Below, piece after piece: positions 1-64,000 of a stretch of DNA of 64,000 nt. The position numbers and the translations under genes were made by a program. The first letter of the stretch is position 1. The number at the start of each line of letters is the position of its first letter. The notes beneath the pieces were generated by a model that was not told the DNA's origin, ran no database searches, and worked only from the letters and a program-made list of their open reading frames with translations. This stretch comes from a virus, in the IMG/VR virus record IMGVR_UViG_3300042564_006854, positions 4,579-68,578 of that record; one strand, 5' to 3'.

Positions 1-45
1 AAAATATTTTACTTATCCCATCTGTTGGTATTAAGTGTAAATTTC

Positions 46-330
46 TCATAATGTATCTTTTTTACATTTATTACATTCAATATAGTGCATAATAATATAA
101 CCATGGTAACTATTATTTTCTAAATAGTCGTGACCATCAGAAGCTTCAATAATTTCCCAAGCCAAATCAAGCGCATTACCAGCATTGGAACCTTGAGGAA
201 ATGTTATAGTTCTCTTTGTTTTTAGTTTAATACCCTTTAGTTGATTATATTCACTTTCACTGATAGTAACTGTATCATCACCGCAACTGAATAATGTGAA
301 TAATAATAAAATTGTTGTTAATTTTTTCAT
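46..330 (-). CDS. putative lipoprotein
   Basis: 94-aa ORF with an N-terminal hydrophobic segment ending in a Cys lipobox (LLLFTLFSCGDD). Confidence 0.45.
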   Translation of the reverse strand: MKKLTTILLLFTLFSCGDDTVTISESEYNQLKGIKLKTKRTITFPQGSNAGNALDLAWEIIEASDGHDYLENNSYHGYIIMHYIECNKCKKDTL

Positions 331-638
331 AAGTCCAAATTTTGATCTTTAATTTTTTTTATAAATACTTTAGTTAATTCAGATTGATGCACAAAACACA
401 TTGATATCCATATATTTACATGAATCTGTTTATCAAATTCTGGGGTTAAGAAAAACTCTATGAATTGAGCTAATTCCTGATTATCGGCATAGCTAGTTTT
501 TCCACTTATTAGAATATTGTGATATTCAGCGTCAAATATATCCAATATTTTATTGCTAATCAACTTGCTCCTTTCTTCTGGATCAAGGTCAATTCCTTTT
601 AAATATTCTAATCTAATTTCAGCGGCTAGCTTTTCCAT
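327..638 (-). CDS. hypothetical protein
   Basis: 103-aa ORF abutting its neighbours on the same strand; no recognisable motif. Confidence 0.4.
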   Translation of the reverse strand: MEKLAAEIRLEYLKGIDLDPEERSKLISNKILDIFDAEYHNILISGKTSYADNQELAQFIEFFLTPEFDKQIHVNIWISMCFVHQSELTKVFIKKIKDQNLDL

Positions 639-700
639 GTATCTATAATACTATTAAGTTATTGAACTTAAACGATTAATTAGTAAATTTGATATTTGTT

Positions 701-1204
701 TCATAGTTTTTTTAGTATTAGGTTCCCGGCTGAGTCAAGTTTTGGTTTATTATAATAGTGACCCTGTGATATGCCCATGGCTGGATCAAAATTAAATTCT
801 TCTTCTGTCACTATCTCAACTTCAATTTCTGTTGGCTGTAACATTTTAAGTATTTCTTCTTCCTTATACTCAGTCAAAACACCAGTTTTATGGTCAATTT
901 GTATACTTTGTGCAATACGAATTGCTTCTTTAATTTCATCCAAAGTAAACACTTTGTCTTTATTCATTTCAAGAGCATCACAAAACCCATGTAAATAACC
1001 CTTTTGTGCATCTGTCAATGTTTCAGGTTTATTCCATTCATCGCCATAACTCATAGCTTTACCTAGAGCAATATCAAAATCGTCAACTATTCCAAACATC
1101 TCATCACAGTTTTCTTTAGATAGTTTGTCATTGTCCGTAGCATACATTATATTGTTTACTAATAAGACATATCCATTGTCTACTTTATTTAGTTTTGCCC
1201 TCAT
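701..1204 (-). CDS. hypothetical protein
   Basis: 167-aa ORF with protein-like composition; no motif recognised. Confidence 0.45.
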   Translation of the reverse strand: MRAKLNKVDNGYVLLVNNIMYATDNDKLSKENCDEMFGIVDDFDIALGKAMSYGDEWNKPETLTDAQKGYLHGFCDALEMNKDKVFTLDEIKEAIRIAQSIQIDHKTGVLTEYKEEEILKMLQPTEIEVEIVTEEEFNFDPAMGISQGHYYNKPKLDSAGNLILKKL

Positions 1205-1611
1205 GCTGATTTAATTTGCTGTGCCTCAGAAAGGCTAATTAGACGATTGACTATGTTAGAATTAAGATATTTTGCTCCAATCGACCCAATAAATAATCCT
1301 ATACAATCATCCTCAAGGGTCATATTAACACGATCCCAAAGTGATCCTTCATATTGAATACCATCTATTTCTAGAGTCATTCGAACAATCCTATTCTCTT
1401 GTACACTATGTTCACCGTGAATTTTTATTTTTACTCTTCCTTTTTTTAGTAATCGATATAGAGTCCATCGATTTTTCCAATAGTGAGGAACAAAGAAAAA
1501 TTCATATGCTCCCCATAGAGGAAAGCCTAGTGTTGGAATCATTAGGATCCATGCAATAATTAATCTAAATATATTGCTTTTTTCTTGAGTAAAGTGACTA
1601 TTCATTTTCAA
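1201..1611 (-). CDS. hypothetical membrane protein
   Basis: 136-aa ORF with one strongly hydrophobic segment (IIAWILMIPTLGFPLWGAY). Confidence 0.4.
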   Translation of the reverse strand: MKMNSHFTQEKSNIFRLIIAWILMIPTLGFPLWGAYEFFFVPHYWKNRWTLYRLLKKGRVKIKIHGEHSVQENRIVRMTLEIDGIQYEGSLWDRVNMTLEDDCIGLFIGSIGAKYLNSNIVNRLISLSEAQQIKSA

Positions 1612-1912
1612 ATTCTTTTTTTAGTTTTAAATAAGATTCATATCTCATCTTTCGACGTCTTTCGTCATCTTTTTTATTACTTTCAATTCTTTTCTGGAAC
1701 TGTTCGTCAGTTTCTTCAATCATTCTAATAATTTCACCATGCCAATATCCTCCATATTCAGCTTCATGATCTTCCATCCAACAAGAACGAATTCTATCAT
1801 CGTCTTCTAACTGAAGATGTTTAATATCACCCCAAGTTAATTCATCATTTTTCTGATGCCAATAAACTTGCTTTTCTTTTTTAATTTTTTCCGGAGATTT
1901 TCTTTCTTCCAT
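1598..1912 (-). CDS. hypothetical protein
   Basis: 104-aa charged ORF overlapping the start of its neighbour by a few codons, consistent with an operon. Confidence 0.4.
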   Translation of the reverse strand: MEERKSPEKIKKEKQVYWHQKNDELTWGDIKHLQLEDDDRIRSCWMEDHEAEYGGYWHGEIIRMIEETDEQFQKRIESNKKDDERRRKMRYESYLKLKKEFENE

Positions 1913-1917
1913 GATCC

Positions 1918-2157
1918 TTACTTTACTTGAATCATTGTACAGCTCTCTACTCCTCGATACAAAAGTATATGAACCGTATCATCGATAGTTATTTTGTATA
2001 ATCCTTTGTCTATTTCGTCAGACATCATTTCAACTTCTAACCGATTAACATGATCTGGAATATAGCCATTGAGTTTATCAACTGACTCCCCTTGAGGTGT
2101 TTTTGGAAAACTGCATGCTATAAATACTAACGGTATAGCTAATAGTAACCTTTTCAT
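1918..2157 (-). CDS. putative lipoprotein
   Basis: 79-aa ORF with a signal-like N-terminus ending in Cys (LVFIACSF). Confidence 0.35.
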   Translation of the reverse strand: MKRLLLAIPLVFIACSFPKTPQGESVDKLNGYIPDHVNRLEVEMMSDEIDKGLYKITIDDTVHILLYRGVESCTMIQVK

Positions 2158-2159
2158 AA

Positions 2160-2447
2160 TTAATAAATTTGATATTGACCTAGACTAGCAGTATTCAAGT
2201 ACTCCTTAAATTCAGATTCAAGCATACTGTATAAACTATTATCGTATGTAGAGACAAGAATTTTCCAACACTTTGCGCCTTCATTATATTCAAGATAATC
2301 TCTAATTATTCCAACGGTTCCGCCATAGTCCATCCCACCATAATAATATACTTGATGAGAATCGCCTCTAGTTTTTAAAGCACCTGCTTCCGCATGTGAT
2401 AAATAAGTGACACTATCACCTACTTCAAATTTCTTTTCCTTTTCCAT
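2160..2447 (-). CDS. hypothetical protein, C-terminal YxIY-tail family
   Basis: 95-aa ORF ending ...GQYQIY, the same C-terminal motif as the 43.7-47.3 kb family. Confidence 0.4.
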   Translation of the reverse strand: MEKEKKFEVGDSVTYLSHAEAGALKTRGDSHQVYYYGGMDYGGTVGIIRDYLEYNEGAKCWKILVSTYDNSLYSMLESEFKEYLNTASLGQYQIY

Positions 2448-2449
2448 AA

Positions 2450-2695
2450 TTAATTATTTTGTATGTGGGATGCAAAAATTCCGTTACCAGTATCTTCGCC
2501 ATTAAATAACTGACCTTTTTGAAACATTGACTTTCCGTATTCTAACATAAGTTGGTCATAACCAACCTCATCTTCAGAAAAACCATGAGACTCACAATGG
2601 TCTCTATAATCATACCAGTCTTCGTATCCTTTCGCTTGAGCCCAAGTGTCTTTAAACTTACGTAACTCTTTGTAATCTGTCCTGTCGATTTTCAT
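2450..2695 (-). CDS. hypothetical protein
   Basis: 81-aa ORF; no motif recognised. Confidence 0.35.
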   Translation of the reverse strand: MKIDRTDYKELRKFKDTWAQAKGYEDWYDYRDHCESHGFSEDEVGYDQLMLEYGKSMFQKGQLFNGEDTGNGIFASHIQNN

Positions 2696-2698
2696 AAA

Positions 2699-2971
2699 TT
2701 AATAGATTTCGTAAGCAGGTTCAGTTGATTTAGGTTCTATCCCAAGAACGCATTCATTAAATTCATCAAGCGTAATTTCAACAGCATTGCCCATCAACCC
2801 ATCACTATATGCAGTGGTATCTTCTTCTAAATAATAGATCAAGTATATAAACGAACCGCCAACCGATGCATTGCTTGTTGCGAAATATTCTCCAAACCAT
2901 TCGCATACCTCTTTACTAGATGATTGGCGAATTGCCCAAACTTTAGGTAAATCCTTTATGTTCTTCTTCAT
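2699..2971 (-). CDS. hypothetical protein, C-terminal YxIY-tail family
   Basis: 90-aa ORF ending ...PAYEIY. Confidence 0.4.
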   Translation of the reverse strand: MKKNIKDLPKVWAIRQSSSKEVCEWFGEYFATSNASVGGSFIYLIYYLEEDTTAYSDGLMGNAVEITLDEFNECVLGIEPKSTEPAYEIY

Positions 2972-3007
2972 AGATTTATAATACTTAAAAAGATTAATCA
3001 GTTAAAA

Positions 3008-3397
3008 CTATTTTTTGTTAGTTGCCCACCATTCCAATACGGCTTCAACTGATCCGTGTTCTTCTAATAGTTGAGCGCAATATTCTTTAGTTCCAGGAAC
3101 AACTCGTAAAATGGATTGAAGCATTGCAATATACCAAAGATCCTTTGCTGAGAATCCTGTGCGGTATTCATGAACATCATTTAAGAGTCCACGTAAATTA
3201 CGATGATTGACCCATTTGCCCTCTCCATTCAATCTAAAGAAGACAGAACTGGAATTTATATGGATATTTGACTTGTAGTCAAGATTAGGATCATCCGCTT
3301 GATCACCAGTCCATAGGTCGATTGATCCTTCCATACAATGGAGTCGCCTAAAACTAAACCATCTCTCCTCAAGATGCTCAACTTGTGGACTACTCAC
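3008..3397 (-). CDS. hypothetical protein
   Basis: 129-aa ORF; no motif recognised. Confidence 0.4.
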   Translation of the reverse strand: MSSPQVEHLEERWFSFRRLHCMEGSIDLWTGDQADDPNLDYKSNIHINSSSVFFRLNGEGKWVNHRNLRGLLNDVHEYRTGFSAKDLWYIAMLQSILRVVPGTKEYCAQLLEEHGSVEAVLEWWATNKK

Positions 3398-3815
3398 CCT
3401 TAAGTTTTTTTATTTTTTCTTCAAGTCTCTTGATCTCGGATTCTTTACGATCAGCTTCACTTTTATTTCTTCGATTAATATATTCTGCTGATTCTTCAGG
3501 TGTAGCTAATCTAAACTCCACTCCATATACTTCCAATGCTTGATGGTCGCAATGCCAATCACAAGCAACATAGTTTGCACCCTTACTATTTAGATCAACT
3601 AGTGTAGAGATAAGATCCTCAATCTTAACCAGTCCAGCATCAGAATATAGTTGCTCGCCAAATGTCTTAGTATCTGAATGAATATCCCAATCTAATCCTA
3701 AATCTTCTTCAGGTCGAGCTGCAATATCTTTCTGCCCGATTTTCTTTAAGTTAAAAAATATTTCTTTTTCCATATTATTCATAATCAAATTCAAGGTCTG
3801 ACCATAATCGGTCAA
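3390..3815 (-). CDS. hypothetical protein
   Basis: 141-aa ORF with a charged C-terminal coiled-coil-like tail. Confidence 0.4.
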   Translation of the reverse strand: MTDYGQTLNLIMNNMEKEIFFNLKKIGQKDIAARPEEDLGLDWDIHSDTKTFGEQLYSDAGLVKIEDLISTLVDLNSKGANYVACDWHCDHQALEVYGVEFRLATPEESAEYINRRNKSEADRKESEIKRLEEKIKKLKGE

Positions 3816-4164
3816 CTAGATCAAGCGGTACTCTATTTAGATTAACAAATTCTTCAATTCCTTTAAATAGAAGAGAAAGTTTTCCAAAATTTTGATTGAC
3901 TTCACGAATAGTTAACACTGCTTCATCAAATAGTATCTCTAATTCATCGTCGGTTGGATTATCATAGTACTCATGATAATCTATTTCGTTACAATTATCG
4001 TCATCTGCTCCCCATACTTGTAGATGAGTATACTCTTCACTACCTATCTCCGTTTCAAGCTGAAGAAATAGATTGATTGTTCCAAGAGTTACAATAATTA
4101 CCTCTCCATCAAGAGTATAAGGATATCTGCCTTTTTTAATTAATGCAATTATTTTATTCAGCAT
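3775..4164 (-). CDS. hypothetical protein
   Basis: 129-aa acidic ORF. Confidence 0.4.
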   Translation of the reverse strand: MLNKIIALIKKGRYPYTLDGEVIIVTLGTINLFLQLETEIGSEEYTHLQVWGADDDNCNEIDYHEYYDNPTDDELEILFDEAVLTIREVNQNFGKLSLLFKGIEEFVNLNRVPLDLVDRLWSDLEFDYE

Positions 4165-4714
4165 GATTTTCCCAGTCTATTTTAGGGCAATATTTATGAT
4201 AAGTCGCCTTAATAAATTCAATAATAATGCGCTCTTTAATTTTCTTTGGAGTAAAATTAGGATTCTTAATCCAATCTTCTTCAGTTGAACTCCAAATAAA
4301 TTCACGAGTAGCTTGTCGACGTTTCTCTTTGATTCGCTCGATTAAGTATAGTATCCCTGCGACACATGCAACTAATGCTGCACCTGCCCATAGTATTATA
4401 CCTGATTCTTGCCATGCCCCAAGCAGAGTCTGATTAGATACCCAGCCCCAAATAAAATAGGTAAATGGAGATATCATTACAATTATTAAAATAATTCCGG
4501 CCCAACCAAGAATTCCAGTAGCTAGCCTAACCGCCCATTCAGTTGGTTTTTTAACGATCACCGAAGAAGGAATTGATATGATTGCTACCGGTATAAGAAG
4601 AATCCACATAAAGACTAGTTTCCAAAAATATGGACATAGTGATTGAGGCATTTGACTTGTCATGTAAAACCATCTGTAAAGTCTTGCACTAATACTGTTT
4701 CGATTTAATTTCAT
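4154..4714 (-). CDS. hypothetical multi-pass membrane protein
   Basis: 186-aa ORF with about four hydrophobic helices. Confidence 0.45.
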   Translation of the reverse strand: MKLNRNSISARLYRWFYMTSQMPQSLCPYFWKLVFMWILLIPVAIISIPSSVIVKKPTEWAVRLATGILGWAGIILIIVMISPFTYFIWGWVSNQTLLGAWQESGIILWAGAALVACVAGILYLIERIKEKRRQATREFIWSSTEEDWIKNPNFTPKKIKERIIIEFIKATYHKYCPKIDWENHAE

Positions 4715-4736
4715 AATTTAGTTTTTAATTATTATA

Positions 4737-5132
4737 CTAATTTTTTCTACCCTTTTCTCTGTCTCCAGCAATTTTATTCATAAATATAATAAACTCATGA
4801 ATAATTAACTCATCACTCATGCCCAAGTGTCGAAGTTCCCAGCCTTTAACTAGTGCATCATTAAGCTCACGTTCAGTATATCTAAAATTCTTTACAAACT
4901 GATAGACTTTTGAATTACTTGGTCGAGCCTCTATTGATTGACTTGGATAATTCCATAATTTACCTCGACTATCAGTAATATCAAAATTACCGTCAATGAA
5001 TGCATATAGTCCATCAATCTCAAGAGTCAAGCAGGTCTCACCATATTGATCCTGAATCTCGACCTGATAATTATTGATTTTTACTGCACTTAAACAGTCG
5101 CCTTCATAATTAATTAATCCTAGTTTTTTCAT
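4737..5132 (-). CDS. hypothetical protein
   Basis: 131-aa ORF. Confidence 0.4.
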   Translation of the reverse strand: MKKLGLINYEGDCLSAVKINNYQVEIQDQYGETCLTLEIDGLYAFIDGNFDITDSRGKLWNYPSQSIEARPSNSKVYQFVKNFRYTERELNDALVKGWELRHLGMSDELIIHEFIIFMNKIAGDREKGRKN

Positions 5133-5147
5133 GTTATGTGTGCTTAT

Positions 5148-5558
5148 TTAAAATTCCTTTAATAAAAAATCAGTTGGCAACTTATCAGCTAGCTTACAAT
5201 ACTCAAGTATATCGATTATTACAAATCGACCAACCTTTTCTACATTTATCCATACGATATGCATCCATGGATGAGAAACTGATATTACATATCGAATACT
5301 GACTCCATATAATTTTTCAAACTCTTTATCCTGTTTACCTAATTCATCGATCGAATCATCAAGAGATACATCGCTTGATACATATTCAAACGAATGACTT
5401 CTTTCTAAATCAGCTAAGGTATTTGCCATGACCTTATTGTATATTGCAAGATCAGGATTATGGAATACTTCACCACTTACTGCAATCATATGCGGAGTAC
5501 CAATATAGCTCTCAACATACTTAAAAATAGTATCCTTTAACTCGTCAGATATGTGCAT
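5148..5558 (-). CDS. hypothetical protein
   Basis: 136-aa ORF. Confidence 0.4.
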   Translation of the reverse strand: MHISDELKDTIFKYVESYIGTPHMIAVSGEVFHNPDLAIYNKVMANTLADLERSHSFEYVSSDVSLDDSIDELGKQDKEFEKLYGVSIRYVISVSHPWMHIVWINVEKVGRFVIIDILEYCKLADKLPTDFLLKEF

Positions 5559-6205
5559 CAGTCTAGTGATGTTGGATAGTACAACAAGGTAGGATTTTTC
5601 TTTTGTATGTCAATCATTGGATATGCCTTTTTAAAAGTCAACACATCAAATTTCTTAGTAATTAAGTGGTGACCGTTCCTAGTTGGAATAATAGCTTCAA
5701 TTTTTGGTCCAATAATATAACCATTTGGTAGACCAGCTCCATCAAAATTAATTTGAGTAAATGGAGCACATTCATATTCAATACAAGCCATCATCATTGG
5801 ACTTGGTTCATGCTGATCATCGACATCAATAATCCACCGTTTTTCTTGAGTTTTTATTTGACCTACTACTGAATCAAACAGACCTTTTTGATTTGAGACT
5901 CCATTTCGAATACGCGTAGCAAGTTCAGCCAACATATTTAAAGAAACTTCAGAGTGATTTTGTTTTTGTACATGAATGTATGCTCGAGCTTTAAAGATTT
6001 CACAAAGCTGAGTGATTTCATCCCATCTCTTCTCTAGATGGTCGACACTTTCAATACAATAAGTTTTGATTGTTCGAACCGATTGATGATTATCACGTTC
6101 ACCTTCAGGCTGATCCTTTTTACGTTTAAACACATAGAGCATATAAAAGTCTCCAGGTTCTGAGAAATTCAGTAAAGGTTTTATTAACTCTAAATTGTTT
6201 ATCAT
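5558..6205 (-). CDS. hypothetical protein
   Basis: 215-aa ORF; no confident motif. Confidence 0.45.
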   Translation of the reverse strand: MINNLELIKPLLNFSEPGDFYMLYVFKRKKDQPEGERDNHQSVRTIKTYCIESVDHLEKRWDEITQLCEIFKARAYIHVQKQNHSEVSLNMLAELATRIRNGVSNQKGLFDSVVGQIKTQEKRWIIDVDDQHEPSPMMMACIEYECAPFTQINFDGAGLPNGYIIGPKIEAIIPTRNGHHLITKKFDVLTFKKAYPMIDIQKKNPTLLYYPTSLD

Positions 6206-6206
6206 T

Positions 6207-6539
6207 TTATTCTACTATTTTTTCAACGTAAGTACATGTTTCGCCAGCATCAAATCCTTTTTCAATAAGCAAGGGTAGAGAAGCAGGTTTACACCAAGCA
6301 TAGATTAAATAGCCTCGATATTTAGACTCTACATAATCCCAGCGAGCATCCCATAATTTTCTGAATATTCCTAATCGGCGATGATCTTCGTGAACCCAGG
6401 CGTCTAAGAATTTAATCTTTTTATTCTCCTCGCGTTCCATATAGATATGACCAACAATTTCTCCATTGACCATAGCTATCCAGGTTTCAAGGCGCTGTGC
6501 ATTGCTCTTTAGGTGAATAATCTTAATATCATCAATCAT
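6207..6539 (-). CDS. GNAT-family N-acetyltransferase-like protein
   Basis: 110-aa ORF with a motif-A-like segment (HEDHRRLGIFRKLW) matching the acetyl-CoA-binding R-x-x-G-x-G/A pattern. Confidence 0.45.
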   Translation of the reverse strand: MIDDIKIIHLKSNAQRLETWIAMVNGEIVGHIYMEREENKKIKFLDAWVHEDHRRLGIFRKLWDARWDYVESKYRGYLIYAWCKPASLPLLIEKGFDAGETCTYVEKIVE

Positions 6540-6828
6540 TTGTCGAGGAACCTTTTAGTACTACTTCAATTTTTTCCTGAATAGCTTGAGGCAATCCATC
6601 AACTATGGAAATCTCTTCCAGTAGTTCAGCAGTTGCATCACCATTCTCTAAAAAGTTTCTTCTTACTGCTTTTCCTAAGTCAGCGTCGTTTGGGTATTTT
6701 TTAATTAAGTTTTTCATAATTCACGTAAAGATTTAAAGAATTGCCAAACAGCTATTGAAATTATTACAGTTACACCTATTACTACAAATACTTGTGCAAC
6801 TGGATGAATTTTAGATAGTTCTTCCATT

Positions 6829-7035
6829 TTAATTATTTTTTATTCCAATGATTGCAATTAATACAGTCACACAAATGGTGATGATAGACAAGGTAAGGTT
6901 AGTTTCCCATAATACGATAGTTAGGATCGCTGGAAAAAGAAGATTACAGTCAACGTTACCTTCTGCTGCATGTTGCCCAATGCTTAGAACCATGCCGAGT
7001 AAACTTAAGATTGCAATTGTAATTATCATAATCAT
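6829..7035 (-). CDS. small hydrophobic membrane protein
   Basis: 68-aa two-helix ORF on the strand shared by its neighbours; the overlapping plus-strand ORF was not called. Confidence 0.3.
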   Translation of the reverse strand: MIMIITIAILSLLGMVLSIGQHAAEGNVDCNLLFPAILTIVLWETNLTLSIITICVTVLIAIIGIKNN

Positions 7036-7086
7036 ATTTTTAATTATTATACTATCTTTTTTAAATAAATAAAAAAAACGTATGTA

Positions 7087-7647
7087 ATGTTAGTTAATTT
7101 TAAACAGTGGGTGGCATTAAATGAAAATTTAGGATCGCTTGAAAGTAACATATCTGATCTAATTAATCAATTTTTTATAAAATTTATGGATGAATTAGAT
7201 GATGAATGCCTAGAAAAAGGATATGGTTGTCTTTCTCAAGACAATCGAGAGGATAATAAACTGTTCATACAAGTTAGTGCAACTCTTGAAAATGAAGAAG
7301 AGTGCGAAATTAAGATTAAAATTAAAATTAATTATCGTGAACCTAAGGATCATGAAATTACTCTACTCGAAGTAGGAATGATTGACGTTAATGAATTTAT
7401 AGAAGACTGCACCATTGAATATATTGCAAATATTGTAAATACGAATATTAATGGCGAAGATATCGATATCTCTTCAGCAACAGATAATTATGATATTACA
7501 ACTATTGCAACCAGTCCATCTCTATCTTCTCCAAATGTTGAAATGCTTATGGGTTGGATCGACAATTCAATTGAAGATTGTGAATATCGTATTAATAATG
7601 GTCTACTAGATAACGATGAGGATGAAGAAGAGTGGGAAGAAGATTAA
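7087..7647 (+). CDS. acidic hypothetical protein
   Basis: 186-aa very acidic ORF; N-terminus (FKQWVALNE) weakly resembles the capsid-targeting-like motif. Confidence 0.45.
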   Translation: MLVNFKQWVALNENLGSLESNISDLINQFFIKFMDELDDECLEKGYGCLSQDNREDNKLFIQVSATLENEEECEIKIKIKINYREPKDHEITLLEVGMIDVNEFIEDCTIEYIANIVNTNINGEDIDISSATDNYDITTIATSPSLSSPNVEMLMGWIDNSIEDCEYRINNGLLDNDEDEEEWEED

Positions 7648-8589
7648 TTATTTTCCAAATCCTACCCGTGTCTGTTCCTTTACTCGAGGTGCCTTTTTAA
7701 GATTGTCCAAAGAATCAATAGTTTCTTCAAAACTTTTACCCATTACAATTACTGAAATTATTACCTCTTTAAGATGAGATAGTGACATTCCTTCAGTCAT
7801 CTTAATCCAGTCTTCAATATCTATTTTAGATAGATCATCATCAGTCAATTTATTTGTAATATATGCACGACGAATATCTTCATTTGGTAATTCGATTTTA
7901 TATCGACGATCAAATCGAGAAGGTCTATTAGTTAATCGCTCCTGTAATTTTTCAGGATAATTAGTAGTTGCAATATAGACAACTCCATCTATTTGTTTTA
8001 CTCCATCTAGAATATTTAAAAGCTTTGAAGTAGAGTATCGATCATCTCCAGCAAGAGAGTCAATATCTTCCAAGAGCACAACCAGTGGTCGATTAGGTTC
8101 AATTTTTCTAAAGGTTTGAATAAATTCAGTAAACATTTCAATGTCCTCCTGCGACTTTATGTTGATTACGATCCCATTAAGTTCTAGGAGTTGATTTGAT
8201 AAGAGCTGAATAATTCCAGATTTACCACAACCTGGTTCACCATAGAGAAGAATACCACGTTTATGGACAAAACTATATTGCTTGTAAATACCAACCCTTT
8301 GCCAAAATGAATTAATATCGTTTAAAATATCCTTAATTTCAGGAGAAGGTAATTGGTATAGTTCGTCTGTTGTAAATGGTTGCTTTCTTAATGTATGTGA
8401 TTGTACGCCCGGATTCCATCCAATTTCATAAACTCCTGCAGGTACCTCCGGTACTGTTGAGTATGCTGGTGCAAATTCTTCGTTTTTTAAATTAGACCAA
8501 CATGTTGGAATAGTTAAATCAATACTATCATGCGGCAAATCACTATTCGATAAACCAATTCTTTCTATAATGCCTCTTTTTCTACTCAT
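7648..8589 (-). CDS. AAA+ ATPase (classic AAA clade)
   Basis: Walker A GEPGCGKS, Walker B VVLLEDID, and second region ATTNYPEKL...RPSRFDRR (sensor/arginine finger). Confidence 0.75.
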   Translation of the reverse strand: MSRKRGIIERIGLSNSDLPHDSIDLTIPTCWSNLKNEEFAPAYSTVPEVPAGVYEIGWNPGVQSHTLRKQPFTTDELYQLPSPEIKDILNDINSFWQRVGIYKQYSFVHKRGILLYGEPGCGKSGIIQLLSNQLLELNGIVINIKSQEDIEMFTEFIQTFRKIEPNRPLVVLLEDIDSLAGDDRYSTSKLLNILDGVKQIDGVVYIATTNYPEKLQERLTNRPSRFDRRYKIELPNEDIRRAYITNKLTDDDLSKIDIEDWIKMTEGMSLSHLKEVIISVIVMGKSFEETIDSLDNLKKAPRVKEQTRVGFGK

Positions 8590-8638
8590 ATTATAATAAT
8601 ACTATATTTTTTGAATGATTAAACATACTAAGCATTAA

Positions 8639-8657
8639 GAGATAAATAATTAAAATA
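8639..8657 (+). promoter_or_regulatory. late-promoter-like motif AGATAAATAATTAAAATAA
   Basis: Contains ATAAATA (T4/cyanophage late consensus TATAAATA/NATAAATA); lies 30 nt upstream of the ATG at 8669. The same extended motif recurs before at least eight plus-strand genes. Confidence 0.5.
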
Positions 8658-8668
8658 ACTTTCAAAAT

Positions 8669-10297
8669 ATGTCATTTATTAACTGGGGACATGAGACTCC
8701 TGAACAGAAGGAGATTAGAAGAAGAATGGAAGATCGTATGATGTTTGAACAGGTAGCATATAATTCTGCAATGGCTGCTGCAGCTGCAGCTGGTTCTAGT
8801 GGAACCAGACCAGGTTCAATTCAATTTGTGGTAGACACAACAAACTATCTTGAATTTAGATTAGAGTTTACCTCTACTAACTCGCCAATTGAATTTACTA
8901 TTAATTGGGGAGACGGTACTATTCACGAAGACTCTGGAGCCGGCGGATTATATGACGAACTCCATACTTATGAAGAGATAGGAGAGTATACGGTTACTGT
9001 TACATTTAATAAACCTCAAAACATATTAGAACTTAATTTTGAAGGATCAAATGATGATTATGCAAATATAACCTCAATTACTGGTTTACAAAGACTTAGG
9101 AATTTAGAGGAAATTGGAGCAGATTGGAATTCATTAGTGAGTGTTGATTTATCAAATATGACTAATCTTAATTATGTTGACATTAGTGATTGCGAGACGA
9201 TTGGATCAGAAGACCCATCCTTAACAAGCGTTAATCTTTTAGGTTGTACTAGTCTAACTGAACTTCGAATAGACGGTAGCGATTTTTCAGCAGGCCTTCC
9301 AAATTTTAGAGATCTACAAAATCTTATTCAGTTAGATATAGATAACTCAAGTCTTTCAGGAATAATTGACATATCTTATTTTCCAAATTTAGAACGCTGT
9401 GATTTATCAGGTAATACCGGTATAACTGCCGTTACTATTTCTAGATCTCAGCCAATCGGTGATAACGAACGCTCACTTGATTTATATGGATGTAGTTTAA
9501 CTCAAGCTGCAGTTGACTTTATCCTAGTTGAACTAAGTCTAAACGGTATTTCAGATGGTTATGTTTATCTTGATGGTGAAGGTAATGCTATACCGAGTGC
9601 AACTGGTCTTGCTGCTAAAACTGTTTTAGAAAGCCGTGGATGGAATGTAAATATTAACCTTCCGCCTCCCGGATATGTTGATATTTCAGCAAGCTCTGAC
9701 TTTGATATAGTTGGTGATTTTACAATAGAGATGTTTGTTAAATTTAGTAATCTAAGTGGATATGCTCGACCATATAGTTTTGGAGCATATCCAACTGCTG
9801 CGAATGCCGTTTCCTTTGAGAGTGGGACAATGTATTTCTGGGCAAATCTGTCTGGTCAACGTTCATTTGGACCATTCACGCCTGTTACAGGACAATGGTA
9901 TCACGTTTGCATAATGAGATCTGAAGATAATATTGCTCTATTTATTGATGGTACACGTATTGCAACATATTTATATGCTGATTCAATACCGAGTCAAGGA
10001 TTACCTTTAACAATAGGAAATGGTAATGAACCTAATTCATCACTAAACGGATTAATAAGTAACTTTAGATGGACCTCTTCTGCCTTGTATGATACTGAAG
10101 GTTTCAGTCCACCGACTTCTCAATTAACTGACTTGCCTGAAACAGTATTATTAATCTTCCAAGGAACAACTCTTGGTGCATTATTAACTGATAATAGCGG
10201 AAACGGCCATAATGCAACAGGATCAGGAACGTTTACATACAGTTCAGATGATCCATTTAACTCAGCACAAGGATCTTTACAAGTAGGAAACGTTTAA
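8669..10297 (+). CDS. putative virion structural protein (LRR-like region plus ConA/LamG-like lectin domain)
   Basis: 542-aa ORF: leucine-rich-repeat-like N..L..L motifs in the middle, then a jelly-roll-like segment (FTIEMFVKF...WYHVCIMRSEDNIALFIDG); late-promoter motif upstream; first about 45 aa shared with ORF 11086. Confidence 0.5.
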   Translation: MSFINWGHETPEQKEIRRRMEDRMMFEQVAYNSAMAAAAAAGSSGTRPGSIQFVVDTTNYLEFRLEFTSTNSPIEFTINWGDGTIHEDSGAGGLYDELHTYEEIGEYTVTVTFNKPQNILELNFEGSNDDYANITSITGLQRLRNLEEIGADWNSLVSVDLSNMTNLNYVDISDCETIGSEDPSLTSVNLLGCTSLTELRIDGSDFSAGLPNFRDLQNLIQLDIDNSSLSGIIDISYFPNLERCDLSGNTGITAVTISRSQPIGDNERSLDLYGCSLTQAAVDFILVELSLNGISDGYVYLDGEGNAIPSATGLAAKTVLESRGWNVNINLPPPGYVDISASSDFDIVGDFTIEMFVKFSNLSGYARPYSFGAYPTAANAVSFESGTMYFWANLSGQRSFGPFTPVTGQWYHVCIMRSEDNIALFIDGTRIATYLYADSIPSQGLPLTIGNGNEPNSSLNGLISNFRWTSSALYDTEGFSPPTSQLTDLPETVLLIFQGTTLGALLTDNSGNGHNATGSGTFTYSSDDPFNSAQGSLQVGNV

Positions 10298-10299
10298 CA

Positions 10300-11040
10300 T
10301 TAAGAAATAATAGGAAGGATTACCCTTTCAACAAACTTTTGCATATCCTCGGTACTTATAGTGTCGAGGGTATCTCGTTTAGTATGGCAATTAAATAACA
10401 TGTCATAGTCAAGATAAGATTCTCCCCATTTTACTGAGCTTGTGCCCTCTTCTAAAATAGGTAAAGGATTAATTACAACTGAGTCAATTCCGTTTTTTCT
10501 AAAGATCACAGAGTCATTAAATGGCGTACTAACTATTGGACAATCAAAGATCCCTCTAATATGATCCTGTAATTTACCAGGATAGTCCCCAATAAAGAAA
10601 GTGGAGCCACCTCGACCAGTTAATTCAAGATTAAGGATCCAGCTAATTTCTCCAAACTCTCCATCAAAGATTTGGTCAGATAGACACTGTGCACCTAGTC
10701 CCCCAACCTCTTCACCATCCAATAGGACAACGGTTACCTCAGGTTTAAGTAACTTGGTTGCTATTGCATTGATTACTGACGCTGAGTTATCATTAGCGTT
10801 GTCAATATTAGGATTTACAATATCATGATGAGCAGTAATAATCTTGTCTGACGTTCCTCTTAGAACAACATTAAAACCTAGAGTATCTTCAGTTACCCTA
10901 AACCAGTGTAATTCTGGACTCAGTCCAAGATCATTCGTAAGCTCCATTAGGAATTTTACTCGGGGAGACTCCGCTAATCCATTTTTGTAGATTGAACCAA
11001 GATTACGGACTTTGCAAAAATCATATATTTTATTGTACAT
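10300..11040 (-). CDS. M28/M20-like zinc peptidase
   Basis: AHHDIV (H-x-D metal ligand) and LLDGEEVGGLGA (D/EE-x-G-x-x-G), the pattern of M28-family aminopeptidases. Confidence 0.5.
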   Translation of the reverse strand: MYNKIYDFCKVRNLGSIYKNGLAESPRVKFLMELTNDLGLSPELHWFRVTEDTLGFNVVLRGTSDKIITAHHDIVNPNIDNANDNSASVINAIATKLLKPEVTVVLLDGEEVGGLGAQCLSDQIFDGEFGEISWILNLELTGRGGSTFFIGDYPGKLQDHIRGIFDCPIVSTPFNDSVIFRKNGIDSVVINPLPILEEGTSSVKWGESYLDYDMLFNCHTKRDTLDTISTEDMQKFVERVILPIIS

Positions 11041-11056
11041 AACTATATTATACTAA

Positions 11057-11075
11057 AGATAAATAATTAAAATAA
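11057..11075 (+). promoter_or_regulatory. late-promoter-like motif AGATAAATAATTAAAATAA
   Basis: Identical 19-mer to the one at 8639; lies 29 nt upstream of the ATG at 11086. Confidence 0.5.
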
Positions 11076-11085
11076 ACTCATCGAC

Positions 11086-11280
11086 ATGTCATTTATTAAT
11101 TGGGGAGAAGAATCACCAGAACAACTAGCTGCTCGCAAAAGAATAGAAGAAGCGATGATGTTTGAACAAGTAGCATATTCTGCGGCAATGGCTGCTGCGG
11201 CTGCAGCAGCTGGCTCAGGTGGAATTAAATCTAACAAGTATATTGTTAATGACTATGTCGAAGATGGATATTTTGAATAA
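11086..11280 (+). CDS. short paralog of the N-terminal module of ORF 8669
   Basis: MSFINWGEESPEQ...MMFEQVAY.AAMAAAAAAAG is near-identical to residues 1-45 of the 8669 protein. Confidence 0.45.
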   Translation: MSFINWGEESPEQLAARKRIEEAMMFEQVAYSAAMAAAAAAAGSGGIKSNKYIVNDYVEDGYFE

Positions 11281-11305
11281 TTTCCAAAAAGAAATGGAAA
11301 TTGCT

Positions 11306-11539
11306 CTAGAGACCGTGCCTACTTAACAAATAATTTATTACTTGAGATTCATGGTCCCAACCTAATGCTGACTTTTCACCATTATGTGTATACGACCAAG
11401 TCATTGGATTCTTACCATGATAATTTACTACAATTACTTCAAAGCCTTGCTCACGCAGGGCTTTTATATTATTACGATATTCCTCTTGAGAGGCTTGTAA
11501 TTTAGCAAGTTTCTTGGGACCAATATAATCATTTCTCAT
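11306..11539 (-). CDS. hypothetical protein
   Basis: 77-aa ORF. Confidence 0.35.
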   Translation of the reverse strand: MRNDYIGPKKLAKLQASQEEYRNNIKALREQGFEVIVVNYHGKNPMTWSYTHNGEKSALGWDHESQVINYLLSRHGL

Positions 11540-11816
11540 CTCTTCGAGTAAATCTAGGAGAACAACCTAGGTGAATAGCTACACTAAATGACTGGTGTAA
11601 TGTTTTTGGAACCTTATGCTTAGTTAAAGTTTCTTTGATAATTTTCTGAAAGCGATCTTCACTTATTTCATAATCATCAAATGGAATCTCCTTTTGGCCA
11701 CGTTCATTAACTGTTGCATTCTCTACTAATTTATCAAAATCACCCTTAGGTGTAGAATTTGCAAAAAGCTCACGATAACAATCGAAAAGAGCTAAATCTA
11801 TTTTATCATGTTTCAT
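11529..11816 (-). CDS. hypothetical protein
   Basis: 95-aa ORF. Confidence 0.35.
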   Translation of the reverse strand: MKHDKIDLALFDCYRELFANSTPKGDFDKLVENATVNERGQKEIPFDDYEISEDRFQKIIKETLTKHKVPKTLHQSFSVAIHLGCSPRFTRRDEK

Positions 11817-11846
11817 ATAGAATTATACTATTGTTTAGATAAAGGT

Positions 11847-13337
11847 TTAGCTTATTGACTCTCCACTAATAATAATATCCTTAATTTTATCGTAATCATC
11901 AACTACTTTAGCTACTTGAGGATATGCTGATCTACCAAAGTTAGATAAAATATATTTGAATCCTCTAGTTGGATCATTCATTAATTGATCATTCTTATTT
12001 AAAATCTTTGTTTTTTCTTCATCTGTAAGATTAGGCATTAGAATATTTAAGATTCTTGCAGAAAATATTGAATTAACTCCAGATTTTATATAAACATTAA
12101 ATATTTCTTCTCTAGACAAACTATTTGATAATTCATCTTCTAATATACCAACAATAACATTTCGAAGATCGTCGTTAGCCTCTAAATCAAGTCGGTATGT
12201 AACTTTTACAAGAGTATTTAAAACATCTGCTGCTTTAGCATTATCTACACCTAAACTAGTTAATATTTTTTTAATTTCCTGTTCTAATGGTATTTTAGAT
12301 ACTATTGCATTTACTAAATCTTCAGGATAACCTAATCCAGAAAAATGAGCTTGTACATCCGTTGATTTTGCAATATTGTGGTTTGCCTTATTATTTGAAA
12401 CATCAACCCTACCTTGTTGATCAATGGTTGTACCCGTGGTAAACATATGATCTGTTGGAGAAAGATTAAAATCATATATATTAATTTGAAGACTCTCTGG
12501 ATTTTTACCTGCATAATTCTTCCACGCCCAATCATTAATACACCAATTTGAAACGTTTGTACAAATAGATTTTTGTGCAGATTCTGTTCTTACGCTAATA
12601 ACTAATCTTTTATTTTTGTAATAAAGTATACCGGCTTGAGGTTGAATTGCACGAATTGCATTTATTTTTTCAGAAATATCAGTATCTGCTGCACCTTCAG
12701 CCGAGCTTTTAACGTATTCTAAATATTCAAGTGGATTAGAATATCTATTAGTTGCCTTTAGCAATGTTCGACGATTACTTTTTTCGTCAGTTGGCAGAAT
12801 ATTTAATTTTTCGTCAGCATCATCAATTAGTTTAGCAGCATCATATAATTCATCTAATTGAGTTTCATTAAATGATTGTTTAATTGCTCTACGTAAAGTT
12901 CCATTTACTTTTTCAATAACCCATTTATATTTTCTTTGATTACTAATTTTATTAAGTGCATCACGTAAAGCTTCAAATGGATTTAATCCATGCACACTTT
13001 CCTGTTTTGAATACTCTTCAATTGTCATAGGTAAAGAGGTTAATGACCCAGCATTCTCTTTAATTTTAGTGTAAAGATCTGTTAAATCAGTAAGTGATGT
13101 CGCATGATCTAAATTAAACTTAACAAAGGCGTAAACGTATCCATCATTTCCTTTTAACAATTCACGTATATTTTTATAAGCTCTATTGTTTAATGCCGCT
13201 TGCTCAACCTCAGGTGTAATCTCCTCAATTTGATTAATGTCAGCATATTTTTTAATTAGGTATGATTTGGCAGCCTTGACGTTTTCATTAATACTGCTTG
13301 ATTTTGCCCATTGAGCAAAGGATAGTACTCCATTCAT
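11847..13337 (-). CDS. hypothetical protein (496 aa)
   Basis: Long uninterrupted ORF; no motif recognised. Confidence 0.55.
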   Translation of the reverse strand: MNGVLSFAQWAKSSSINENVKAAKSYLIKKYADINQIEEITPEVEQAALNNRAYKNIRELLKGNDGYVYAFVKFNLDHATSLTDLTDLYTKIKENAGSLTSLPMTIEEYSKQESVHGLNPFEALRDALNKISNQRKYKWVIEKVNGTLRRAIKQSFNETQLDELYDAAKLIDDADEKLNILPTDEKSNRRTLLKATNRYSNPLEYLEYVKSSAEGAADTDISEKINAIRAIQPQAGILYYKNKRLVISVRTESAQKSICTNVSNWCINDWAWKNYAGKNPESLQINIYDFNLSPTDHMFTTGTTIDQQGRVDVSNNKANHNIAKSTDVQAHFSGLGYPEDLVNAIVSKIPLEQEIKKILTSLGVDNAKAADVLNTLVKVTYRLDLEANDDLRNVIVGILEDELSNSLSREEIFNVYIKSGVNSIFSARILNILMPNLTDEEKTKILNKNDQLMNDPTRGFKYILSNFGRSAYPQVAKVVDDYDKIKDIIISGESIS

Positions 13338-13413
13338 ATTAAAATAAATTGTTTTATAGATTTATTTATCTCTATCTTTGTACTCTTTCTTTTCCTATTT
13401 GATCTTAATCTTA

Positions 13414-13432
13414 AGATAAATAACTAAAATAA
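13414..13432 (+). promoter_or_regulatory. late-promoter-like motif AGATAAATAACTAAAATAA
   Basis: Lies 29 nt upstream of the ATG at 13443. Confidence 0.5.
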
Positions 13433-13442
13433 ATCTATTTTT

Positions 13443-13715
13443 ATGGCAAGAAAGCATATCAAAACAATGAATGAACAATTCATGATGGGAGATACTCAGA
13501 CGAAACCAACAACTGCACCTCCAGTAACTGCTCCGCCAGTGACTAGACCATTCCGACCAGTTCCAACTAAGAGACCTAGTGAAAAGGAAAAAAGTAAACC
13601 TATTGCTGAATATAATAAAATGATTGATCTATTCTTTGAAGAATTAGAAAAAGCTAAAGATACTCCAGAAGGTCAGGAGATGATTAAAAATTTATATGAC
13701 AAGTATGCAAAATAA
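13443..13715 (+). CDS. hypothetical Pro/Thr-rich protein
   Basis: 90-aa ORF with TAPPVTAPPVTRPFRPVP repeats. Confidence 0.4.
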   Translation: MARKHIKTMNEQFMMGDTQTKPTTAPPVTAPPVTRPFRPVPTKRPSEKEKSKPIAEYNKMIDLFFEELEKAKDTPEGQEMIKNLYDKYAK

Positions 13716-15207
13716 AATATTTGATTTTAAATCTTTCGTAAATGAAGTTTCATTAGAAGGAAATAAAGGAATTCCAGGAGAAGGCGGAGATAATTCATCT
13801 TCATGGCTAAGAAAGATTAACACTGAAAAAGGTGCAAGAATGGCTGAGTTCGAAAGAGAAAATCGCCAAGATATTAACCAGTTTATGCAATTTGTTGGTC
13901 AGTCTCAACAAATTCAAAGAGGACATGAAGAAGAGCTATCTAAATTAGCTGAAGATTCATTTAGAGCTCTCTTTAAGAGTTTACTTGATGATGTAGTATT
14001 AGACTTTAAAGTAGGCAATGGCTCTAGAGAAATTGTTCAAGAAACTCCAGAAGAGCAATCGAATTCAAATATTGAGATGAAGATTGAAAATATTGATGAC
14101 GAACGAATTATTAGTGAAATCGAAAGACGTAAAATATTAAGATCAATTCAACAAGGAAAAGGATTAACCTCTAAAGCAATTTTAAATTTACCGATATTTA
14201 AAAATGGAATAACTGAGATTATTGGAGCTAGGGCAGATGAATATATTCGACTCCTAAATAAGATTTCAAGCATTATGCAATTTAATGATTGGAGATTTTC
14301 AGAACAGATGATTAAGTCAATGTTAAAGGGAGGAACTGCTGGAGCATGTAAAATTGAATTTGAAGAGAAGGAAGCATTTGGTGAAAAGGAGTCAGAGACT
14401 AAACAAAAATCTGCTGAAGATCTATTAGATGAAATCGCAAATGGTGGAGATCTAGAAGAGAGTGAGGCAGCTGCTGATCTTATCGAAGGAACTGGTGCAA
14501 AAATTATTGCTAGAGGTGTAGATATGTCTGTTTTAATTCATGAAGCAATTAAAGGAATTTATATGTTACCTGTTCAATTAAGTCTAGAACACTTATCTGA
14601 AGATGAAGCTGAATTAGTAATTTCAAATACTGATACTCTATTGGATGAGGCACAAGAATTTAAGTATGGGCCAGAAATGCAAAGATCTTTCTATAAAGCA
14701 ATTATTTCAAATCCCGAAGTAAAAGAGAGACTTGATAATTTTAGAGGAAATTTAGATACTGACTCTGCTTGGAATGAAATGGGAGGATTCGAAGAACAAT
14801 TATTTTGGATGGTATTTGGCTTACTTGCAACTTCTCATCAAGATAATCCAAGCGAAATGCTAAAAATAGTGTATGCTGTTTTAATTGAAGATCAAGATAA
14901 AATAGAAAAATTATTTTATCCACTAGTTGAGGATGCTATTAAAAACCTAGATGCAGAAGAAGAATATCAATCATATAAATCTAGTGGAGGAGCTGGGGAA
15001 TATTCAGAGCCATCTAGAGAAGAACCTACATTTGAACCAGAAGAGACTTTACCAAGTGGAGGACAACTTTCTCCAGATGAAGTAAACGATGCAATTATTG
15101 ATGCATACGAAAGAGGAGATATGGAAGAGGTTAAGAGATTACGCCGAGAATATTTAGGCGAGTCTGTCCTACTTTCATATAGAGCATGGACAATTATTAA
15201 TTCTTAA
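13696..15207 (+). CDS. acidic protein with T4 internal-protein-like capsid-targeting N-terminus
   Basis: 503-aa ORF; N-terminus MQNKIFDFKSFVNE|VS resembles the T4 IPIII capsid-targeting sequence MKTYQEFIAE with an I/V-x-E cleavage context. Confidence 0.5.
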   Translation: MTSMQNKIFDFKSFVNEVSLEGNKGIPGEGGDNSSSWLRKINTEKGARMAEFERENRQDINQFMQFVGQSQQIQRGHEEELSKLAEDSFRALFKSLLDDVVLDFKVGNGSREIVQETPEEQSNSNIEMKIENIDDERIISEIERRKILRSIQQGKGLTSKAILNLPIFKNGITEIIGARADEYIRLLNKISSIMQFNDWRFSEQMIKSMLKGGTAGACKIEFEEKEAFGEKESETKQKSAEDLLDEIANGGDLEESEAAADLIEGTGAKIIARGVDMSVLIHEAIKGIYMLPVQLSLEHLSEDEAELVISNTDTLLDEAQEFKYGPEMQRSFYKAIISNPEVKERLDNFRGNLDTDSAWNEMGGFEEQLFWMVFGLLATSHQDNPSEMLKIVYAVLIEDQDKIEKLFYPLVEDAIKNLDAEEEYQSYKSSGGAGEYSEPSREEPTFEPEETLPSGGQLSPDEVNDAIIDAYERGDMEEVKRLRREYLGESVLLSYRAWTIINS

Positions 15208-15491
15208 ATAAACGGAGGTCCGAAATGGCCTCCTTTTTTCATGTGACCGAGGTCAACAAGCTTGGCTTTCATAAAATCTAGATGTTGACATACTTGATTA
15301 CCCATGCTTTTTTCGTGATAAACAATAAATTCAACTAATAACTTATAGGAATAATTAGTATCCCACTTAAGTAGCTTGCTTATAATTTCTTTGGCCTCTA
15401 CTCGATATTCAGCAGCAACCCAATAGTCAACGATTATATCAAAATCGTATTCTACAATTCCAATTTTCATCTTAAGGCAACGGGTCTTCAT
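15204..15491 (-). CDS. hypothetical protein
   Basis: 95-aa ORF. Confidence 0.35.
   Translation of the reverse strand: MKTRCLKMKIGIVEYDFDIIVDYWVAAEYRVEAKEIISKLLKWDTNYSYKLLVEFIVYHEKSMGNQVCQHLDFMKAKLVDLGHMKKGGHFGPPFI
15214..15239 (+). terminator. rho-independent terminator
   Basis: Stem GGAGGTCC...GGCCTCC followed by TTTTTTC immediately after the stop at 15207. Confidence 0.5.
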
Positions 15492-15741
15492 CTTTATTAA
15501 GTTGATTTAAAAATTTACGTAAATCCTCTTGATCTTTCTCTTTAAAAATAAATTCGTCCCACTCTCCAAATCTAGAGGAGTAGCCAAAAATATATTTAAT
15601 ACCTCTTTTTAACCTTGACCAAAAGCTATCTCCAGTTAAGTGAACATATATAAATAGTTCACGGTCTTCTGTACCATACATAAATTTTACTTGATGTTCA
15701 AACGAGTTACACTCGCAAACAAAGATTTCAGTTTCTTCCAT
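15472..15741 (-). CDS. hypothetical protein
   Basis: 89-aa ORF. Confidence 0.35.
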   Translation of the reverse strand: MEETEIFVCECNSFEHQVKFMYGTEDRELFIYVHLTGDSFWSRLKRGIKYIFGYSSRFGEWDEFIFKEKDQEDLRKFLNQLNKDEDPLP

Positions 15742-16295
15742 TATGTGTGAATTTTTTTATTTACAAGCCCACATAAAAACTCCGATACTAGATCAGCTTC
15801 AGGATTTCTCCAAGCATGATTTAAGTAAACATCTGCATTCTTATGATAGTGATAATAGTTTGAGTCTAAGTGATCCTGTGCAGCCTTAGCAGTTAGAAAA
15901 CAATTGACATAAACTGGTTCTAATGTATATGAACATCGTTCTAATGAAGTATATCTTTCAATAAAATCAAATAATTGAAGATCTTCTCCATTCCATTCGA
16001 AAGATTCCCATTCATTATCCCAAAACTCTTTTAATTCTTCTCTAGAAGGAGACTCAATATCATTAGATTCTAAATAATCAAATAGATCGTCAAACGTTTC
16101 TATTTCTAGATAATCGCCTGACCGGTCAATCCAAATTCCAATATCTCCATTAAGATTCCAATCATATTGTCTTTGCCAATCTCTAATTTGAAACATATGA
16201 GGCATTCGAGTTGATCGAGGATCTTGAGTAGTCATCTCAGTAGCAAGCTCAATTAGCTTTGCATATACTTCATCACTTACTTCAATTGATTTCAT
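15741..16295 (-). CDS. hypothetical acidic protein
   Basis: 184-aa ORF. Confidence 0.4.
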   Translation of the reverse strand: MKSIEVSDEVYAKLIELATEMTTQDPRSTRMPHMFQIRDWQRQYDWNLNGDIGIWIDRSGDYLEIETFDDLFDYLESNDIESPSREELKEFWDNEWESFEWNGEDLQLFDFIERYTSLERCSYTLEPVYVNCFLTAKAAQDHLDSNYYHYHKNADVYLNHAWRNPEADLVSEFLCGLVNKKIHT

Positions 16296-16500
16296 TCTCT
16301 TCGTTTTCTACATTTGCAGTAATCGTCATTCCAGTAAAGGTATCTGTTCCCGTGTCACCAAAACCATCATATACTGTCTCAATATTTGATTGAATTTGAT
16401 CTACTCGGTATCCCCTTTGTTCAAGATCGTGTATAACTAGTTGTTTAATCTCATCAGCTGAGAGCTTAATAATTGTTTTTTGAGTTATATAAACTATCAT
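16282..16500 (-). CDS. hypothetical protein
   Basis: 72-aa ORF. Confidence 0.3.
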   Translation of the reverse strand: MIVYITQKTIIKLSADEIKQLVIHDLEQRGYRVDQIQSNIETVYDGFGDTGTDTFTGMTITANVENEENEIN

Positions 16501-17078
16501 TTTTCAACCATTTCAAATTCAATATTATTGCAGTCAGACAACTTGGCCCAAAATCTTTGAGCTTTGATCTTTTTAGATTTAGGATTTCCCCAACTCCATC
16601 TGCTTCCTGGCATAGTGACCTCACCTAAGTTCTTTGCATAGAAAGTAATTGAAGAAAAGTCAGATGCGCCTTTACGAATGTAAATTCTATCAATTGCTAA
16701 AGTTGTTCCAGCAGGTATTGTAATAGAGATCTGATTCTTTCCAAGCATTTTCGCTTTTTCTAACCATTCAGCACGATCGTCCGCATATTTTATGTATTCT
16801 GAACAAGAGTCTTCAGCTTCTTTACATGCAGCATTATATGCAGAGAAATCTATTCCACCAAACGTTTTACGAAACTTTGGATCTTCTCGAGATGGATATT
16901 TAATGTCATAATCTGGGTTTCTTAATTGAGGAAGTTTCTCTTCTTCAATCCAACCTCCGCATAAGTAATAACCAAATAGTGCACCCAATTGTGCATTGCG
17001 AGTCTCTGAATGTAATTCAAATGTCCAATCTTTAGTCAAGACTATATGGTCTCCAATTTCAGGTATGTATAACTTCAT
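16497..17078 (-). CDS. hypothetical protein
   Basis: 193-aa ORF. Confidence 0.4.
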   Translation of the reverse strand: MKLYIPEIGDHIVLTKDWTFELHSETRNAQLGALFGYYLCGGWIEEEKLPQLRNPDYDIKYPSREDPKFRKTFGGIDFSAYNAACKEAEDSCSEYIKYADDRAEWLEKAKMLGKNQISITIPAGTTLAIDRIYIRKGASDFSSITFYAKNLGEVTMPGSRWSWGNPKSKKIKAQRFWAKLSDCNNIEFEMVEK

Positions 17079-17090
17079 AATTATATAATA

Positions 17091-17672
17091 CTATTTTTCG
17101 GATTTTAATTTAAACAATTGAATTAAGCCATTTCTCATAAATCCTTCAAGTCTCTCTCTATTTGAGCTTCCTTTTGGATGAACTGGATACCATTTTCTGA
17201 TTTTTCCAGATGGAAGTTCAGTTTTAAAAACTTGTTCTTCTTTAAAAGTGACCTTTTCAATTAACCACTCACTAATAAATTGATCTACTTCTTTTTGAAG
17301 TTCAGAATATTTCACTAGCGCTGGTTGCTTTGCCCCTTTCTCCATCCACCATTCAGCAAAGGATGAAAGTCCATCGAAAGCATTGTCCAATCTATTCTCT
17401 CTAAAATCTGCATCAATAATAAAGTTTTCTGGAAAGTCATCATATTGTCGATACACTTGACAAGAATGATTTGAGAGATATACTCTAAATCCAAGAGTTT
17501 CAATCTTATCAACAACTGTCATTAGCCATTCCCAAGAAGAGTGATATTGAGCTTCCTCAATTTTATACTCCTTATTCTTACGAATATAATAGGATGGTTC
17601 TAATCCAGTATCATAGAAATCTTCCATAAATACTGCAATATGATGATTGTGTTTACGGGTGTAGTTGTCCAT
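17091..17672 (-). CDS. hypothetical protein
   Basis: 193-aa ORF. Confidence 0.4.
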   Translation of the reverse strand: MDNYTRKHNHHIAVFMEDFYDTGLEPSYYIRKNKEYKIEEAQYHSSWEWLMTVVDKIETLGFRVYLSNHSCQVYRQYDDFPENFIIDADFRENRLDNAFDGLSSFAEWWMEKGAKQPALVKYSELQKEVDQFISEWLIEKVTFKEEQVFKTELPSGKIRKWYPVHPKGSSNRERLEGFMRNGLIQLFKLKSEK

Positions 17673-17702
17673 ATTCTAAGTATACTAAATAATTATCTTT
17701 AA

Positions 17703-18506
17703 TTAAATTGGAAGTTTCACTTTATTTAATAATTGATTTGATACATGCGTATAAATTTCAGTAGTCTTAGAAGAAGAGTGTCCTGCAATTTTCTGAATAA
17801 TTCTAAGATCAGTCCCAGATTCTAGAAGATTAGTAAAAGAAGAATGTCTTAAGGTATGGATAGATGAATCTGAAGCAATGTATTTTTTGTAGATTTTCTG
17901 ACAACTTCCTATTGAATATTGTAATCCGTTTTGACCATTAAATAAATATACTTCTGGTTTATATTCTTTAAAATATTGTCTTGATAATTCTAAAACAGTT
18001 TGTGATAGTGGGACTATTCTATCTTTTCTGCCCTTTGCATTCTTAATATGAATTAACATGCGTTTAGAATCAATATCTTCTATCTTAAGATTAACTACTT
18101 CAGAAACCCTTAGTCCAACTGAGTAAGTCAAAGTTAAAATTGCTCGGTGTTTTAAGTTTACAATTTTAGATAATTTGGATTTTATATAATCTCCATCTAT
18201 CACTTTAGGTAGTTTCTTTTCTGTTCTAGGCCGCTTAAAACTTACTTTATCGTATTTTTTACCTAAAACTTCTTTATAAAGAAATCGAATAGAATTAATA
18301 ACTTGATTTTGTTGTGAGACCGATGTAAACTTATAACTATCTAAATACGATTGAAAATCAGTTGAATTACAATGGATGATTTGTTTGTCTCCTAAACTTT
18401 CTAAAAAAGATTTGACGTGAGACATATAATTATCTCTAGTTCTCGGAGAATAGTTTAAGTATATAAACTTTTCTTCACAAATCTTTATAATTTTTTGATT
18501 TTTCAT
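17703..18506 (-). CDS. tyrosine site-specific recombinase (XerC/D-integrase family)
   Basis: C-terminal catalytic signature HTLRHSSFTNLLESGTDLRIIQKIAGHSSSKTTEIYTHV (R...H-x-x-R...Y); N-terminal SAM-like domain. Confidence 0.8.
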   Translation of the reverse strand: MKNQKIIKICEEKFIYLNYSPRTRDNYMSHVKSFLESLGDKQIIHCNSTDFQSYLDSYKFTSVSQQNQVINSIRFLYKEVLGKKYDKVSFKRPRTEKKLPKVIDGDYIKSKLSKIVNLKHRAILTLTYSVGLRVSEVVNLKIEDIDSKRMLIHIKNAKGRKDRIVPLSQTVLELSRQYFKEYKPEVYLFNGQNGLQYSIGSCQKIYKKYIASDSSIHTLRHSSFTNLLESGTDLRIIQKIAGHSSSKTTEIYTHVSNQLLNKVKLPI

Positions 18507-18610
18507 TATTTAAAGTATTAAATATTAAACACTTAGAAAAAGGTTATTATATAATATAGTTATATTCAATTTGTTCGTTCCTCAAAAACTACGCTTCGCT
18601 GAATATAACA

Positions 18611-18820
18611 TCAGATAAACAAAATAAAATTAAAAATCAACGATATTACTAATATAATTCCGATTCCAATTATCCATTTTCGTGCAAGAAAAAATCCTTG
18701 TACAAAACCATTTGAGTATCCACTAGTATATGAGCGTTTATCTAAGTTTAGACTTTTGTAGTCAACCTTGTCGTGTTCCTTTAATTTTTGTAAAAGGATT
18801 TTTTTAAGTATCCGTTCCAT
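18611..18820 (-). CDS. small membrane protein
   Basis: 69-aa ORF with a C-terminal hydrophobic helix. Confidence 0.3.
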   Translation of the reverse strand: MERILKKILLQKLKEHDKVDYKSLNLDKRSYTSGYSNGFVQGFFLARKWIIGIGIILVISLIFNFILFI

Positions 18821-18875
18821 ATTTTTAATTTTACATTCGTTTATCTGAGTATCGTTATAAGTAATAAAACAAAAA

Positions 18876-19175
18876 TTATTTACTTAATCTATTAAACAAT
18901 TCTTCATTAACGATAATGTTATTGATTGTCTTTGGGTCACCAGTCAATTCTTCAGTTAAGTATTCGTGAGCTAACTGATTAACTACTATATTATCAGTAT
19001 CAATATCTGAATAGTGAATGTGCTCAAATGCTTTTTCGAGTTCCAACTTATCTTCTAAGGTTGGAACTATAATTTTATATTTAGTCCATTTCACTTTTTT
19101 CATTTCTTCTTCTGTAAGGTAATCAGTTTTGTTATCCTCATTCTTGAAGTCATCATATCGTTTCATTCTTTCCAT
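18876..19175 (-). CDS. hypothetical protein
   Basis: 99-aa ORF. Confidence 0.4.
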   Translation of the reverse strand: MERMKRYDDFKNEDNKTDYLTEEEMKKVKWTKYKIIVPTLEDKLELEKAFEHIHYSDIDTDNIVVNQLAHEYLTEELTGDPKTINNIIVNEELFNRLSK

Positions 19176-19216
19176 GTGTTTTATATTTAATTGTATAATT
19201 TTTGTTTTACATACTT

Positions 19217-19266
19217 ATAACAAATGATAAACAACATTAAAACGATTGTTTATCATCGGACGTTAG
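19217..19266. repeat. ATAAC-hairpin(CATTAAAACGA loop)-GTTAG element R1
   Basis: ATAAC, stem GATAAACAA, loop CATTAAAACGA, stem TTGTTTATC, then ACGTTAG; one of six copies with the same architecture. Confidence 0.6.
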
Positions 19267-19276
19267 TGAGAATAAA

Positions 19277-19555
19277 TTAAACTTCCTCAATTTCACAAGT
19301 CATTAAATGCTGGAAGGTTCTCTCAAAAGTGAAATTGTGTTCAATGTCTTTCAATATAAAACCATGTTTCATCTTTTTAATAACTTCAACAATATATGGT
19401 TCTTCGCCAACATTATCATAATCATGTTCAGTGATTTTATATTGAGAACCAACCAACATTTGATGTGAATTGTTTAATTTACTCTCACTAACACCAGATA
19501 TGTTCAATTTTTCTGTGTGTTCTAAAAAACTTTCTATGTGTGATTTACGTTTCAT
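19277..19555 (-). CDS. hypothetical protein (NLNIS-VSES paralog family)
   Basis: 92-aa ORF; N-terminus HIESFLEHTEKLNISGVSES shared with ORFs 20204 and 19954. Confidence 0.4.
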   Translation of the reverse strand: MKRKSHIESFLEHTEKLNISGVSESKLNNSHQMLVGSQYKITEHDYDNVGEEPYIVEVIKKMKHGFILKDIEHNFTFERTFQHLMTCEIEEV

Positions 19556-19622
19556 ATTCTAAATTCATTTATCTATATATTAAAAGAAAAACTAAACATA
19601 TCTGTAAACGTTATGTGCAAGG

Positions 19623-19910
19623 CTAACATCCTGCATCACAAGTATAATTTGGCGTTTTAATTCCAAACATAATTCTAAATGTGCCAACAACTATTGCATA
19701 GGTAATCATATCATCAGACACCCACTTTCTATATCCTGTTAAGTAAGCATAATTATATGGTGGTTTCTTTGCAGTTTTAGGAAATTGGTGAAACGCCAAA
19801 TAATACTTTTTGTTTTGAAATGCTTTGTACATCGTTTTCAAATTAAATTTAGTGCTGATGAACCGCCCAGCACATAACAGCGGTTTGTGGTCATTAGCCC
19901 GACCACACAA
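19623..19910 (-). CDS. hypothetical protein (true start probably internal)
   Basis: 95-aa ORF whose first about 25 codons overlap hairpin element R3; the Met at about 19832 (MYKAFQNKK...) is a likelier start. Confidence 0.3.
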   Translation of the reverse strand: MCGRANDHKPLLCAGRFISTKFNLKTMYKAFQNKKYYLAFHQFPKTAKKPPYNYAYLTGYRKWVSDDMITYAIVVGTFRIMFGIKTPNYTCDAGC

Positions 19911-19951
19911 GGCTTTGCTTCGCTAACGAACCACAAGCCGCAAAACGTTAT
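19874..19951. repeat. ATAAC-hairpin-AAAACGTTAT element R3
   Basis: ATAAC, nested stems (TTGTGGTC/GACCACAA; GGCTT/AAGCC; TTCG/CGAA), then AAAACGTTAT. Confidence 0.5.
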
Positions 19952-19953
19952 GT

Positions 19954-20142
19954 TTAATTCTCAAATAAATGAATGTGTTTAACAACTAAGTTTAACATAC
20001 CATTTTCAATCATATGTTCGTTATGTTCTTTTGATACCAACTTACATTTACCACATTCATAAAAAGAACTAAACATAACATCAGATATATGTAATTTTTT
20101 ATCCGTGTTATCAAGTTCTGTGTTCTTATTTACTTCTTCCAT
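19954..20142 (-). CDS. hypothetical protein (NLNIS-VSES family, divergent)
   Basis: 62-aa ORF with KKLHISDVMFSS; upstream leader shares the AAAAACTAcATATATCTGTAAcCGTTA motif with genes 19277 and 20204. Confidence 0.3.
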   Translation of the reverse strand: MEEVNKNTELDNTDKKLHISDVMFSSFYECGKCKLVSKEHNEHMIENGMLNLVVKHIHLFEN

Positions 20143-20203
20143 ATTTTTAAGTTTGTTAATTTAAGAAAAAACTACATATATCTGTAACCGTTAGTGAGAA
20201 TAT

Positions 20204-20452
20204 TTATTCATCATCACCTTCTGTATGATATTTATCTATCTTTTTATCAGATACTTTTATTTTTCCGTTTTTAGGATTTTCGTAAACATATACCCATTTT
20301 TTACCACTAAATAATCCATATGTTTCACCCATTCCCTTAAAAATAAAAGTATCTTTGTTCCTAAATTTATCAAAAATACTCTCACTAACATCAGATATAT
20401 TCAAGTTTTCTTGATGTTCGTTGAAACTTTGTATGTGTTTATTATCTTTCAT
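20204..20452 (-). CDS. hypothetical protein (NLNIS-VSES paralog family)
   Basis: 82-aa ORF; HIQSFNEHQENLNISDVSES. Confidence 0.4.
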   Translation of the reverse strand: MKDNKHIQSFNEHQENLNISDVSESIFDKFRNKDTFIFKGMGETYGLFSGKKWVYVYENPKNGKIKVSDKKIDKYHTEGDDE

Positions 20453-20533
20453 CTTCGTTTATTATTTTTAGTGTATATATTAAAAAGAAAAACCTAAATA
20501 TATCTGAATATCGTTATCGGCAACCCTAAGCGA

Positions 20534-20752
20534 CTACCCTAATTTTGACGGTGGAGTAGTTGTTATCTTCATATACTTTCTAAGTATGTATTGCAACTTA
20601 CTCATTGACGTTGATAGCCCTTCTATTTTTGGTGGTGCAACATCTCTCATATCAGTTCCGTCTTCAATTACACTTTCTGCTTCTGCACAATCCCAGCAAG
20701 CACCTAATCTTAAATCTTGCGTTCTACCGCAGCAAATACATTGTCCTGTCAT
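20534..20752 (-). CDS. zinc-ribbon protein
   Basis: 72-aa ORF with CICCGRT...CWDCAEA (C-x-x-C ... C-x-x-C). Confidence 0.4.
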   Translation of the reverse strand: MTGQCICCGRTQDLRLGACWDCAEAESVIEDGTDMRDVAPPKIEGLSTSMSKLQYILRKYMKITTTPPSKLG

Positions 20753-20802
20753 TTTGTTTTTATTTTAAATTGTTAATATTAATTCCGAAAGAAGGGCAGC
20801 CG

Positions 20803-20853
20803 ATAACAGCACATTGGCGGCATTAAAACGACCGCCAATGTGCATCACGTTAT
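20803..20853. repeat. ATAAC-hairpin(CATTAAAACGA loop)-GTTAT element R6
   Basis: ATAAC, agc, perfect 10-bp stem ACATTGGCGG, loop CATTAAAACGA, stem CCGCCAATGT, gcatcac, GTTAT. Confidence 0.65.
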
Positions 20854-20870
20854 ATTCAATATCAAAAATT

Positions 20871-21137
20871 TTATGAGTTTATTATTTTTTGACCTCCCCA
20901 ATCTGTTCCATCATAAGAAATGGTTTCCATTTTATACACATCAACAAAAACACCCCAACCCCATTCAGTTTGATAAAATACTTCATCATCTTTTAACTTA
21001 TCAGTTCTCCATAAACTTTCGTTTGATGTTTTTGTTTTTCCGTAGTATTTTATTTCTCGTTTGTCGGTCAAAGAAAATTCAATCATCTCTCCATAACCAT
21101 TCAGTTTAATCTTTTCTGGTAAATTCATATTTTTCAT
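20871..21137 (-). CDS. hypothetical protein
   Basis: 88-aa ORF with ordinary composition; preferred over the overlapping plus-strand ORF. Confidence 0.4.
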   Translation of the reverse strand: MKNMNLPEKIKLNGYGEMIEFSLTDKREIKYYGKTKTSNESLWRTDKLKDDEVFYQTEWGWGVFVDVYKMETISYDGTDWGGQKIINS

Positions 21138-21162
21138 TTGTATAAAATTTTTGATACTAAAT

Positions 21163-21212
21163 ATAACAAAGAATATGTGTCATTAAAACGAACACATATT
21201 CTCAACCGTTAT
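21163..21212. repeat. ATAAC-hairpin(CATTAAAACGA loop)-GTTAT element R7
   Basis: ATAAC, aaa, stem GAATATGTGT, loop CATTAAAACGA, stem ACACATATTC, tcaacc, GTTAT; a partial second copy (GCACATTAAAACGATTTTATAAC) follows at 21215-21237. Confidence 0.65.
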
Positions 21213-21240
21213 AGCACATTAAAACGATTTTATAACAAAA

Positions 21241-21340
21241 GATATAAGTAATGTGGCTGTTTGCTTACACAATATCTATGGCTTACATTTTGGATTGCTT
21301 ACGCTTTACTGCGGCTGTCCTTCACCACACTACTTATATC
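21241..21340. repeat. 100-bp element bounded by 16-bp inverted repeats
   Basis: GATATAAGTAATGTGG (21241-21256) and CCACACTACTTATATC (21325-21340) match in 15 of 16 positions as an inverted repeat; the interior holds three GCTTAC(A/G) direct repeats and two GGCTGT copies. Confidence 0.45.
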
Positions 21341-21363
21341 TTCAATCATTAGCAGAAATAAAA

Positions 21364-21510
21364 ATTACTTACGTTCCTGAACTTCGATAGTAATTTCGTT
21401 TCCTTCAACTTCTATTTGTTTTTTAATCGCTTCGTTTAATATTCTTTCAAGTTCTTCTTTGGTGTAGTTAATCCAATGTGATACTACTTCTACTTTATAA
21501 ATTGTTGCCA
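21364..21510 (-). CDS. small hypothetical protein (48 aa; not in the ORF track)
   Basis: Reverse-complement reading gives MATIYKVEVVSHWINYTKEELERILNEAIKKQIEVEGNEITIEVQERK; it fills the gap between elements. Confidence 0.3.
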
Positions 21511-21581
21511 TAATCCGTAATTTTTACTATCTGCTAACAGCGTATATACAAGATACGCCTACAAGCATTTGTTTATAATTT

Positions 21582-21624
21582 ATAATTCCGTTAAGGCGTA
21601 CCTCGTATATACGCAAAACGTTAT
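21582..21624. repeat. ATAAT-hairpin-AAAACGTTAT element R8
   Basis: ATAAT, stem GCGTA, loop, stem TACGC, then AAAACGTTAT. Confidence 0.5.
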
Positions 21625-21632
21625 AAGCAAAT

Positions 21633-21923
21633 TTAAAAACCACCCCAGCGGTCTGCTTGTTGCCATTGAATCATTACGTTTATCATTCTGATTAGTATAG
21701 CTTCCGTCATTTTGTGGTACTTTGTCCATCTTAAAAAGAATGGGCGATTTTTGTGTATTACAAGTTCGTTTACCAAATCTCCCAACCCGAACTCAAAGTA
21801 TTCTCTCATTAATTTTGCCATTGGCTCATAGCTGTGGCAGTCGGTGAATGCCCCACTGTATAATTCCAATGATGGGAAACCTCCCTTGTGGTCTTTTTTG
21901 ATGTATTTGTTTAATGGATTCAT
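21633..21923 (-). CDS. hypothetical protein
   Basis: 96-aa ORF. Confidence 0.4.
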   Translation of the reverse strand: MNPLNKYIKKDHKGGFPSLELYSGAFTDCHSYEPMAKLMREYFEFGLGDLVNELVIHKNRPFFLRWTKYHKMTEAILIRMINVMIQWQQADRWGGF

Positions 21924-21957
21924 GTATTTTGTTTTTTTATAGTTTTTAAATCAGCTT

Positions 21958-22007
21958 ATAACACAGTATTTACGCCATTAAAACGAGCGCAAATACCCGT
22001 CCGTTAT
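21958..22007. repeat. ATAAC-hairpin(CATTAAAACGA loop)-GTTAT element R9
   Basis: ATAAC, stem GTATTTaCGC, loop CATTAAAACGA, stem GCGcAAATAC, ccgtcc, GTTAT. Confidence 0.6.
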
Positions 22008-22010
22008 TTT

Positions 22011-22397
22011 TTAGTGTAGTAAAGTATTGCAGTCTTCTTTCCAGTCAAAATGGCCAACATTTATTGGTCGGCATGTGTCACTACTTACTAAAATAAACAT
22101 TAATTCATCAGAGTCATCATCTAGGTGAAACGTAAAACCTTTACCTTTAAGAAAATGTATTTTATACTGGTGATCAGTAAAAACAATTTGATCTCGAGGT
22201 ATTCCGCAAGATTCAGCTATTTCAAACAGGATAATATTTTGATCTTTACTCCAGTGCCAACCTCTTGCAATTATGTCTTCAGTAGTTGTTCGAGTAGTTA
22301 CAATCCATACTTCATGACCAGAGTCAACTAGACTCTTTGCATATTCTTGAACATCAGCACGTCGAAGAGTACCATCAAAATCAAATGAAACTTTCAT
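22011..22397 (-). CDS. HAD-superfamily small hydrolase
   Basis: N-terminal FDFDGTL (HAD motif I DxDGT); 128 aa; paralogous to ORFs 24486 and 32756. Confidence 0.5.
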   Translation of the reverse strand: MKVSFDFDGTLRRADVQEYAKSLVDSGHEVWIVTTRTTTEDIIARGWHWSKDQNIILFEIAESCGIPRDQIVFTDHQYKIHFLKGKGFTFHLDDDSDELMFILVSSDTCRPINVGHFDWKEDCNTLLH

Positions 22398-22786
22398 CGA
22401 CCGATCACTGCAAACTTATGTTCAGAATCTGCAACAATCATATCAATCCATTCCATAGCAGCTTCATCAGTATCAAAATAATGACCGATTTCACTTTTAT
22501 CTATTAGGTGGACAATAACATGAGGTTTAACAAAGATCTCATGTCTTTCTTTATCATATAATAGATTGTATTGCAAAAGATAGTCAGTTGTCATTCTATC
22601 ATTGTATCCACAATCATCAGCATCATATCGAGTACTCCAGCCTGCTGGTTTTGCACTAACTGACGTGAGCAATCCAAAAAATATTTTTTTAGCAGGAACT
22701 GCTTCTTTCCAAATATAATCAGCTTTATGCTTTTTTACAAAAGTAATTTTAGTAATCGCATTTAATCTAAAGTGAGTTTCTGTCAT
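22394..22786 (-). CDS. hypothetical protein
   Basis: 130-aa ORF. Confidence 0.4.
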   Translation of the reverse strand: MTETHFRLNAITKITFVKKHKADYIWKEAVPAKKIFFGLLTSVSAKPAGWSTRYDADDCGYNDRMTTDYLLQYNLLYDKERHEIFVKPHVIVHLIDKSEIGHYFDTDEAAMEWIDMIVADSEHKFAVIGR

Positions 22787-22787
22787 T

Positions 22788-23156
22788 TTATTTTCTAGTT
22801 AAAGTTTCTTCTGAATAATAATCTTTTTCTGATTCTCCAAGAAGGCAAGTGCCATCTGGTTTTACGGAGAGAACAAATCGATTTACTCGAGGAGCGTCGT
22901 CATATTCAAATCGAGCATCCATTTCTCTCAATACAAGTATCTCTACTCCAGTCTGATTAGATAACTCTTTAATTTTATCTAAACTTAAGGTTAAGTCCAA
23001 GTCACCATACCAGATTTTTTCAGGCTTATCTACAATTGCAATAACGTTTGCATTAAAAACAACCAAGTTGTCTGGTTTATTTTTCATATATCCTGACTTG
23101 GAGCCAGAGATCATTTTCCCATTCCAGCCAAGGATTTGAGCAGCTAATTCATTCAT
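22788..23156 (-). CDS. hypothetical protein
   Basis: 122-aa ORF. Confidence 0.4.
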   Translation of the reverse strand: MNELAAQILGWNGKMISGSKSGYMKNKPDNLVVFNANVIAIVDKPEKIWYGDLDLTLSLDKIKELSNQTGVEILVLREMDARFEYDDAPRVNRFVLSVKPDGTCLLGESEKDYYSEETLTRK

Positions 23157-23321
23157 AATAATACAATATTTAATAATATAATACTAACTATTTCAAAACT
23201 GTTTCATTTCCATGAGTTAAATATAATTAGAGCCTGACACTCTAGTCGGCATCGAGTCTAATAGCTCTTGAGTGGTTTATTGCCACAATGATGTCGGCAT
23301 ATAAAAATAACAGGTAAACTA

Positions 23322-24080
23322 ATGTACAATCAAATCTTTACGGGCTCATTGAGTCCAACTGCAGCAATTGCAGTAAACAGAAATCGTCTAAAGTCATATG
23401 GCGAAAATGTCTATTTAAAAGACAAAACTCTTTTTGAGATTGAGCTTTTTAATCCAAAAACAACAAAGGTCCTTGCTAAAATCTATCTTGATGGAATAGC
23501 TATTTCTAGTGCTGGTGTTGTAATTAACCCAGGACAGAGAGTATTTCTTGAAAGATGGCTTGACGAACCTAGAAAATTTATATTTCAAACGTATGAAATA
23601 GATGGTTCGCCAGAGGCAAAGTCAGCAATCTCTGAAAATGGAAAAGTTAGAGTAGAATTCTATGATCAGGTGGTTACTCCTCAATTAAGTATTACTCCTA
23701 CTACATGGACATATTCTGCATTAACTGATCCAATCTATGGAGGAACTACTCAAAATAATATGACGTATTTTAGCAATACTGATGTTATTGGTCAGAATAG
23801 TGCAATAAGATCGGCTTCTTTTAAATCATCTACGCCAGAGGTAACATTAGATAGTTTTGAAACAGGTCGATCTGAAAAAGGAGAGGATTCGGGCCAAAAA
23901 TTTACAATGGACTCTTCAACATATAATGGTTGGACTTGTAATACTGTCCATATGCAGATCTTACCAGAATCTCAAAAACCAGTTGAAGTATCTGAAATCA
24001 GAAATTATTGCACTAATTGTGGAACTCGCCACAAAAAATCGAGTTGGAAGTTCTGCCCAACCTGCGGAACAAAAATCTAA
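23322..24080 (+). CDS. hypothetical protein with C-terminal zinc ribbon
   Basis: 252-aa ORF ending CTNCGTRH...CPTCGTKI; flanked by 10-bp inverted repeats AGAGCCTGAC / GTCAGGCTCT. Confidence 0.5.
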   Translation: MYNQIFTGSLSPTAAIAVNRNRLKSYGENVYLKDKTLFEIELFNPKTTKVLAKIYLDGIAISSAGVVINPGQRVFLERWLDEPRKFIFQTYEIDGSPEAKSAISENGKVRVEFYDQVVTPQLSITPTTWTYSALTDPIYGGTTQNNMTYFSNTDVIGQNSAIRSASFKSSTPEVTLDSFETGRSEKGEDSGQKFTMDSSTYNGWTCNTVHMQILPESQKPVEVSEIRNYCTNCGTRHKKSSWKFCPTCGTKI

Positions 24081-24104
24081 ATTTTAAAGTCAGGCTCTAA
24101 AAAA

Positions 24105-24134
24105 GGATCTCGAAAGGGATCCTTTTTTATTTTT
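24105..24134 (+). terminator. rho-independent terminator
   Basis: GGATC-TCGAAAG-GGATCC hairpin followed by TTTTTTATTTTT. Confidence 0.55.
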
Positions 24135-24150
24135 AGAGATAAATAAATCT

Positions 24151-24489
24151 ATGAAGAGATATATTAAATTATACGAAAGCTGGATTCACACTGAAAAATA
24201 TGAACTTGCCTCTAAGTTTAGACGTAAAGTTGATTCAAAGATAAAGATAACTGTTAGTCACGGTAAAATTGAAGAGATAGAAAATGAAGCAAACTATCCT
24301 TTTCCATTTTTTAAAGGTCAACCCTTTCAAAAAGCTTTTGTTAGAGGCTGGGCATGTAAAAATGGATTTTACTTAAATGGAGAAGAGCCGTGTCATGTTC
24401 CTGAAAAGAAAATCTTTGGTGTAAAGACGAAGGACGTTCCTCATGGTCATGAATGGAGAAGTATTTTTCCAGGAAAATTTAGAGATTAG
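24151..24489 (+). CDS. hypothetical protein
   Basis: 112-aa ORF; ends in TAG. Confidence 0.4.
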   Translation: MKRYIKLYESWIHTEKYELASKFRRKVDSKIKITVSHGKIEEIENEANYPFPFFKGQPFQKAFVRGWACKNGFYLNGEEPCHVPEKKIFGVKTKDVPHGHEWRSIFPGKFRD

Positions 24490-24872
24490 AGAATTCCCAT
24501 CTCTTCCAGTAAGACTCTGCATTTAGCCCAATCTACAAAAGGACGACCTGATAAATTAGGATCAACCTTTAACGGAATGCCTAAACAAATATCGTCTATA
24601 ATTAATTGACCATATGCTTTCGGTGAACTTGTCCAAGCCTTTTGTGTAGGATTCTCCTGAATTCCATAAAGAGGAATATCATTTTTCTCAAACCATTGAA
24701 TTGCATCTTTTAAATATGCTCCTTGCACACCATTACAGCGCATAGTAAATAGGATCAGTCTATTTCCAGCAAGTACAAGATCTTTTAATACTTCAGGTGC
24801 ACCAATTTCGTGTCCAACATTTGGAAATTCGTGTGTTGTACACGTTCCATCAAAATCTACTAATATATCCAT
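24486..24872 (-). CDS. HAD-superfamily small hydrolase
   Basis: ILVDFDGTCT (DxDGT motif I); 128 aa. Confidence 0.5.
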   Translation of the reverse strand: MDILVDFDGTCTTHEFPNVGHEIGAPEVLKDLVLAGNRLILFTMRCNGVQGAYLKDAIQWFEKNDIPLYGIQENPTQKAWTSSPKAYGQLIIDDICLGIPLKVDPNLSGRPFVDWAKCRVLLEEMGIL

Positions 24873-24893
24873 TTTCCTTAGGTTATTTTACAA

Positions 24894-24922
24894 TAAAAAG
24901 GTCTCGATGGAATACCGAGACC
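24894..24922 (-). terminator. rho-independent terminator (minus strand)
   Basis: Minus-strand GGTCTCG-GTATTCCAT-CGAGACC hairpin followed by TTTTTATTG; it closes a roughly 340-nt ORF-free minus-strand region. Confidence 0.5.
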
Positions 24923-25268
24923 TTAATAACTATGCGATCCATTTCCAAGTGGAGTACTCTACCTAATCTTGACATTGCATCGTTAGATGATTCTAGTCTC
25001 AAGGAATCAAGTACCTTACCGTTGACTCAATACTATGCATCGTATCGAATACTCTTGGCTGTAAACAGTTTTAGATAAAGGTTCGGCCTTTTATGTCAGT
25101 CGCACGACTCGTTATTACCCCAAAACCCCAATTCCGTTCCCCCTAACTATCTTGAATCTATATCAAAATTATAGACTCTCAAGGATTGGTAGCATTTATT
25201 GTTTTAACTGTGTCAACATTCAGTCGATAGTCAAAATTATTATACTTCTTTTTTTTAAAAGGTTTAAA

Positions 25269-26483
25269 TTAGTTGATTAGATTCCACTGTGAAAAACTTA
25301 AAACGTGTGCAGTATTTTCATTTACTTCACGATAGTCTTTAAATATTTTCGTAGCTTCCTCTCCAGATATTACAAAGGAATTGTCCCATCCTTTTGTTTT
25401 TACATATGGAAATTCACTTGATGTAGAGTCAGTAGAGATATCAGTAATATTTCCAGTATTAACCAGCCAATTACCATTTCCCATCTGTTTAGCTAAGGTA
25501 ACATTATCTCCTTTTTTAATAACTCTGTCGATTTGAAGAGGAGTATTAAATATTGGCTCCTTTAACCAGTGTAACCATTTTCGACCAACTTTAATTTCAA
25601 TTGCATTTCCATTAAGTACAGAAATCTGTTTTGACTGTATAATAGGTAGTGCTCCCCAAGTATTAAATTTTTCATTTTTTTCAAGTACCCATACTTTATT
25701 TGGAGTAATATTCATCTGTTTAGGAATTGACTCAAGACTAAATGTTGATTCTCGATCTGGATCAGGTATTGCATAGAGTGTCTCCTGTCTCTTAACCAAA
25801 TTTTCATCAAAAAATTTAGAGAGTTGATCCTTAATAGGCTCACCAGAACCAAGATCAAGATTAATTGTAGAAATTCCACCAGGAGTAAGCTCAATTTGAT
25901 GACGCCTAATTAAATCTTCTTTATCATTAACCCTTATTGAGAATACTCTAGATATTCTCTCAAGTTCAGCCTTTCTACTTGATAACAGATGTTCAATTGA
26001 TTTATTAATTAGGAAAGATTTATCAGATTTCGATCGACCGTCAGTATTATACAATTTAATTGTAGTAACTTGTGAACCTATTGAAAAAATCCAAAAATAT
26101 TTACCTGTTCTAAAAATAGGTTTTCTAGTGTCGGTATCTGTTCGCTCATAAACTCTAAATACAGGCTGAGCTTTTTCTCCAGAACTCAAGGTAACTTCGC
26201 ATTTGCCTAATCGAATAAGTCCAATATTACTTGGATCAATTGTTGTATCTCTAAATACTTTACTCTTATCTGGTGTTGCAATTGCGGATAATACTTCCCT
26301 AAAAAAGGTTTGAGCTTGCATAATATCCTGATTTGATGCGTCAATTTTATCACCAGCAAGGTTAGTAAAACCAATTATTTCTAGGTTAGAGAGTCGAGTT
26401 TCTACTCTTTCTAGAAAATGAGCTCCGTCTACTCGATTTAATGTAATTGCCTCATTTATGAAAGTTTGAAAATCCTTTAGCAA
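25269..26483 (-). CDS. hypothetical protein (404 aa)
   Basis: Long ORF; no motif recognised. Confidence 0.55.
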   Translation of the reverse strand: MLKDFQTFINEAITLNRVDGAHFLERVETRLSNLEIIGFTNLAGDKIDASNQDIMQAQTFFREVLSAIATPDKSKVFRDTTIDPSNIGLIRLGKCEVTLSSGEKAQPVFRVYERTDTDTRKPIFRTGKYFWIFSIGSQVTTIKLYNTDGRSKSDKSFLINKSIEHLLSSRKAELERISRVFSIRVNDKEDLIRRHQIELTPGGISTINLDLGSGEPIKDQLSKFFDENLVKRQETLYAIPDPDRESTFSLESIPKQMNITPNKVWVLEKNEKFNTWGALPIIQSKQISVLNGNAIEIKVGRKWLHWLKEPIFNTPLQIDRVIKKGDNVTLAKQMGNGNWLVNTGNITDISTDSTSSEFPYVKTKGWDNSFVISGEEATKIFKDYREVNENTAHVLSFSQWNLIN

Positions 26484-26536
26484 AATAGCGAATATTTTTT
26501 ATTATTTATCGAATAAATAATAAAAAAGTCAAAGAC

Positions 26537-27907
26537 ATGTCAGACATATTTTGTTCCCCAACCTTTGAATCATTTGCACTATTTGAAGATTCAAACTTAA
26601 GCCAAATCGGCCTTCCTAAAGAGATGATCAGAAAAATTCATACTAAAGAAGAGCACTACACTGATACTTACCCTCAAATGGGACATACATATAGATCAAG
26701 AGCAGCTATACCAATGTCGTATAAATATTTTATCCCATCAGCTGATGTTGAAATTCCAGAACCTATTAAATTAAGAGGTCGTAAATCACAAAGAAGTCCA
26801 TTCCAAGATAAAGAGGTTAGAAGTGAATATACTGATTTTGCATGGTATTTACAATCTATTCCATTTGGATCCCTTAGGACCTTTATCATTAATCCAGAAA
26901 TTGATTTCTTTATGTTCCTATATCATAAACAAGCAAGTAAAGGTGCTACTGGAGAACAATATGCAGTAATGGCATGGGACCCAGAAAGAAAAAAGGTTAT
27001 TGATTACGGATATTCTGAATTAACAACTAGTGGAGTTGACCGTTCACAATTAAGAGCAGTCCACGATACTAAAGGTGGAAATACAAATGGTAAAATCCAA
27101 GAATTTGTTAGAGCAATGACTAGACAAGGTGGAAAAAAATATTCTCCTTCTCTAGAAAAACCGCTCTATGTTTATGCATTACCAGTTACTCCTGAACAGG
27201 AGCCTAGAGTAACACGAGAAACTAGAACAGCAGCTAAAGGAGAAACTCTTGCAGCAGATTTCTTAAAAGTTTTCGCAAGTCGTTTTGCAAAAATAGCAGC
27301 AAAGGCTAAACCTCAAACTCAAGAAAAATTAATTAATCAAATTGATTCTAATTATTCGTCTAGAGTAAATGATCCTGAATTTAATGAAATGGCTCAAGCA
27401 ATTGGTTCAGATCCAGGTAGAACACAAACTTGGTTATTTTCTAAGTTTAGAGACTTTAGAAAAGAACTTTTTGAAGAGGGTAGAGGTAGAGTTCAAGGAG
27501 CACCTAGTGCGTATACTAAAACTTCTGGTTTTGAATTAGAGAAAGAAAATCAGCAAGCCAGTTCAAGAGGAGTATCATATTCTTCAGCATATTCAGTAAG
27601 TAAGAAAAAATTTAGTCCAGACGAAGAGGGTGAAGATCCTGAAACTGGATTTAGAGAAGCTCAACCAGAAAAATACAAGAGAGAATTGCCAATTGCTGGA
27701 AATTATGCATCTATTCCAAGTATTATCGGTACTCATACACTTGACGGAGCAATTGATAAATTCGCAGCATTCCTAGTTACTGGTAAAATTAAAACACCAG
27801 AAATAAGTATTGCTGGACTATTGGGTATCACTATGGACGATACCGATAATGAATTTAAAAGATCATCTGCGGCTAAAGGAAAAACGTCAGGTAACTGGTT
27901 ATTTTAA
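26537..27907 (+). CDS. hypothetical protein (456 aa)
   Basis: Long ORF preceded by AATAAATAATAAAAAAG about 24 nt upstream. Confidence 0.55.
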   Translation: MSDIFCSPTFESFALFEDSNLSQIGLPKEMIRKIHTKEEHYTDTYPQMGHTYRSRAAIPMSYKYFIPSADVEIPEPIKLRGRKSQRSPFQDKEVRSEYTDFAWYLQSIPFGSLRTFIINPEIDFFMFLYHKQASKGATGEQYAVMAWDPERKKVIDYGYSELTTSGVDRSQLRAVHDTKGGNTNGKIQEFVRAMTRQGGKKYSPSLEKPLYVYALPVTPEQEPRVTRETRTAAKGETLAADFLKVFASRFAKIAAKAKPQTQEKLINQIDSNYSSRVNDPEFNEMAQAIGSDPGRTQTWLFSKFRDFRKELFEEGRGRVQGAPSAYTKTSGFELEKENQQASSRGVSYSSAYSVSKKKFSPDEEGEDPETGFREAQPEKYKRELPIAGNYASIPSIIGTHTLDGAIDKFAAFLVTGKIKTPEISIAGLLGITMDDTDNEFKRSSAAKGKTSGNWLF

Positions 27908-27909
27908 TA

Positions 27910-28518
27910 ATGAAACATGTACTCTCAATTATTAATTGGACTCACCTAAATGAAAGTGAAGTTGCAGTTGAACCAGCCGATATTACAGCAGACGAACTTA
28001 AAAAAGCGTCACTTGTAGTTAATGGTCTTATTAAACGTGGATTTACTAAAACTGAGGCAATCAGTTTAGCTGGAAATATGTCAGTTGAGTCAAGATTTAA
28101 GACTGATGCGACTGATGGTAGAGCAGTAGGTTTATGTCAATGGCAAGGTGAACGATTGACTGCATTAAAATCTTTCGCTAAAGCAAAAGGAAAAGCTCAT
28201 ACTGATCTTGAATTACAATTAGATTTTATCAAGTATGAAATGAAAGATTATTACTTGCAATATATTCAAGGAGTCCCTAAGGAATTAGTATACGTTAATT
28301 CTGGAACCGTTTCTGCACCAAAATATATTAAGACTCGAAAAGAATTGACTAATACTCAAGCTATTTCTAGAGATTTTGCAACAAGTCTAGGCAGTGCAAC
28401 TAGTATTAGTTCCTTAACTAAAGAATTATGTAATCGAGTATTTAAACCTCAAGCTTCAGTTTCTCATATTGAAAGAAGAGTTGCTAATGCACTAAAGATA
28501 AGTAAAGAGATTGCTTAA
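27910..28518 (+). CDS. possible lysozyme-like / peptidoglycan-hydrolase-like protein
   Basis: GLCQWQGERL resembles the conserved segment of phage tail-lysozyme-type hydrolases; N-terminus SIINWTHLNE|SE is capsid-targeting-like. The call is weak. Confidence 0.3.
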   Translation: MKHVLSIINWTHLNESEVAVEPADITADELKKASLVVNGLIKRGFTKTEAISLAGNMSVESRFKTDATDGRAVGLCQWQGERLTALKSFAKAKGKAHTDLELQLDFIKYEMKDYYLQYIQGVPKELVYVNSGTVSAPKYIKTRKELTNTQAISRDFATSLGSATSISSLTKELCNRVFKPQASVSHIERRVANALKISKEIA

Positions 28519-28931
28519 TCTTCAATCGAGATTCCTTTCTCTTGGCGATACATTAATTCCATTTTGTAAAACTTACTAGACTGACTTAGTTCAAGCCCAC
28601 GTTCTTCATTGTATGTAATACATGCAAGTAACCAAGCGTCACTCATTTTAGAGATTGGAACCCAAGTAAGAGGTTCAGTGCCGTCTTTACCTCGACCTCC
28701 ACGGTGAACATTTTCACGAATAATTTCAAATGGAGCATCTGAATAGATAGTTAGCTCTTCGTATGGTGCCTCTTCATGCATATTACGTCGTAAGTATTCA
28801 GTTCCACCATCTACCATGTATTGTAGTCCATTCGCATCAGTATATGTCACATAGTCATGACGATGCATTGATTTTAGAATGGTACCGTCTGGTGTTTTGA
28901 TTTGATTTAAGATAATTTGTCTATCTTCCAT
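28515..28931 (-). CDS. hypothetical protein
   Basis: 138-aa ORF. Confidence 0.4.
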   Translation of the reverse strand: MEDRQIILNQIKTPDGTILKSMHRHDYVTYTDANGLQYMVDGGTEYLRRNMHEEAPYEELTIYSDAPFEIIRENVHRGGRGKDGTEPLTWVPISKMSDAWLLACITYNEERGLELSQSSKFYKMELMYRQEKGISIED

Positions 28932-28952
28932 TTTATTTAAGTTTTATATTTA

Positions 28953-29537
28953 TTAGAACCACTGATGTACGTTAACTCCTTGCAACTCAATGATATTTAT
29001 TAATTTATTTTTTGTTGCAACACTTTCTTCTGGCATAAATCTTTCATGAAATTCAACATAGAGCTCATTAATTTTTGAGATTGTATTTTTTTCAATTAGA
29101 TCACGAAGAACTCTAAATTCACTACCTTCAATATCTAGTTTACAGATAATAAACGAATCATCGGGTAAGTTTTCTATAAAATTACTAAAAGAGATAGATT
29201 CTACTTCTATTTTATTTTCATAACCTGGGTGAATAAAACCGATTCCTTCAATTGATGATCCCCATCCATCAATATTAGATAGTCCATCATGAGGTGAACC
29301 TGAACCACTAGTTATGTGGTTTTCTTGATTAAATATAATTGTCCCATCTTCAATCCAAACTGCTTTTTCATGAGGGGTGACTTGAATAGATAATGATTTA
29401 ATTCGTTCTTTAATATTACATGCCGGATTTGCTTCAAACGTATGTACTTCAAATTCATTAGTAAGGATTCCTTTATTTATAAAGTTATGTAATCCTTCAC
29501 AAAGATGCGTACCGCAATCTAAAAATATTTTTTTCAT
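28953..29537 (-). CDS. FkbM-family SAM-dependent methyltransferase
   Basis: N-terminal LDCGTHLCEG glycine-rich SAM loop and CKLDIEGSEFRVLRDL matching the FkbM IDxLKIDxEGxExxVL motif. Confidence 0.55.
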   Translation of the reverse strand: MKKIFLDCGTHLCEGLHNFINKGILTNEFEVHTFEANPACNIKERIKSLSIQVTPHEKAVWIEDGTIIFNQENHITSGSGSPHDGLSNIDGWGSSIEGIGFIHPGYENKIEVESISFSNFIENLPDDSFIICKLDIEGSEFRVLRDLIEKNTISKINELYVEFHERFMPEESVATKNKLINIIELQGVNVHQWF

Positions 29538-29550
29538 ATTAAAATTTTAA

Positions 29551-29802
29551 TTATTGAAGTTTAATATTATATTTTACTTCAATTTGTTCTTTGGTTCCGA
29601 ATTCGACGTTACCAATAGAATATTCATAGGCATCCTCGTGTACTGCCATATACATATCCTTAAATCCAGTTTTAATTACATGAATTAATTCTGGCTCTTC
29701 TCCAAGTTGAAAACATTGAGTTGTACTTGGTATTTCTTTCCAATTTGTCATAGGGTTTTTAATAAGATTCCGATTGAAACGTTTGCTATTACTGCAATCC
29801 AA
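29551..29802 (-). CDS. hypothetical protein
   Basis: 83-aa ORF. Confidence 0.35.
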   Translation of the reverse strand: MDCSNSKRFNRNLIKNPMTNWKEIPSTTQCFQLGEEPELIHVIKTGFKDMYMAVHEDAYEYSIGNVEFGTKEQIEVKYNIKLQ

Positions 29803-29923
29803 TAAAAGATTGATTTTATCTTGAATGCAGTTTGATTATGTTCACCGTTTACTACAGTAGATGTTGAAAAGATCCAGCATCCAATATTCACAACAAGTAG
29901 GACAATGATAAGAAAAAAAGCTA

Positions 29924-30325
29924 TCATGGCTCAATAGTAGTTAAATGTAAAACGTATTCTGAGTTCTTGGTCTTAAAGTGAATCTTACGATACTCTTTAG
30001 ATTTTTTATCTTCGATAATTTCAGTAACTCCAGTAGTCATCCAACCAAATCCTGAAGCTGAAGGTAACCCTTCAATATCTGGATTAATTGTATATGGATC
30101 TAAACACAAACTGTAGCCTACTTGAGGTTCAGTATGAACTGCTTTACCTCGACCATCATCAGTCCATTCAATCCATACTAATTTATTTCCAATGTTACTG
30201 CGACCGTCTCCAATTCTCTGAAGAAAAATAGGACGATTACAGACATCACATTTATTGCAAACTATATCGAATAATTTTTTGCGATGTTGAGTTGGCTTAG
30301 CACAAGTATGACAATAAACTTTCAT
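29924..30325 (-). CDS. hypothetical protein with N-terminal zinc ribbon
   Basis: CHTC...C.KCDVC at the N-terminus; 133 aa. Confidence 0.4.
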   Translation of the reverse strand: MKVYCHTCAKPTQHRKKLFDIVCNKCDVCNRPIFLQRIGDGRSNIGNKLVWIEWTDDGRGKAVHTEPQVGYSLCLDPYTINPDIEGLPSASGFGWMTTGVTEIIEDKKSKEYRKIHFKTKNSEYVLHLTTIEP

Positions 30326-30327
30326 TA

Positions 30328-30591
30328 TTATTTTGTCTCTTTAATTATGTAGCTACCTTCCATTACTCCCCAATTAGACTCTTCATTAAAAGTATAAGTC
30401 TCAGGAAATTCATCCTTCCTCATAGGGCGAGTGATATACCATAACTCAGCATCTTTCCAAGTTACATTTACTAGTTTTTGACCAGCAGGCAAGGTCAAGT
30501 AAGCAGTTCCGCCCCAATTTTTTGCCTTTGAATTTTCAGTACATGAAGCTAATGAAATAGCAACAAGTGAGATAATAATTAATTTTTTCAT
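30328..30591 (-). CDS. putative lipoprotein
   Basis: Signal peptide plus lipobox (LVAISLASCTENS). Confidence 0.45.
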   Translation of the reverse strand: MKKLIIISLVAISLASCTENSKAKNWGGTAYLTLPAGQKLVNVTWKDAELWYITRPMRKDEFPETYTFNEESNWGVMEGSYIIKETK

Positions 30592-30634
30592 ATTACTATA
30601 ATACTATAATTAGTTGATGATTAAAATTATTTTG

Positions 30635-31039
30635 TTAATAATTTATTATTAAAATCTTAAGTCCTTTTTCTTTAGCTAAGTTAATCATATGAGAGGTTCC
30701 TCTACTTACTCCATCCCAAAATGCAATTAGAGCTCCAGCATAATTTGCCATCTCGGCATTTCTGCGATACCCTGCGCTCTTACCATATTTGTCCCAATCT
30801 GCAGGGAATTGTTTAATCTGGTGCCCTCTTTCGTTAGCGTATCGTTCTCCTAACCTGTCTGCTCCTTTAGCCGCTCCACTTACTATCTCAACAGTTGAGT
30901 AATCTTTAAACACACGGTCACAAACCTCTACTAATTTATCCCAATCTTGAAAGTCTCTACCGCCTGCGATAATTACCTTAATCATTAGTTCCAACCATCT
31001 TCTACTTTTTCTCCAAGAAATTTCATAGCTGACGTGCAT
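30635..31039 (-). CDS. SLOG-superfamily protein (DUF2493 / YpsA-like)
   Basis: VIIAGGRDF...IVSGAAKGADRLGERYA...PADWDKYGKSAGYRRN...FWDGVSRGT matches the DUF2493 SLOG pattern (GGxxGAD...PADW...GxxRN...WDG.S.GT). Confidence 0.65.
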   Translation of the reverse strand: MHVSYEISWRKSRRWLELMIKVIIAGGRDFQDWDKLVEVCDRVFKDYSTVEIVSGAAKGADRLGERYANERGHQIKQFPADWDKYGKSAGYRRNAEMANYAGALIAFWDGVSRGTSHMINLAKEKGLKILIINY

Positions 31040-31200
31040 AACTCTAGGCCTAGTAATTGGTTGCCTGAAGGTTCATCCATATATTTTCTAGAATATTCAC
31101 TAGCTATTGCTCTCCAAGTATAACCCTCATTTACTCTAAGGTTCTTAATAAAGTTTGCCTGTTCTTCATTTAATTCATCAGTGTTATAAAAATTATCCAT
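30985..31200 (-). CDS. small hypothetical protein
   Basis: 71-aa ORF overlapping the start of the SLOG gene. Confidence 0.3.
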   Translation of the reverse strand: MDNFYNTDELNEEQANFIKNLRVNEGYTWRAIASEYSRKYMDEPSGNQLLGLELCTSAMKFLGEKVEDGWN

Positions 31201-31216
31201 TACTCTTTGTTTTTAA

Positions 31217-31247
31217 CCCAAAAAAGAGCTTGCGATTAGCAAGCTCT
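31217..31247 (-). terminator. rho-independent terminator (minus strand)
   Basis: Minus-strand AGAGCTTGC-TAATC-GCAAGCTCT followed by TTTTTTGGG just after the band-7 gene. Confidence 0.55.
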
Positions 31248-31270
31248 TCAGTATTTGAAAATAATTTATA

Positions 31271-32716
31271 TTATTTTGATTCAGATGATTTGTCTCCAGT
31301 AAGAGAGCTAAGCATTCCCATTAGATTTTTACCTTCTTCTGTTTGCTTTAATCCTTCAACTAAACCGTTTAGTTGAGATGCACCCTTTGATGTAAATAAA
31401 TCAGATAGTTTACCGATTCCTGAATGAACATCTCCACTGTTAACTAATAATTTAAGATCAGCTGATGCAAGAGCCTTAGCCATTGATTCGTATTGCGCAA
31501 CACCAATTATTTGGCTAACTTCTACCTCCTTAACTCGAATTAAGTATTCTTGATAAGGTTTATTTTCACCAATTTCTTTTGCAAGAGTAGTTTGTGCAGT
31601 TACTCCAGCTAATTCCATTGCTTTTCGAGATTCAGCTTCAGAAATACCTTTTGCTTTAATAATTTCAGCTTCAGCCGTACCGACAGTTTTAACTGCTTCA
31701 GCCTCTTTGCGTTTAACTTCTAATGCAGCCGCTGCATCTGTTTCAACTCTATACTTATCAGCTTGTGCTCGGATTTCCATTTTTTGTTTCTCCTGCTCAG
31801 CAATAATAATTTCTCGCTCTTTATTAATCTCAGCCTCTTTGACTTGATTAACTTTGATTACTTCCATTTGTTGTTCAGCAGTCGCTCTCTCAGCTTGTGC
31901 AATATCAGATATTGACGCTTGTTGAGCAATACCTGCCTTTTTAGAAGCTTCAGCTTTAGCAATACCGATAGCTTGTTGAGATTGCGCTTGTGCTTCTCCA
32001 GCAATTCTTTCTGTTTCTGCTTTAGTTACATCAACTTCTTGACGAGCCATAAGTTCAGCTTGCTGTGCCAATTTAGTATTCTTAGCTACTTCTGTTCGAG
32101 ATTCCATATCAATAGCAGACATTCTTTTTGCCATGATTTGCTGAATTGCATGTGATCCATCAGCATCTCGAACATCCATTAATTCGATACTTTTAATTGC
32201 TTCAACTCCCCAATTTTGAAGGTCAGCATTCACCGCCTCAGTAAACTGTCGTCCAAATATAGACCGTTCCTCCATAATTTCTTCTAATTTAGATTTAGCA
32301 AGAATAGAACGAACTGCACCTTGAACTACGTTTTCTAATTGAATTTTAAGTTCTTCAAATGATTCTACTTTTTCAGCAGCAACGTTAGTGTCAGATATAT
32401 GAAAGAATGCTTTAACATCAACTACGAAAGGTACGCGATCTTTATCATATGCTTCATATCGTTTTAACTCAATATCAAAATTAGATACTGGAAGGACTCT
32501 AACTGTTACACCAAGTTTAGGTAACCATCCTGGCCATTCATAGTAAACGTTTGATTCTTTTTTAGTTCCATAGGATACTGTTTGGTTTCCTCTCTGTACA
32601 ATGTGAACTACATTGGTTGGTACAATTCTCCTAAGAGAAAGGACATAAATTACAATAATTGCTCCGATTAGAGCTGGCACAGCATAAAGTGCGATAGACA
32701 TAATTTGTGTTAACAT
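31271..32716 (-). CDS. SPFH/band-7 (flotillin-like) membrane protein
   Basis: N-terminal TM helix, then band-7 core (VVHIVQRG...VPFVVDVKAFF...LENVVQGAVRSILAK) and a long Ala/Glu/Gln-rich coiled-coil tail. Confidence 0.7.
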   Translation of the reverse strand: MLTQIMSIALYAVPALIGAIIVIYVLSLRRIVPTNVVHIVQRGNQTVSYGTKKESNVYYEWPGWLPKLGVTVRVLPVSNFDIELKRYEAYDKDRVPFVVDVKAFFHISDTNVAAEKVESFEELKIQLENVVQGAVRSILAKSKLEEIMEERSIFGRQFTEAVNADLQNWGVEAIKSIELMDVRDADGSHAIQQIMAKRMSAIDMESRTEVAKNTKLAQQAELMARQEVDVTKAETERIAGEAQAQSQQAIGIAKAEASKKAGIAQQASISDIAQAERATAEQQMEVIKVNQVKEAEINKEREIIIAEQEKQKMEIRAQADKYRVETDAAAALEVKRKEAEAVKTVGTAEAEIIKAKGISEAESRKAMELAGVTAQTTLAKEIGENKPYQEYLIRVKEVEVSQIIGVAQYESMAKALASADLKLLVNSGDVHSGIGKLSDLFTSKGASQLNGLVEGLKQTEEGKNLMGMLSSLTGDKSSESK

Positions 32717-32755
32717 ATTTAATTTAATTTAATTGATTACTTGATTATTATACTA

Positions 32756-33124
32756 TTATTCTGCAAATGATAAAATCTTTTTTGTATATTCGATTAAATC
32801 TGACCATATTCCTTTAAAAGTTATTGCTCGGACTTTTCGATTATCAATCCAGATATATTCTTCGCCATCTTTGATTCTAGGTTTATCCATTACTAATGAG
32901 TGATATTGAAAACCTTCACGACGAAGCCATAATTCAGTGACTTCACGGTCTTTAGACTCTCGAGCAGTAAAAAAGTGGAGTTGTGCTCCACTTTCATACC
33001 ATTGATTACATTTTTCAATTGCACCAGGCAAAGGTTTAGCTGAAGGGTATAGGTGAGAATCCTCATTCTTAATATCTTCACAAATAGTGCCGTCAATATC
33101 AATTAGTAATATAAACTCTTTCAT
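32756..33124 (-). CDS. HAD-superfamily small hydrolase
   Basis: LLIDIDGTI (DxDGT); 122 aa. Confidence 0.5.
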   Translation of the reverse strand: MKEFILLIDIDGTICEDIKNEDSHLYPSAKPLPGAIEKCNQWYESGAQLHFFTARESKDREVTELWLRREGFQYHSLVMDKPRIKDGEEYIWIDNRKVRAITFKGIWSDLIEYTKKILSFAE

Positions 33125-33127
33125 TAT

Positions 33128-34819
33128 TTAGATTTGTGAAAGTAAACGGATTCTATCTCTAATTTCAGTTAACGTTACTTGATTGTAAAATTTACCATCT
33201 TCATAGATAGTCTGTAATAGTCCACCCTCTTCTTGTTCGTGAGTACACTGTACATTAACTTCAAGTTGATCTTTACCATCATACTTAAGTTCGTATGGTA
33301 AAGCATCAGGTCGGTTATTGAATACTTGACACATACCTTTTAATGATTTTTTAGTACCATCATCAGTTGCTGGGTCTTTATAGATATCGTATTCAACTCC
33401 ATCTGCCATGAACCACGAACCTTTTACTGCAATACCGAAAGTATCTCTAGTATTATATTGATAAGTATAAGAACCAACACCTAAAACAATATTTGTTGCA
33501 GCGAAGTTTTTATTAGCTAATCTTTCATAAATTTGAACTTGTCTCTTTAAGGTAATTGAATCACCATAGATTGCTCCAATATGAGAATCAAGAACTCGGT
33601 AGCCTTCTTTAGATACAGTTCCACCAAAGATATCCCAAAGTAATTCAATAACACCTTTAAATTCATGTAAATTTTCTTTTTTACCTTTACCATTTATACC
33701 ATTTTCAAAGTGATTATAATTATCTAAAGATGTTGCGTTTTCCCCTAAATAAGCAGGAATTTTATATCCACAAATAATATCAACAGGATCACCAGAGTCA
33801 GGACGAATTACTAATTTACCATCACGAGCCATAATTTGCTCTTTTAAACGAGGTAAAATCTCAGTAATTACTCGGAATAGGTCAAACGTATCTGAAACTA
33901 CTGAAAGGATTCCAGCTGGGAAAATTCTTAACCATTCTCTTAAGTTTGCCCATTCAGCAATAGCCATTAAATCTGGATTTTCGCGAGTAGATTTGGTTGC
34001 TGGTACATCAAAAGAATAATATTCATCAATTAAGTGTTGACCTAATCCAGACTTCAACATATTTTGGTAATAAAATATACCTGTACAAGTTACACTATGC
34101 TCTGATGCATTTACTGAAGCAATACATACTTCATCTTCACCAACTCCATAGAAATAACGAGCAGCATCAATTACGATTAGGGTATCTGAACCAATAAATG
34201 ACATTGTGTGAGCTAAACCAGAAGAAATTGTTGAAAATGGGTCCAATCCTCTTGCTGAGAAATCATGACATGCATAATCAATAAACCATGCATTCTCTGA
34301 GTCAGTTTTCATTACCCAATGAGTGGCATTTCTTCTGTATTGTAATGCAATAGTTGCATTTGTTGTACCTTTCCATGAAAGACTTGATACTGGAGTTTCA
34401 AGATATAGAGTAAGCCATGCAAATCCTGGAACAGTATTAACAAATGTTTGGTGTGGAATATTTGGATTAGTTTCAATTCCTTCAGGTAAAGCCTTTACCC
34501 TAATTGGTAAATAACCTAATTTGTGTAAAGCTTCAAAATGTTCACCATTAAATGGTAATCCAAGATATTTTGACATATCTCTACCAAATTTTTGAGCAAC
34601 CTCAATAGGTTGATTGAAGAATCCTTCTTCAAATTGGTCATGCAACCACATCCAAGCTAATTGCTGTTCAGCGGATAGTATTTTAGTTATACCTTCTGGT
34701 GCATGTTTTAAACTTCGTGGAATCAAAGTACCATATAGGTAATCGGTACCTGGAGCAAGCATTGCTCTATGCCCAATTTTATAGCCATCTGTTAAGGCTA
34801 GTGGATTTGGTCTAAACAT
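33128..34819 (-). CDS. nicotinamide phosphoribosyltransferase-family protein (NAMPT/NadV-like; possibly Namat-type)
   Basis: ALTDGYKIGHRAM (human NAMPT LLATDSYKVTHY), VIRPDSGDPVD (IIRPDSGNPLD), and LGVGSYTYQ in the GSGGG position; 563 aa. Confidence 0.85.
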   Translation of the reverse strand: MFRPNPLALTDGYKIGHRAMLAPGTDYLYGTLIPRSLKHAPEGITKILSAEQQLAWMWLHDQFEEGFFNQPIEVAQKFGRDMSKYLGLPFNGEHFEALHKLGYLPIRVKALPEGIETNPNIPHQTFVNTVPGFAWLTLYLETPVSSLSWKGTTNATIALQYRRNATHWVMKTDSENAWFIDYACHDFSARGLDPFSTISSGLAHTMSFIGSDTLIVIDAARYFYGVGEDEVCIASVNASEHSVTCTGIFYYQNMLKSGLGQHLIDEYYSFDVPATKSTRENPDLMAIAEWANLREWLRIFPAGILSVVSDTFDLFRVITEILPRLKEQIMARDGKLVIRPDSGDPVDIICGYKIPAYLGENATSLDNYNHFENGINGKGKKENLHEFKGVIELLWDIFGGTVSKEGYRVLDSHIGAIYGDSITLKRQVQIYERLANKNFAATNIVLGVGSYTYQYNTRDTFGIAVKGSWFMADGVEYDIYKDPATDDGTKKSLKGMCQVFNNRPDALPYELKYDGKDQLEVNVQCTHEQEEGGLLQTIYEDGKFYNQVTLTEIRDRIRLLSQI

Positions 34820-34821
34820 AT

Positions 34822-35346
34822 TTATTTTTTATAGATTACTACAGTTATTGTACACAAATAAAGTTCAGCTTTAATAATTTGCTCGATTTTTTTCCAGTCC
34901 CCACCTGCAAGACCTGCACCAATTTGAGGTAAGCCAATATGCTTAAATTGAAAGTCTGAATTTATTTTTCTCATACATAGAGTAAAAGCTTCATAATCAA
35001 ATGGTGCAATTGCTCCATCTTTATGATTACGACCGTAGTTATATTGAGTATATGCATTTACAACAATTAACTCAGGCTCATTACGATTATTTTTTGCATC
35101 TACTAGTGACCAGATAGCATTTTCACCAAGCACAAGAGTTTGGTAATCAATATTACCGAGTTTATTAATATCTCTACCCCAAGTTTCCATTGCAAATCGG
35201 TCACATCCAAATGCTTTTGCCATTTGTGGAGCAATTCCAGCTCCCATTGTACTCATACAATTGCAGCCGTGTACTATTACATCAAATTTGCCCTCTTTAG
35301 CTAATTCGATTAAATCGCCGTCGATATAATTAATTTCAGTTTCCAT
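34822..35346 (-). CDS. macrodomain protein (TARG1/OARD1-like ADP-ribose hydrolase)
   Basis: [33 protein letters not shown] aligns with TARG1 [45 protein letters not shown] aligns with LSMPRIGCGLDRLQW. Confidence 0.75.
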   Translation of the reverse strand: [174 protein letters not shown]

Positions 35347-35518
35347 CTGTATCTTCTATTGAAATGATTATTGTTCTCTCGATTGGATAACAGCATACTA
35401 GTTTATTATCTGCATAGAATGCATAGTAGCCACTAGAAGTACCGCTAAAGTTTTCTGCAAAAATAGTATATCGATCTACTCGATCTCCAGTCATTACGTT
35501 TAATTGAAATTTTTTCAT
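35336..35518 (-). CDS. small hypothetical protein
   Basis: 60-aa ORF. Confidence 0.3.
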   Translation of the reverse strand: MKKFQLNVMTGDRVDRYTIFAENFSGTSSGYYAFYADNKLVCCYPIERTIIISIEDTDGN

Positions 35519-35853
35519 AATATAATTTTTTCAATTACTTTTGAAGTTGATTGGTTAATTACTGTATGTTGAAATCTTTCATAAAATTTATGATCGTCTG
35601 ATTCAAATACATGAATATAGTATCCATGTTTCTGTAATTCTAAAATATCCTCCTTTGGAAACCATGCATATAATTCTTCTAATGAAGGAACGACTGATAT
35701 AAAACCAACTAATTCTTCATCAAAATCCATTGCAAGGTCTCGATTTTTACAGAAATCAAATCGATGGTGGATATTTCCAGTAAATGCTCCATCGAAGCTA
35801 TACCATAATCCTTGTTGTGTTTCTTCGTTAGAAACTCGATAGAACTTTTTCAT
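35515..35853 (-). CDS. hypothetical protein
   Basis: 112-aa ORF. Confidence 0.4.
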   Translation of the reverse strand: MKKFYRVSNEETQQGLWYSFDGAFTGNIHHRFDFCKNRDLAMDFDEELVGFISVVPSLEELYAWFPKEDILELQKHGYYIHVFESDDHKFYERFQHTVINQSTSKVIEKIIL

Positions 35854-36044
35854 TCCTCTTTATTTTTTAGAAAATCTCCATCTGCATCACAATGAGCTGG
35901 CGGATATCCATGTTTACGAATACTTAGGTGTCTCCAAAAACGGTTCCATACTCTAAATAAAAAGTTTAGGGGCACTGAGATTAGGATGAGTACTCCAATA
36001 AAAGTCCAGAAAGATCTGAACGTGAACTCTAAAAAATCCATCAT
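35850..36044 (-). CDS. small membrane protein
   Basis: 64-aa ORF with one TM helix. Confidence 0.3.
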   Translation of the reverse strand: MMDFLEFTFRSFWTFIGVLILISVPLNFLFRVWNRFWRHLSIRKHGYPPAHCDADGDFLKNKEE

Positions 36045-36514
36045 ATTAATTCTTTATTTTTAATATCTTCTAATAATTCAATTAGTGTTGAGTAATTTGG
36101 AATTCCATACCTCTCACAAACAATATCAACATTACCTTTTTTCCAAAAACCAGTAGGACAACATACTAATATTTTCCCAGAATCTGCAAATTTACCAAAT
36201 TCAAGTAGAGAGATTGGTGATTTTGTGTCTGGAGAAAAATACATGATTATCATGTCAGACTTTTCTAGTGCATTTAATTCCCAATTTACCTGTTGATAGA
36301 ATTGCGGGCTCATTGCGTCTTGAGACCAACTTGAGTCCCAAGCATCTCGTCGAGGATTAAGGATAACTATCTCTCTTGGATAGTGTTTAAAAAAATTCTC
36401 AACTTGAGTTTGCCAGTCTTCGGCAATTCCCATTTCAATACTGCCTGCTAAAAATATTGATCGAATATTTGCGCCAGTCTTGCTTATTAGATGGGGAGGT
36501 TTAATGATTATCAT
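36041..36514 (-). CDS. nucleoside 2-deoxyribosyltransferase-like (Rossmannoid SLOG/NDT-fold) protein
   Basis: IFLAGSIEMG...W near the N-terminus and SPISLLEFGKFADSGKILVC near the C-terminus resemble the NDT-like pattern (I-Y-L-A-G-P...E-L-G-x-A-x-x-x-G-K-P-V); the call is tentative. Confidence 0.4.
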   Translation of the reverse strand: MIIIKPPHLISKTGANIRSIFLAGSIEMGIAEDWQTQVENFFKHYPREIVILNPRRDAWDSSWSQDAMSPQFYQQVNWELNALEKSDMIIMYFSPDTKSPISLLEFGKFADSGKILVCCPTGFWKKGNVDIVCERYGIPNYSTLIELLEDIKNKELI

Positions 36515-37407
36515 AAGAACACATTAAATTGATTTAAGAATCCTTCACGAACAGTGTAGTCTGAGTATTCTTCAACTCGAATATCTTTGACACTATTTGT
36601 ACAATATACTCTATCAAAATACTTAGAAAGTTCAAGCAGCCCAGCTGAAAATATTCCATGTGTTACAATCAAGTAAATTTTATCATTAAATATTGATCTA
36701 GGTCTCTGTTCAAGAATTGCTTTAGCTACTTCAATAAAGGTTCGACCGCCATCACAGATATCGTCGATTATTACAAAGTTTTTATCACCGTCTCCATTTA
36801 TTTTAGGTATTTCAGTATGTAGTATTTTACCAGTTTTCAAGTCTCTAACCTTTGATGCAGTTACAACATTTTGAATATCAAAATGCTTAGCTACTCCATA
36901 TATTTTCTTTAGTGCACCTGCATCTGGTGAGATAATACACATTTTTTCTCGAGCAGTATTAGTATTATCAATTGCAGTAAGAGCAGCTTTCACTAGACTG
37001 TGGTTATCAATCTTCTCTAGTCGATCAATACATGCCTCAATAACGTCAGAATGAGGATCTAGGACTAAAACTCCTTTATAATGTTGTGCATTAATAATTG
37101 GAGCAACAACATCCTTAATGTAATTAATTGAGCCTACTTCAAACTTGCGATCACTACGTCCACCTAGGAAATATGGAATATAGAGAAAAATATCGGTCAT
37201 TCCTAGATTCTTTAATGCAGCAGTTGCACAAAGAATAAGTTCAAGATCCTTAAAGCTAGTAAACTTTGAATAGATTTTAATTGCAATTTCAGAACCTACA
37301 TTTGAAATTATTTTAATTGACTGTTGACCATCAGGAAATTGTGTTTTCTCGAACTTAATATCTGATTTTTCAGGATAGACTAGATTAAGTGTGCTAATTT
37401 TTGACAT
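36511..37407 (-). CDS. ribose-phosphate pyrophosphokinase-family protein (Prs-like; possibly Adps-type ADPR pyrophosphokinase)
   Basis: FPDGQQSIKI (E. coli Prs FSDGEVSVQI), IPYFLGGRSDR (IPYFGYARQDR), LDPHS (VDLHA), ISPDAG (VSPDIGG), VIIDDICDGGRT (VLVDDMIDTGGT), VTHGIFSAG (ATHPIFSG). Confidence 0.8.
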   Translation of the reverse strand: MSKISTLNLVYPEKSDIKFEKTQFPDGQQSIKIISNVGSEIAIKIYSKFTSFKDLELILCATAALKNLGMTDIFLYIPYFLGGRSDRKFEVGSINYIKDVVAPIINAQHYKGVLVLDPHSDVIEACIDRLEKIDNHSLVKAALTAIDNTNTAREKMCIISPDAGALKKIYGVAKHFDIQNVVTASKVRDLKTGKILHTEIPKINGDGDKNFVIIDDICDGGRTFIEVAKAILEQRPRSIFNDKIYLIVTHGIFSAGLLELSKYFDRVYCTNSVKDIRVEEYSDYTVREGFLNQFNVFL

Positions 37408-37408
37408 C

Positions 37409-37819
37409 TTAGTTGCGAGTTTTAATTAATTCAGAAACTACCTTTTTATCTGCCGGTATATTAGCAAAAGCCTTCATGATATCTCCCATTTGAGTGATGC
37501 CAGAACCATAGAGCTCGTCCAATTTAGCAGAGATTTGTTCACGAGAAAGTTGTTTAGGTAGGTAAGATTCAATAATGCTTAATTCAATTTTTGCAAAATC
37601 TTTAAGTTCACCATCTTCAAGTTTGCTGATAGTTTCGCGCGAAGACTTTGCAGCTTGATTAAGTATTTCTAATACTTTATCATCTGGCATATTTTCAACC
37701 ATTAAGTTTTTTTCACCCAATTGAATTCCACCCTTAATTACTGAAAGTAAATTCTTTTTGACAGTATCTCTCTCCTTGAAAGCAGTCATGTAATCTTTAT
37801 TGATTTGATCCTTTAACAT
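37409..37819 (-). CDS. GatB/YqeY-domain protein
   Basis: Overall pattern AFKERD.VKKNLL..IKG......EK..........D..VLEIL...AK..RE.I......G.......IE..I...YLPKQLS.E.I is that of YqeY. Confidence 0.65.
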   Translation of the reverse strand: MLKDQINKDYMTAFKERDTVKKNLLSVIKGGIQLGEKNLMVENMPDDKVLEILNQAAKSSRETISKLEDGELKDFAKIELSIIESYLPKQLSREQISAKLDELYGSGITQMGDIMKAFANIPADKKVVSELIKTRN

Positions 37820-37824
37820 TATGT

Positions 37825-38235
37825 TTATTTTATTTTTTCTATTTTAATTACTGACCCTTGTCCATGCATTACCTGAATCACATAGGATCCAATATAATAC
37901 AGTTCACCAGTGAAAGCATTTACATATTTTAAATCCTCACATGGAGTGCAATATTTTCGAGCGTAGCCTAATGCTACCCATAGTAGGGTCTCACGAGGTT
38001 CATATCCTAATCGATACTCTCGACAAACGTACTCGTCAGAATCATATTTAGTAATAATTTTTTCAAGAACTTCACCAAGTCGACCTTCAGAATACTTTTT
38101 AAATCTTTCTACTTGTCGATCACGATAATCGTCATCCTGTTTAATTTTTTGGCGAAATTCCTCAATTGATCTTTGGCCCTCTTCAGTTTCTAAAAAAGCT
38201 GTTAAGTTGTCTAGTATGCTAGCTGCAGTATTCAT
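37825..38235 (-). CDS. hypothetical protein
   Basis: 136-aa ORF. Confidence 0.4.
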   Translation of the reverse strand: MNTAASILDNLTAFLETEEGQRSIEEFRQKIKQDDDYRDRQVERFKKYSEGRLGEVLEKIITKYDSDEYVCREYRLGYEPRETLLWVALGYARKYCTPCEDLKYVNAFTGELYYIGSYVIQVMHGQGSVIKIEKIK

Positions 38236-38624
38236 AATTCTAGGTGTTTCTTAGCGTTATCTAAATATCCTTGTATATTTTTCTTTCCTACTGGATTTGC
38301 AGAGTGTACCCAATATTCTGGTAATTTGAATCCATTATCTAAGCAGTATTCAACTAACCATTTTGCACAATCAAGTCCAGTTTCCTCTACTCCAAGCTGA
38401 TCGGCAGTTAAGTCATTCCAATCATCAAAATCGACTTCATAATGAACATCTGCTAAATCATGATCAAATGATACTATTTCTGGGAGACCATTAAACTTTA
38501 TCCACTTACAAAATTCAGGATAGTTTTTTACAATTGCCCAATCGTCTTCCCAATAGAGAGCAGGATTTGGAACAAGGTAACATGCATCCTTAGGTTGTCT
38601 AATATCGTCTAGGAATAGTTTCAT
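38232..38624 (-). CDS. hypothetical protein
   Basis: 130-aa ORF (FLDDIR...SFDHDL); no family assigned. Confidence 0.4.
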   Translation of the reverse strand: MKLFLDDIRQPKDACYLVPNPALYWEDDWAIVKNYPEFCKWIKFNGLPEIVSFDHDLADVHYEVDFDDWNDLTADQLGVEETGLDCAKWLVEYCLDNGFKLPEYWVHSANPVGKKNIQGYLDNAKKHLEL

Positions 38625-46574: not shown

Positions 46575-46740
46575 GTTTAATATTTGAACTAGTATATCCG
46601 CTCTCTACATAGTGATCTCCGTTAGACGTGATATATTCACTTACCCAAACGTCAGATCTACTTGTTAGATGATCAAATTTGATAAGTATATCATCACTAG
46701 TTAAATACCATTTACCCTTTATTAATTCTTCTTTTTTCAT
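46492..46740 (-). CDS. YxIY-tail family protein
   Basis: 82 aa; ends ...ISNYPIF. Confidence 0.45.
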   Translation of the reverse strand: MKKEELIKGKWYLTSDDILIKFDHLTSRSDVWVSEYITSNGDHYVESGYTSSNIKREANAKDYQKYPIMGVFTSEISNYPIF

Positions 46741-46741
46741 T

Positions 46742-47056
46742 TTAAAAAATTTGATAGTTTGAAATTTTGTGTGAACCTTCGATCATTTGAAAAAATTCAT
46801 CAATTGAGAGAATATTGTCAAAGTAGTCAGAGTCATCCCAACACTCATAACAATCATAGGTATCATAACCATAGTATTCCCAGTGGTCTCCATCGAAGTC
46901 TCCATTAAATGCCTCATTCATAATATTGAGACACTCTGACCATCTTGGGTGAGAGCTATTAGATTTAACACCAAAACTTGCAGGTAATTTAGATTTTATA
47001 TCCATGATTATTAATTTAGTATATCGAATACGTTGTAATTTCACGTGAGCCTTCAA
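46742..47056 (-). CDS. YxIY-tail family protein (SHPRW-ECLNIMNE subfamily)
   Basis: Ends ...ISNYQIF; paralog of ORF 47016 (SKLPASFGVK.NSSHPRWSECLNIMNE...SIDEFFQMIEGS). Confidence 0.45.
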   Translation of the reverse strand: MKAHVKLQRIRYTKLIIMDIKSKLPASFGVKSNSSHPRWSECLNIMNEAFNGDFDGDHWEYYGYDTYDCYECWDDSDYFDNILSIDEFFQMIEGSHKISNYQIF

Positions 47057-47297
47057 TCATTTGAAAAAATTCATCAATCGACAGGATTACAGCAAACGCT
47101 GAATGATCATCATGGCCATCATATCGACAACCCTTAGTCATACCATAATATTTGTACCCATTTCCATAAAAATGATCACCGAGTGATTCATTCATCATTG
47201 AAATACACTCTCTCCATCTTGGGTGAGAGTTATCGGTCTTTACTCCAAAAGATTTTGGCAATTTAGATATATTACTATTCATATTAATATTATACAT
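47016..47297 (-). CDS. YxIY-tail family protein (SHPRW-ECISMMNE subfamily)
   Basis: 93 aa; ends ...ITTYSIY. Confidence 0.45.
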   Translation of the reverse strand: MYNINMNSNISKLPKSFGVKTDNSHPRWRECISMMNESLGDHFYGNGYKYYGMTKGCRYDGHDDHSAFAVILSIDEFFQMIEGSREITTYSIY

Positions 47298-47326
47298 AAA
47301 AGAGTAAAACTTTAAAATTTAGATAG

Positions 47327-47337
47327 AGATAAATAAT
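47327..47337 (+). promoter_or_regulatory. late-promoter-like motif AGATAAATAAT
   Basis: Lies 28 nt upstream of the predicted (TTG) start at 47355, the same spacing as at other plus-strand late genes. Confidence 0.4.
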
Positions 47338-47354
47338 ATAAATTATTTTTAACT

Positions 47355-48095
47355 TTGAAACATAGAGCACAGACTTTTAATCAATGGGTAAACGAAAAAG
47401 TTGAATATCATAAGGATCTTTGTCCTAAGTTTTGGCAAGATGGAAAAATGGATCCTGAAATAAGAACTAAACTTTTAGCAATTGCTGAAGACTTTTGGAA
47501 TTCACTAAAGTTAGAGGTTCCAATCATGGATATACAGTTAACTGGATCAATAGCAAACTTTAATTGGAATACAGACTCAGATCTAGACGTACATATAATT
47601 ATTGATTTTGCTCAAATTGATCAAAATTTAGAATTGGTTAGAAAAGCACTAGATGGACAGAGATTTATGTGGAATATGCGTCATCCAGTAGTACTTAGAG
47701 GACATGATGTTGAGTGCTATGTACAACACAAAGATGAACAACATGTTGCATCTGGACTCTTTTCAATACTTAGTGACAAGTGGATTATTGTACCAAAATG
47801 GAATGAACCTAACGTTGATGAAAAGGACGTTAGTGAAAAGATAAGAGTGGTTAAATCTGAAATCAAGATGGTTAAACAGAAAATAAAATCTGCTCAAGGT
47901 GAAGAGGCACAACAATTATATGATTATCTAGATCGAGTTAAAGCAAAAATTATGCGTGATCGTAAAGAAGGTTTAGCAAAGGGAGGAGAATTTGCAGTTG
48001 AAAATATAGTATTTAAAGAATTGCGTAGAGATGGAACAATTGAAGAAATAATAAATATTCTCTCAAATATCTATTCTAAAATTTATTCCGAATAA
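47355..48095 (+). CDS. Pol-beta-superfamily nucleotidyltransferase
   Basis: LTGSIANFNWNTDSDLDVHII fits the hG[GS]-x9-13-DhD NTase signature; N-terminus TFNQWVNE|K resembles the capsid-targeting-like motif; start codon uncertain (TTG). Confidence 0.5.
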   Translation: MKHRAQTFNQWVNEKVEYHKDLCPKFWQDGKMDPEIRTKLLAIAEDFWNSLKLEVPIMDIQLTGSIANFNWNTDSDLDVHIIIDFAQIDQNLELVRKALDGQRFMWNMRHPVVLRGHDVECYVQHKDEQHVASGLFSILSDKWIIVPKWNEPNVDEKDVSEKIRVVKSEIKMVKQKIKSAQGEEAQQLYDYLDRVKAKIMRDRKEGLAKGGEFAVENIVFKELRRDGTIEEIINILSNIYSKIYSE

Positions 48096-48113
48096 TTAAA
48101 AAAATAATATTTT

Positions 48114-48575
48114 ATGAAAATTAATGAATGTTCATGTGGATGTGGAGGATCATCTAATAACTGTATGAAAGAAGGCGGATCTGAAGCAAATTACATGTTT
48201 TTTGGAAACCTTGAAACTATTAAACGAATGATTGATGATCTTATGAAAATGGATCCATCTAAAATTGATATGATTCTAAAAAATGGTAATCACAATTGGG
48301 CAGTAGATCATATTGCATCATCAGCAGATGATATTCAAGAAGTATATAATTTCTTAAAAAATGGAGACAATCAATCTCAATTTAAAGGGGATGCATTTGC
48401 TGAAGATCACGGTTTTGTAAAAACCTTTGAAAGCTATATTCTATCCGAATCTACGAAAAAAGATCAAGATGAAGACGGCGATAAAGATTTTGCTGATGCA
48501 AAAGTTGCGCAGTATATTGCTGGAGGAATGAGTAAAGAAGAAGCAATAAAGAAAGCTAAGAAATTTAATAAGTAA
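48114..48575 (+). CDS. hypothetical Cys-rich protein
   Basis: 153-aa ORF with N-terminal ECSCGCGGSSNNC cluster; immediately downstream of the NTase. Confidence 0.45.
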   Translation: MKINECSCGCGGSSNNCMKEGGSEANYMFFGNLETIKRMIDDLMKMDPSKIDMILKNGNHNWAVDHIASSADDIQEVYNFLKNGDNQSQFKGDAFAEDHGFVKTFESYILSESTKKDQDEDGDKDFADAKVAQYIAGGMSKEEAIKKAKKFNK

Positions 48576-48584
48576 AATAAAAAA

Positions 48585-48610
48585 GCCAAAGTTAAACTTT
48601 GGCTTTTTTT
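48585..48610 (+). terminator. rho-independent terminator
   Basis: GCCAAAG-TTAAA-CTTTGGC followed by TTTTTTT. Confidence 0.55.
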
Positions 48611-48681
48611 ATGATTGGACCTTTTCCTTTGGCCAAAAGTTTAAGATCATCGACTCCATATGGAGCCGTCTCTACCTCTTC

Positions 48682-48957
48682 TCATATTAAATCAAATTTA
48701 TTTCCAAGCCTCTGTTCTAACTCTTCAAGCGAATACTTTTTAGCTGCAAGATTAAGTAGAATAATTTTTTCTCCTTGTACATATGTGCCTTCTGGTGAAG
48801 ATTTAGAAGAGTGTTTTGCATCTTCCATCTCAGAGTCATCAATTTCTCTACGAATTGAGGATATTTCAGAATCTGTTGCATGGTTAGTAATATATTCTAT
48901 GACATCATCAAATTCAATCTCAACTTCAACATCCGCTGTTTTATACATTCGTGACAT
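48682..48957 (-). CDS. hypothetical acidic protein
   Basis: 91-aa ORF; preferred over the overlapping low-complexity plus-strand ORF. Confidence 0.4.
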   Translation of the reverse strand: MSRMYKTADVEVEIEFDDVIEYITNHATDSEISSIRREIDDSEMEDAKHSSKSSPEGTYVQGEKIILLNLAAKKYSLEELEQRLGNKFDLI

Positions 48958-48961
48958 ACTT

Positions 48962-49339
48962 CTAGTTTTTAAAAATAGTGTTAAGCTTATTTAATTTGGA
49001 TGAGGTCATTGATGAAAATGACTTAATTTTAACACCATATGCACTAGGCACACGATCTCTCATTCTATTAAATACGTCCTTTACCTCAAGTTGATGCAAT
49101 TTGACAGTTTGCCAAAATAGTTTTTCATTTGCTGGAGAAATAAATGACCATTTTGCATCAAAATAGGTAGCTAATCCAATTTGGGTACCTGTTTCTAGAT
49201 CTTCAATTGAAACATCAACTGACTTGCGTCCAGTATGGCGATAATTATCAATTCTCTTAAAGCAAAGAAGCTTATTATCAGCTAGTTCGATTGAATCTTC
49301 ATAATATGATTCAATTAATTGTTCGATTTGATCGGTCAT
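48962..49339 (-). CDS. hypothetical protein
   Basis: 125-aa ORF. Confidence 0.4.
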   Translation of the reverse strand: MTDQIEQLIESYYEDSIELADNKLLCFKRIDNYRHTGRKSVDVSIEDLETGTQIGLATYFDAKWSFISPANEKLFWQTVKLHQLEVKDVFNRMRDRVPSAYGVKIKSFSSMTSSKLNKLNTIFKN

Positions 49340-49357
49340 GTGTATTTTTAGATTTAA

Positions 49358-49564
49358 TTAATTTCTTTTCCAATAAAGAGTAGAATCTACCCAAATTTCA
49401 GCAATTTTTTGATCTTTTATTAATCTTTGGCAATATGCATTAACGTTTTTAACCTTATCATACGTTTTACTCTTGCCAGTTGTACTAATTGATTTAACTT
49501 CAGATCCACCTGGAGTTAAACTTAATTCATTTGTTCGATATTCGTCGCCTACCTTAAATCCCAT
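49358..49564 (-). CDS. small hypothetical protein
   Basis: 68-aa ORF. Confidence 0.3.
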   Translation of the reverse strand: MGFKVGDEYRTNELSLTPGGSEVKSISTTGKSKTYDKVKNVNAYCQRLIKDQKIAEIWVDSTLYWKRN

Positions 49565-49612
49565 TATTATTACTTTTTTTAAAAGCTATCATCTAAACAA
49601 AAAGATCGCTTA

Positions 49613-49631
49613 AGATAAATAACTAAAATAA
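49613..49631 (+). promoter_or_regulatory. late-promoter-like motif AGATAAATAACTAAAATAA
   Basis: Identical to the motif at 13414; lies 28 nt upstream of the ATG at 49641. Confidence 0.5.
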
Positions 49632-49640
49632 TTATACACA

Positions 49641-50282
49641 ATGTCGGGTAGAGTTTTAAATTTTACGGAATTTTCTGATAAATATTCCAATTCAAGTAAC
49701 GAGCCAGTTAGCATAGATGATCTTACAAATGCTTCTTCTAATTTTGAAGAAGGATTCGATGATGAAACATACGATCAACCAGAAATAAAACCAAATAGAC
49801 CAGTTGCGGGTAACTATGAGATTACTCCATCTGCTCCTGGTGAGACAAATGCTCCTGCATTCTCAGCAGAAAATACAGAAGATATGAATGCTCCTCAAGA
49901 AGAATCAGATGAATCTGAAACTGAATTACCAAATGAAACAGAAGATACTTTTGCTTTTAATAAGTCTAAAGAATCTGAGGAGGATGAATCAACTGAAGAA
50001 GAATCTGAAGAGGAAGAAGAGGAAGAAGATGATGAGCAAGAAGAAGGAAACCCAGAAGCTGGAGCAAATCCTAAAAAGAAAGTGGAGGAAGGTTTTTCAC
50101 TAGTTAAAGGTTTTGCTCAATTTGTTAATGAACAAGCAAATGTATACTTGCCAAAGGAAGTATTTACTGAGAAGGACTATTATGCTAATAGAGAAGAGGA
50201 AGAAGAAGATGACACTTGTCCAGAGTGTGGAGAAGCACCTATTCAAAACGAATATGGAACTTCATGTGGATGTAATATGTAA
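49641..50282 (+). CDS. highly acidic protein with C-terminal Cys cluster
   Basis: 213-aa ORF with a poly-E/D tract; ends DDTCPECGEAP...CGCNM. Confidence 0.45.
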   Translation: MSGRVLNFTEFSDKYSNSSNEPVSIDDLTNASSNFEEGFDDETYDQPEIKPNRPVAGNYEITPSAPGETNAPAFSAENTEDMNAPQEESDESETELPNETEDTFAFNKSKESEEDESTEEESEEEEEEEDDEQEEGNPEAGANPKKKVEEGFSLVKGFAQFVNEQANVYLPKEVFTEKDYYANREEEEEDDTCPECGEAPIQNEYGTSCGCNM

Positions 50283-50300
50283 AAATTTTAAGTTTAAGGA

Positions 50301-50903
50301 ATGGAGTCATTTGCTGCAATAGTTATCGCATTTATAACTGGTGTAATCGGACCAGTATTAATTTTAATCATTAAGAATAGATTAGAAAAGAAAAGAGTAA
50401 AACCTGATATGTTAACTGATGCTCTCAGGACAGGGGAGTTAGTATCAGCAAAGCTTGATCATATTCGAGAAGAATTTAAAGCAGATAGAGTTTGGCTTTC
50501 ACAATTTCATAATGGCGGTCACTTTTACCCAACTGGAAAATCCATTGCTAAATTTAGTGTTATTTATGAAACAGTTAATGCTGGAGTATCTTCAATTCAA
50601 ACAAATTTTCAAAATATTCCAGTAAATCTTTTTACTCGATCAATGAATCAATTATTAGAGAAGGATAAAATTGAAATTGCTGACTATAAAGATGAAACTA
50701 TTGCAACTTATGGATTAAAGTATATTGCTGAAGAGTCTGGTTGCAAATCGGGATATCAATTTGCAATAAAAACCCTAGATGACAAATTTATTGGAGTCCT
50801 AGGAATTGACTATACTAAAAGAAAGACAAAATTGGATCAGGGAGATATCCAAGAAATAGTGGTACACGCCTCTGCACTAGGTGGAGTATTAATGAGTCAC
50901 TAA
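50301..50903 (+). CDS. hypothetical membrane-anchored protein
   Basis: 200-aa ORF with an N-terminal TM helix (AAIVIAFITGVIGPVLILII). Confidence 0.45.
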   Translation: MESFAAIVIAFITGVIGPVLILIIKNRLEKKRVKPDMLTDALRTGELVSAKLDHIREEFKADRVWLSQFHNGGHFYPTGKSIAKFSVIYETVNAGVSSIQTNFQNIPVNLFTRSMNQLLEKDKIEIADYKDETIATYGLKYIAEESGCKSGYQFAIKTLDDKFIGVLGIDYTKRKTKLDQGDIQEIVVHASALGGVLMSH

Positions 50904-50904
50904 A

Positions 50905-51081
50905 ATGAAAAGAATTGTTGAAGATTTCAAAGAATTTATAGATTTAGCAAAAATTAATCAGGGTCCAGATGGATGGACAATATATAGTGCTAATCCTAGA
51001 AAAAAGAAGATTAATAATCGTCGTCATCGTCTAGCTCGTCTAAATCCGACACTGAGCCAGGAAAAGAAAGACTTGGATTAA
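50905..51081 (+). CDS. small capsid-targeting-like protein (58 aa; not in the ORF track)
   Basis: ATG 1-2 nt after the upstream stop; MKRIVEDFKEFIDLAK has the same N-terminal motif class; overlaps minus-strand ORF 51011-51277, so only one of the two may be real. Confidence 0.3.
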   Translation: MKRIVEDFKEFIDLAKINQGPDGWTIYSANPRKKKINNRRHRLARLNPTLSQEKKDLD

Positions 51082-51277
51082 TTGAAGTATACTCCCAATT
51101 AAGTAAAACATCATCTAGATCTTCATCAATCATCATTAACATTTGAAAATATGATGATTTATCTGAACCCTTTTCAAAAAGGATATTTTCACGAATTTCA
51201 TCAATCTTTTTAATTATTTTAGATTGTAATGCTTTATTTAAAGCCACTTGTCTAGCAGATATTTCTTTTTCCTTCAT
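51011..51277 (-). CDS. hypothetical protein
   Basis: 88-aa ORF with an acidic C-terminus. Confidence 0.35.
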   Translation of the reverse strand: MKEKEISARQVALNKALQSKIIKKIDEIRENILFEKGSDKSSYFQMLMMIDEDLDDVLLNWEYTSINPSLSFPGSVSDLDELDDDDDY

Positions 51278-51345
51278 GATTTATTATATCTTAAAACGAT
51301 AGTTAGGTTTCCAAATAAATAACACTATAAAATAAATTTTAACTT

Positions 51346-51798
51346 ATGCGTATTAAAAGACTCTATGAAGCAGATGACGTTCAACAATTACCAATGAATG
51401 GTCAAATGCAACAACAACCTCAAATGCCACAAATGGCTCCTCCTGCACCAGTTGCAACCTCTGCTGAACTAATGCCAGATTTTAGTTTCCAAGATGAACT
51501 TGAGCAAGGCGGAGAAGAGCAAGCAGCATTACCTCAACCTGATGTAATGAAATTAACTGTTCAGGAATTAATTGACCGTTGTAATAAAATTAATCCACTT
51601 GTTTGTATGGGACTACAGCAATTTATTGACTCAAACCACGAGGAGATTCTTAATCAAACAACTGGTGAAGCTCCTGAAGAGATGAATGAATTGCCAGCAG
51701 ATGATATGGATATTAATTTCTCAAAACAAATGGAACCGGAAGCTCCACAATTTTCTCTAGATCAACCTGCACAAGAATTGGACTTTCCACAAGCATAA
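51346..51798 (+). CDS. hypothetical Gln/Pro-rich acidic protein
   Basis: 150-aa ORF; AAATAAATAAC about 32 nt upstream. Confidence 0.45.
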   Translation: MRIKRLYEADDVQQLPMNGQMQQQPQMPQMAPPAPVATSAELMPDFSFQDELEQGGEEQAALPQPDVMKLTVQELIDRCNKINPLVCMGLQQFIDSNHEEILNQTTGEAPEEMNELPADDMDINFSKQMEPEAPQFSLDQPAQELDFPQA

Positions 51799-51799
51799 C

Positions 51800-52075
51800 A
51801 TGAAACTACTAAGACTCGTTGAAGGTTTCGGTGCAGTTATGATGGATCCAGATCCAGCTGAAAGAATTATGAATCCAGATACGAGTAGAGCAGTAGCCAT
51901 GCCGTTTTATCAGGGAACATCTGGGTCAGTTCCAGCACAATGGAGTAATTCACCTATCATAAGCGGTAATAGGTTCTCCAGCTCATTCGGAGCTAATCCT
52001 AGTCAGGAAAAAAAGATTAAGATCCTTTCATATGAAGAGTTTGTAGAGACTACTCGAAAATTTGCAAATAAATAA
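51800..52075 (+). CDS. hypothetical protein
   Basis: 91-aa ORF. Confidence 0.4.
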   Translation: MKLLRLVEGFGAVMMDPDPAERIMNPDTSRAVAMPFYQGTSGSVPAQWSNSPIISGNRFSSSFGANPSQEKKIKILSYEEFVETTRKFANK

Positions 52076-52092
52076 TAAAAAAGCACACTAGA

Positions 52093-52401
52093 ATGGCTTA
52101 CGTAAATAGTTTTAAAAGTTTTCAAAAGGCTGAAGAAAAGGCTGCTCAAGAGGTAGAAGCTGGAGCAAATCCAGTAGTTGATGAGCAAGCAGCTCAACCT
52201 GCGCCAAATGCAGCAGTTCAAACTACTGCAACACCTACACAAACGCCAGTAAATCCAAGCCCAGCAGTACAGGCTGCACAAAAAGCAGTAACTGATATTG
52301 ATGCACAAATTGCTGCACTAAATAGTCAAATTGCTGGATTACAAGCAAAAAGAGCAACAGCACAGGCAACTGTAAATACAGCAACTGCCCAAAAAGCATA
52401 A
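52093..52401 (+). CDS. Ala/Gln-rich low-complexity protein
   Basis: 102-aa ORF; N-terminus NSFKSFQKAEE is capsid-targeting-like. Confidence 0.4.
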   Translation: MAYVNSFKSFQKAEEKAAQEVEAGANPVVDEQAAQPAPNAAVQTTATPTQTPVNPSPAVQAAQKAVTDIDAQIAALNSQIAGLQAKRATAQATVNTATAQKA

Positions 52402-52405
52402 TTAA

Positions 52406-52849
52406 GTGGAAAGAAAAATAAAAACATATCGTCAATTTATCAATGAATCTACTAAAGAGGTGGTTTACCCAACTAATTTTAAAGGTATGGTACAGGGTGC
52501 ACTGGGTGGACTTTATACTTCGATTATGGCAATAGCTAGAGAACTAGCAAATGAAAAGGCTGCTAGAAATCCAAGCAGATATGGAGGAGATATTCAAGAG
52601 GTTGATATTACTAGAGCAATGAATATGATTTTCCATAGTGATTGGAAAAAGAAGATGAAAACTCAAGCTCTTGATCAAGTAATGAAAGGGTCAATGGAGA
52701 GAGCTGGAAAGCAGGATGAGGTAATGGCTAAAAAGAATCATCGTGCAATGGGTAGAGCTCTTGGCGATAAAGAGTTTAATATAGCAATCGATAAGTCTAG
52801 TGTTAGATTTAGTGATGAAAAGGGTGGTGGTGCAGGATCAAATCAATAA
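52406..52849 (+). CDS. internal-protein-like protein with capsid-targeting-like N-terminus
   Basis: MERKIKTYRQFINE|STK vs T4 IPIII MKTYQEFIAE|A; GTG start; 147 aa. Confidence 0.5.
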   Translation: MERKIKTYRQFINESTKEVVYPTNFKGMVQGALGGLYTSIMAIARELANEKAARNPSRYGGDIQEVDITRAMNMIFHSDWKKKMKTQALDQVMKGSMERAGKQDEVMAKKNHRAMGRALGDKEFNIAIDKSSVRFSDEKGGGAGSNQ

Positions 52850-52855
52850 TAAAGA

Positions 52856-53590
52856 ATGACAGAACTTGAATTAATAACGGACATAAACGATGAAATAACT
52901 TTTTCTGGAGCACTTCCATATGGACTTCCTGAAAAAGAAATTAAACGTATTATTGAAAATGCTGCTCGATATTTTTGGGATAATTGGAGATATGCAGTAG
53001 AGAGCAGATACTTATTACTTCCATTAGAACTTTTTAATAACCCAACCTTTAAAAAACTTAGGCAAATTCAATTACCAGATTGTGTACAATTCGTAGTTGA
53101 TTTTAAGGAGGCTCGAGGAGGATCAATGTTTGCAACAATAGATAGAGATTTTTCTGATCAAAAATTTATTGGTTCTGAGATATTTTTAACCCCATTTCTT
53201 GGTGAAAGTATTATGTATAGAACAGTGATGTTTTCATTCTTAGATTTAACTAGAGCAATGGTATTAGACACAATCGCATATGATTATAATAAAAATACTA
53301 AACTTCTTGGAGTTCTTGGACATACTCCTAAAACAAATGCAGTAGTTAGAGTATTTAAAAAATTAGAATACGATAAATTATTTGAAGATGAAATGTTTCA
53401 AAGATATGTAAGATCTCATGCAAAGGTAAGGCTATCTCATATGTTACAAACATTTAATTATACTCTTCCAGGAGGAGTAACTGTAAATTATCAAAACATT
53501 GTAACAACTGCTGAAAAAGAAATGGAAGAGGTTAAGACAATGATGAAAGGTGAAAATACACCAGATTGGATGTTCCTCACTAGACAATAA
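52856..53590 (+). CDS. hypothetical late protein (possible baseplate component by position)
   Basis: 244-aa ORF immediately upstream of the gp25-like gene; no motif recognised. Confidence 0.35.
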   Translation: MTELELITDINDEITFSGALPYGLPEKEIKRIIENAARYFWDNWRYAVESRYLLLPLELFNNPTFKKLRQIQLPDCVQFVVDFKEARGGSMFATIDRDFSDQKFIGSEIFLTPFLGESIMYRTVMFSFLDLTRAMVLDTIAYDYNKNTKLLGVLGHTPKTNAVVRVFKKLEYDKLFEDEMFQRYVRSHAKVRLSHMLQTFNYTLPGGVTVNYQNIVTTAEKEMEEVKTMMKGENTPDWMFLTRQ

Positions 53591-53601
53591 TATTTGCAAT
53601 T

Positions 53602-53979
53602 ATGGCACAACTTAGAGATTTTTATACTAGAACAATGGAGGACCCTAAATATTTAGGAGATCGTCTTGAAGTAAGTGATGAATTGGAATCAGCGATTCAA
53701 CAGGTAAAGATGACGCTTTTTACAAAAAAAGGAGAAGTCCTAGGTGAACCTGACTTTGGAATCGATTTGGAAAATTACCTATTTGAATATTCAATAGATC
53801 CAGATAGATTAGGTAGAGATGCAATGGGTCAAGTAAACAAGTATGTCGCAGAAGGAAGAAAGAGACAAATTAAAGTATCTCCTCTATTATATCCAGATGA
53901 TAAAGCTAATCGTGATATATTTGTACTTCTAATCGACATACCTGAACTCAAGAATCAAATTGCAATGTTTTACGACTAA
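53602..53979 (+). CDS. baseplate wedge protein, gp25/GPW-like
   Basis: KKGEVLGEPDFGIDLENYLFE aligns with T4 gp25 RKGSRPFDPEFGCDLSDQLFE; 125 aa. Confidence 0.6.
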   Translation: MAQLRDFYTRTMEDPKYLGDRLEVSDELESAIQQVKMTLFTKKGEVLGEPDFGIDLENYLFEYSIDPDRLGRDAMGQVNKYVAEGRKRQIKVSPLLYPDDKANRDIFVLLIDIPELKNQIAMFYD

Positions 53980-54365
53980 TCTTCAGTTACTAAATTAACA
54001 ACTAACAGGATAGCTCGAATATTTCTTTGTTCATTTGAAAGCTTTTCAATCTCAATTTTAATAATATCAAGATCACATGTGCTTGAATGTCTAGAGTCAT
54101 ATAACTCAGCTAATTCACGATCATCCTTTGAATCAGTAAGAAAAGCTATTTTTCTAGCTTCTTCATTTGAAAAAAGCTTCTTTCCATTTTCATCAGTTGC
54201 TGCATTAATCTCGGATTTAATTTCTAATTCTCGACTAATAATTGATTCAGATAAAGTGTGAATCTTATCATTATGAGATAATGCTTGGGTTTGAAGGCCT
54301 GCGATCTCATTTGGTAAAACTTCTAGCCTAGAGATAAGGCCTACAATTTTTTCTTTTACTGTCAT
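53976..54365 (-). CDS. hypothetical protein
   Basis: 129-aa ORF downstream of the portal gene. Confidence 0.4.
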   Translation of the reverse strand: MTVKEKIVGLISRLEVLPNEIAGLQTQALSHNDKIHTLSESIISRELEIKSEINAATDENGKKLFSNEEARKIAFLTDSKDDRELAELYDSRHSSTCDLDIIKIEIEKLSNEQRNIRAILLVVNLVTED

Positions 54366-54405
54366 ATAATAATTTTAAGCTAATATACTTAATTATTGAA
54401 TAGGA

Positions 54406-56124
54406 TTAAAGTTGACCTTCGCCTGAAGTTTCACCACCGTCTTTTACTTCGCTACCGCCTTCTGCAGGAGCTTCACCAGCTGGTGCGGGAGCTGCACCGC
54501 CGCCAGCAGGAGGCATTCCGCCAGCAGGAGGCATTCCAGCTGCAGCAGCTTCTTCTGAATCTTCATCTATTTGTTGATCAAACCATACTTGATTTGACTG
54601 AATTTCATTTTCAGTCATTTTCAATTCTTCTCTAATTAAATATTCAGTTGCAAAGTATGGAGTCCCATCGTCTCGTAATACTCCTTTTTTAGCTTGGAAT
54701 GAAGCTATTCGTTTTGCCTCAATTTCATTTTTCTTCATCTCCTCAAATACATTATCATTATTATAGGTAATACCGATTGAATTATTGAATTTATAGTCAT
54801 CTGCTATTTCTGGAAAATCTAGACACATTTGTAAATACCAAGGCTTAACCATCATTTCTGAAAAAGCAGAACGTAGTCGATTAATAAATTTTTGGTATCT
54901 TATCTCTTCACGAGTTATACCTTCAGCATTGAGAGTAAATGCACCCATTCCAGATTGACCTTCCCATCTAGAGTAAGGAATCTTTGAATCCATTTTTAAT
55001 TTTTTGTAGAAATAGTTAAGTAATTCTGAACCCGATAAATTTGGTCCAGGTGTTTGAAGAGCCTCTATTTTAACCTGCTGATTTTGATCATTTACAGGCA
55101 TAACATAATTCTTATAGAAGAGAATATTTGGTTTACCATCAACGTTTAATTCTCCAGTATCTCCATTAAATGAAATATCCTCCTTGAACATATTCATAAA
55201 TTCACGAACATCCTCTTGACCTTTTTGAAAACTTTTACTTCCGATTGGAACGGTTGTTGTTAATCTAATTGGAGCATTCATAACGTGCCAAATAACTTTA
55301 CTGTGTTCAATAATACGCAATAGGTTAAATGATCTAATTAAGCGTTCAACAAAGGAGACTCTTTTTGTTCTAAAGTGATTAGCATACGAAATATAGATTA
55401 CTTGAGAGTCATTAAGTACTCGAGTAGAGCCGCTCTGTTGATCGTATTGTAGCCATTGCATATAAACTTTACCTTTAGCATCCTTTTGTAATTGTGGAGC
55501 AATACTTGCGGGGTCTAATTCTTTAAATCCGATAATTTCCTTAGGTTTTTCTAAATTATCATAGATAATCTCAAAGGAAAGGTGTCCCTCTACTAGGAAT
55601 TGAAAGGCATATTGCCAAGCTGAAATACTTTCAGAAAATCCCCAAGCAGTATAGACTTTTTCAAAATTATTATTATATTTTTTAATAATTTTATCTTGAA
55701 AAATTAGACGCTCCTCTTTAGTATTTCCATGATATAGCATTTTACCAGTAAGATCCCTAGGATAGATAAATCTATTTTCTTCATCAAATACAATCATGTC
55801 ATCAACAATTGTCTCAAGAACAAATTCAATTTCACCATTTGATGCAATATCTCGTAGACGTTCCCTTTTTACTACATAGTCAAGTTGAAAAAAAGCAATT
55901 GCCTTTGATCTTAATTGAGAAGTAGTATCTGAAATTGCCATTGAGAACTTTAATAATTCATCATTTGCATTTAATCTAGAAGTACGAGATTGTAGTTGGC
56001 CTTCAATGAAACCAATTGCTTGTGAATTTTTAAGTAAAAGATCCTCGTGTCGAGTTCCAAATTTACTTAAGTTTGATAGAGCACTACCTGCTCTTCTTCC
56101 TGATGTATCTAAAAATCCTGCCAT
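54406..56124 (-). CDS. portal vertex protein, T4 gp20-like
   Basis: [22 protein letters not shown] vs T4 gp20 [41 protein letters not shown] vs [20 protein letters not shown]; Ala/Pro/Gly/Glu-rich C-terminal tail as in gp20; 572 aa. Confidence 0.75.
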   Translation of the reverse strand: [572 protein letters not shown]

Positions 56125-56125
56125 A

Positions 56126-56743
56126 TTATACTAATGTATTTGTTAAAAAGTCTTCAAAAACTTTTGCCAGATTTATTGGATCTGGATAGAGACCATCTAC
56201 TGAAAGTGTTGGATTGACGAGCATACCAAAATTATCCCAGTCAATTAACCTAGCTTCTAGTACTTGGTCCATGTTGTATTTATTTATTGCGTAATTTAAG
56301 TTGTTTACCCCAAGTATAGTGCTAAGAGCAGTTGGCGTAATTAAATAGAATCGATTATCAATTAATCTTCTCTCTTCAAGTGGTCGAAGTTTTCCATCCT
56401 TATCAAAAAGATTATTAAGACCATTTAATTTAGAAAATTGCCAATATGCTTCTAAAATTTTAGCTTGTGCTCTGGGTGGAATTACTTTTAGATTTAGAAC
56501 AAGGGCAGTTTCTTTCCAGTTATCATGGAAAAGAAGAAGTCCAACTGGGTTAAGATCAAGATAATTTCTCTTATTATATACTTGGACAAATTCTTCAGTT
56601 ATTGCTGGAACCTGTACTTGCGTCTTAAATGAATAAAATCTACCTGGAATAACCTGTCCACGAGTTTGAACAATTCCATAGTTTTTTGCAACTATATTTA
56701 ATGGTAGAGTGCCATTGTTTTTTACAAGGTCGTTGAAATTCAT
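56126..56743 (-). CDS. hypothetical virion-associated protein
   Basis: 205-aa ORF directly upstream of and co-oriented with the portal gene; position is compatible with T4-type synteny but there is no sequence support for a specific role. Confidence 0.35.
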   Translation of the reverse strand: MNFNDLVKNNGTLPLNIVAKNYGIVQTRGQVIPGRFYSFKTQVQVPAITEEFVQVYNKRNYLDLNPVGLLLFHDNWKETALVLNLKVIPPRAQAKILEAYWQFSKLNGLNNLFDKDGKLRPLEERRLIDNRFYLITPTALSTILGVNNLNYAINKYNMDQVLEARLIDWDNFGMLVNPTLSVDGLYPDPINLAKVFEDFLTNTLV

Positions 56744-56754
56744 TATCTAATATT

Positions 56755-57255
56755 TTACACTTTATTAAAGAGAAAGTTTTCAGTAATTATACCGAATCTC
56801 ATATTATTATTTTTAGCATATACTTTAGCTGCTCTAAATTTGGCATCATTTATAATATATGCTTTAGCGTGACGAGCATAATTAAGAGTGGCCTTTTCAG
56901 TAAGTCGATTTGGCGGTTCAGGTGGACTTAGGTATTTATGAGGCTTTACCTCAATCAACCATTTAGTAATCTCACCCTCTGGTGACCGTGTCGCCATATA
57001 ACAATCAACCCAATAAGTAGACTCCTTTTTTAGGATAGGGTTCCAGTATTTAATTGGCATGGGCTCTGATGCGTATTCAACAACTGCCTCAGTATTATCA
57101 CAATAGGATAGAAACTTTAATTCCCAACTTGATCGATAAATTATTTTGGTTACATCGCCAGAATATTTTTCAGGATTCATTGGAGTAAAATAACCCTGTT
57201 TGACTTTTCCTCGTTGAGGTTTTAGAAAATCATGTATGTTTCTTTCTTCTTTCAT
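56755..57255 (-). CDS. possible PD-(D/E)xK nuclease-fold protein
   Basis: IIYRSSWELKF...WVDCY...ITKWLIEVKP gives a D...E-x-K arrangement; weak. Confidence 0.3.
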   Translation of the reverse strand: MKEERNIHDFLKPQRGKVKQGYFTPMNPEKYSGDVTKIIYRSSWELKFLSYCDNTEAVVEYASEPMPIKYWNPILKKESTYWVDCYMATRSPEGEITKWLIEVKPHKYLSPPEPPNRLTEKATLNYARHAKAYIINDAKFRAAKVYAKNNNMRFGIITENFLFNKV

Positions 57256-57271
57256 ATTAATTATTTATTTA

Positions 57272-57302
57272 ATAAAAAACCCGCCTCTGTAAAAGAAGCG
57301 GG
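57272..57302 (-). terminator. rho-independent terminator (minus strand)
   Basis: Minus-strand CCCGCTTCT-TTTAC-AGAGGCGGG followed by TTTTTTATT after gene 57333-57641. Confidence 0.5.
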
Positions 57303-57332
57303 TCAACTAAACTTAATATGTCAAAATTAAGA

Positions 57333-57641
57333 TTATCCTAAGTATTTTTCAATTAGTCTATCAGCATCTTCTGGACCAAGTTTTCCAGTTTCTACTAATT
57401 TTACCAATAGTGCAGCAATTACCACTTTTTCTGGAACGTCCTCATCTGAAACTTCAACTTCTCCACGTTCAGCAGCAGCTGATAAATCATCGTAAGCTTC
57501 AGCAGCAGCCGACTCTACCTCCTCTTCTGAACCAACTAATTCAACTAATTCATCAAGTAAAGATTCATCTAGGTCAAACTCTAGATCAGTCTCCTCCATT
57601 TCATTTATTCTGTATTCTCTTAAAGACATTACTCTTCTCAT
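57333..57641 (-). CDS. hypothetical acidic protein
   Basis: 102-aa Glu/Asp/Ala-rich ORF. Confidence 0.4.
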   Translation of the reverse strand: MRRVMSLREYRINEMEETDLEFDLDESLLDELVELVGSEEEVESAAAEAYDDLSAAAERGEVEVSDEDVPEKVVIAALLVKLVETGKLGPEDADRLIEKYLG

Positions 57642-57666
57642 GAGCTATAATTTTTTTATTATTTAT

Positions 57667-58803
57667 TTACACATAGAGCAAATCTAGTGGAGATTCTGAA
57701 AAGTTGGACAAAACATATTCATTAAATGATTCGAGGGTAAGTGAAGTATCCTGTTTTTTCATAAATGTATAGAGGTCATTGACGTCTTTTATTAATCGAA
57801 CAATTCGATAATCCGCACTAAATCTTTTTCGTAAATCTGACATTACTTGATTCCATAGAAAAACACGATATCCTTTTTTAATAAGATCAAGCGATTGTGT
57901 TTTACCTGCTGAATCACTATCAAAAAGAATTAATGTATTTGATTTAGTTAATAGATTTTCAAGCAGTAATTTACTTTTTGAAATACCAGTTGTTGCAATT
58001 GCGTTATTAAGAAACATTGCATCAATTTGACCCTCAGTAACCATAATAGGTTTTGAAAAGTCAACATTAAGTACATTAAAGTAATTATTAACATTATCGA
58101 TATCTGAAAGAATATCATCACTAATATTTTTAATGAGACCGTTCTTTTTTAGTTCAGAGTAGTTTTTAATTAGATATTTTGGACCAAACGTATCTTCACC
58201 GATTCTACGTATTGCAAAACCAAGTATTTTACCAGAACGTTGATCTAGGTTAAAAAGATATATCTTATCCTCTCTTGAGTCAAAATAACTACACCTATTA
58301 AACGCTGGTAGATTATCTAGAGATCGGCCGCTAATAAAGAGACCAAGTTCAGTATCTGGATCAATTTCACTACATGGAGTTAATGAAAATCTGTGAGCAA
58401 CCTCTTCTATTTTTAGGAGATGGTCACTTGCATTTTTATTAATTAGTAATTCGATTAAGGAACCTCTCTTCTTTTTAGAAGTTTGAGGTACCCATTTAAC
58501 TTCTGATGATTTTACATCAGGTATTCCAAGAGAATATTTAAGAGAAAACTTTGCAATAAATTTAGGAAGATCTGCTTTTACTCCACAACCATCATTATAG
58601 CATTTATAAAAACCTCGTTCAGGATAGAGATTACCCCTTTTCTTTTTAGAATCAGTCTTGGAATCTCCGCAATATGGGCAAGCAAAATTAAGTTTTTCGC
58701 CAGATTCATAAACCATTTGCTTAAGCCTATCTTCAGGAAATCTTTTCTTTAAGAGATCTTTTATAAATCTCTCTATATTATAACCCGTCAACAAATCAAA
58801 CAT
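57667..58803 (-). CDS. DNA primase (zinc finger plus TOPRIM; T4 gp61 / T7 gp4 primase type)
   Basis: CPYCGDSK...C.NDGC zinc-binding motif and TOPRIM MVTEGQIDAMFL...ILFDSDSAG. Confidence 0.75.
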   Translation of the reverse strand: MFDLLTGYNIERFIKDLLKKRFPEDRLKQMVYESGEKLNFACPYCGDSKTDSKKKRGNLYPERGFYKCYNDGCGVKADLPKFIAKFSLKYSLGIPDVKSSEVKWVPQTSKKKRGSLIELLINKNASDHLLKIEEVAHRFSLTPCSEIDPDTELGLFISGRSLDNLPAFNRCSYFDSREDKIYLFNLDQRSGKILGFAIRRIGEDTFGPKYLIKNYSELKKNGLIKNISDDILSDIDNVNNYFNVLNVDFSKPIMVTEGQIDAMFLNNAIATTGISKSKLLLENLLTKSNTLILFDSDSAGKTQSLDLIKKGYRVFLWNQVMSDLRKRFSADYRIVRLIKDVNDLYTFMKKQDTSLTLESFNEYVLSNFSESPLDLLYV

Positions 58804-60232
58804 TCTCTTCCTCCTCTAATTCAAGTGTAGGATTTAATTTTTCTTTCTTTTTAGTCATACGTTTTAAATATTTGTCGAGCTCAGGCTTAGGGACAATCGT
58901 GGTATTTAAACCATATTTCGTAATAACTCCAAGATATTCTTGGAAATCTTCTTCTGGAATATCGATATCTGCATTTCCAATCACTTTCCAGAATTTTTCA
59001 GGAACTTCGATATATTGTAATGTTTCCTGGTCAACAATATAGAGTGGATAGATATCGGCATCAGTAAGTACTTTTTTACTCTTAACTGTAACTAGATCAA
59101 CTGCTCTTTTTAAATTTGAGTCAAGTGAGCTCATTTTCATTGCAGTAAGTAGTCGATTTACTGGTTCAACGATTAGTGAAAAGAATTGTGAATCAATATC
59201 CATTAAGAGAGCAATTTCATCTGGATAAGAACCTGGAGAATATGCAAATACATCGTGTCCTCCATCATTTTTTTCAGGATTACAATAGTAAAATTTAATT
59301 TTATCTTTTTCTCTAATTTTAGGATATTTTTCAATAAGTCCTGTTTTAATTAAGATATGATTGTAGATAGCTGCAGCTCTTGGAAAAATAGAGATACCTT
59401 TTTTAAGCTCAAGTCTCTCTTCACTAGTAATATACTTATTGTATACTCGAATATTAAAATTGAAGGCTAATTCATCTGGATGCATAGAAATAGCTTCATT
59501 TTTTAGTGCAGTAAGTCTAGGAATAATGTCGCGCTCAATATCAAGTCTCTTACCTCGATCCATAATAAATGAAGTAAGCTCAGTAAGTTTAGTTCTAGCC
59601 CAAATAGGATATGAACCTTTAACTGGTTCAAGACCCTTGATAATTAAATATCTCTTTTCTTGCGGTTCAAGTTCGTAATTAGGATTAGGTTCGTATGCTA
59701 CTCTAATTGCGTAATTTTTCTTCTTAAGCCAAATACCAGTTTCAGAAAGATTTTCTAGTTTAAATTTTAGTCGATTCTTAGTATTGAATAATTTACCGTA
59801 TTTTTCAAAACATTGATCAAAATAGTTAGAGAGACGATATCGGTCAATATTAATACAAATATTAAGCATTTCGTCCTTTGTAAAATCTGCACCCTGTATT
59901 GATTCTAGAGCAGAGTCAAACTGTACATAAATTGAGTCAGTATCAGTATAGATTGCAGCTTCATCATTGACTTTATTAATTTGGTATCCACTAAGTCCAA
60001 GTTTTTCATGCAATTCAGTATCAAGATGCCACTTTTCTAAAAAATAATGATTTACTGCTTTAATCGAAAATTTAATTAAATCCTGTCCCTGTAAAGTAAT
60101 CGATTGTGCAATATCTGGATTGTAAAAGTAGAACCATTTATTGCCGAATGCTCCATATATACTATTAATTAGGATCTTTATTGCATTTTGCTTAAGATCA
60201 AGTTTTTTAAGATGCTTTGATTTGTCTTCCAT
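58796..60232 (-). CDS. family-B DNA polymerase, C-terminal fragment (motifs B and C plus thumb only)
   Basis: KILINSIYGAFG (motif B K-x3-NS-x-YG) and AIYTDTDSIYVQ (motif C YxDTDS); there is no motif A (DxxSLYPS) or exonuclease domain, and a stop codon lies 3 codons upstream of the ATG. Confidence 0.8.
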   Translation of the reverse strand: MEDKSKHLKKLDLKQNAIKILINSIYGAFGNKWFYFYNPDIAQSITLQGQDLIKFSIKAVNHYFLEKWHLDTELHEKLGLSGYQINKVNDEAAIYTDTDSIYVQFDSALESIQGADFTKDEMLNICINIDRYRLSNYFDQCFEKYGKLFNTKNRLKFKLENLSETGIWLKKKNYAIRVAYEPNPNYELEPQEKRYLIIKGLEPVKGSYPIWARTKLTELTSFIMDRGKRLDIERDIIPRLTALKNEAISMHPDELAFNFNIRVYNKYITSEERLELKKGISIFPRAAAIYNHILIKTGLIEKYPKIREKDKIKFYYCNPEKNDGGHDVFAYSPGSYPDEIALLMDIDSQFFSLIVEPVNRLLTAMKMSSLDSNLKRAVDLVTVKSKKVLTDADIYPLYIVDQETLQYIEVPEKFWKVIGNADIDIPEEDFQEYLGVITKYGLNTTIVPKPELDKYLKRMTKKKEKLNPTLELEEEENV

Positions 60233-60323
60233 GTAGTGTTATACTTTTGAACGAACCTTAGTTTCGCACAAGCCTAAGATACTACATAATTAGAGTCGAT
60301 TAAACCTTTCAAAAAATAATTGA

Positions 60324-60333
60324 GGATAAATAA
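60324..60333 (+). promoter_or_regulatory. late-promoter-like motif GGATAAATAA
   Basis: Lies 25 nt upstream of ATG 60350, which has an AAGGAG ribosome-binding site. Confidence 0.4.
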
Positions 60334-60349
60334 CAAAAAGGAGTTAGGT

Positions 60350-60976
60350 ATGGATGACCGTGACCATGATGCATCGAGAGATATTACATCAGAACTAAAA
60401 ACGGCTCTTCCATTTATGTCAGAATTTCCATTTGGAGACTATGAAATAACAATGGTAGAGAGTGGTGATGACTCCTTAGCTCTTGGCGTTTCGCCATTAC
60501 TAATTAAAGAAATTGGTGATCACAGTAAGATCGAAAGTATTAATTTCTACTATTCTGATGAATTATCAAATATTTCAATTTCACTTTATCGAGGAGATGT
60601 CGAATGGATTGCTGAAACAGCACATCTAGTCAAAAAACTTGATGCGTTTAGAAAAGAACTAGACGATGCACTAGTTAGTGATAATTTAATTGATAAAATT
60701 AAAGTAATTAAATCAGGTCGAAAATTTTCAAAATTAATCGACTGTGAAAATGTTACTGGACTTGATTTTGGTGAACTATTATCAAATTTCTTAATTATTC
60801 ACGATACTGTATTACATTCAAAAATAAAATTGGGTTTGCAAAAATTAAGCGAGGCCACGCTAAAATCTACTGAATTTTCAGAAAAACAATATAGAGCGGT
60901 TAGTGCCTTCCTTAATTTTCAAATCCACTATGCAAAAATTCTGTTAGGAATTGTAATTGCATCTAAAATATACTAA
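60350..60976 (+). CDS. hypothetical protein
   Basis: Start preferred at the Met preceded by AAAAGGAGTTAGGT; 208 aa. Confidence 0.45.
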   Translation: MDDRDHDASRDITSELKTALPFMSEFPFGDYEITMVESGDDSLALGVSPLLIKEIGDHSKIESINFYYSDELSNISISLYRGDVEWIAETAHLVKKLDAFRKELDDALVSDNLIDKIKVIKSGRKFSKLIDCENVTGLDFGELLSNFLIIHDTVLHSKIKLGLQKLSEATLKSTEFSEKQYRAVSAFLNFQIHYAKILLGIVIASKIY

Positions 60977-60979
60977 AAT

Positions 60980-61744
60980 ATGGCAAGAGGAAGAAGTAAA
61001 CTAAGTAAAGACGAGATTGAAGAGATTGATCTTTGGCAAAAAGAAAGAGAAGCACTGGTTACTGCCAAGCTCTTTACAAATAAGATAGAAATAAAGTGTA
61101 GATCCAAAGCTCAAAAGGATGCGATCACAGCTATTGAAAATCACGACATATCAATTATAACTGGTCCTCCAGGAACAGGTAAAACTTATCTCTCTTGCGC
61201 AAGAGCCTTGAAATACGTAAAGGATGATCCTGGAACTTACAAAAAGATTATCTTAATAAAATCAGTTAATGTACCTAAGGATGAGGAAATAGGTTACCTA
61301 AAGGGGACAATGGAAGAGAAAATGGAGATGTACATGTATCCATTTATCTCAAATTTCCATAAAGTTATTGGTAAACAGGCAACAGAGGCCCTTAAAGCAA
61401 ATGGAACAATTGAGATTCTTCCAATTAAGTTTGCTCTAGGAGTTACACTAGACGATTCAATTATTCTAGTCGATGAAGCTCAACAAATAGCAAAAGATCA
61501 CCTACATACTCTAATTACTAGGATTGGAACCAATTCTAAAATGGTTTTCTTAGGAGACATTAAACAAAAATCAGTAAATAAGGGTCAAAGGAGTGCTCTT
61601 GAAATCTTAATGAAATATTTTATTGAGATTGAGGAAATTGGAATCACTCAGCTTTCAAATGATGATATTGTGCGCCATCCAATTATTAAAAAGATTGAAG
61701 TAGTATTTGAAAAAATTGAAAATGAGGAAAAGCTAAATAAATAA
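60980..61744 (+). CDS. phoH: PhoH-like ATPase
   Basis: ITGPPGTGKTYLSCARALKYV Walker A in the PhoH context; ILVDEAQQ Walker B; 254 aa, typical of marine phage PhoH. Confidence 0.8.
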   Translation: MARGRSKLSKDEIEEIDLWQKEREALVTAKLFTNKIEIKCRSKAQKDAITAIENHDISIITGPPGTGKTYLSCARALKYVKDDPGTYKKIILIKSVNVPKDEEIGYLKGTMEEKMEMYMYPFISNFHKVIGKQATEALKANGTIEILPIKFALGVTLDDSIILVDEAQQIAKDHLHTLITRIGTNSKMVFLGDIKQKSVNKGQRSALEILMKYFIEIEEIGITQLSNDDIVRHPIIKKIEVVFEKIENEEKLNK

Positions 61745-61761
61745 AAATAAAATTAAAAATT

Positions 61762-62274
61762 GTGAAAAAAGTAGTTAAATCATTCAGCCAATTTATAAAT
61801 GAAGCTAAGTTCTATCATTCATTACCAAATAGATCAAATTCAGGAAGAACTAGACTAAGAGATGAGTATCGTAATCTTCCAAGTGCTGAACAGGACGATA
61901 TTCAGTTAATTGCATCTCAAATTGAAGAACTTGATCCAGCATCGATCGGAGCAATTGCAGATAAATTAAGCAGATTTGATAATATCCAGCAAGTAAAAGA
62001 TTTTATGATTAAAAGATTAGAATATTTGGAACAATTAGATGATTCAGAAGAAGAGGAGTCAGATAGATTTGAACAAGACTTTAATCGCAATCTATTTAAT
62101 TTAAGAAAAAATGAAAATTACGGCTTATTTGAAAATGAAAAAGGAGATGAGGTTGATTTAAAAATATACCAATCTGAATTAAATCTCTTAAATAGACTTA
62201 AACCAACTGCTGAAAAACACTTAAAAAGAAAAAAGTTTCTTGAAAAAGAAATTGCAAGATTATCTAAAAACTAA
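61762..62274 (+). CDS. internal-protein-like protein with capsid-targeting-like N-terminus (paralog A)
   Basis: MKKVVKSFSQFINE|AKFYHSLP; GTG start; TAAATAAATAAAAATAAAA motif upstream; 170 aa. Confidence 0.5.
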   Translation: MKKVVKSFSQFINEAKFYHSLPNRSNSGRTRLRDEYRNLPSAEQDDIQLIASQIEELDPASIGAIADKLSRFDNIQQVKDFMIKRLEYLEQLDDSEEEESDRFEQDFNRNLFNLRKNENYGLFENEKGDEVDLKIYQSELNLLNRLKPTAEKHLKRKKFLEKEIARLSKN

Positions 62275-62316
62275 AAAAAAAGCCTATTTTAAAATAAATA
62301 AAAATAAAAAAATATT

Positions 62317-62670
62317 ATGAAAAAAAATATTGTAAAAACTTTTGGACAATACGTTAATGAAGCAAAGTTTCATCATTCATTGCCACAAGGAGAAACTAGA
62401 TTACGTGATCAATTTAGAGGATCAGATAGTGGTGTTCAGGGAGAGATTGAACAATTGGCATCAGAATTAGACCAAGCTGGATTGTTAAAGCAATTTACTA
62501 AAACTCTTTCTAGATTTAGATCAATTGAAGAGCTTAAGGATGCAATGATGAGCGCAGCAACTAGTATGGACACAATGGAGGAACCTTCTTGGAATATTAG
62601 AGGAGCTGAAGGCGAAGATGAAGAAAATACATCTGGCGGAGGATATTATTACGCACCAAGCGACTATTAA
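62317..62670 (+). CDS. internal-protein-like protein with capsid-targeting-like N-terminus (paralog B)
   Basis: MKKNIVKTFGQYVNE|AKFHHSLP...RLRDQFRG parallels paralog A; 117 aa. Confidence 0.5.
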   Translation: MKKNIVKTFGQYVNEAKFHHSLPQGETRLRDQFRGSDSGVQGEIEQLASELDQAGLLKQFTKTLSRFRSIEELKDAMMSAATSMDTMEEPSWNIRGAEGEDEENTSGGGYYYAPSDY

Positions 62671-62691
62671 ATTTAAAAATTTTATCTAAAA

Positions 62692-62723
62692 TAAAAAAGC
62701 GACTCATTCGGGTCGCTTTTTTG
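62692..62723. terminator. bidirectional rho-independent terminator
   Basis: AAAAAAGCGAC-TCATTCGG-GTCGCTTTTTTG between convergent genes. Confidence 0.6.

Positions 62724-64000: not shown

Follow-up and report, generated by a model that had tools for sequence, protein, structure and literature searches.

A candidate integron-like cassette platform in a large-phage family

Within the 64-kb stretch of viral DNA analysed here (the window), a tyrosine recombinase gene, an attI-like site and an array of cassettes, each typically one small ORF preceded by a folded site, are best explained as an integron-like cassette platform of a large-phage family, a reading to which we give a probability of about 0.7. 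The family, with contigs of up to about 360-390 kb, probably has hosts among the Bacteroidota. This reading draws on how the sites are built, on their exclusive clustering by the recombinase gene, on the covariation of their stems, on a folding bias toward the sense strand and on cassette turnover between near-identical phages. The recombinase would then act on both the array sites and the attI-like site.

An initial sequence-only reading of this DNA had described an array of small genes with ATAAC-hairpin-GTTAT elements beside a tyrosine recombinase, and that array is real. It spans 18.5-22.0 kb of the window and comprises ten small minus-strand ORFs, rather than the approximately eleven first counted, and eleven hairpin sites in a single orientation, bounded by (A/C)TAAC at one end and GTTA(T/G) at the other (Table 1). 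The sites are 48-252 nt long, where 45-80 bp had been given, and they do not simply follow ORFs: the usual travelling pair is a site 5' of its ORF, with hairpins 25-50 nt ahead of start codons or enclosing them, and each of the four class C sites either takes in the beginning of an ORF or surrounds an entire one. Class C sites hold even the start codon. A detector defined as TAAC, up to 9 nt, a stem of at least 8 bp and up to 6 nt before GTTA returned ten real array sites and one likely false match inside an array ORF; outside the array, it gave only one weak match on the same strand in the rest of the 64-kb window. The eleventh site (21232-21352) has TAAT instead of TAAC. The loop motif CATTAAAACGA is present in five exact copies, all on the plus strand and all within 19235-21986. 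Four are those already recognized in hairpins, whose quoted stems were correct and complementary; the fifth (21217-21227) lies between GTTAT and ATAAC and has no class A stem. Nine of the 13 copies of CGTTAT in the window fall inside 18853-22002 (binomial 1e-9).

Table 1. Features of the locus, from the recombinase gene outward.
Feature	Coordinates	Strand	Basis or remarks
Tyrosine recombinase, XerA/IntI-like type, 267 aa	17703..18506	(-)	Pfam, NCBIfam, alignments to 4a8e, 2a3v, IntI1
attI-like junction, sense strand ...GAATATAAC followed by TATATTATATAATAACC...	18507..18563	(-)	Ends about 55 nt ahead of the recombinase ATG; TAAC + TATnATATATA kept in nearly all related loci, 5' sequence unrelated
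41-nt geneless stretch flanked by the last site's GTTAT and the attI-proximal ATAAC	18564..18604	(-)	Other loci have its end, AAATTGAATATAAC, as the 3' end of a cassette
Class C site, stem TCAGATAAAC/GTTTATCTGA	18605..18858	(-)	210-nt interior containing entire 69-aa ORF 18611-18820
Cassette ORF, 99 aa	18876..19175	(-)	Shared with locus L036 at 93% nucleotide identity; recombinase genes of the two only 71%
Class A site, 50 nt, loop TCGTTTTAATG	19217..19266	(-)	Most frequent allele; 93-100% identical copies in many loci, up to 5 per array
Cassette ORF, 92 aa	19277..19555	(-)	First ~20 codons within site 19488-19614
Class C site	19488..19614	(-)	Long stem around 5' UTR, ATG and first ~20 codons; core GTT translated as Val
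Cassette ORF, 69 aa, ATG at 19832	19623..19832	(-)	5' UTR 96% identical to a stretch of LR745206
Class B site	19874..19951	(-)	Split loop motif TCGTT-[28 nt]-TAATG
Cassette ORF, 62 aa	19954..20142	(-)	N-terminus within site 20075-20194
Class C site	20075..20194	(-)	
Cassette ORF, 82 aa	20204..20452	(-)	N-terminus within site 20385-20517
Class C site	20385..20517	(-)	
Cassette ORF, 72 aa, cysteine-rich	20534..20752	(-)	
Class A site	20803..20853	(-)	R6 of the sequence-only reading
Cassette ORF, 88 aa	20871..21137	(-)	
Class A site	21163..21212	(-)	R7 of the sequence-only reading
Geneless mini unit	21208..21236	(-)	Sense strand GTTAT-AAAA-TCGTTTTAATG-TGCT-ATAAC
Degenerate class B site	21232..21352	(-)	Sense-strand 5' core CTAAT; covariance model E 0.53
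Cassette ORF, 48 aa	21365..21511	(-)	
Class B site	21534..21624	(-)	Top match in the window to the bacterial-site covariance model (45.7 bits, E 3e-10)
Cassette ORF, 96 aa	21633..21923	(-)	
Class A site, most distant from recombinase	21958..22007	(-)	R9 of the sequence-only reading

Across 80 related phage contigs, sites are concentrated in the 4-5 kb directly upstream of the same 267-aa recombinase: their density is 1.0-1.6 per kb in the upstream 4 kb versus about 0.02 per kb downstream (81 loci), and a site lies within 1.5 kb upstream of the recombinase gene in 51 of 56 loci. The exact loop 11-mer is almost confined to this upstream side and always lies on the recombinase strand; its two downstream copies both belong to one locus (L029). 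Nearly all loci share an array-backbone junction, TAAC followed directly by TATnATATATA, located 55-60 nt ahead of the recombinase ATG, and the DNA 5' of it is unrelated between loci. This junction is an attI-like site. An ATAAC had been pointed out in the spacer before the recombinase; the informative core there is GTTAT at 18559-18563 on the plus strand, at the backbone junction. We consider it very improbable that the enzyme is an ordinary phage integrase or Xer-type dimer resolvase accompanied by unrelated small mobile palindromes (MITE- or REP-like), even though its closest phage homologues in GenBank (31-38% identity), from phages of Cellulophaga and Polaribacter, carry an integrase annotation, and no recombinase lies within 20 kb of the four sites in LR745206. 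The array end is fixed at the conserved junction in nearly all loci, the rest of the window is without these sites, and recombinase and array remain together while the flanking genes vary.

The recombinase matches Pfam Phage_integrase (PF00589, 2e-32) and Phage_int_SAM_4 (PF13495, 2e-12), and all of its catalytic motifs are there (GLRVSE, KGRKDR, HTLRHS, GHSS and IYTHV). Among NCBIfam models it scored 167 bits with XerA_Arch and 154 bits, in two stretches, with integrase_gron, both below cut-off; it scores below the TIGR02249 cut-off. In alignments to 4a8e, 2a3v and IntI1, the IntI-specific insertion (~40-50 aa) is absent, a point that the sequence-only reading did not foresee. In IntI this insertion touches extrahelical bases and is needed for attC recombination (PMC8138268). 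Recognition of folded sites by the phage enzyme would therefore require a different solution. XerCD, an Xer-type enzyme without the IntI insertion, recombines a folded single-stranded hairpin at the CTX phage attP, which shows that the insertion is not strictly required for such substrates, although CTX attP is a single integration site mimicking dif and the phage case is a cassette array.

The covariation first noticed in four stems held up in a compensatory test on class A sites, where both sides had changed in 11 of 12 pairs and 97.5% of cells were paired, a result matched by none of 500 shuffles. On the sense strand, G·T pairs numbered 484 versus 57 A·C pairs. When both strands were folded, as had been proposed, the sense strand folded better in all ten sites (mean 1.8 kcal/mol), and a TAAC/GTTA helix formed in 7/10 sense-strand folds versus 1/10 on the opposite strand. 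Both the G·T pairs and the fold energies point to folding of the gene-sense strand, a bias that an RNA structure fits equally well. Site-specific recombination of duplex DNA at short TAAC/GTTA cores, with hairpins acting mainly as RNA (for instance in processing or stabilizing a polycistronic transcript or controlling its translation), would accommodate the G·U-compatible bias on the transcribed strand, the sense orientation of every site, the placement of hairpins ahead of or around start codons, and an enzyme that resembles the duplex-acting Xer/XerA recombinases and lacks the IntI insertion. This arrangement is nevertheless unlikely: a 5-bp core without a second arm at fixed distance is unworkable as a duplex core site, TAAC meets GTTA only in the folded site, whose length varies, and in bacterial relatives the sites lie antisense to the ORFs, so that there the fold is not mRNA-bound.

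Cassette content and order, which it had been suggested to compare among relatives, differ between identical backbones. Among 14 pairs of loci whose recombinase genes are 98.8-100% identical and whose spacers do not differ, 8 have unrelated sequence directly upstream of TAAC. Locus L016 has a backbone 97-99.6% identical to those of L033/L034 and cassettes that are 99.9-100% identical but changed in order, one 960-nt cassette having shifted to the attI-proximal position. The unit 20848-21165, which carries the 88-aa cassette, recurs in other contigs at 99.7% identity with four different 3' neighbours: its end, ...ATAAC, abuts one of three different hairpins or else the attI-like site with the beginning of the recombinase gene. 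Homology ends within 6 nt of a TAAC in 12/21 cases on the 5' side and 12/20 on the 3' side, versus 6.9% expected. Three different hairpins also stand upstream of the 88-aa cassette, which makes TGTTA a second module boundary, unexplained by a simple one-crossover model; hairpin and downstream ORF do not always travel together. These comparisons show cassettes gained, lost and reordered between near-identical phages, with breakpoints at TAAC. The cassettes are diverse (589 ORFs in 476 clusters), and their cargo consists of accessory genes, for example orphan DNA methylases.

The sequence-only reading had left two interpretations, of which the integron-like one is supported by comparative evidence (recombinase linkage in 80 loci, the attI-like junction, breaks at TAAC and stem covariation) and the other, PeSL-like regulatory cassettes, is not favoured. 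PeSLs combine a sigma-70-type promoter with a stem-loop, are dispersed in hyperplastic regions and are homology-driven, with no dedicated recombinase (PMC4122927). PeSLs of T4-type phages resemble the array in their repeated stem-loops between small variable ORFs (PMC2839356, PMC4122927), in gene shuffling and in having some modules with a translation start, as class C sites contain a start codon and N-terminal codons. The hairpins would then be terminator, promoter or translation-start modules, genes would be shuffled by homologous recombination, which identical 50-nt hairpins in up to five copies per array would favour, and the recombinase would be a bystander. This is an unlikely explanation of the array. 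At junctions with the attI-like region, and likewise where unlike hairpins meet, TAAC is all that is shared, 4-5 nt that are insufficient for homologous exchange; a single cluster of sites is linked to the recombinase in 80 loci, with no dispersal; and the TAACG/TGTTA flanking cores are conserved across hairpin classes otherwise unrelated in sequence. Sigma-70-like promoters are unenriched (12 found versus 21.8 expected), and no U-tract terminators were found at the array sites. Neither the promoter, the dispersal nor the recombinase-free homology of PeSLs fits the phage array.

In bacteria, attC-like arrays lie next to IntI/XerA-like recombinases, for instance in Desulfitobacterium sp. Sab5 and under the NCBIfam entry NF040815 ('site-specific tyrosine recombinase/integron integrase'); their sites share with the phage sites TAACG, a 4-5-nt bulge, a stem and TGTTA. 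A covariance model was built only from the sites of two bacterial arrays beside recombinase relatives, in a Desulfitobacterium chromosome and a Nitrospirae MAG. In the window it matched six of the array sites, and no more, at E ≤0.006 and nothing in the rest of the window below E 0.3. Its scores for class 1 attC sites were weak (12.7-14.1 bits, E 0.18-0.44). On its bottom strand, the aadA2 attC, of class 1, reads CTAACG...TGTTAG, equal to the extended cores TAACG...TGTTA of the phage sites. The bacterial IntI/XerA-like recombinases are 41-50% identical to the phage enzyme; the one aligned to VchIntIA, from Desulfitobacterium, is without the IntI insertion, and three match TIGR02249 in two stretches, below cut-off. 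The three bacterial enzymes read have an additional ~100-aa N-terminal region that the phage enzyme lacks. The locus read in detail is that of Desulfitobacterium, where the enzyme's gene precedes its cassettes in the same orientation, each cassette being an ORF and then a site. We found no paper treating loci with an insertion-less bacterial IntI/XerA-like recombinase and an attC-like array as a class.

As in bacterial integrons, the phage recombinase gene is transcribed away from an adjoining insertion site, the array consists of small, highly diverse cassettes, one specific strand of the sites shows evidence of folding, cassettes turn up again at the attI-proximal position, and assemblies break within the array, with contigs ending inside it (compare PMC9024848). 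Like attC, each site is an imperfect palindrome, variable in sequence and length and bounded by ...TAAC and GTTA..., with the crossover end distal to the recombinase. Given this orientation of gene and sites, the layout is canonical, contrary to the first impression that the recombinase is placed unlike intI; the reversed part is the cassette ORFs. All of these are reversed relative to integrons, so that each site lies 5' of its ORF and there is no Pc-type promoter logic. Further differences are the 267-aa recombinase without the IntI-specific insertion, the phage carrier, and a one-sided 4-5-nt bulge where attC has a two-sided central spacer and extrahelical bases; the invariant 11-nt loop of one site subclass has no integron counterpart, and another subclass holds the ORF start. 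CALINs and a few integrons have been described in phage genomes (Qi et al. 2023, PMC9892861), with attC-type sites in virulent phages and cassettes that include orphan DNA methylases. The described cases are sporadic clusters of at least two canonical attC sites, or bacterial integron fragments, whereas at least 80 related phage contigs in the present comparison keep a dedicated phage recombinase and an attI-like site together with the array; LR745206 looks like a site cluster lacking a recombinase, similar to a CALIN.

Under the integron-like reading, the sense strand of a site would fold during phage replication so that TAAC(G) and (T)GTTA pair as an R-box-like helix beside the 4-5-nt bulge and the sequence-variable stem. 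The recombinase would bind two folded sites, or a folded site and the attI-like site, and cut inside TAAC or at most 3 nt beyond its 3' end; that strand would be exchanged and the junction resolved by replication. Cassettes would leave as circles and re-enter next to the recombinase gene, and expression of their reversed ORFs would have to depend on read-through across the co-oriented array or on signals within the sites. Related phages appear to use the array for swapping accessory genes, and cassettes may move in this way between co-infecting phages.

A hairpin array beside the tyrosine recombinase gene had been described from the sequence alone, and it proved to be real and far beyond chance, judging by the clustering of its loop motif and core. 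Ten small minus-strand ORFs (48-99 aa) lie 5′ of the recombinase gene in gene orientation, interspersed with eleven hairpin sites, the eleventh of which has TAAT instead of TAAC. A detector requiring TAAC, a stem of at least 8 bp starting within 9 nt of it, and GTTA within 6 nt of the far end of the stem recovered ten real sites in the array and one likely false match within an array ORF; the rest of the 64 kb yielded one weak match on the same strand. All five exact copies of CATTAAAACGA occur on the plus strand inside 2.8 kb, and 9 of the 13 copies of CGTTAT in the window fall inside the array (P ~1e-9). An Rfam scan of 17.0-23.5 kb returned chance miRNA-like matches only. Our interpretation, to which we assign a probability of roughly 0.7, is that array and recombinase together form an integron-like platform for gene cassettes, native to a family of large phages.

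The source of the window, which has a G+C content of ~33%, is a phage, encoding a portal protein, head-tail adaptor, baseplate-like protein, DNA polymerase, primase, helicase and PhoH. It also carries a phage NAD+ salvage pair (NAMPT and ribose-phosphate pyrophosphokinase) and a UAG-reading tRNA (anticodon CTA), labeled tRNA-Pyl by ARAGORN; this tRNA is possibly an amber suppressor, a hint that part of the phage genome reassigns stop codons. A stretch of ~400 nt that starts with a G+C-rich hairpin may act as a terminator or encode a small RNA.

Coordinates of the array, the recombinase gene and other features
Feature	Sequence	Position	Strand
Tyrosine recombinase ORF, 267 aa	window	17703-18506	-
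attI-like junction	window	18507-18563	
GTTAT of the junction	window	18559-18563	+
ORFs and hairpin sites of the array	window	18.6-22.0 kb	
Cassette shared with L036	window	18853-19190	
Leader-related ORFs	window	19277-19555, 19954-20142, 20204-20452	
51-nt match to LR745206	window	19832-19882	
88-aa cassette	window	20848-21165	
Gene-less mini unit	window	21208-21236	
128-aa HAD-like ORF	window	22011-22397	-
128-aa HAD-like ORF	window	24486-24872	-
Stretch without ORF of at least 30 aa	window	24873-25268	
Hairpin ggtctcgatggaataccgagacc	window	24900-24922	
NAMPT	window	33128-34819	-
Ribose-phosphate pyrophosphokinase (PRPP synthetase)	window	36511-37407	-
tRNA with anticodon CTA	window	43072-43145	-
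Four sites of LR745206.1 (~589.5-591.3 kb)	L082	21512-23321	
Desulfitobacterium sp. Sab5 locus (NZ_CP172056.1)	L148	7674-16329	
Leader-related cassette ORF	L009	363-968	
Leader-related cassette ORF	L069	7950-8369	

On the gene-sense strand (the window minus strand), every site takes the form (A/C)TAAC-G-(3-5 nt)-stem...stem′-T-GTTA(T/G). Of 338 distinct sites, counting those of the window and those of its relatives, 332 have T before GTTA; the unpaired stretch measures 4-6 nt 3′ of TAAC vs 1-2 nt 5′ of GTTA, forming a one-sided bulge. Three classes can be distinguished. Class A sites (50 nt) have a 12-bp stem and an invariant loop, TCGTTTTAATG; class B sites (80-100 nt) are long imperfect hairpins; and in class C sites (110-140 nt) a 19-21-bp stem surrounds the 5′ UTR, the ATG and ~20 codons of the downstream ORF, with the core GTT translated as Val. 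Class C ORFs continue beyond the site for a median of 51 codons, vs 4 in the other two frames. These sites also encode ...LNISDVS across the 3′ stem arm.

Covariation of the class A stems, another claim made from the sequence alone, held up when compensatory change was tested: both sides had changed in 11 of 12 pairs, 97.5% of cells were paired, and none of 500 shuffles matched this. Non-Watson-Crick stem positions on the sense strand were G·T in 484 cases vs A·C in 57, counts that are non-independent because the sites are related. When the window sites were folded as ssDNA, the sense strand folded better in 10 of 10 (by a mean of 1.8 kcal/mol), and a helix closed by TAAC(G)/(T)GTTA formed in 7/10 sense-strand folds vs 1/10 folds of the other strand. 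The G·T bias and fold energies indicate that the sense strand folds, and such a folded single strand would be the recombination substrate. The eleven window sites, and 410 in relatives, are imperfect palindromes bounded by AAC...GTT in which structure is conserved over sequence, as in attC sites.

We rejected the possibility that crossover takes place in the loop, as it would in a duplex core site of the classical kind: variation in the arms is compensated, 11 nt is too long for the spacer, and the breaks in homology lie at TAAC/GTTA, with none in the loop. A gene-less mini unit, GTTAT-N4-TCGTTTTAATG-N4′-ATAAC, occurs in the window and, in three related loci (L006, L026 and L055), directly before the attI-like junction. 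Its GTTAT+N4 pairs with N4′+ATAAC, and the N4 pairs are compensatory (AAAA/TTTT vs GGCA/TGCC); the loop motif thus also exists outside class A stems.

Recombinases 60-92% identical to the window enzyme are carried by 80 IMG/VR contigs of up to 362 kb. In these loci the 4 kb directly upstream of the recombinase hold 1.0-1.6 sites per kb vs ~0.02 per kb downstream, and a site lies within 1.5 kb upstream in 51 of the 56 loci with enough flank (0-18 sites per array). The exact loop 11-mer is nearly confined to the upstream side (two downstream copies, in L029) and is always on the recombinase strand. The genes flanking recombinase and array differ between loci; a synteny comparison of the window flanks with the related loci found no shared flanking genes. 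Contigs commonly end inside the array, including contigs with identical recombinase protein, and repeated attC sites are known to break integron assemblies likewise (PMC9024848).

Almost every locus has a junction 55-60 nt 5′ of the ATG of the recombinase gene, where unrelated sequence ends in (A/C)TAAC; after it come a variable triplet and a conserved TATATATA-rich spacer (TAAC/TATnATATATA, the slash marking the junction). Among 14 pairs of loci with identical spacers and recombinase genes at least 98.8% identical, eight have unrelated DNA directly 5′ of TAAC, so the junction variation between close relatives that the sequence-only reading had named as its key check is present. As at attI, a conserved junction lies beside the integrase gene with unrelated cassettes on its 5′ side, and we infer that cassettes are inserted there.

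As with integron cassettes, a given cassette (a folded site with, usually, one small ORF) turns up at differing positions and in more than one array, and its junctions lie in the core site. Loci with recombinase genes of just 71-78% identity have sites that are 93-100% identical, and one whole window cassette is 93% identical in L036, a contig whose recombinase gene is 71% identical. The related contig L016 has a backbone 97-99.6% identical, and cassettes 99.9-100% identical, to those of L033 and L034, but the cassette order differs: a 960-nt cassette at -3390 in L016 lies directly at the attI-like junction in L033/L034. The 88-aa cassette, which ends ...TTGAATATAAC, is 99.7% identical in four contexts, and its 3′ neighbor differs each time: class A hairpin (window), class B/C hairpin (L085), the common class A allele (L086), or attI-like sequence with the start of a recombinase gene (L087).

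Inter-locus homology ends within 6 nt of TAAC at 12 of 21 5′ ends and 12 of 20 3′ ends (random, 6.9%). Because the junctions share just 4-5 nt, neither homologous recombination nor assembly chimeras explain these breaks, and we rejected chimeras as the cause of junction variation. Mostly the hairpin moves with its downstream ORF, making the unit TAAC/G, hairpin, ORF, ...TAAC. One exception is the 88-aa cassette, whose three different upstream hairpins make TGTTA another boundary between modules. By our reasoning, hairpin tips would be swapped if two folded sites underwent a complete exchange of both strands. Overall, the comparative sequence case for site-specific cassette turnover at TAAC beside the recombinase is strong.

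Junctions this short also bear on the proposal, made alongside the integron-like one, that the elements are PeSL-like regulatory cassettes. PeSLs combine a sigma-70-type promoter with a stem-loop, are dispersed over the genome and recombine by homology (PMC2839356, PMC4122927). Exchange by homology is contradicted by the 4-5 shared nt; the sites form a single cluster, whereas PeSL copies are dispersed over hyperplastic regions; and a scan for promoters of the sigma-70 type found 12 vs 21.8 expected, none systematic at sites. Neither sigma-70 promoters nor intrinsic terminators were enriched at sites, and the class B loop motif AACTTTCAAATTAC, considered as a genome-wide promoter, gave 27 matches vs 26.9 expected. 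The PeSL proposal does not fit.

Two further observations concern the distribution of array sequences. Two 128-aa HAD-like ORFs lie outside the array or at its edge; homologs of the one farther from the array are found within the L010 array and, in L002 and L029, close to the recombinase, a placement that suggests array-backbone exchange. A GenBank phage DNA search gave only a 51-nt match (96% identical), to the 634-kb uncultured phage LR745206.1, and led to four like sites there, identical loop included. These have no related recombinase within 20 kb and resemble a CALIN.

The recombinase itself matches Pfam Phage_integrase and Phage_int_SAM_4. It scores 167 bits with NCBIfam XerA_Arch, 141 with XerC and 140 with XerD, its best solved relative is Pyrococcus XerA (4a8e), and its homologs all bear the name XerD. 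Dimer resolution of the Xer/dif type would entail a match to a curated XerC/XerD/XerA model and a single dif-like site of ~28 bp; all Xer models scored below their cut-offs. The integron integrase model TIGR02249 gives 154 bits in two stretches vs a cut-off of 265. Conserved catalytic residues are visible in alignments to VchIntIA and IntI1, and the alignments break exactly at the IntI-specific insertion, with ~48 residues missing relative to VchIntIA (2a3v) 174-262 and 52 gap positions in the same region relative to IntI1. By this defining protein feature the recombinase is not an IntI. The insertion has been described as essential for integron function, and as not fully conserved within an 'integron-like' recombinase subgroup (PMC8138268). 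The recombinase would be the enzyme that catalyzes cassette exchange.

On the plus strand, the leftward-transcribed recombinase gene comes first, followed by the attI-like site and then by repeated units. Each unit ends ATAAC-a-stem...stem′-nnnnC/GTTAT, its crossover being distal, and the layout matches that of intI, attI and attC in canonical integrons. For the class 1 attC of aadA2 (from plasmid pFBAOT6, beside an annotated intI1), the bottom strand reads CTAACG...TGTTAG and has the extended cores of the phage sense strand; crossover position, core-flanking bases and G·T bias identify the phage sense strand as equivalent to this bottom strand. Conversely, every phage ORF is reversed relative to integron cassettes, so that the array is co-oriented with the recombinase gene and each site lies 5′ of its ORF. 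Integron cassettes hold promoterless, Pc-expressed ORFs pointing away from intI; here ten of ten point towards the recombinase gene. The remark that the recombinase is placed unlike canonical intI is thus correct for co-orientation, a result of the reversed ORFs, and incorrect for its layout relative to the sites. Curated attC sites also differ in having extrahelical bases and an unpaired central spacer in place of the one-sided bulge. Together, attC-like sites, attI-like junction and cassette mobility support the earlier integron-like proposal, and the lack of the IntI insertion and the ORF orientation depart from it. Published phage 'integrons' are sporadic canonical attC clusters or bacterial-integron fragments, unlike this system (PMC9892861), and our literature search found no paper describing such a phage recombinase-array system.

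The nearest homologs in bacterial genomes, mostly Bacteroidota, are at most 50% identical; only a 2-kb MAG contig gives a higher value, 67%, over a partial match. At least two TAACG...GTTA hairpins occur in 14 of 80 bacterial loci. In Desulfitobacterium sp. Sab5, a 385-aa enzyme lacking the IntI insertion scores high enough for NF040815 (a model named 'site-specific tyrosine recombinase/integron integrase'). After it come nine units, each an ORF and then a site, with the bulge-and-core architecture of the phage sites. Relatives of the phage recombinase also lie beside arrays of attC-like sites in L143, L129, L118 and L095. Three enzymes read beside bacterial attC-like arrays are 347-385 aa long with an extra N-terminal region; absence of the insertion was checked by alignment for the Desulfitobacterium enzyme alone. 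Finders that require the insertion would probably score these loci as CALIN.

A covariance model built from sites in two arrays only (Desulfitobacterium and a Nitrospirae MAG) and run over the whole window without filters picked out six sites of the array, all of class A or B and on the minus strand (scores of 45.7-19.9 bits; E-values of 3e-10 to 0.006), and, across the window, nothing outside the array better than E 0.3. Class 1 attC scored weakly (12.7-14.1 bits), on the expected strand and in the expected places. These results indicate that the phage sites belong with a bacterial subclass of attC-like sites. The hairpins may also act at the RNA level, possibly alongside a role in DNA; an RNA role alone leaves the cores, junctions and recombinase linkage unexplained, and it is the antisense strand of the ORFs that folds in the bacterial relatives.

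The 410 units have a median length of 369 nt and hold 589 sense ORFs (median 82 aa) in 476 clusters, 396 of them singletons. Pfam matched eight of ten long cassette ORFs, to seven families: N6_N4, D12 and MT-A70 DNA methylases, RNA ligase, 3′-5′ exoribonuclease, SmpB and NUDIX. These are typical phage accessory and counter-defense functions. Some 6% of cassette proteins have unrelated C-termini joined to a common N-terminal leader, MELRKFIATTIREYLNE or MSKEMREHIDKVKNFKQFVNE; related ORFs occur in the window and in cassettes of L008-L075. The leader ends in L-x-E, as do T4 capsid-targeting sequences, and could be a targeting or processing signal.

Integrons are seen as belonging to bacteria, with an integrase defined by an insertion held essential for recognition of folded attC sites. 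We lean, by a narrow balance, towards a broader proposal: that large, probably Bacteroidota-infecting phages run their own integron, in which a minimal, insertion-less IntI/XerA-like recombinase takes up and reshuffles cassettes via folded attC-like sites, drawing on a pool shared by distantly related phages, and that with their bacterial relatives they form an unrecognized integron-like branch, probably scored as CALIN or missed. The bacterial relatives suggest an under-count of integron-like systems, particularly in Bacteroidota and Bacillota, for which integrons have been described as rare (PMC9024848). If the proposal is true, phages trade accessory genes (orphan methylases, RNA ligase, a NUDIX protein, SmpB) by integron logic. 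It would explain a hypervariable phage region that breaks metagenome assemblies, and would offer a small, 267-aa recombinase for studying folded-site recognition without the IntI insertion.

Follow-up and report, generated by a model that had tools for sequence, protein, structure and literature searches.

A leader of 8-18 residues, found on many proteins encoded in a 64-kb stretch of DNA from a large uncultured phage (the window; 64,000 nucleotides), is likely to be the equivalent of the capsid-targeting sequence (CTS) of phage T4 in a lineage distant from it, and would be cut by a gp21-type protease after [IVL]-x-E. All available computational tests agree with a T4-type CTS. At least 11-18 proteins in the 64 kb appear to carry the leader (six strict copies and about five variant leaders, the rest being less certain). 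The initial annotation had reported such leaders on a number of proteins; the set is real, and the list was understated, one strong minus-strand copy and several variants having been missed.

An N-terminal peptide motif recurs on unrelated proteins

To describe the leader quantitatively, we used the 120 ORFs of the window (19,774 amino acids) and the strict search pattern [FYW]xx[FYW][IVL]NE in the six-frame translation. The pattern matched seven times, every match lying within a long ORF, compared with 0.2 on average, and never more than 3, in 2000 residue shuffles. Six of the seven matches ended within the first 30 residues, and six copies lay no more than 17 residues from the start codon, giving a density of 1.67 per 1000 residues in the first 30 residues versus 0.06 internally. 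The tripeptide [IVL]NE alone was enriched 6.7-fold in the first 30 residues of the window proteins. The mature parts that follow the six strict N-terminal copies are unrelated to each other.

Related contigs contained 105 leader genes in 2406 ORFs, representing 19 distinct mature-domain families, and gave the consensus M-K-x-x-[IV]-K-[TS]-[YF]-x-x-F-[IV]-N-E↓[AS] (the arrow marks the predicted cleavage site). Leaders end in [IVL]-x-E, mostly I/V-N-E, and the variant forms are conserved among orthologues. Positions not demanded by the search pattern were also biased in the 63 unique leaders from relatives: I/V at -10 (48/63), K at -9 (45/63), T/S at -8 (48/63) and A/S at +1 (34/63).

Codons vary synonymously among leader copies (TTT/TTC, ATA/ATC, GTT/GTA, AAT/AAC, GAA/GAG), and the amino-acid substitutions are conservative (F/Y/W, I/V/L). 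This combination indicates selection on the peptide, not on the DNA. It bears on the suggestion that the motif is a translated nucleotide element, such as an initiation enhancer or the promoter-like TATAAAT within TTTATAAATGAA, or else a remnant of paralog ancestry. TTTATAAATGAA, one possible coding sequence for F-I-N-E, is similar to the late-promoter-like motif of this phage, and two of the leader genes, IPa and IPb (see below), are paralogs. Nevertheless, such an origin is extremely unlikely, considering not only the codons and substitutions but also the excess over residue shuffling, the presence of copies internally and near C-termini, and the 19 unrelated clusters of mature parts. A DNA-level origin was rejected on the codon variation between copies.

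The leader shares the functional positions of the T4 capsid-targeting sequence

The N-terminus of T4 IPII and IPIII reads MKTYQEFIAE↓A, and that of IPI MKTFKEF...ITE↓A. T4 genetics has assigned targeting to residues 4 and 7 and processing to residues 8 and 10 (PMC9026906). The four best-conserved positions of the leader described here (-7 Y/F, -4 F, -3 I/V/L and -1 E) are those of T4 Y4, F7, I8 and E10, so that the aromatic pair, the aliphatic residue and the Glu are all present. The T4 CTS, a leader of 10-19 residues, is near-identical to the form found here (MKTYQEFIAE↓A in T4, KTY(Q/R)(E/Q)FINE↓(A/S) in this phage), and some orthologues of ORF 52406 read KTYQEFINE↓A. The closeness to the IPIII sequence that was pointed out initially is therefore borne out. 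In the T4 system, late genes encode cargo with unrelated domains, and cleavage follows [IL]-x-E; the same pattern is predicted here from sequence.

There are also differences from T4. Asn is almost fixed before the Glu, and longer 'class B' leaders (F-x-x-W-x-x-L-N-E) as well as internal and C-terminal copies occur. T4 has four non-essential cargo proteins, compared with at least 11-18 carriers in this window. The mature parts are mostly acidic here, whereas T4 IPII and IPIII are basic and bind DNA. Pfam and PHROG searches found no homology between the mature domains and the T4 internal proteins IPI, IPII, IPIII and Alt. Judged by these searches, the leader proteins of the window are analogous cargo, not homologues of the T4 internal proteins.

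Head genes of the T4 type in the same phage family

The window encodes a T4-type portal protein (gp20 family; 54406..56124, minus strand; Portal_T4, E = 5e-61) and a T4 gp13-type neck protein (52856..53590, plus strand) that adjoins ORF 52406. A tblastn search with T4 gp21, gp22, gp23, gp24, gp67 and gp68 and with the protease and capsid protein of phage PTm1 gave no match in the window or in 80 portal loci. The protease and capsid genes were found by walking rightwards through related contigs; the walk leftwards led to only about 1.5 kb of early-type genes. A gp21-type Peptidase_S77 protease is present in 28 same-family contigs (e.g., L110:9944-11920). In IMGVR_UViG_3300032116_000040, whose portal (L072) is 88% identical to that of the window, it forms part of a 658-residue protease-scaffold (38.9 bits versus a cut-off of 27), with DHP and VSSR aligned to NHP and VSSRG of T4 gp21 and an additional weak match to Peptidase_S80. 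A Gp23-family capsid protein (117 bits) comes next. The protease and capsid genes were assigned to this genome as well, solely on the strength of a gene order in common with relatives that have 70-90% identical proteins. The prohead protease gene, which the initial annotation had proposed to seek elsewhere in the genome, is thus located in same-family contigs with the same gene order, outside this window.

The lineage has gp21-family protease, gp23-family capsid and gp20-family portal proteins in common with T4, but it is very distant, the portal being 23% and the protease 29% identical to the T4 proteins. In addition, the protease forms one protein with a repeat-rich scaffold, whereas gp21 and gp22 of T4 are separate. 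That a 10-residue signal is near-identical despite 23% portal identity suggests that the signal, its docking partner and the pocket of the protease have been strongly conserved together, which bears on the assembly of T4-type heads.

Potential cleavage sites also occur in the head proteins themselves. The scaffold part contributes five [IL]NE sites in 658 residues, compared with 0.62 per 1000 residues inside window proteins, and the last Glu ahead of the conserved core of the capsid protein stands in [IL]-F-E (A-I-N-E in a distant relative). These sites are relevant to the question of whether the amphipathic aromatic helix could instead be an uncleaved tag for a non-prohead partner (chaperone, membrane or tail assembly). 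A 649-residue protein heading the baseplate gene block in relatives has a leader-like N-terminus (MSFEAYLRNW...IVNE) and a leader-like C-terminus; should this be a tail protein, head specificity of the signal would be lost. Moreover, ORFs 50905, 52093 and 24151 keep the aromatic residues without a clear [IVL]xE site. However, the Glu and the aliphatic residue two before it, which function only in processing in T4, are the most conserved positions here, the tripeptide ending in this Glu is over-represented in the scaffold part of the protease-scaffold, and the leaders have no hydrophobic signal-peptide character. An uncleaved tag is thus highly improbable, and we retain a cleaved capsid-targeting leader as the preferred reading.

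Leader proteins encoded in the window

The leaders of ORFs 52406, 13696 and 47355 read as initially described. ORF 52406 (52406..52849, plus strand; 147 residues), just 5' of the gp13 neck gene, begins with MERKIKTYRQFINE↓STKEVVYPTN. The mature part, basic with a pI of 9.6, is predicted to be helical and was modelled by AlphaFold as a low-confidence helical hairpin. The protein is conserved, and its homologues form more than 281 clusters on contigs of up to 266 kb. ORF 13696 (13696..15207, plus strand) encodes an acidic protein of 503 residues with the leader MTSMQNKIFDFKSFVNE↓VSLEG, and ORF 47355 (47355..48095, plus strand; TTG start) a nucleotidyltransferase-like protein with the leader MKHRAQTFNQWVNE↓KVEYHKDL.

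Four leader proteins encoded on the minus strand had been absent from the initial list. ORF 25269 (25269..26483; 404 residues), the strong copy among them, begins with MLKDFQTFINE↓A. A further conserved site, IFKDYREVNE↓N, lies at residue 389, and behind it comes a tail resembling a leader, VLSFSQW. The AlphaFold model of this protein (pLDDT 80) is a well-folded, two-domain protein of 44 kDa, with low-confidence linkers at residues 13-18 and 388-395 that adjoin both predicted cleavage sites; a PDB fold search gave no match. T4 Alt is processed at both termini, and the same is predicted for ORF 25269. ORF 40609 (40609..41514; 301 residues) has the variant leader MKTYVKSFEAINE↓S, with MKEYVKSFGSINE↓S and MAKHIKSYFEKIDE↓S in orthologues. 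ORF 11847 (11847..13337; 496 residues) has a longer variant leader, MNGVLSFAQWAKSSSINE↓N; no orthologues were retrieved from the viral contig collection. ORF 57333 (57333..57641) encodes a very acidic protein of 102 residues starting with MRRVMSLREYRINE↓MEE, and its orthologues retain ...[FY]-[KR]-[IVL]-[NY]-E.

Class-B leaders are found on ORF 7087 (7087..7647, plus strand; very acidic, 186 residues), which reads MLVNFKQWVALNE↓N, and on the lysozyme-like ORF 27910 (27910..28518, plus strand; Pfam Phage_lysozyme2), which reads MKHVLSIINWTHLNE↓S (MNYILNIRDWRKLNE↓D in an orthologue). Class-B leaders in relatives include ILNFKNWVRLNE and ILKFNQWVKLNE. A candidate leader, ...PTFESFALFE↓D, is carried by a 456-residue protein (26537..27907, plus strand) and retained by its orthologues; this protein, too, had been absent from the initial list. 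The basic 112-residue protein of ORF 24151 (24151..24489, plus strand) starts with MKRYIKLYESWIHTE↓K, its cleavage site being uncertain, and orthologues retain a leader-like LFESW (MKQYIQLFESWHREEE).

At 51346..52401 (plus strand) lie three small late genes whose leaders are short or degenerate. ORF 51346 starts with MRIKRLYE↓A, and ORF 51800 with MKLLRLVE↓G (M.KSFDRFINE↓V in orthologues); both are additions to the initial list. ORF 52093, with the N-terminus MAYVNSFKSFQKAEE, had been described as a weaker version of the motif; it has SFKSF but continues to ...AEE instead of [IVL]xE. Similarly, the 34-residue ORF 50905, also named as a motif carrier, retains its aromatic residues, but the cleavage position lacks Glu.

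Two further proteins contain in-frame internal copies. The poly-acidic protein of ORF 49641 (49641..50282, plus strand; 213 residues) has a canonical site, KGFAQFVNE↓Q, at residue 164 and a leader-like N-terminus, VLNFTEFSD, making it a candidate prohead-core protein or bearer of a long propeptide. ORF 48114 (48114..48575, plus strand; 153 residues) has a leader-like site near residue 113, FVKTFESYILSE↓S, which reads VKTFESYVNE↓V in orthologues. Note that these internal copies and the C-terminal site of ORF 25269 were not on the initial list.

Pfam and PHROGs returned nothing for most of the mature domains. The annotated exceptions are ORF 47355, which matches a nucleotidyltransferase-like PHROG of unknown function and had no match in a PDB sequence search, and ORF 27910 with its lysozyme domain. 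Most mature parts are acidic (pI 4-5.7), and the leader proteins of ORFs 49641, 57333 and 7087 (pI about 4) and of ORF 51346 are extremely acidic or of low complexity. Several leader proteins are both conserved and very acidic, which makes them likelier prohead-core components than injected effectors. Those conserved leader proteins, often very acidic or basic, whose genes cluster near those for neck and portal probably belong to the core or to the interior of the head. Some acidic mature parts may resemble scaffold and be degraded, not delivered.

A tandem leader-gene pair occupies a hypervariable slot

The pair of tandem paralogs that had been singled out initially was confirmed at the level of ORFs, leaders and paralogy. 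IPa (61762..62274, plus strand; 170 residues, GTG start) has a leader of residues 1-14 (nt 61762-61803), MKKVVKSFSQFINE↓AKFYHSLP, and a predicted mature part of 18.5 kDa and pI 5.3. IPb (62317..62670, plus strand; 117 residues, ATG start) has a leader of residues 1-15 (nt 62317-62361), MKKNIVKTFGQYVNE↓AKFHHSLP, and a predicted mature part of 11.4 kDa and pI 4.6. The two proteins are 40% identical across 94 residues (E = 5e-21), making them true paralogs. About 13 small relatives combine the same leader with an ARFHHSLP..RLRDEFR domain. The late-promoter-like sequence ATAAATAA is found 25 nt 5' of IPa (61737..61744, plus strand) and again 5' of IPb (62294..62301, plus strand), and a terminator-like hairpin with an A-run and a T-run at its sides (62693..62722) lies between the convergent IPb and helicase genes.

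IPa and IPb occupy a slot (61745..62703) bounded by PhoH (60980-61744) and helicase (62704-63714+) genes. The flanking genes are 84-91% identical among relatives, whereas the slot ranges from 78 bp to 3.2 kb and contains between none and three small leader-bearing genes. Its genes keep their leaders, with mature parts that are mostly dissimilar (some are distant members of one family); conversely, the slot genes of relatives L102 and L008 have a common mature domain and differing leaders. Unrelated cargo with only the leader in common (19 mature-domain clusters) is thus accompanied by rapid turnover at this locus. T-even phages have diverse internal-protein genes with only the targeting sequence conserved in common (Rao & Black 2010, PMC3012670; Kuhn & Thomas 2022, PMC9026906). 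The slot is like the T-even internal-protein loci in its conserved flanks, the leader on each gene and the swapped mature sequences. It differs from them in genomic location and neighbours, and has no member known as a restriction inhibitor.

The turnover of the slot is pertinent to an alternative in which the leaders mark only prohead-core or scaffold-like proteins that are cut up and expelled, with little or no delivery to the host. Several leader proteins occur family-wide, are encoded close to neck and portal genes and have an extremely acidic or low-complexity composition (49641, 57333, 7087 and 51346), similar to T4 gp67 and gp68, the precursors of internal peptides; the internal sites would imply fragmentation. 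However, a role in assembly would hardly account for the rapid turnover of the slot genes, for the enzyme-like cargo (nucleotidyltransferase-like 47355 and lysozyme-like 27910) or for the well-folded 44-kDa protein of ORF 25269. Furthermore, in T4 a single targeting signal is used by both core components and ejected proteins (PMC9026906). We therefore consider a core-only role unlikely and favor a leader that serves both kinds of protein, with the small, fast-turnover slot proteins such as IPa and IPb as the best candidates for ejection with the DNA. By analogy with T4 IPI* and Alt (PMC3012670, PMC9026906), ejected proteins may act in the host in takeover or anti-restriction.

Late-promoter-like motif and gene calls

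The late-promoter-like motif of this phage is (G/A)ATAAATAA, unlike TATAAATA of T4. It occurs at 23 sites in the window versus 16 expected, and is not over-represented overall. For sixteen of these sites, a start on the same strand follows within 60 nt. The motif directly precedes eight leader genes by 12-32 nt, and the remaining leader genes are inside operons. The initial claim that all leader genes follow such motifs thus holds for these eight but not for the genes inside operons, and the total is not above chance.

As regards the gene calls, a window tRNA reads UAG. Recoding of TAG was considered and rejected, with TAG ending 11 of the 120 ORFs and read-through being mostly short; the leader-gene ORF calls showed no sign of an effect.

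Proposed pathway and significance

In the pathway that we propose, the leader genes would be transcribed late, and the amphipathic aromatic face of the leader (-7, -4) would dock the protein on the scaffolding core of the assembling prohead. After shell closure, the scaffold-fused Peptidase_S77 serine protease would cut past the Glu of [IVL]-x-E, freeing the mature protein inside the head. Processing would simultaneously extend to the scaffold, which has several L-N-E sites, and to the capsid protein at its N-terminal part, ending in ...I-F-E. Internal or C-terminal copies of the signal would imply long propeptides or two-ended trimming, as in T4 Alt. Docking, cleavage, retention in the head, ejection and effector function of the leader proteins are what we infer by comparison with T4.

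This mechanism is textbook T4 biology; the findings extend its breadth and scale without adding a new kind of mechanism. If the leader works as in T4, it provides a sequence-only marker for capsid-loaded proteins across a widespread family of uncultured phages (genome size about 200-270 kb), a use that apparently extends to related huge phages. The variable small proteins, the nucleotidyltransferase-like and lysozyme-like proteins and the 44-kDa protein would then be candidate injected effectors to try against defence systems. More tentatively, the T4 CTS could be an ancient, near-invariant 'address label' in T4 and distant large or huge phages (probably of Bacteroidota). In that case, sequence alone would reveal every protein that uncultured phages package, and variable slots such as PhoH-helicase would hold injected arsenals for counter-defence or takeover, among them enzymes (a nucleotidyltransferase, a cell-wall hydrolase) delivered ahead of gene expression; we regard this broader proposal as possible but somewhat doubtful.

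The T4 targeting tag is already in use for packaging foreign proteins. It might also function in a very different phage chassis.

Leaders in other phages

A nucleotide search of GenBank phages gave a single 157-bp match, indicating that this phage has no close cultured relative. A scan of 68 of the 224 kb of Tenacibaculum phage PTm1, a cultured relative, revealed no convincing leaders; the capsid protein of PTm1 has LTINE and IINE near the N-terminus.

The phiKZ-type phages have head-internal proteins with multiple sites and paralogs with conserved N-termini (PMC5694885). Like this phage, these giants are large and have many head-internal proteins (predicted here), a T4-related protease and multiple sites per protein. 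In contrast, the propeptides of phiKZ, 201phi2-1 and SPN3US are mostly 80-160 residues long and are cut by gp175/gp245 after S/A/G-x-E, whereas the leaders described here (8-18 residues) match those of T4 in length and close with [IVL]-x-E. A likeness to the phiKZ style is confined to ORF 52093 (..AEE) and to ORFs 49641 and 48114, through their long acidic N-terminal regions. Leaders similar to those of the window, MKYIKEYEDFINE↓A and MEFVKTYLEFINE↓Q, are present in a 462-kb huge phage, the one with the closest portal.

A T4-like leader opens a set of proteins in the window

Two adjacent ORFs flagged by the initial annotation, IPa (61762-62274(+); 170 aa, GTG start) and IPb (62317-62670(+); 117 aa), were present as called and open with MKKVVKSFSQFINE|AKF and MKKNIVKTFGQYVNE|AKF, respectively (vertical bar, predicted cut point). 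They are tandem paralogs (40% identity across 94 aa, E = 5e-21), each with a late-promoter-like ATAAATAA motif 23-25 nt 5' of the ORF. A terminator-like hairpin (62693-62722) separates the pair from the convergent helicase gene.

Translated in all six frames, the window contained seven matches to the strict pattern [FYW]xx[FYW][IVL]NE, all within long ORFs. Shuffling the residues of the 120 called proteins (2000 trials) gave a mean of 0.2 and a maximum of 3. Six of the seven matches end by residue 17 of their protein (ORFs 13696, 25269(-), 47355, 52406, 61762 and 62317, named by lowest coordinate), and within the first 30 residues of proteins the pattern reached a density of 1.67 per 1000 aa, compared with 0.06 elsewhere. 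The tripeptide [IVL]NE alone was enriched 6.7-fold at N-termini. Codons vary among the copies and substitutions are conservative (F/Y/W, I/V); thus, constraint acts on the peptide. The T4-like N-terminal motif noted initially was thereby confirmed, and further carriers were added.

In the T4 record, IPII and IPIII start with MKTYQEFIAE|A and IPI with MKTFKEFTSTTTPVSTITE|A. Across the window and 130 related loci there were 63 unique leaders, with the consensus M-K-[KRN]-x-[IV]-K-[TS]-[YF]-x-[QED]-F-[IV]-N-E|[AS]. Counting back from the cut, I/V at -10, K at -9 and T/S at -8, as well as A/S at +1, are conserved though outside the search pattern. Some ORF 52406 orthologues carry MEKLVKTYQEFINE|A, identical to T4 at 9 of 10 residues. 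Residues 4 and 7 of the IPIII leader chiefly drive targeting, and 8 and 10 processing (Kuhn and Thomas, PMC9026906). T4 Y4, F7, I8 and E10 coincide exactly with the four most conserved family positions (-7, -4, -3 and -1). In contrast to T4 IPII and IPIII, most mature parts here are acidic; that of ORF 52406 is basic and, in a low-confidence model, helical.

Sequence, context and comparative evidence support a T4-type capsid-targeting and cleavage leader. By analogy with T4, its carriers would be packaged, cleaved and ejected, and any anti-defence role would likewise follow from that analogy; some probably belong to the prohead core instead of being effectors for delivery. The leader signal, present on many carriers, is far better conserved than the head proteins themselves.

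The PhoH-helicase slot encodes varied leader proteins

PhoH and helicase flanks were recognisable in 38 loci, those of closer relatives being 84-91% identical to the window's. Among these loci the gap, 78 bp at its shortest and 3.2 kb at its longest, contains 0-3 small genes. Almost every slot gene starts with a leader, but the mature parts are mostly dissimilar; in loci L102 and L008, a common mature domain follows different leaders. A k-mer search found just 2 relatives of IPa. A full profile search against 1.84 billion representatives recovered ~13 related small proteins; these have the leader in common, as well as an ARFHHSLP...RLRDEFR domain, beyond which they diverge. By this search, seemingly unrelated slot genes, such as those of locus L012, are in some cases distant IPa-family members. 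The slot shows the same pattern as the T-even internal proteins, described as diverse with only the targeting sequence kept (PMC3012670).

The leader repertoire is wider

The initial list had overlooked a strong leader copy in ORF 25269-26483(-). Each of the 60 homologues of this ORF has kept the N-terminal leader as well as a second site at residue 389, IF.D.R..NE|S, behind which comes a leader-like tail. The AlphaFold model of ORF 25269 (pLDDT 80) has low confidence in residues 13-18 and 388-395, at the two predicted sites; elsewhere confidence is low only in residues 1-3 and in the linker between the domains. In T4, Alt is processed at the C-terminus as well (Kuhn and Thomas, PMC9026906).

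Variant leaders, which orthologues have conserved, were found in lysozyme-like ORF 27910, which has a Phage_lysozyme2 domain (MKHVLSIINWTHLNE|S vs MNYILNIRDWRKLNE|D in an orthologue), ORF 40609 (KSFEAINE|S vs KSFGSINE|S and KSYFEKIDE|S) and ORF 57333 (SLREYRINE|M vs SFREYKLNE|M). ORF 51800 has MKLLRLVE|G in the window and M.KSFDRFINE|V in orthologues. The ORF 7087 leader is validated by a longer F-x-x-W-x-x-L-N-E form (class B), ILNFKNWVRLNE, in relatives. Of the other listed bearers, ORF 50905 has the aromatic residues but lacks the Glu, and ORFs 52093 and 24151 keep the aromatic residues but have an uncertain cleavage site. Internal, in-frame copies are present in ORF 49641, in ORF 48114 and in orthologues of both. 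In the late operon 47355-52849, adjoining the neck and portal genes, almost every gene has a leader or leader-like N-terminus.

ORF 47355 is nucleotidyltransferase-like with weak Pfam matches, and its PHROG family (E = 3e-38) carries no known function. Homologues of the ORF 47355 protein are encoded by Lak and huge phages, Maribacter phages, T4-like cyanophages and Caulobacter phage Cr30.

In relatives, a 649-aa coiled-coil-rich protein heading the baseplate gene block (L092:2259-4208, L001:14679-16521), ~8.7 kb beyond the right-hand end of the window, opens with MSFEAYLRNWLSLTESIVNE and ends in ...KKVSNFSDFLKSKD, leader-like at both termini. If this is a tail protein, the leader signal would not be head-specific.

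Protease, scaffold and capsid protein

Neither the window nor the regions up to 10 kb from the portal in relatives contained a gp21-type protease gene. The prohead protease gene, which the initial annotation had suggested seeking elsewhere, was found in related contigs by walking rightwards past the window end. It encodes a 658-aa protease-scaffold whose N-terminal domain is gp21-type (Peptidase_S77, 38.9 bits, cut-off 27; 29% identity to gp21), with DHP and VSSR aligned to NHP and VSSRG of T4 gp21. The C-terminal part is repetitive and scaffold-like, containing five [IL]NE sites, which over 658 aa amounts to ~12x internal background. A gp23-family capsid protein gene (117 bits) follows directly; ahead of the conserved core of its product, the last Glu forms part of ...P-[IL]-F-E (A-I-N-E in a distant relative). 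These scaffold and capsid-protein sequences fit a T4-like [IL]-x-E specificity. On a single contig, IMGVR_UViG_3300032116_000040, the protease-capsid module occurs together with a portal that has 88% identity to the window's; from shared gene order we infer the protease in the window's own genome. In relatives, a DnaJ-like (J-domain) protein gene lies immediately 5' of the protease-scaffold gene (L110:8869-9897, L092:11731-12741).

The phage family and spread of the leader

The window has 33% G+C. Its T4-type portal (Pfam Portal_T4, E = 5e-61) shares only 23% identity with T4 gp20; a gp13-type neck protein and a gp4-like head-completion protein with a TnsA-like fold (56755-57255) are also encoded. 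No close cultured phage was found at the DNA level. The closest portal proteins on record come from uncultured huge phages (37%), Prevotella Lak phages, Tenacibaculum phage PTm1 and Sphingomonas phage PAU (28-34%). IMG/VR contains at least 171 related portal loci, and contigs bearing homologues of window proteins reach 266 kb; the family is thus widespread, its uncultured members having genomes of ~200-270 kb. Judging from relatives, the host may be a member of the Bacteroidota.

Huge phage LR756500.1 (462 kb) has seven N-terminal leaders in 100 kb around its portal (e.g. MKYIKEYEDFINE|A, MKFLKSYEEFLNE|N and MEFVKTYLEFINE|Q); PTm1 had none in the 68 kb scanned. The papers found do not describe the leader outside T4 and close relatives, and a full-text peptide search returned T4 engineering work alone. 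The leader has been suggested as an evolutionary device for loading varied proteins in T4-like phages (Kuhn and Thomas, PMC9026906).

Other features

A second common N-terminal module of ~40 aa, MSFINWG(H/E)E(T/S)PEQ...R..E..MMFEQ.., heads differing proteins, including a 542-aa protein with PKD, LRR and Laminin_G_3 domains (8669-10297(+)), its 64-aa truncated paralog (11086-11280(+)) and products of L110:13687-13893, L138:15822-16742 and L139:2715-4124. One of the genes bearing it is a small gene directly 3' of the capsid gene in relatives; the module may serve in capsid attachment or decoration. Small ORFs 19277-19555(-) and 20204-20452(-) share another N-terminal pattern (MKRKSHIESFLEHTEKLNISGVSES and MKDNKHIQSFNEHQENLNISDVSES) and form a separate paralog family without the late-promoter motif.

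The family-B DNA polymerase is apparently split into two overlapping ORFs (57667-58803(-), 378 aa; 58796-60232(-), 478 aa), called alike in all related contigs; Pfam DNA_pol_B matches only the second. Three auxiliary metabolic genes encode a nicotinate/nicotinamide phosphoribosyltransferase-family protein (33128-34819(-)), a PRPP-synthetase-like protein (36511-37407(-)) and, by a weak match, a Macro-domain protein (34822-35346(-)), which together suggests NAD salvage or ADP-ribose handling. Other non-structural genes encode an SPFH/Band 7 membrane protein (31271-32716(-)), an AAA ATPase (7648-8589(-)) and an M28-family peptidase (10300-11040(-)). This otherwise lytic-looking T4-like phage also encodes a tyrosine recombinase (17703-18506(-); Phage_integrase and SAM-like N-terminal domain), with a similar gene in relative L138. 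A tRNA with anticodon CTA, reading the UAG stop (43072-43145(-)), was labelled tRNA-Pyl by ARAGORN. TAG terminates 11 of the 120 called ORFs, and read-throughs past it are mostly short, except at ORF 17091-17672, where the next gene is in frame after the TAG.
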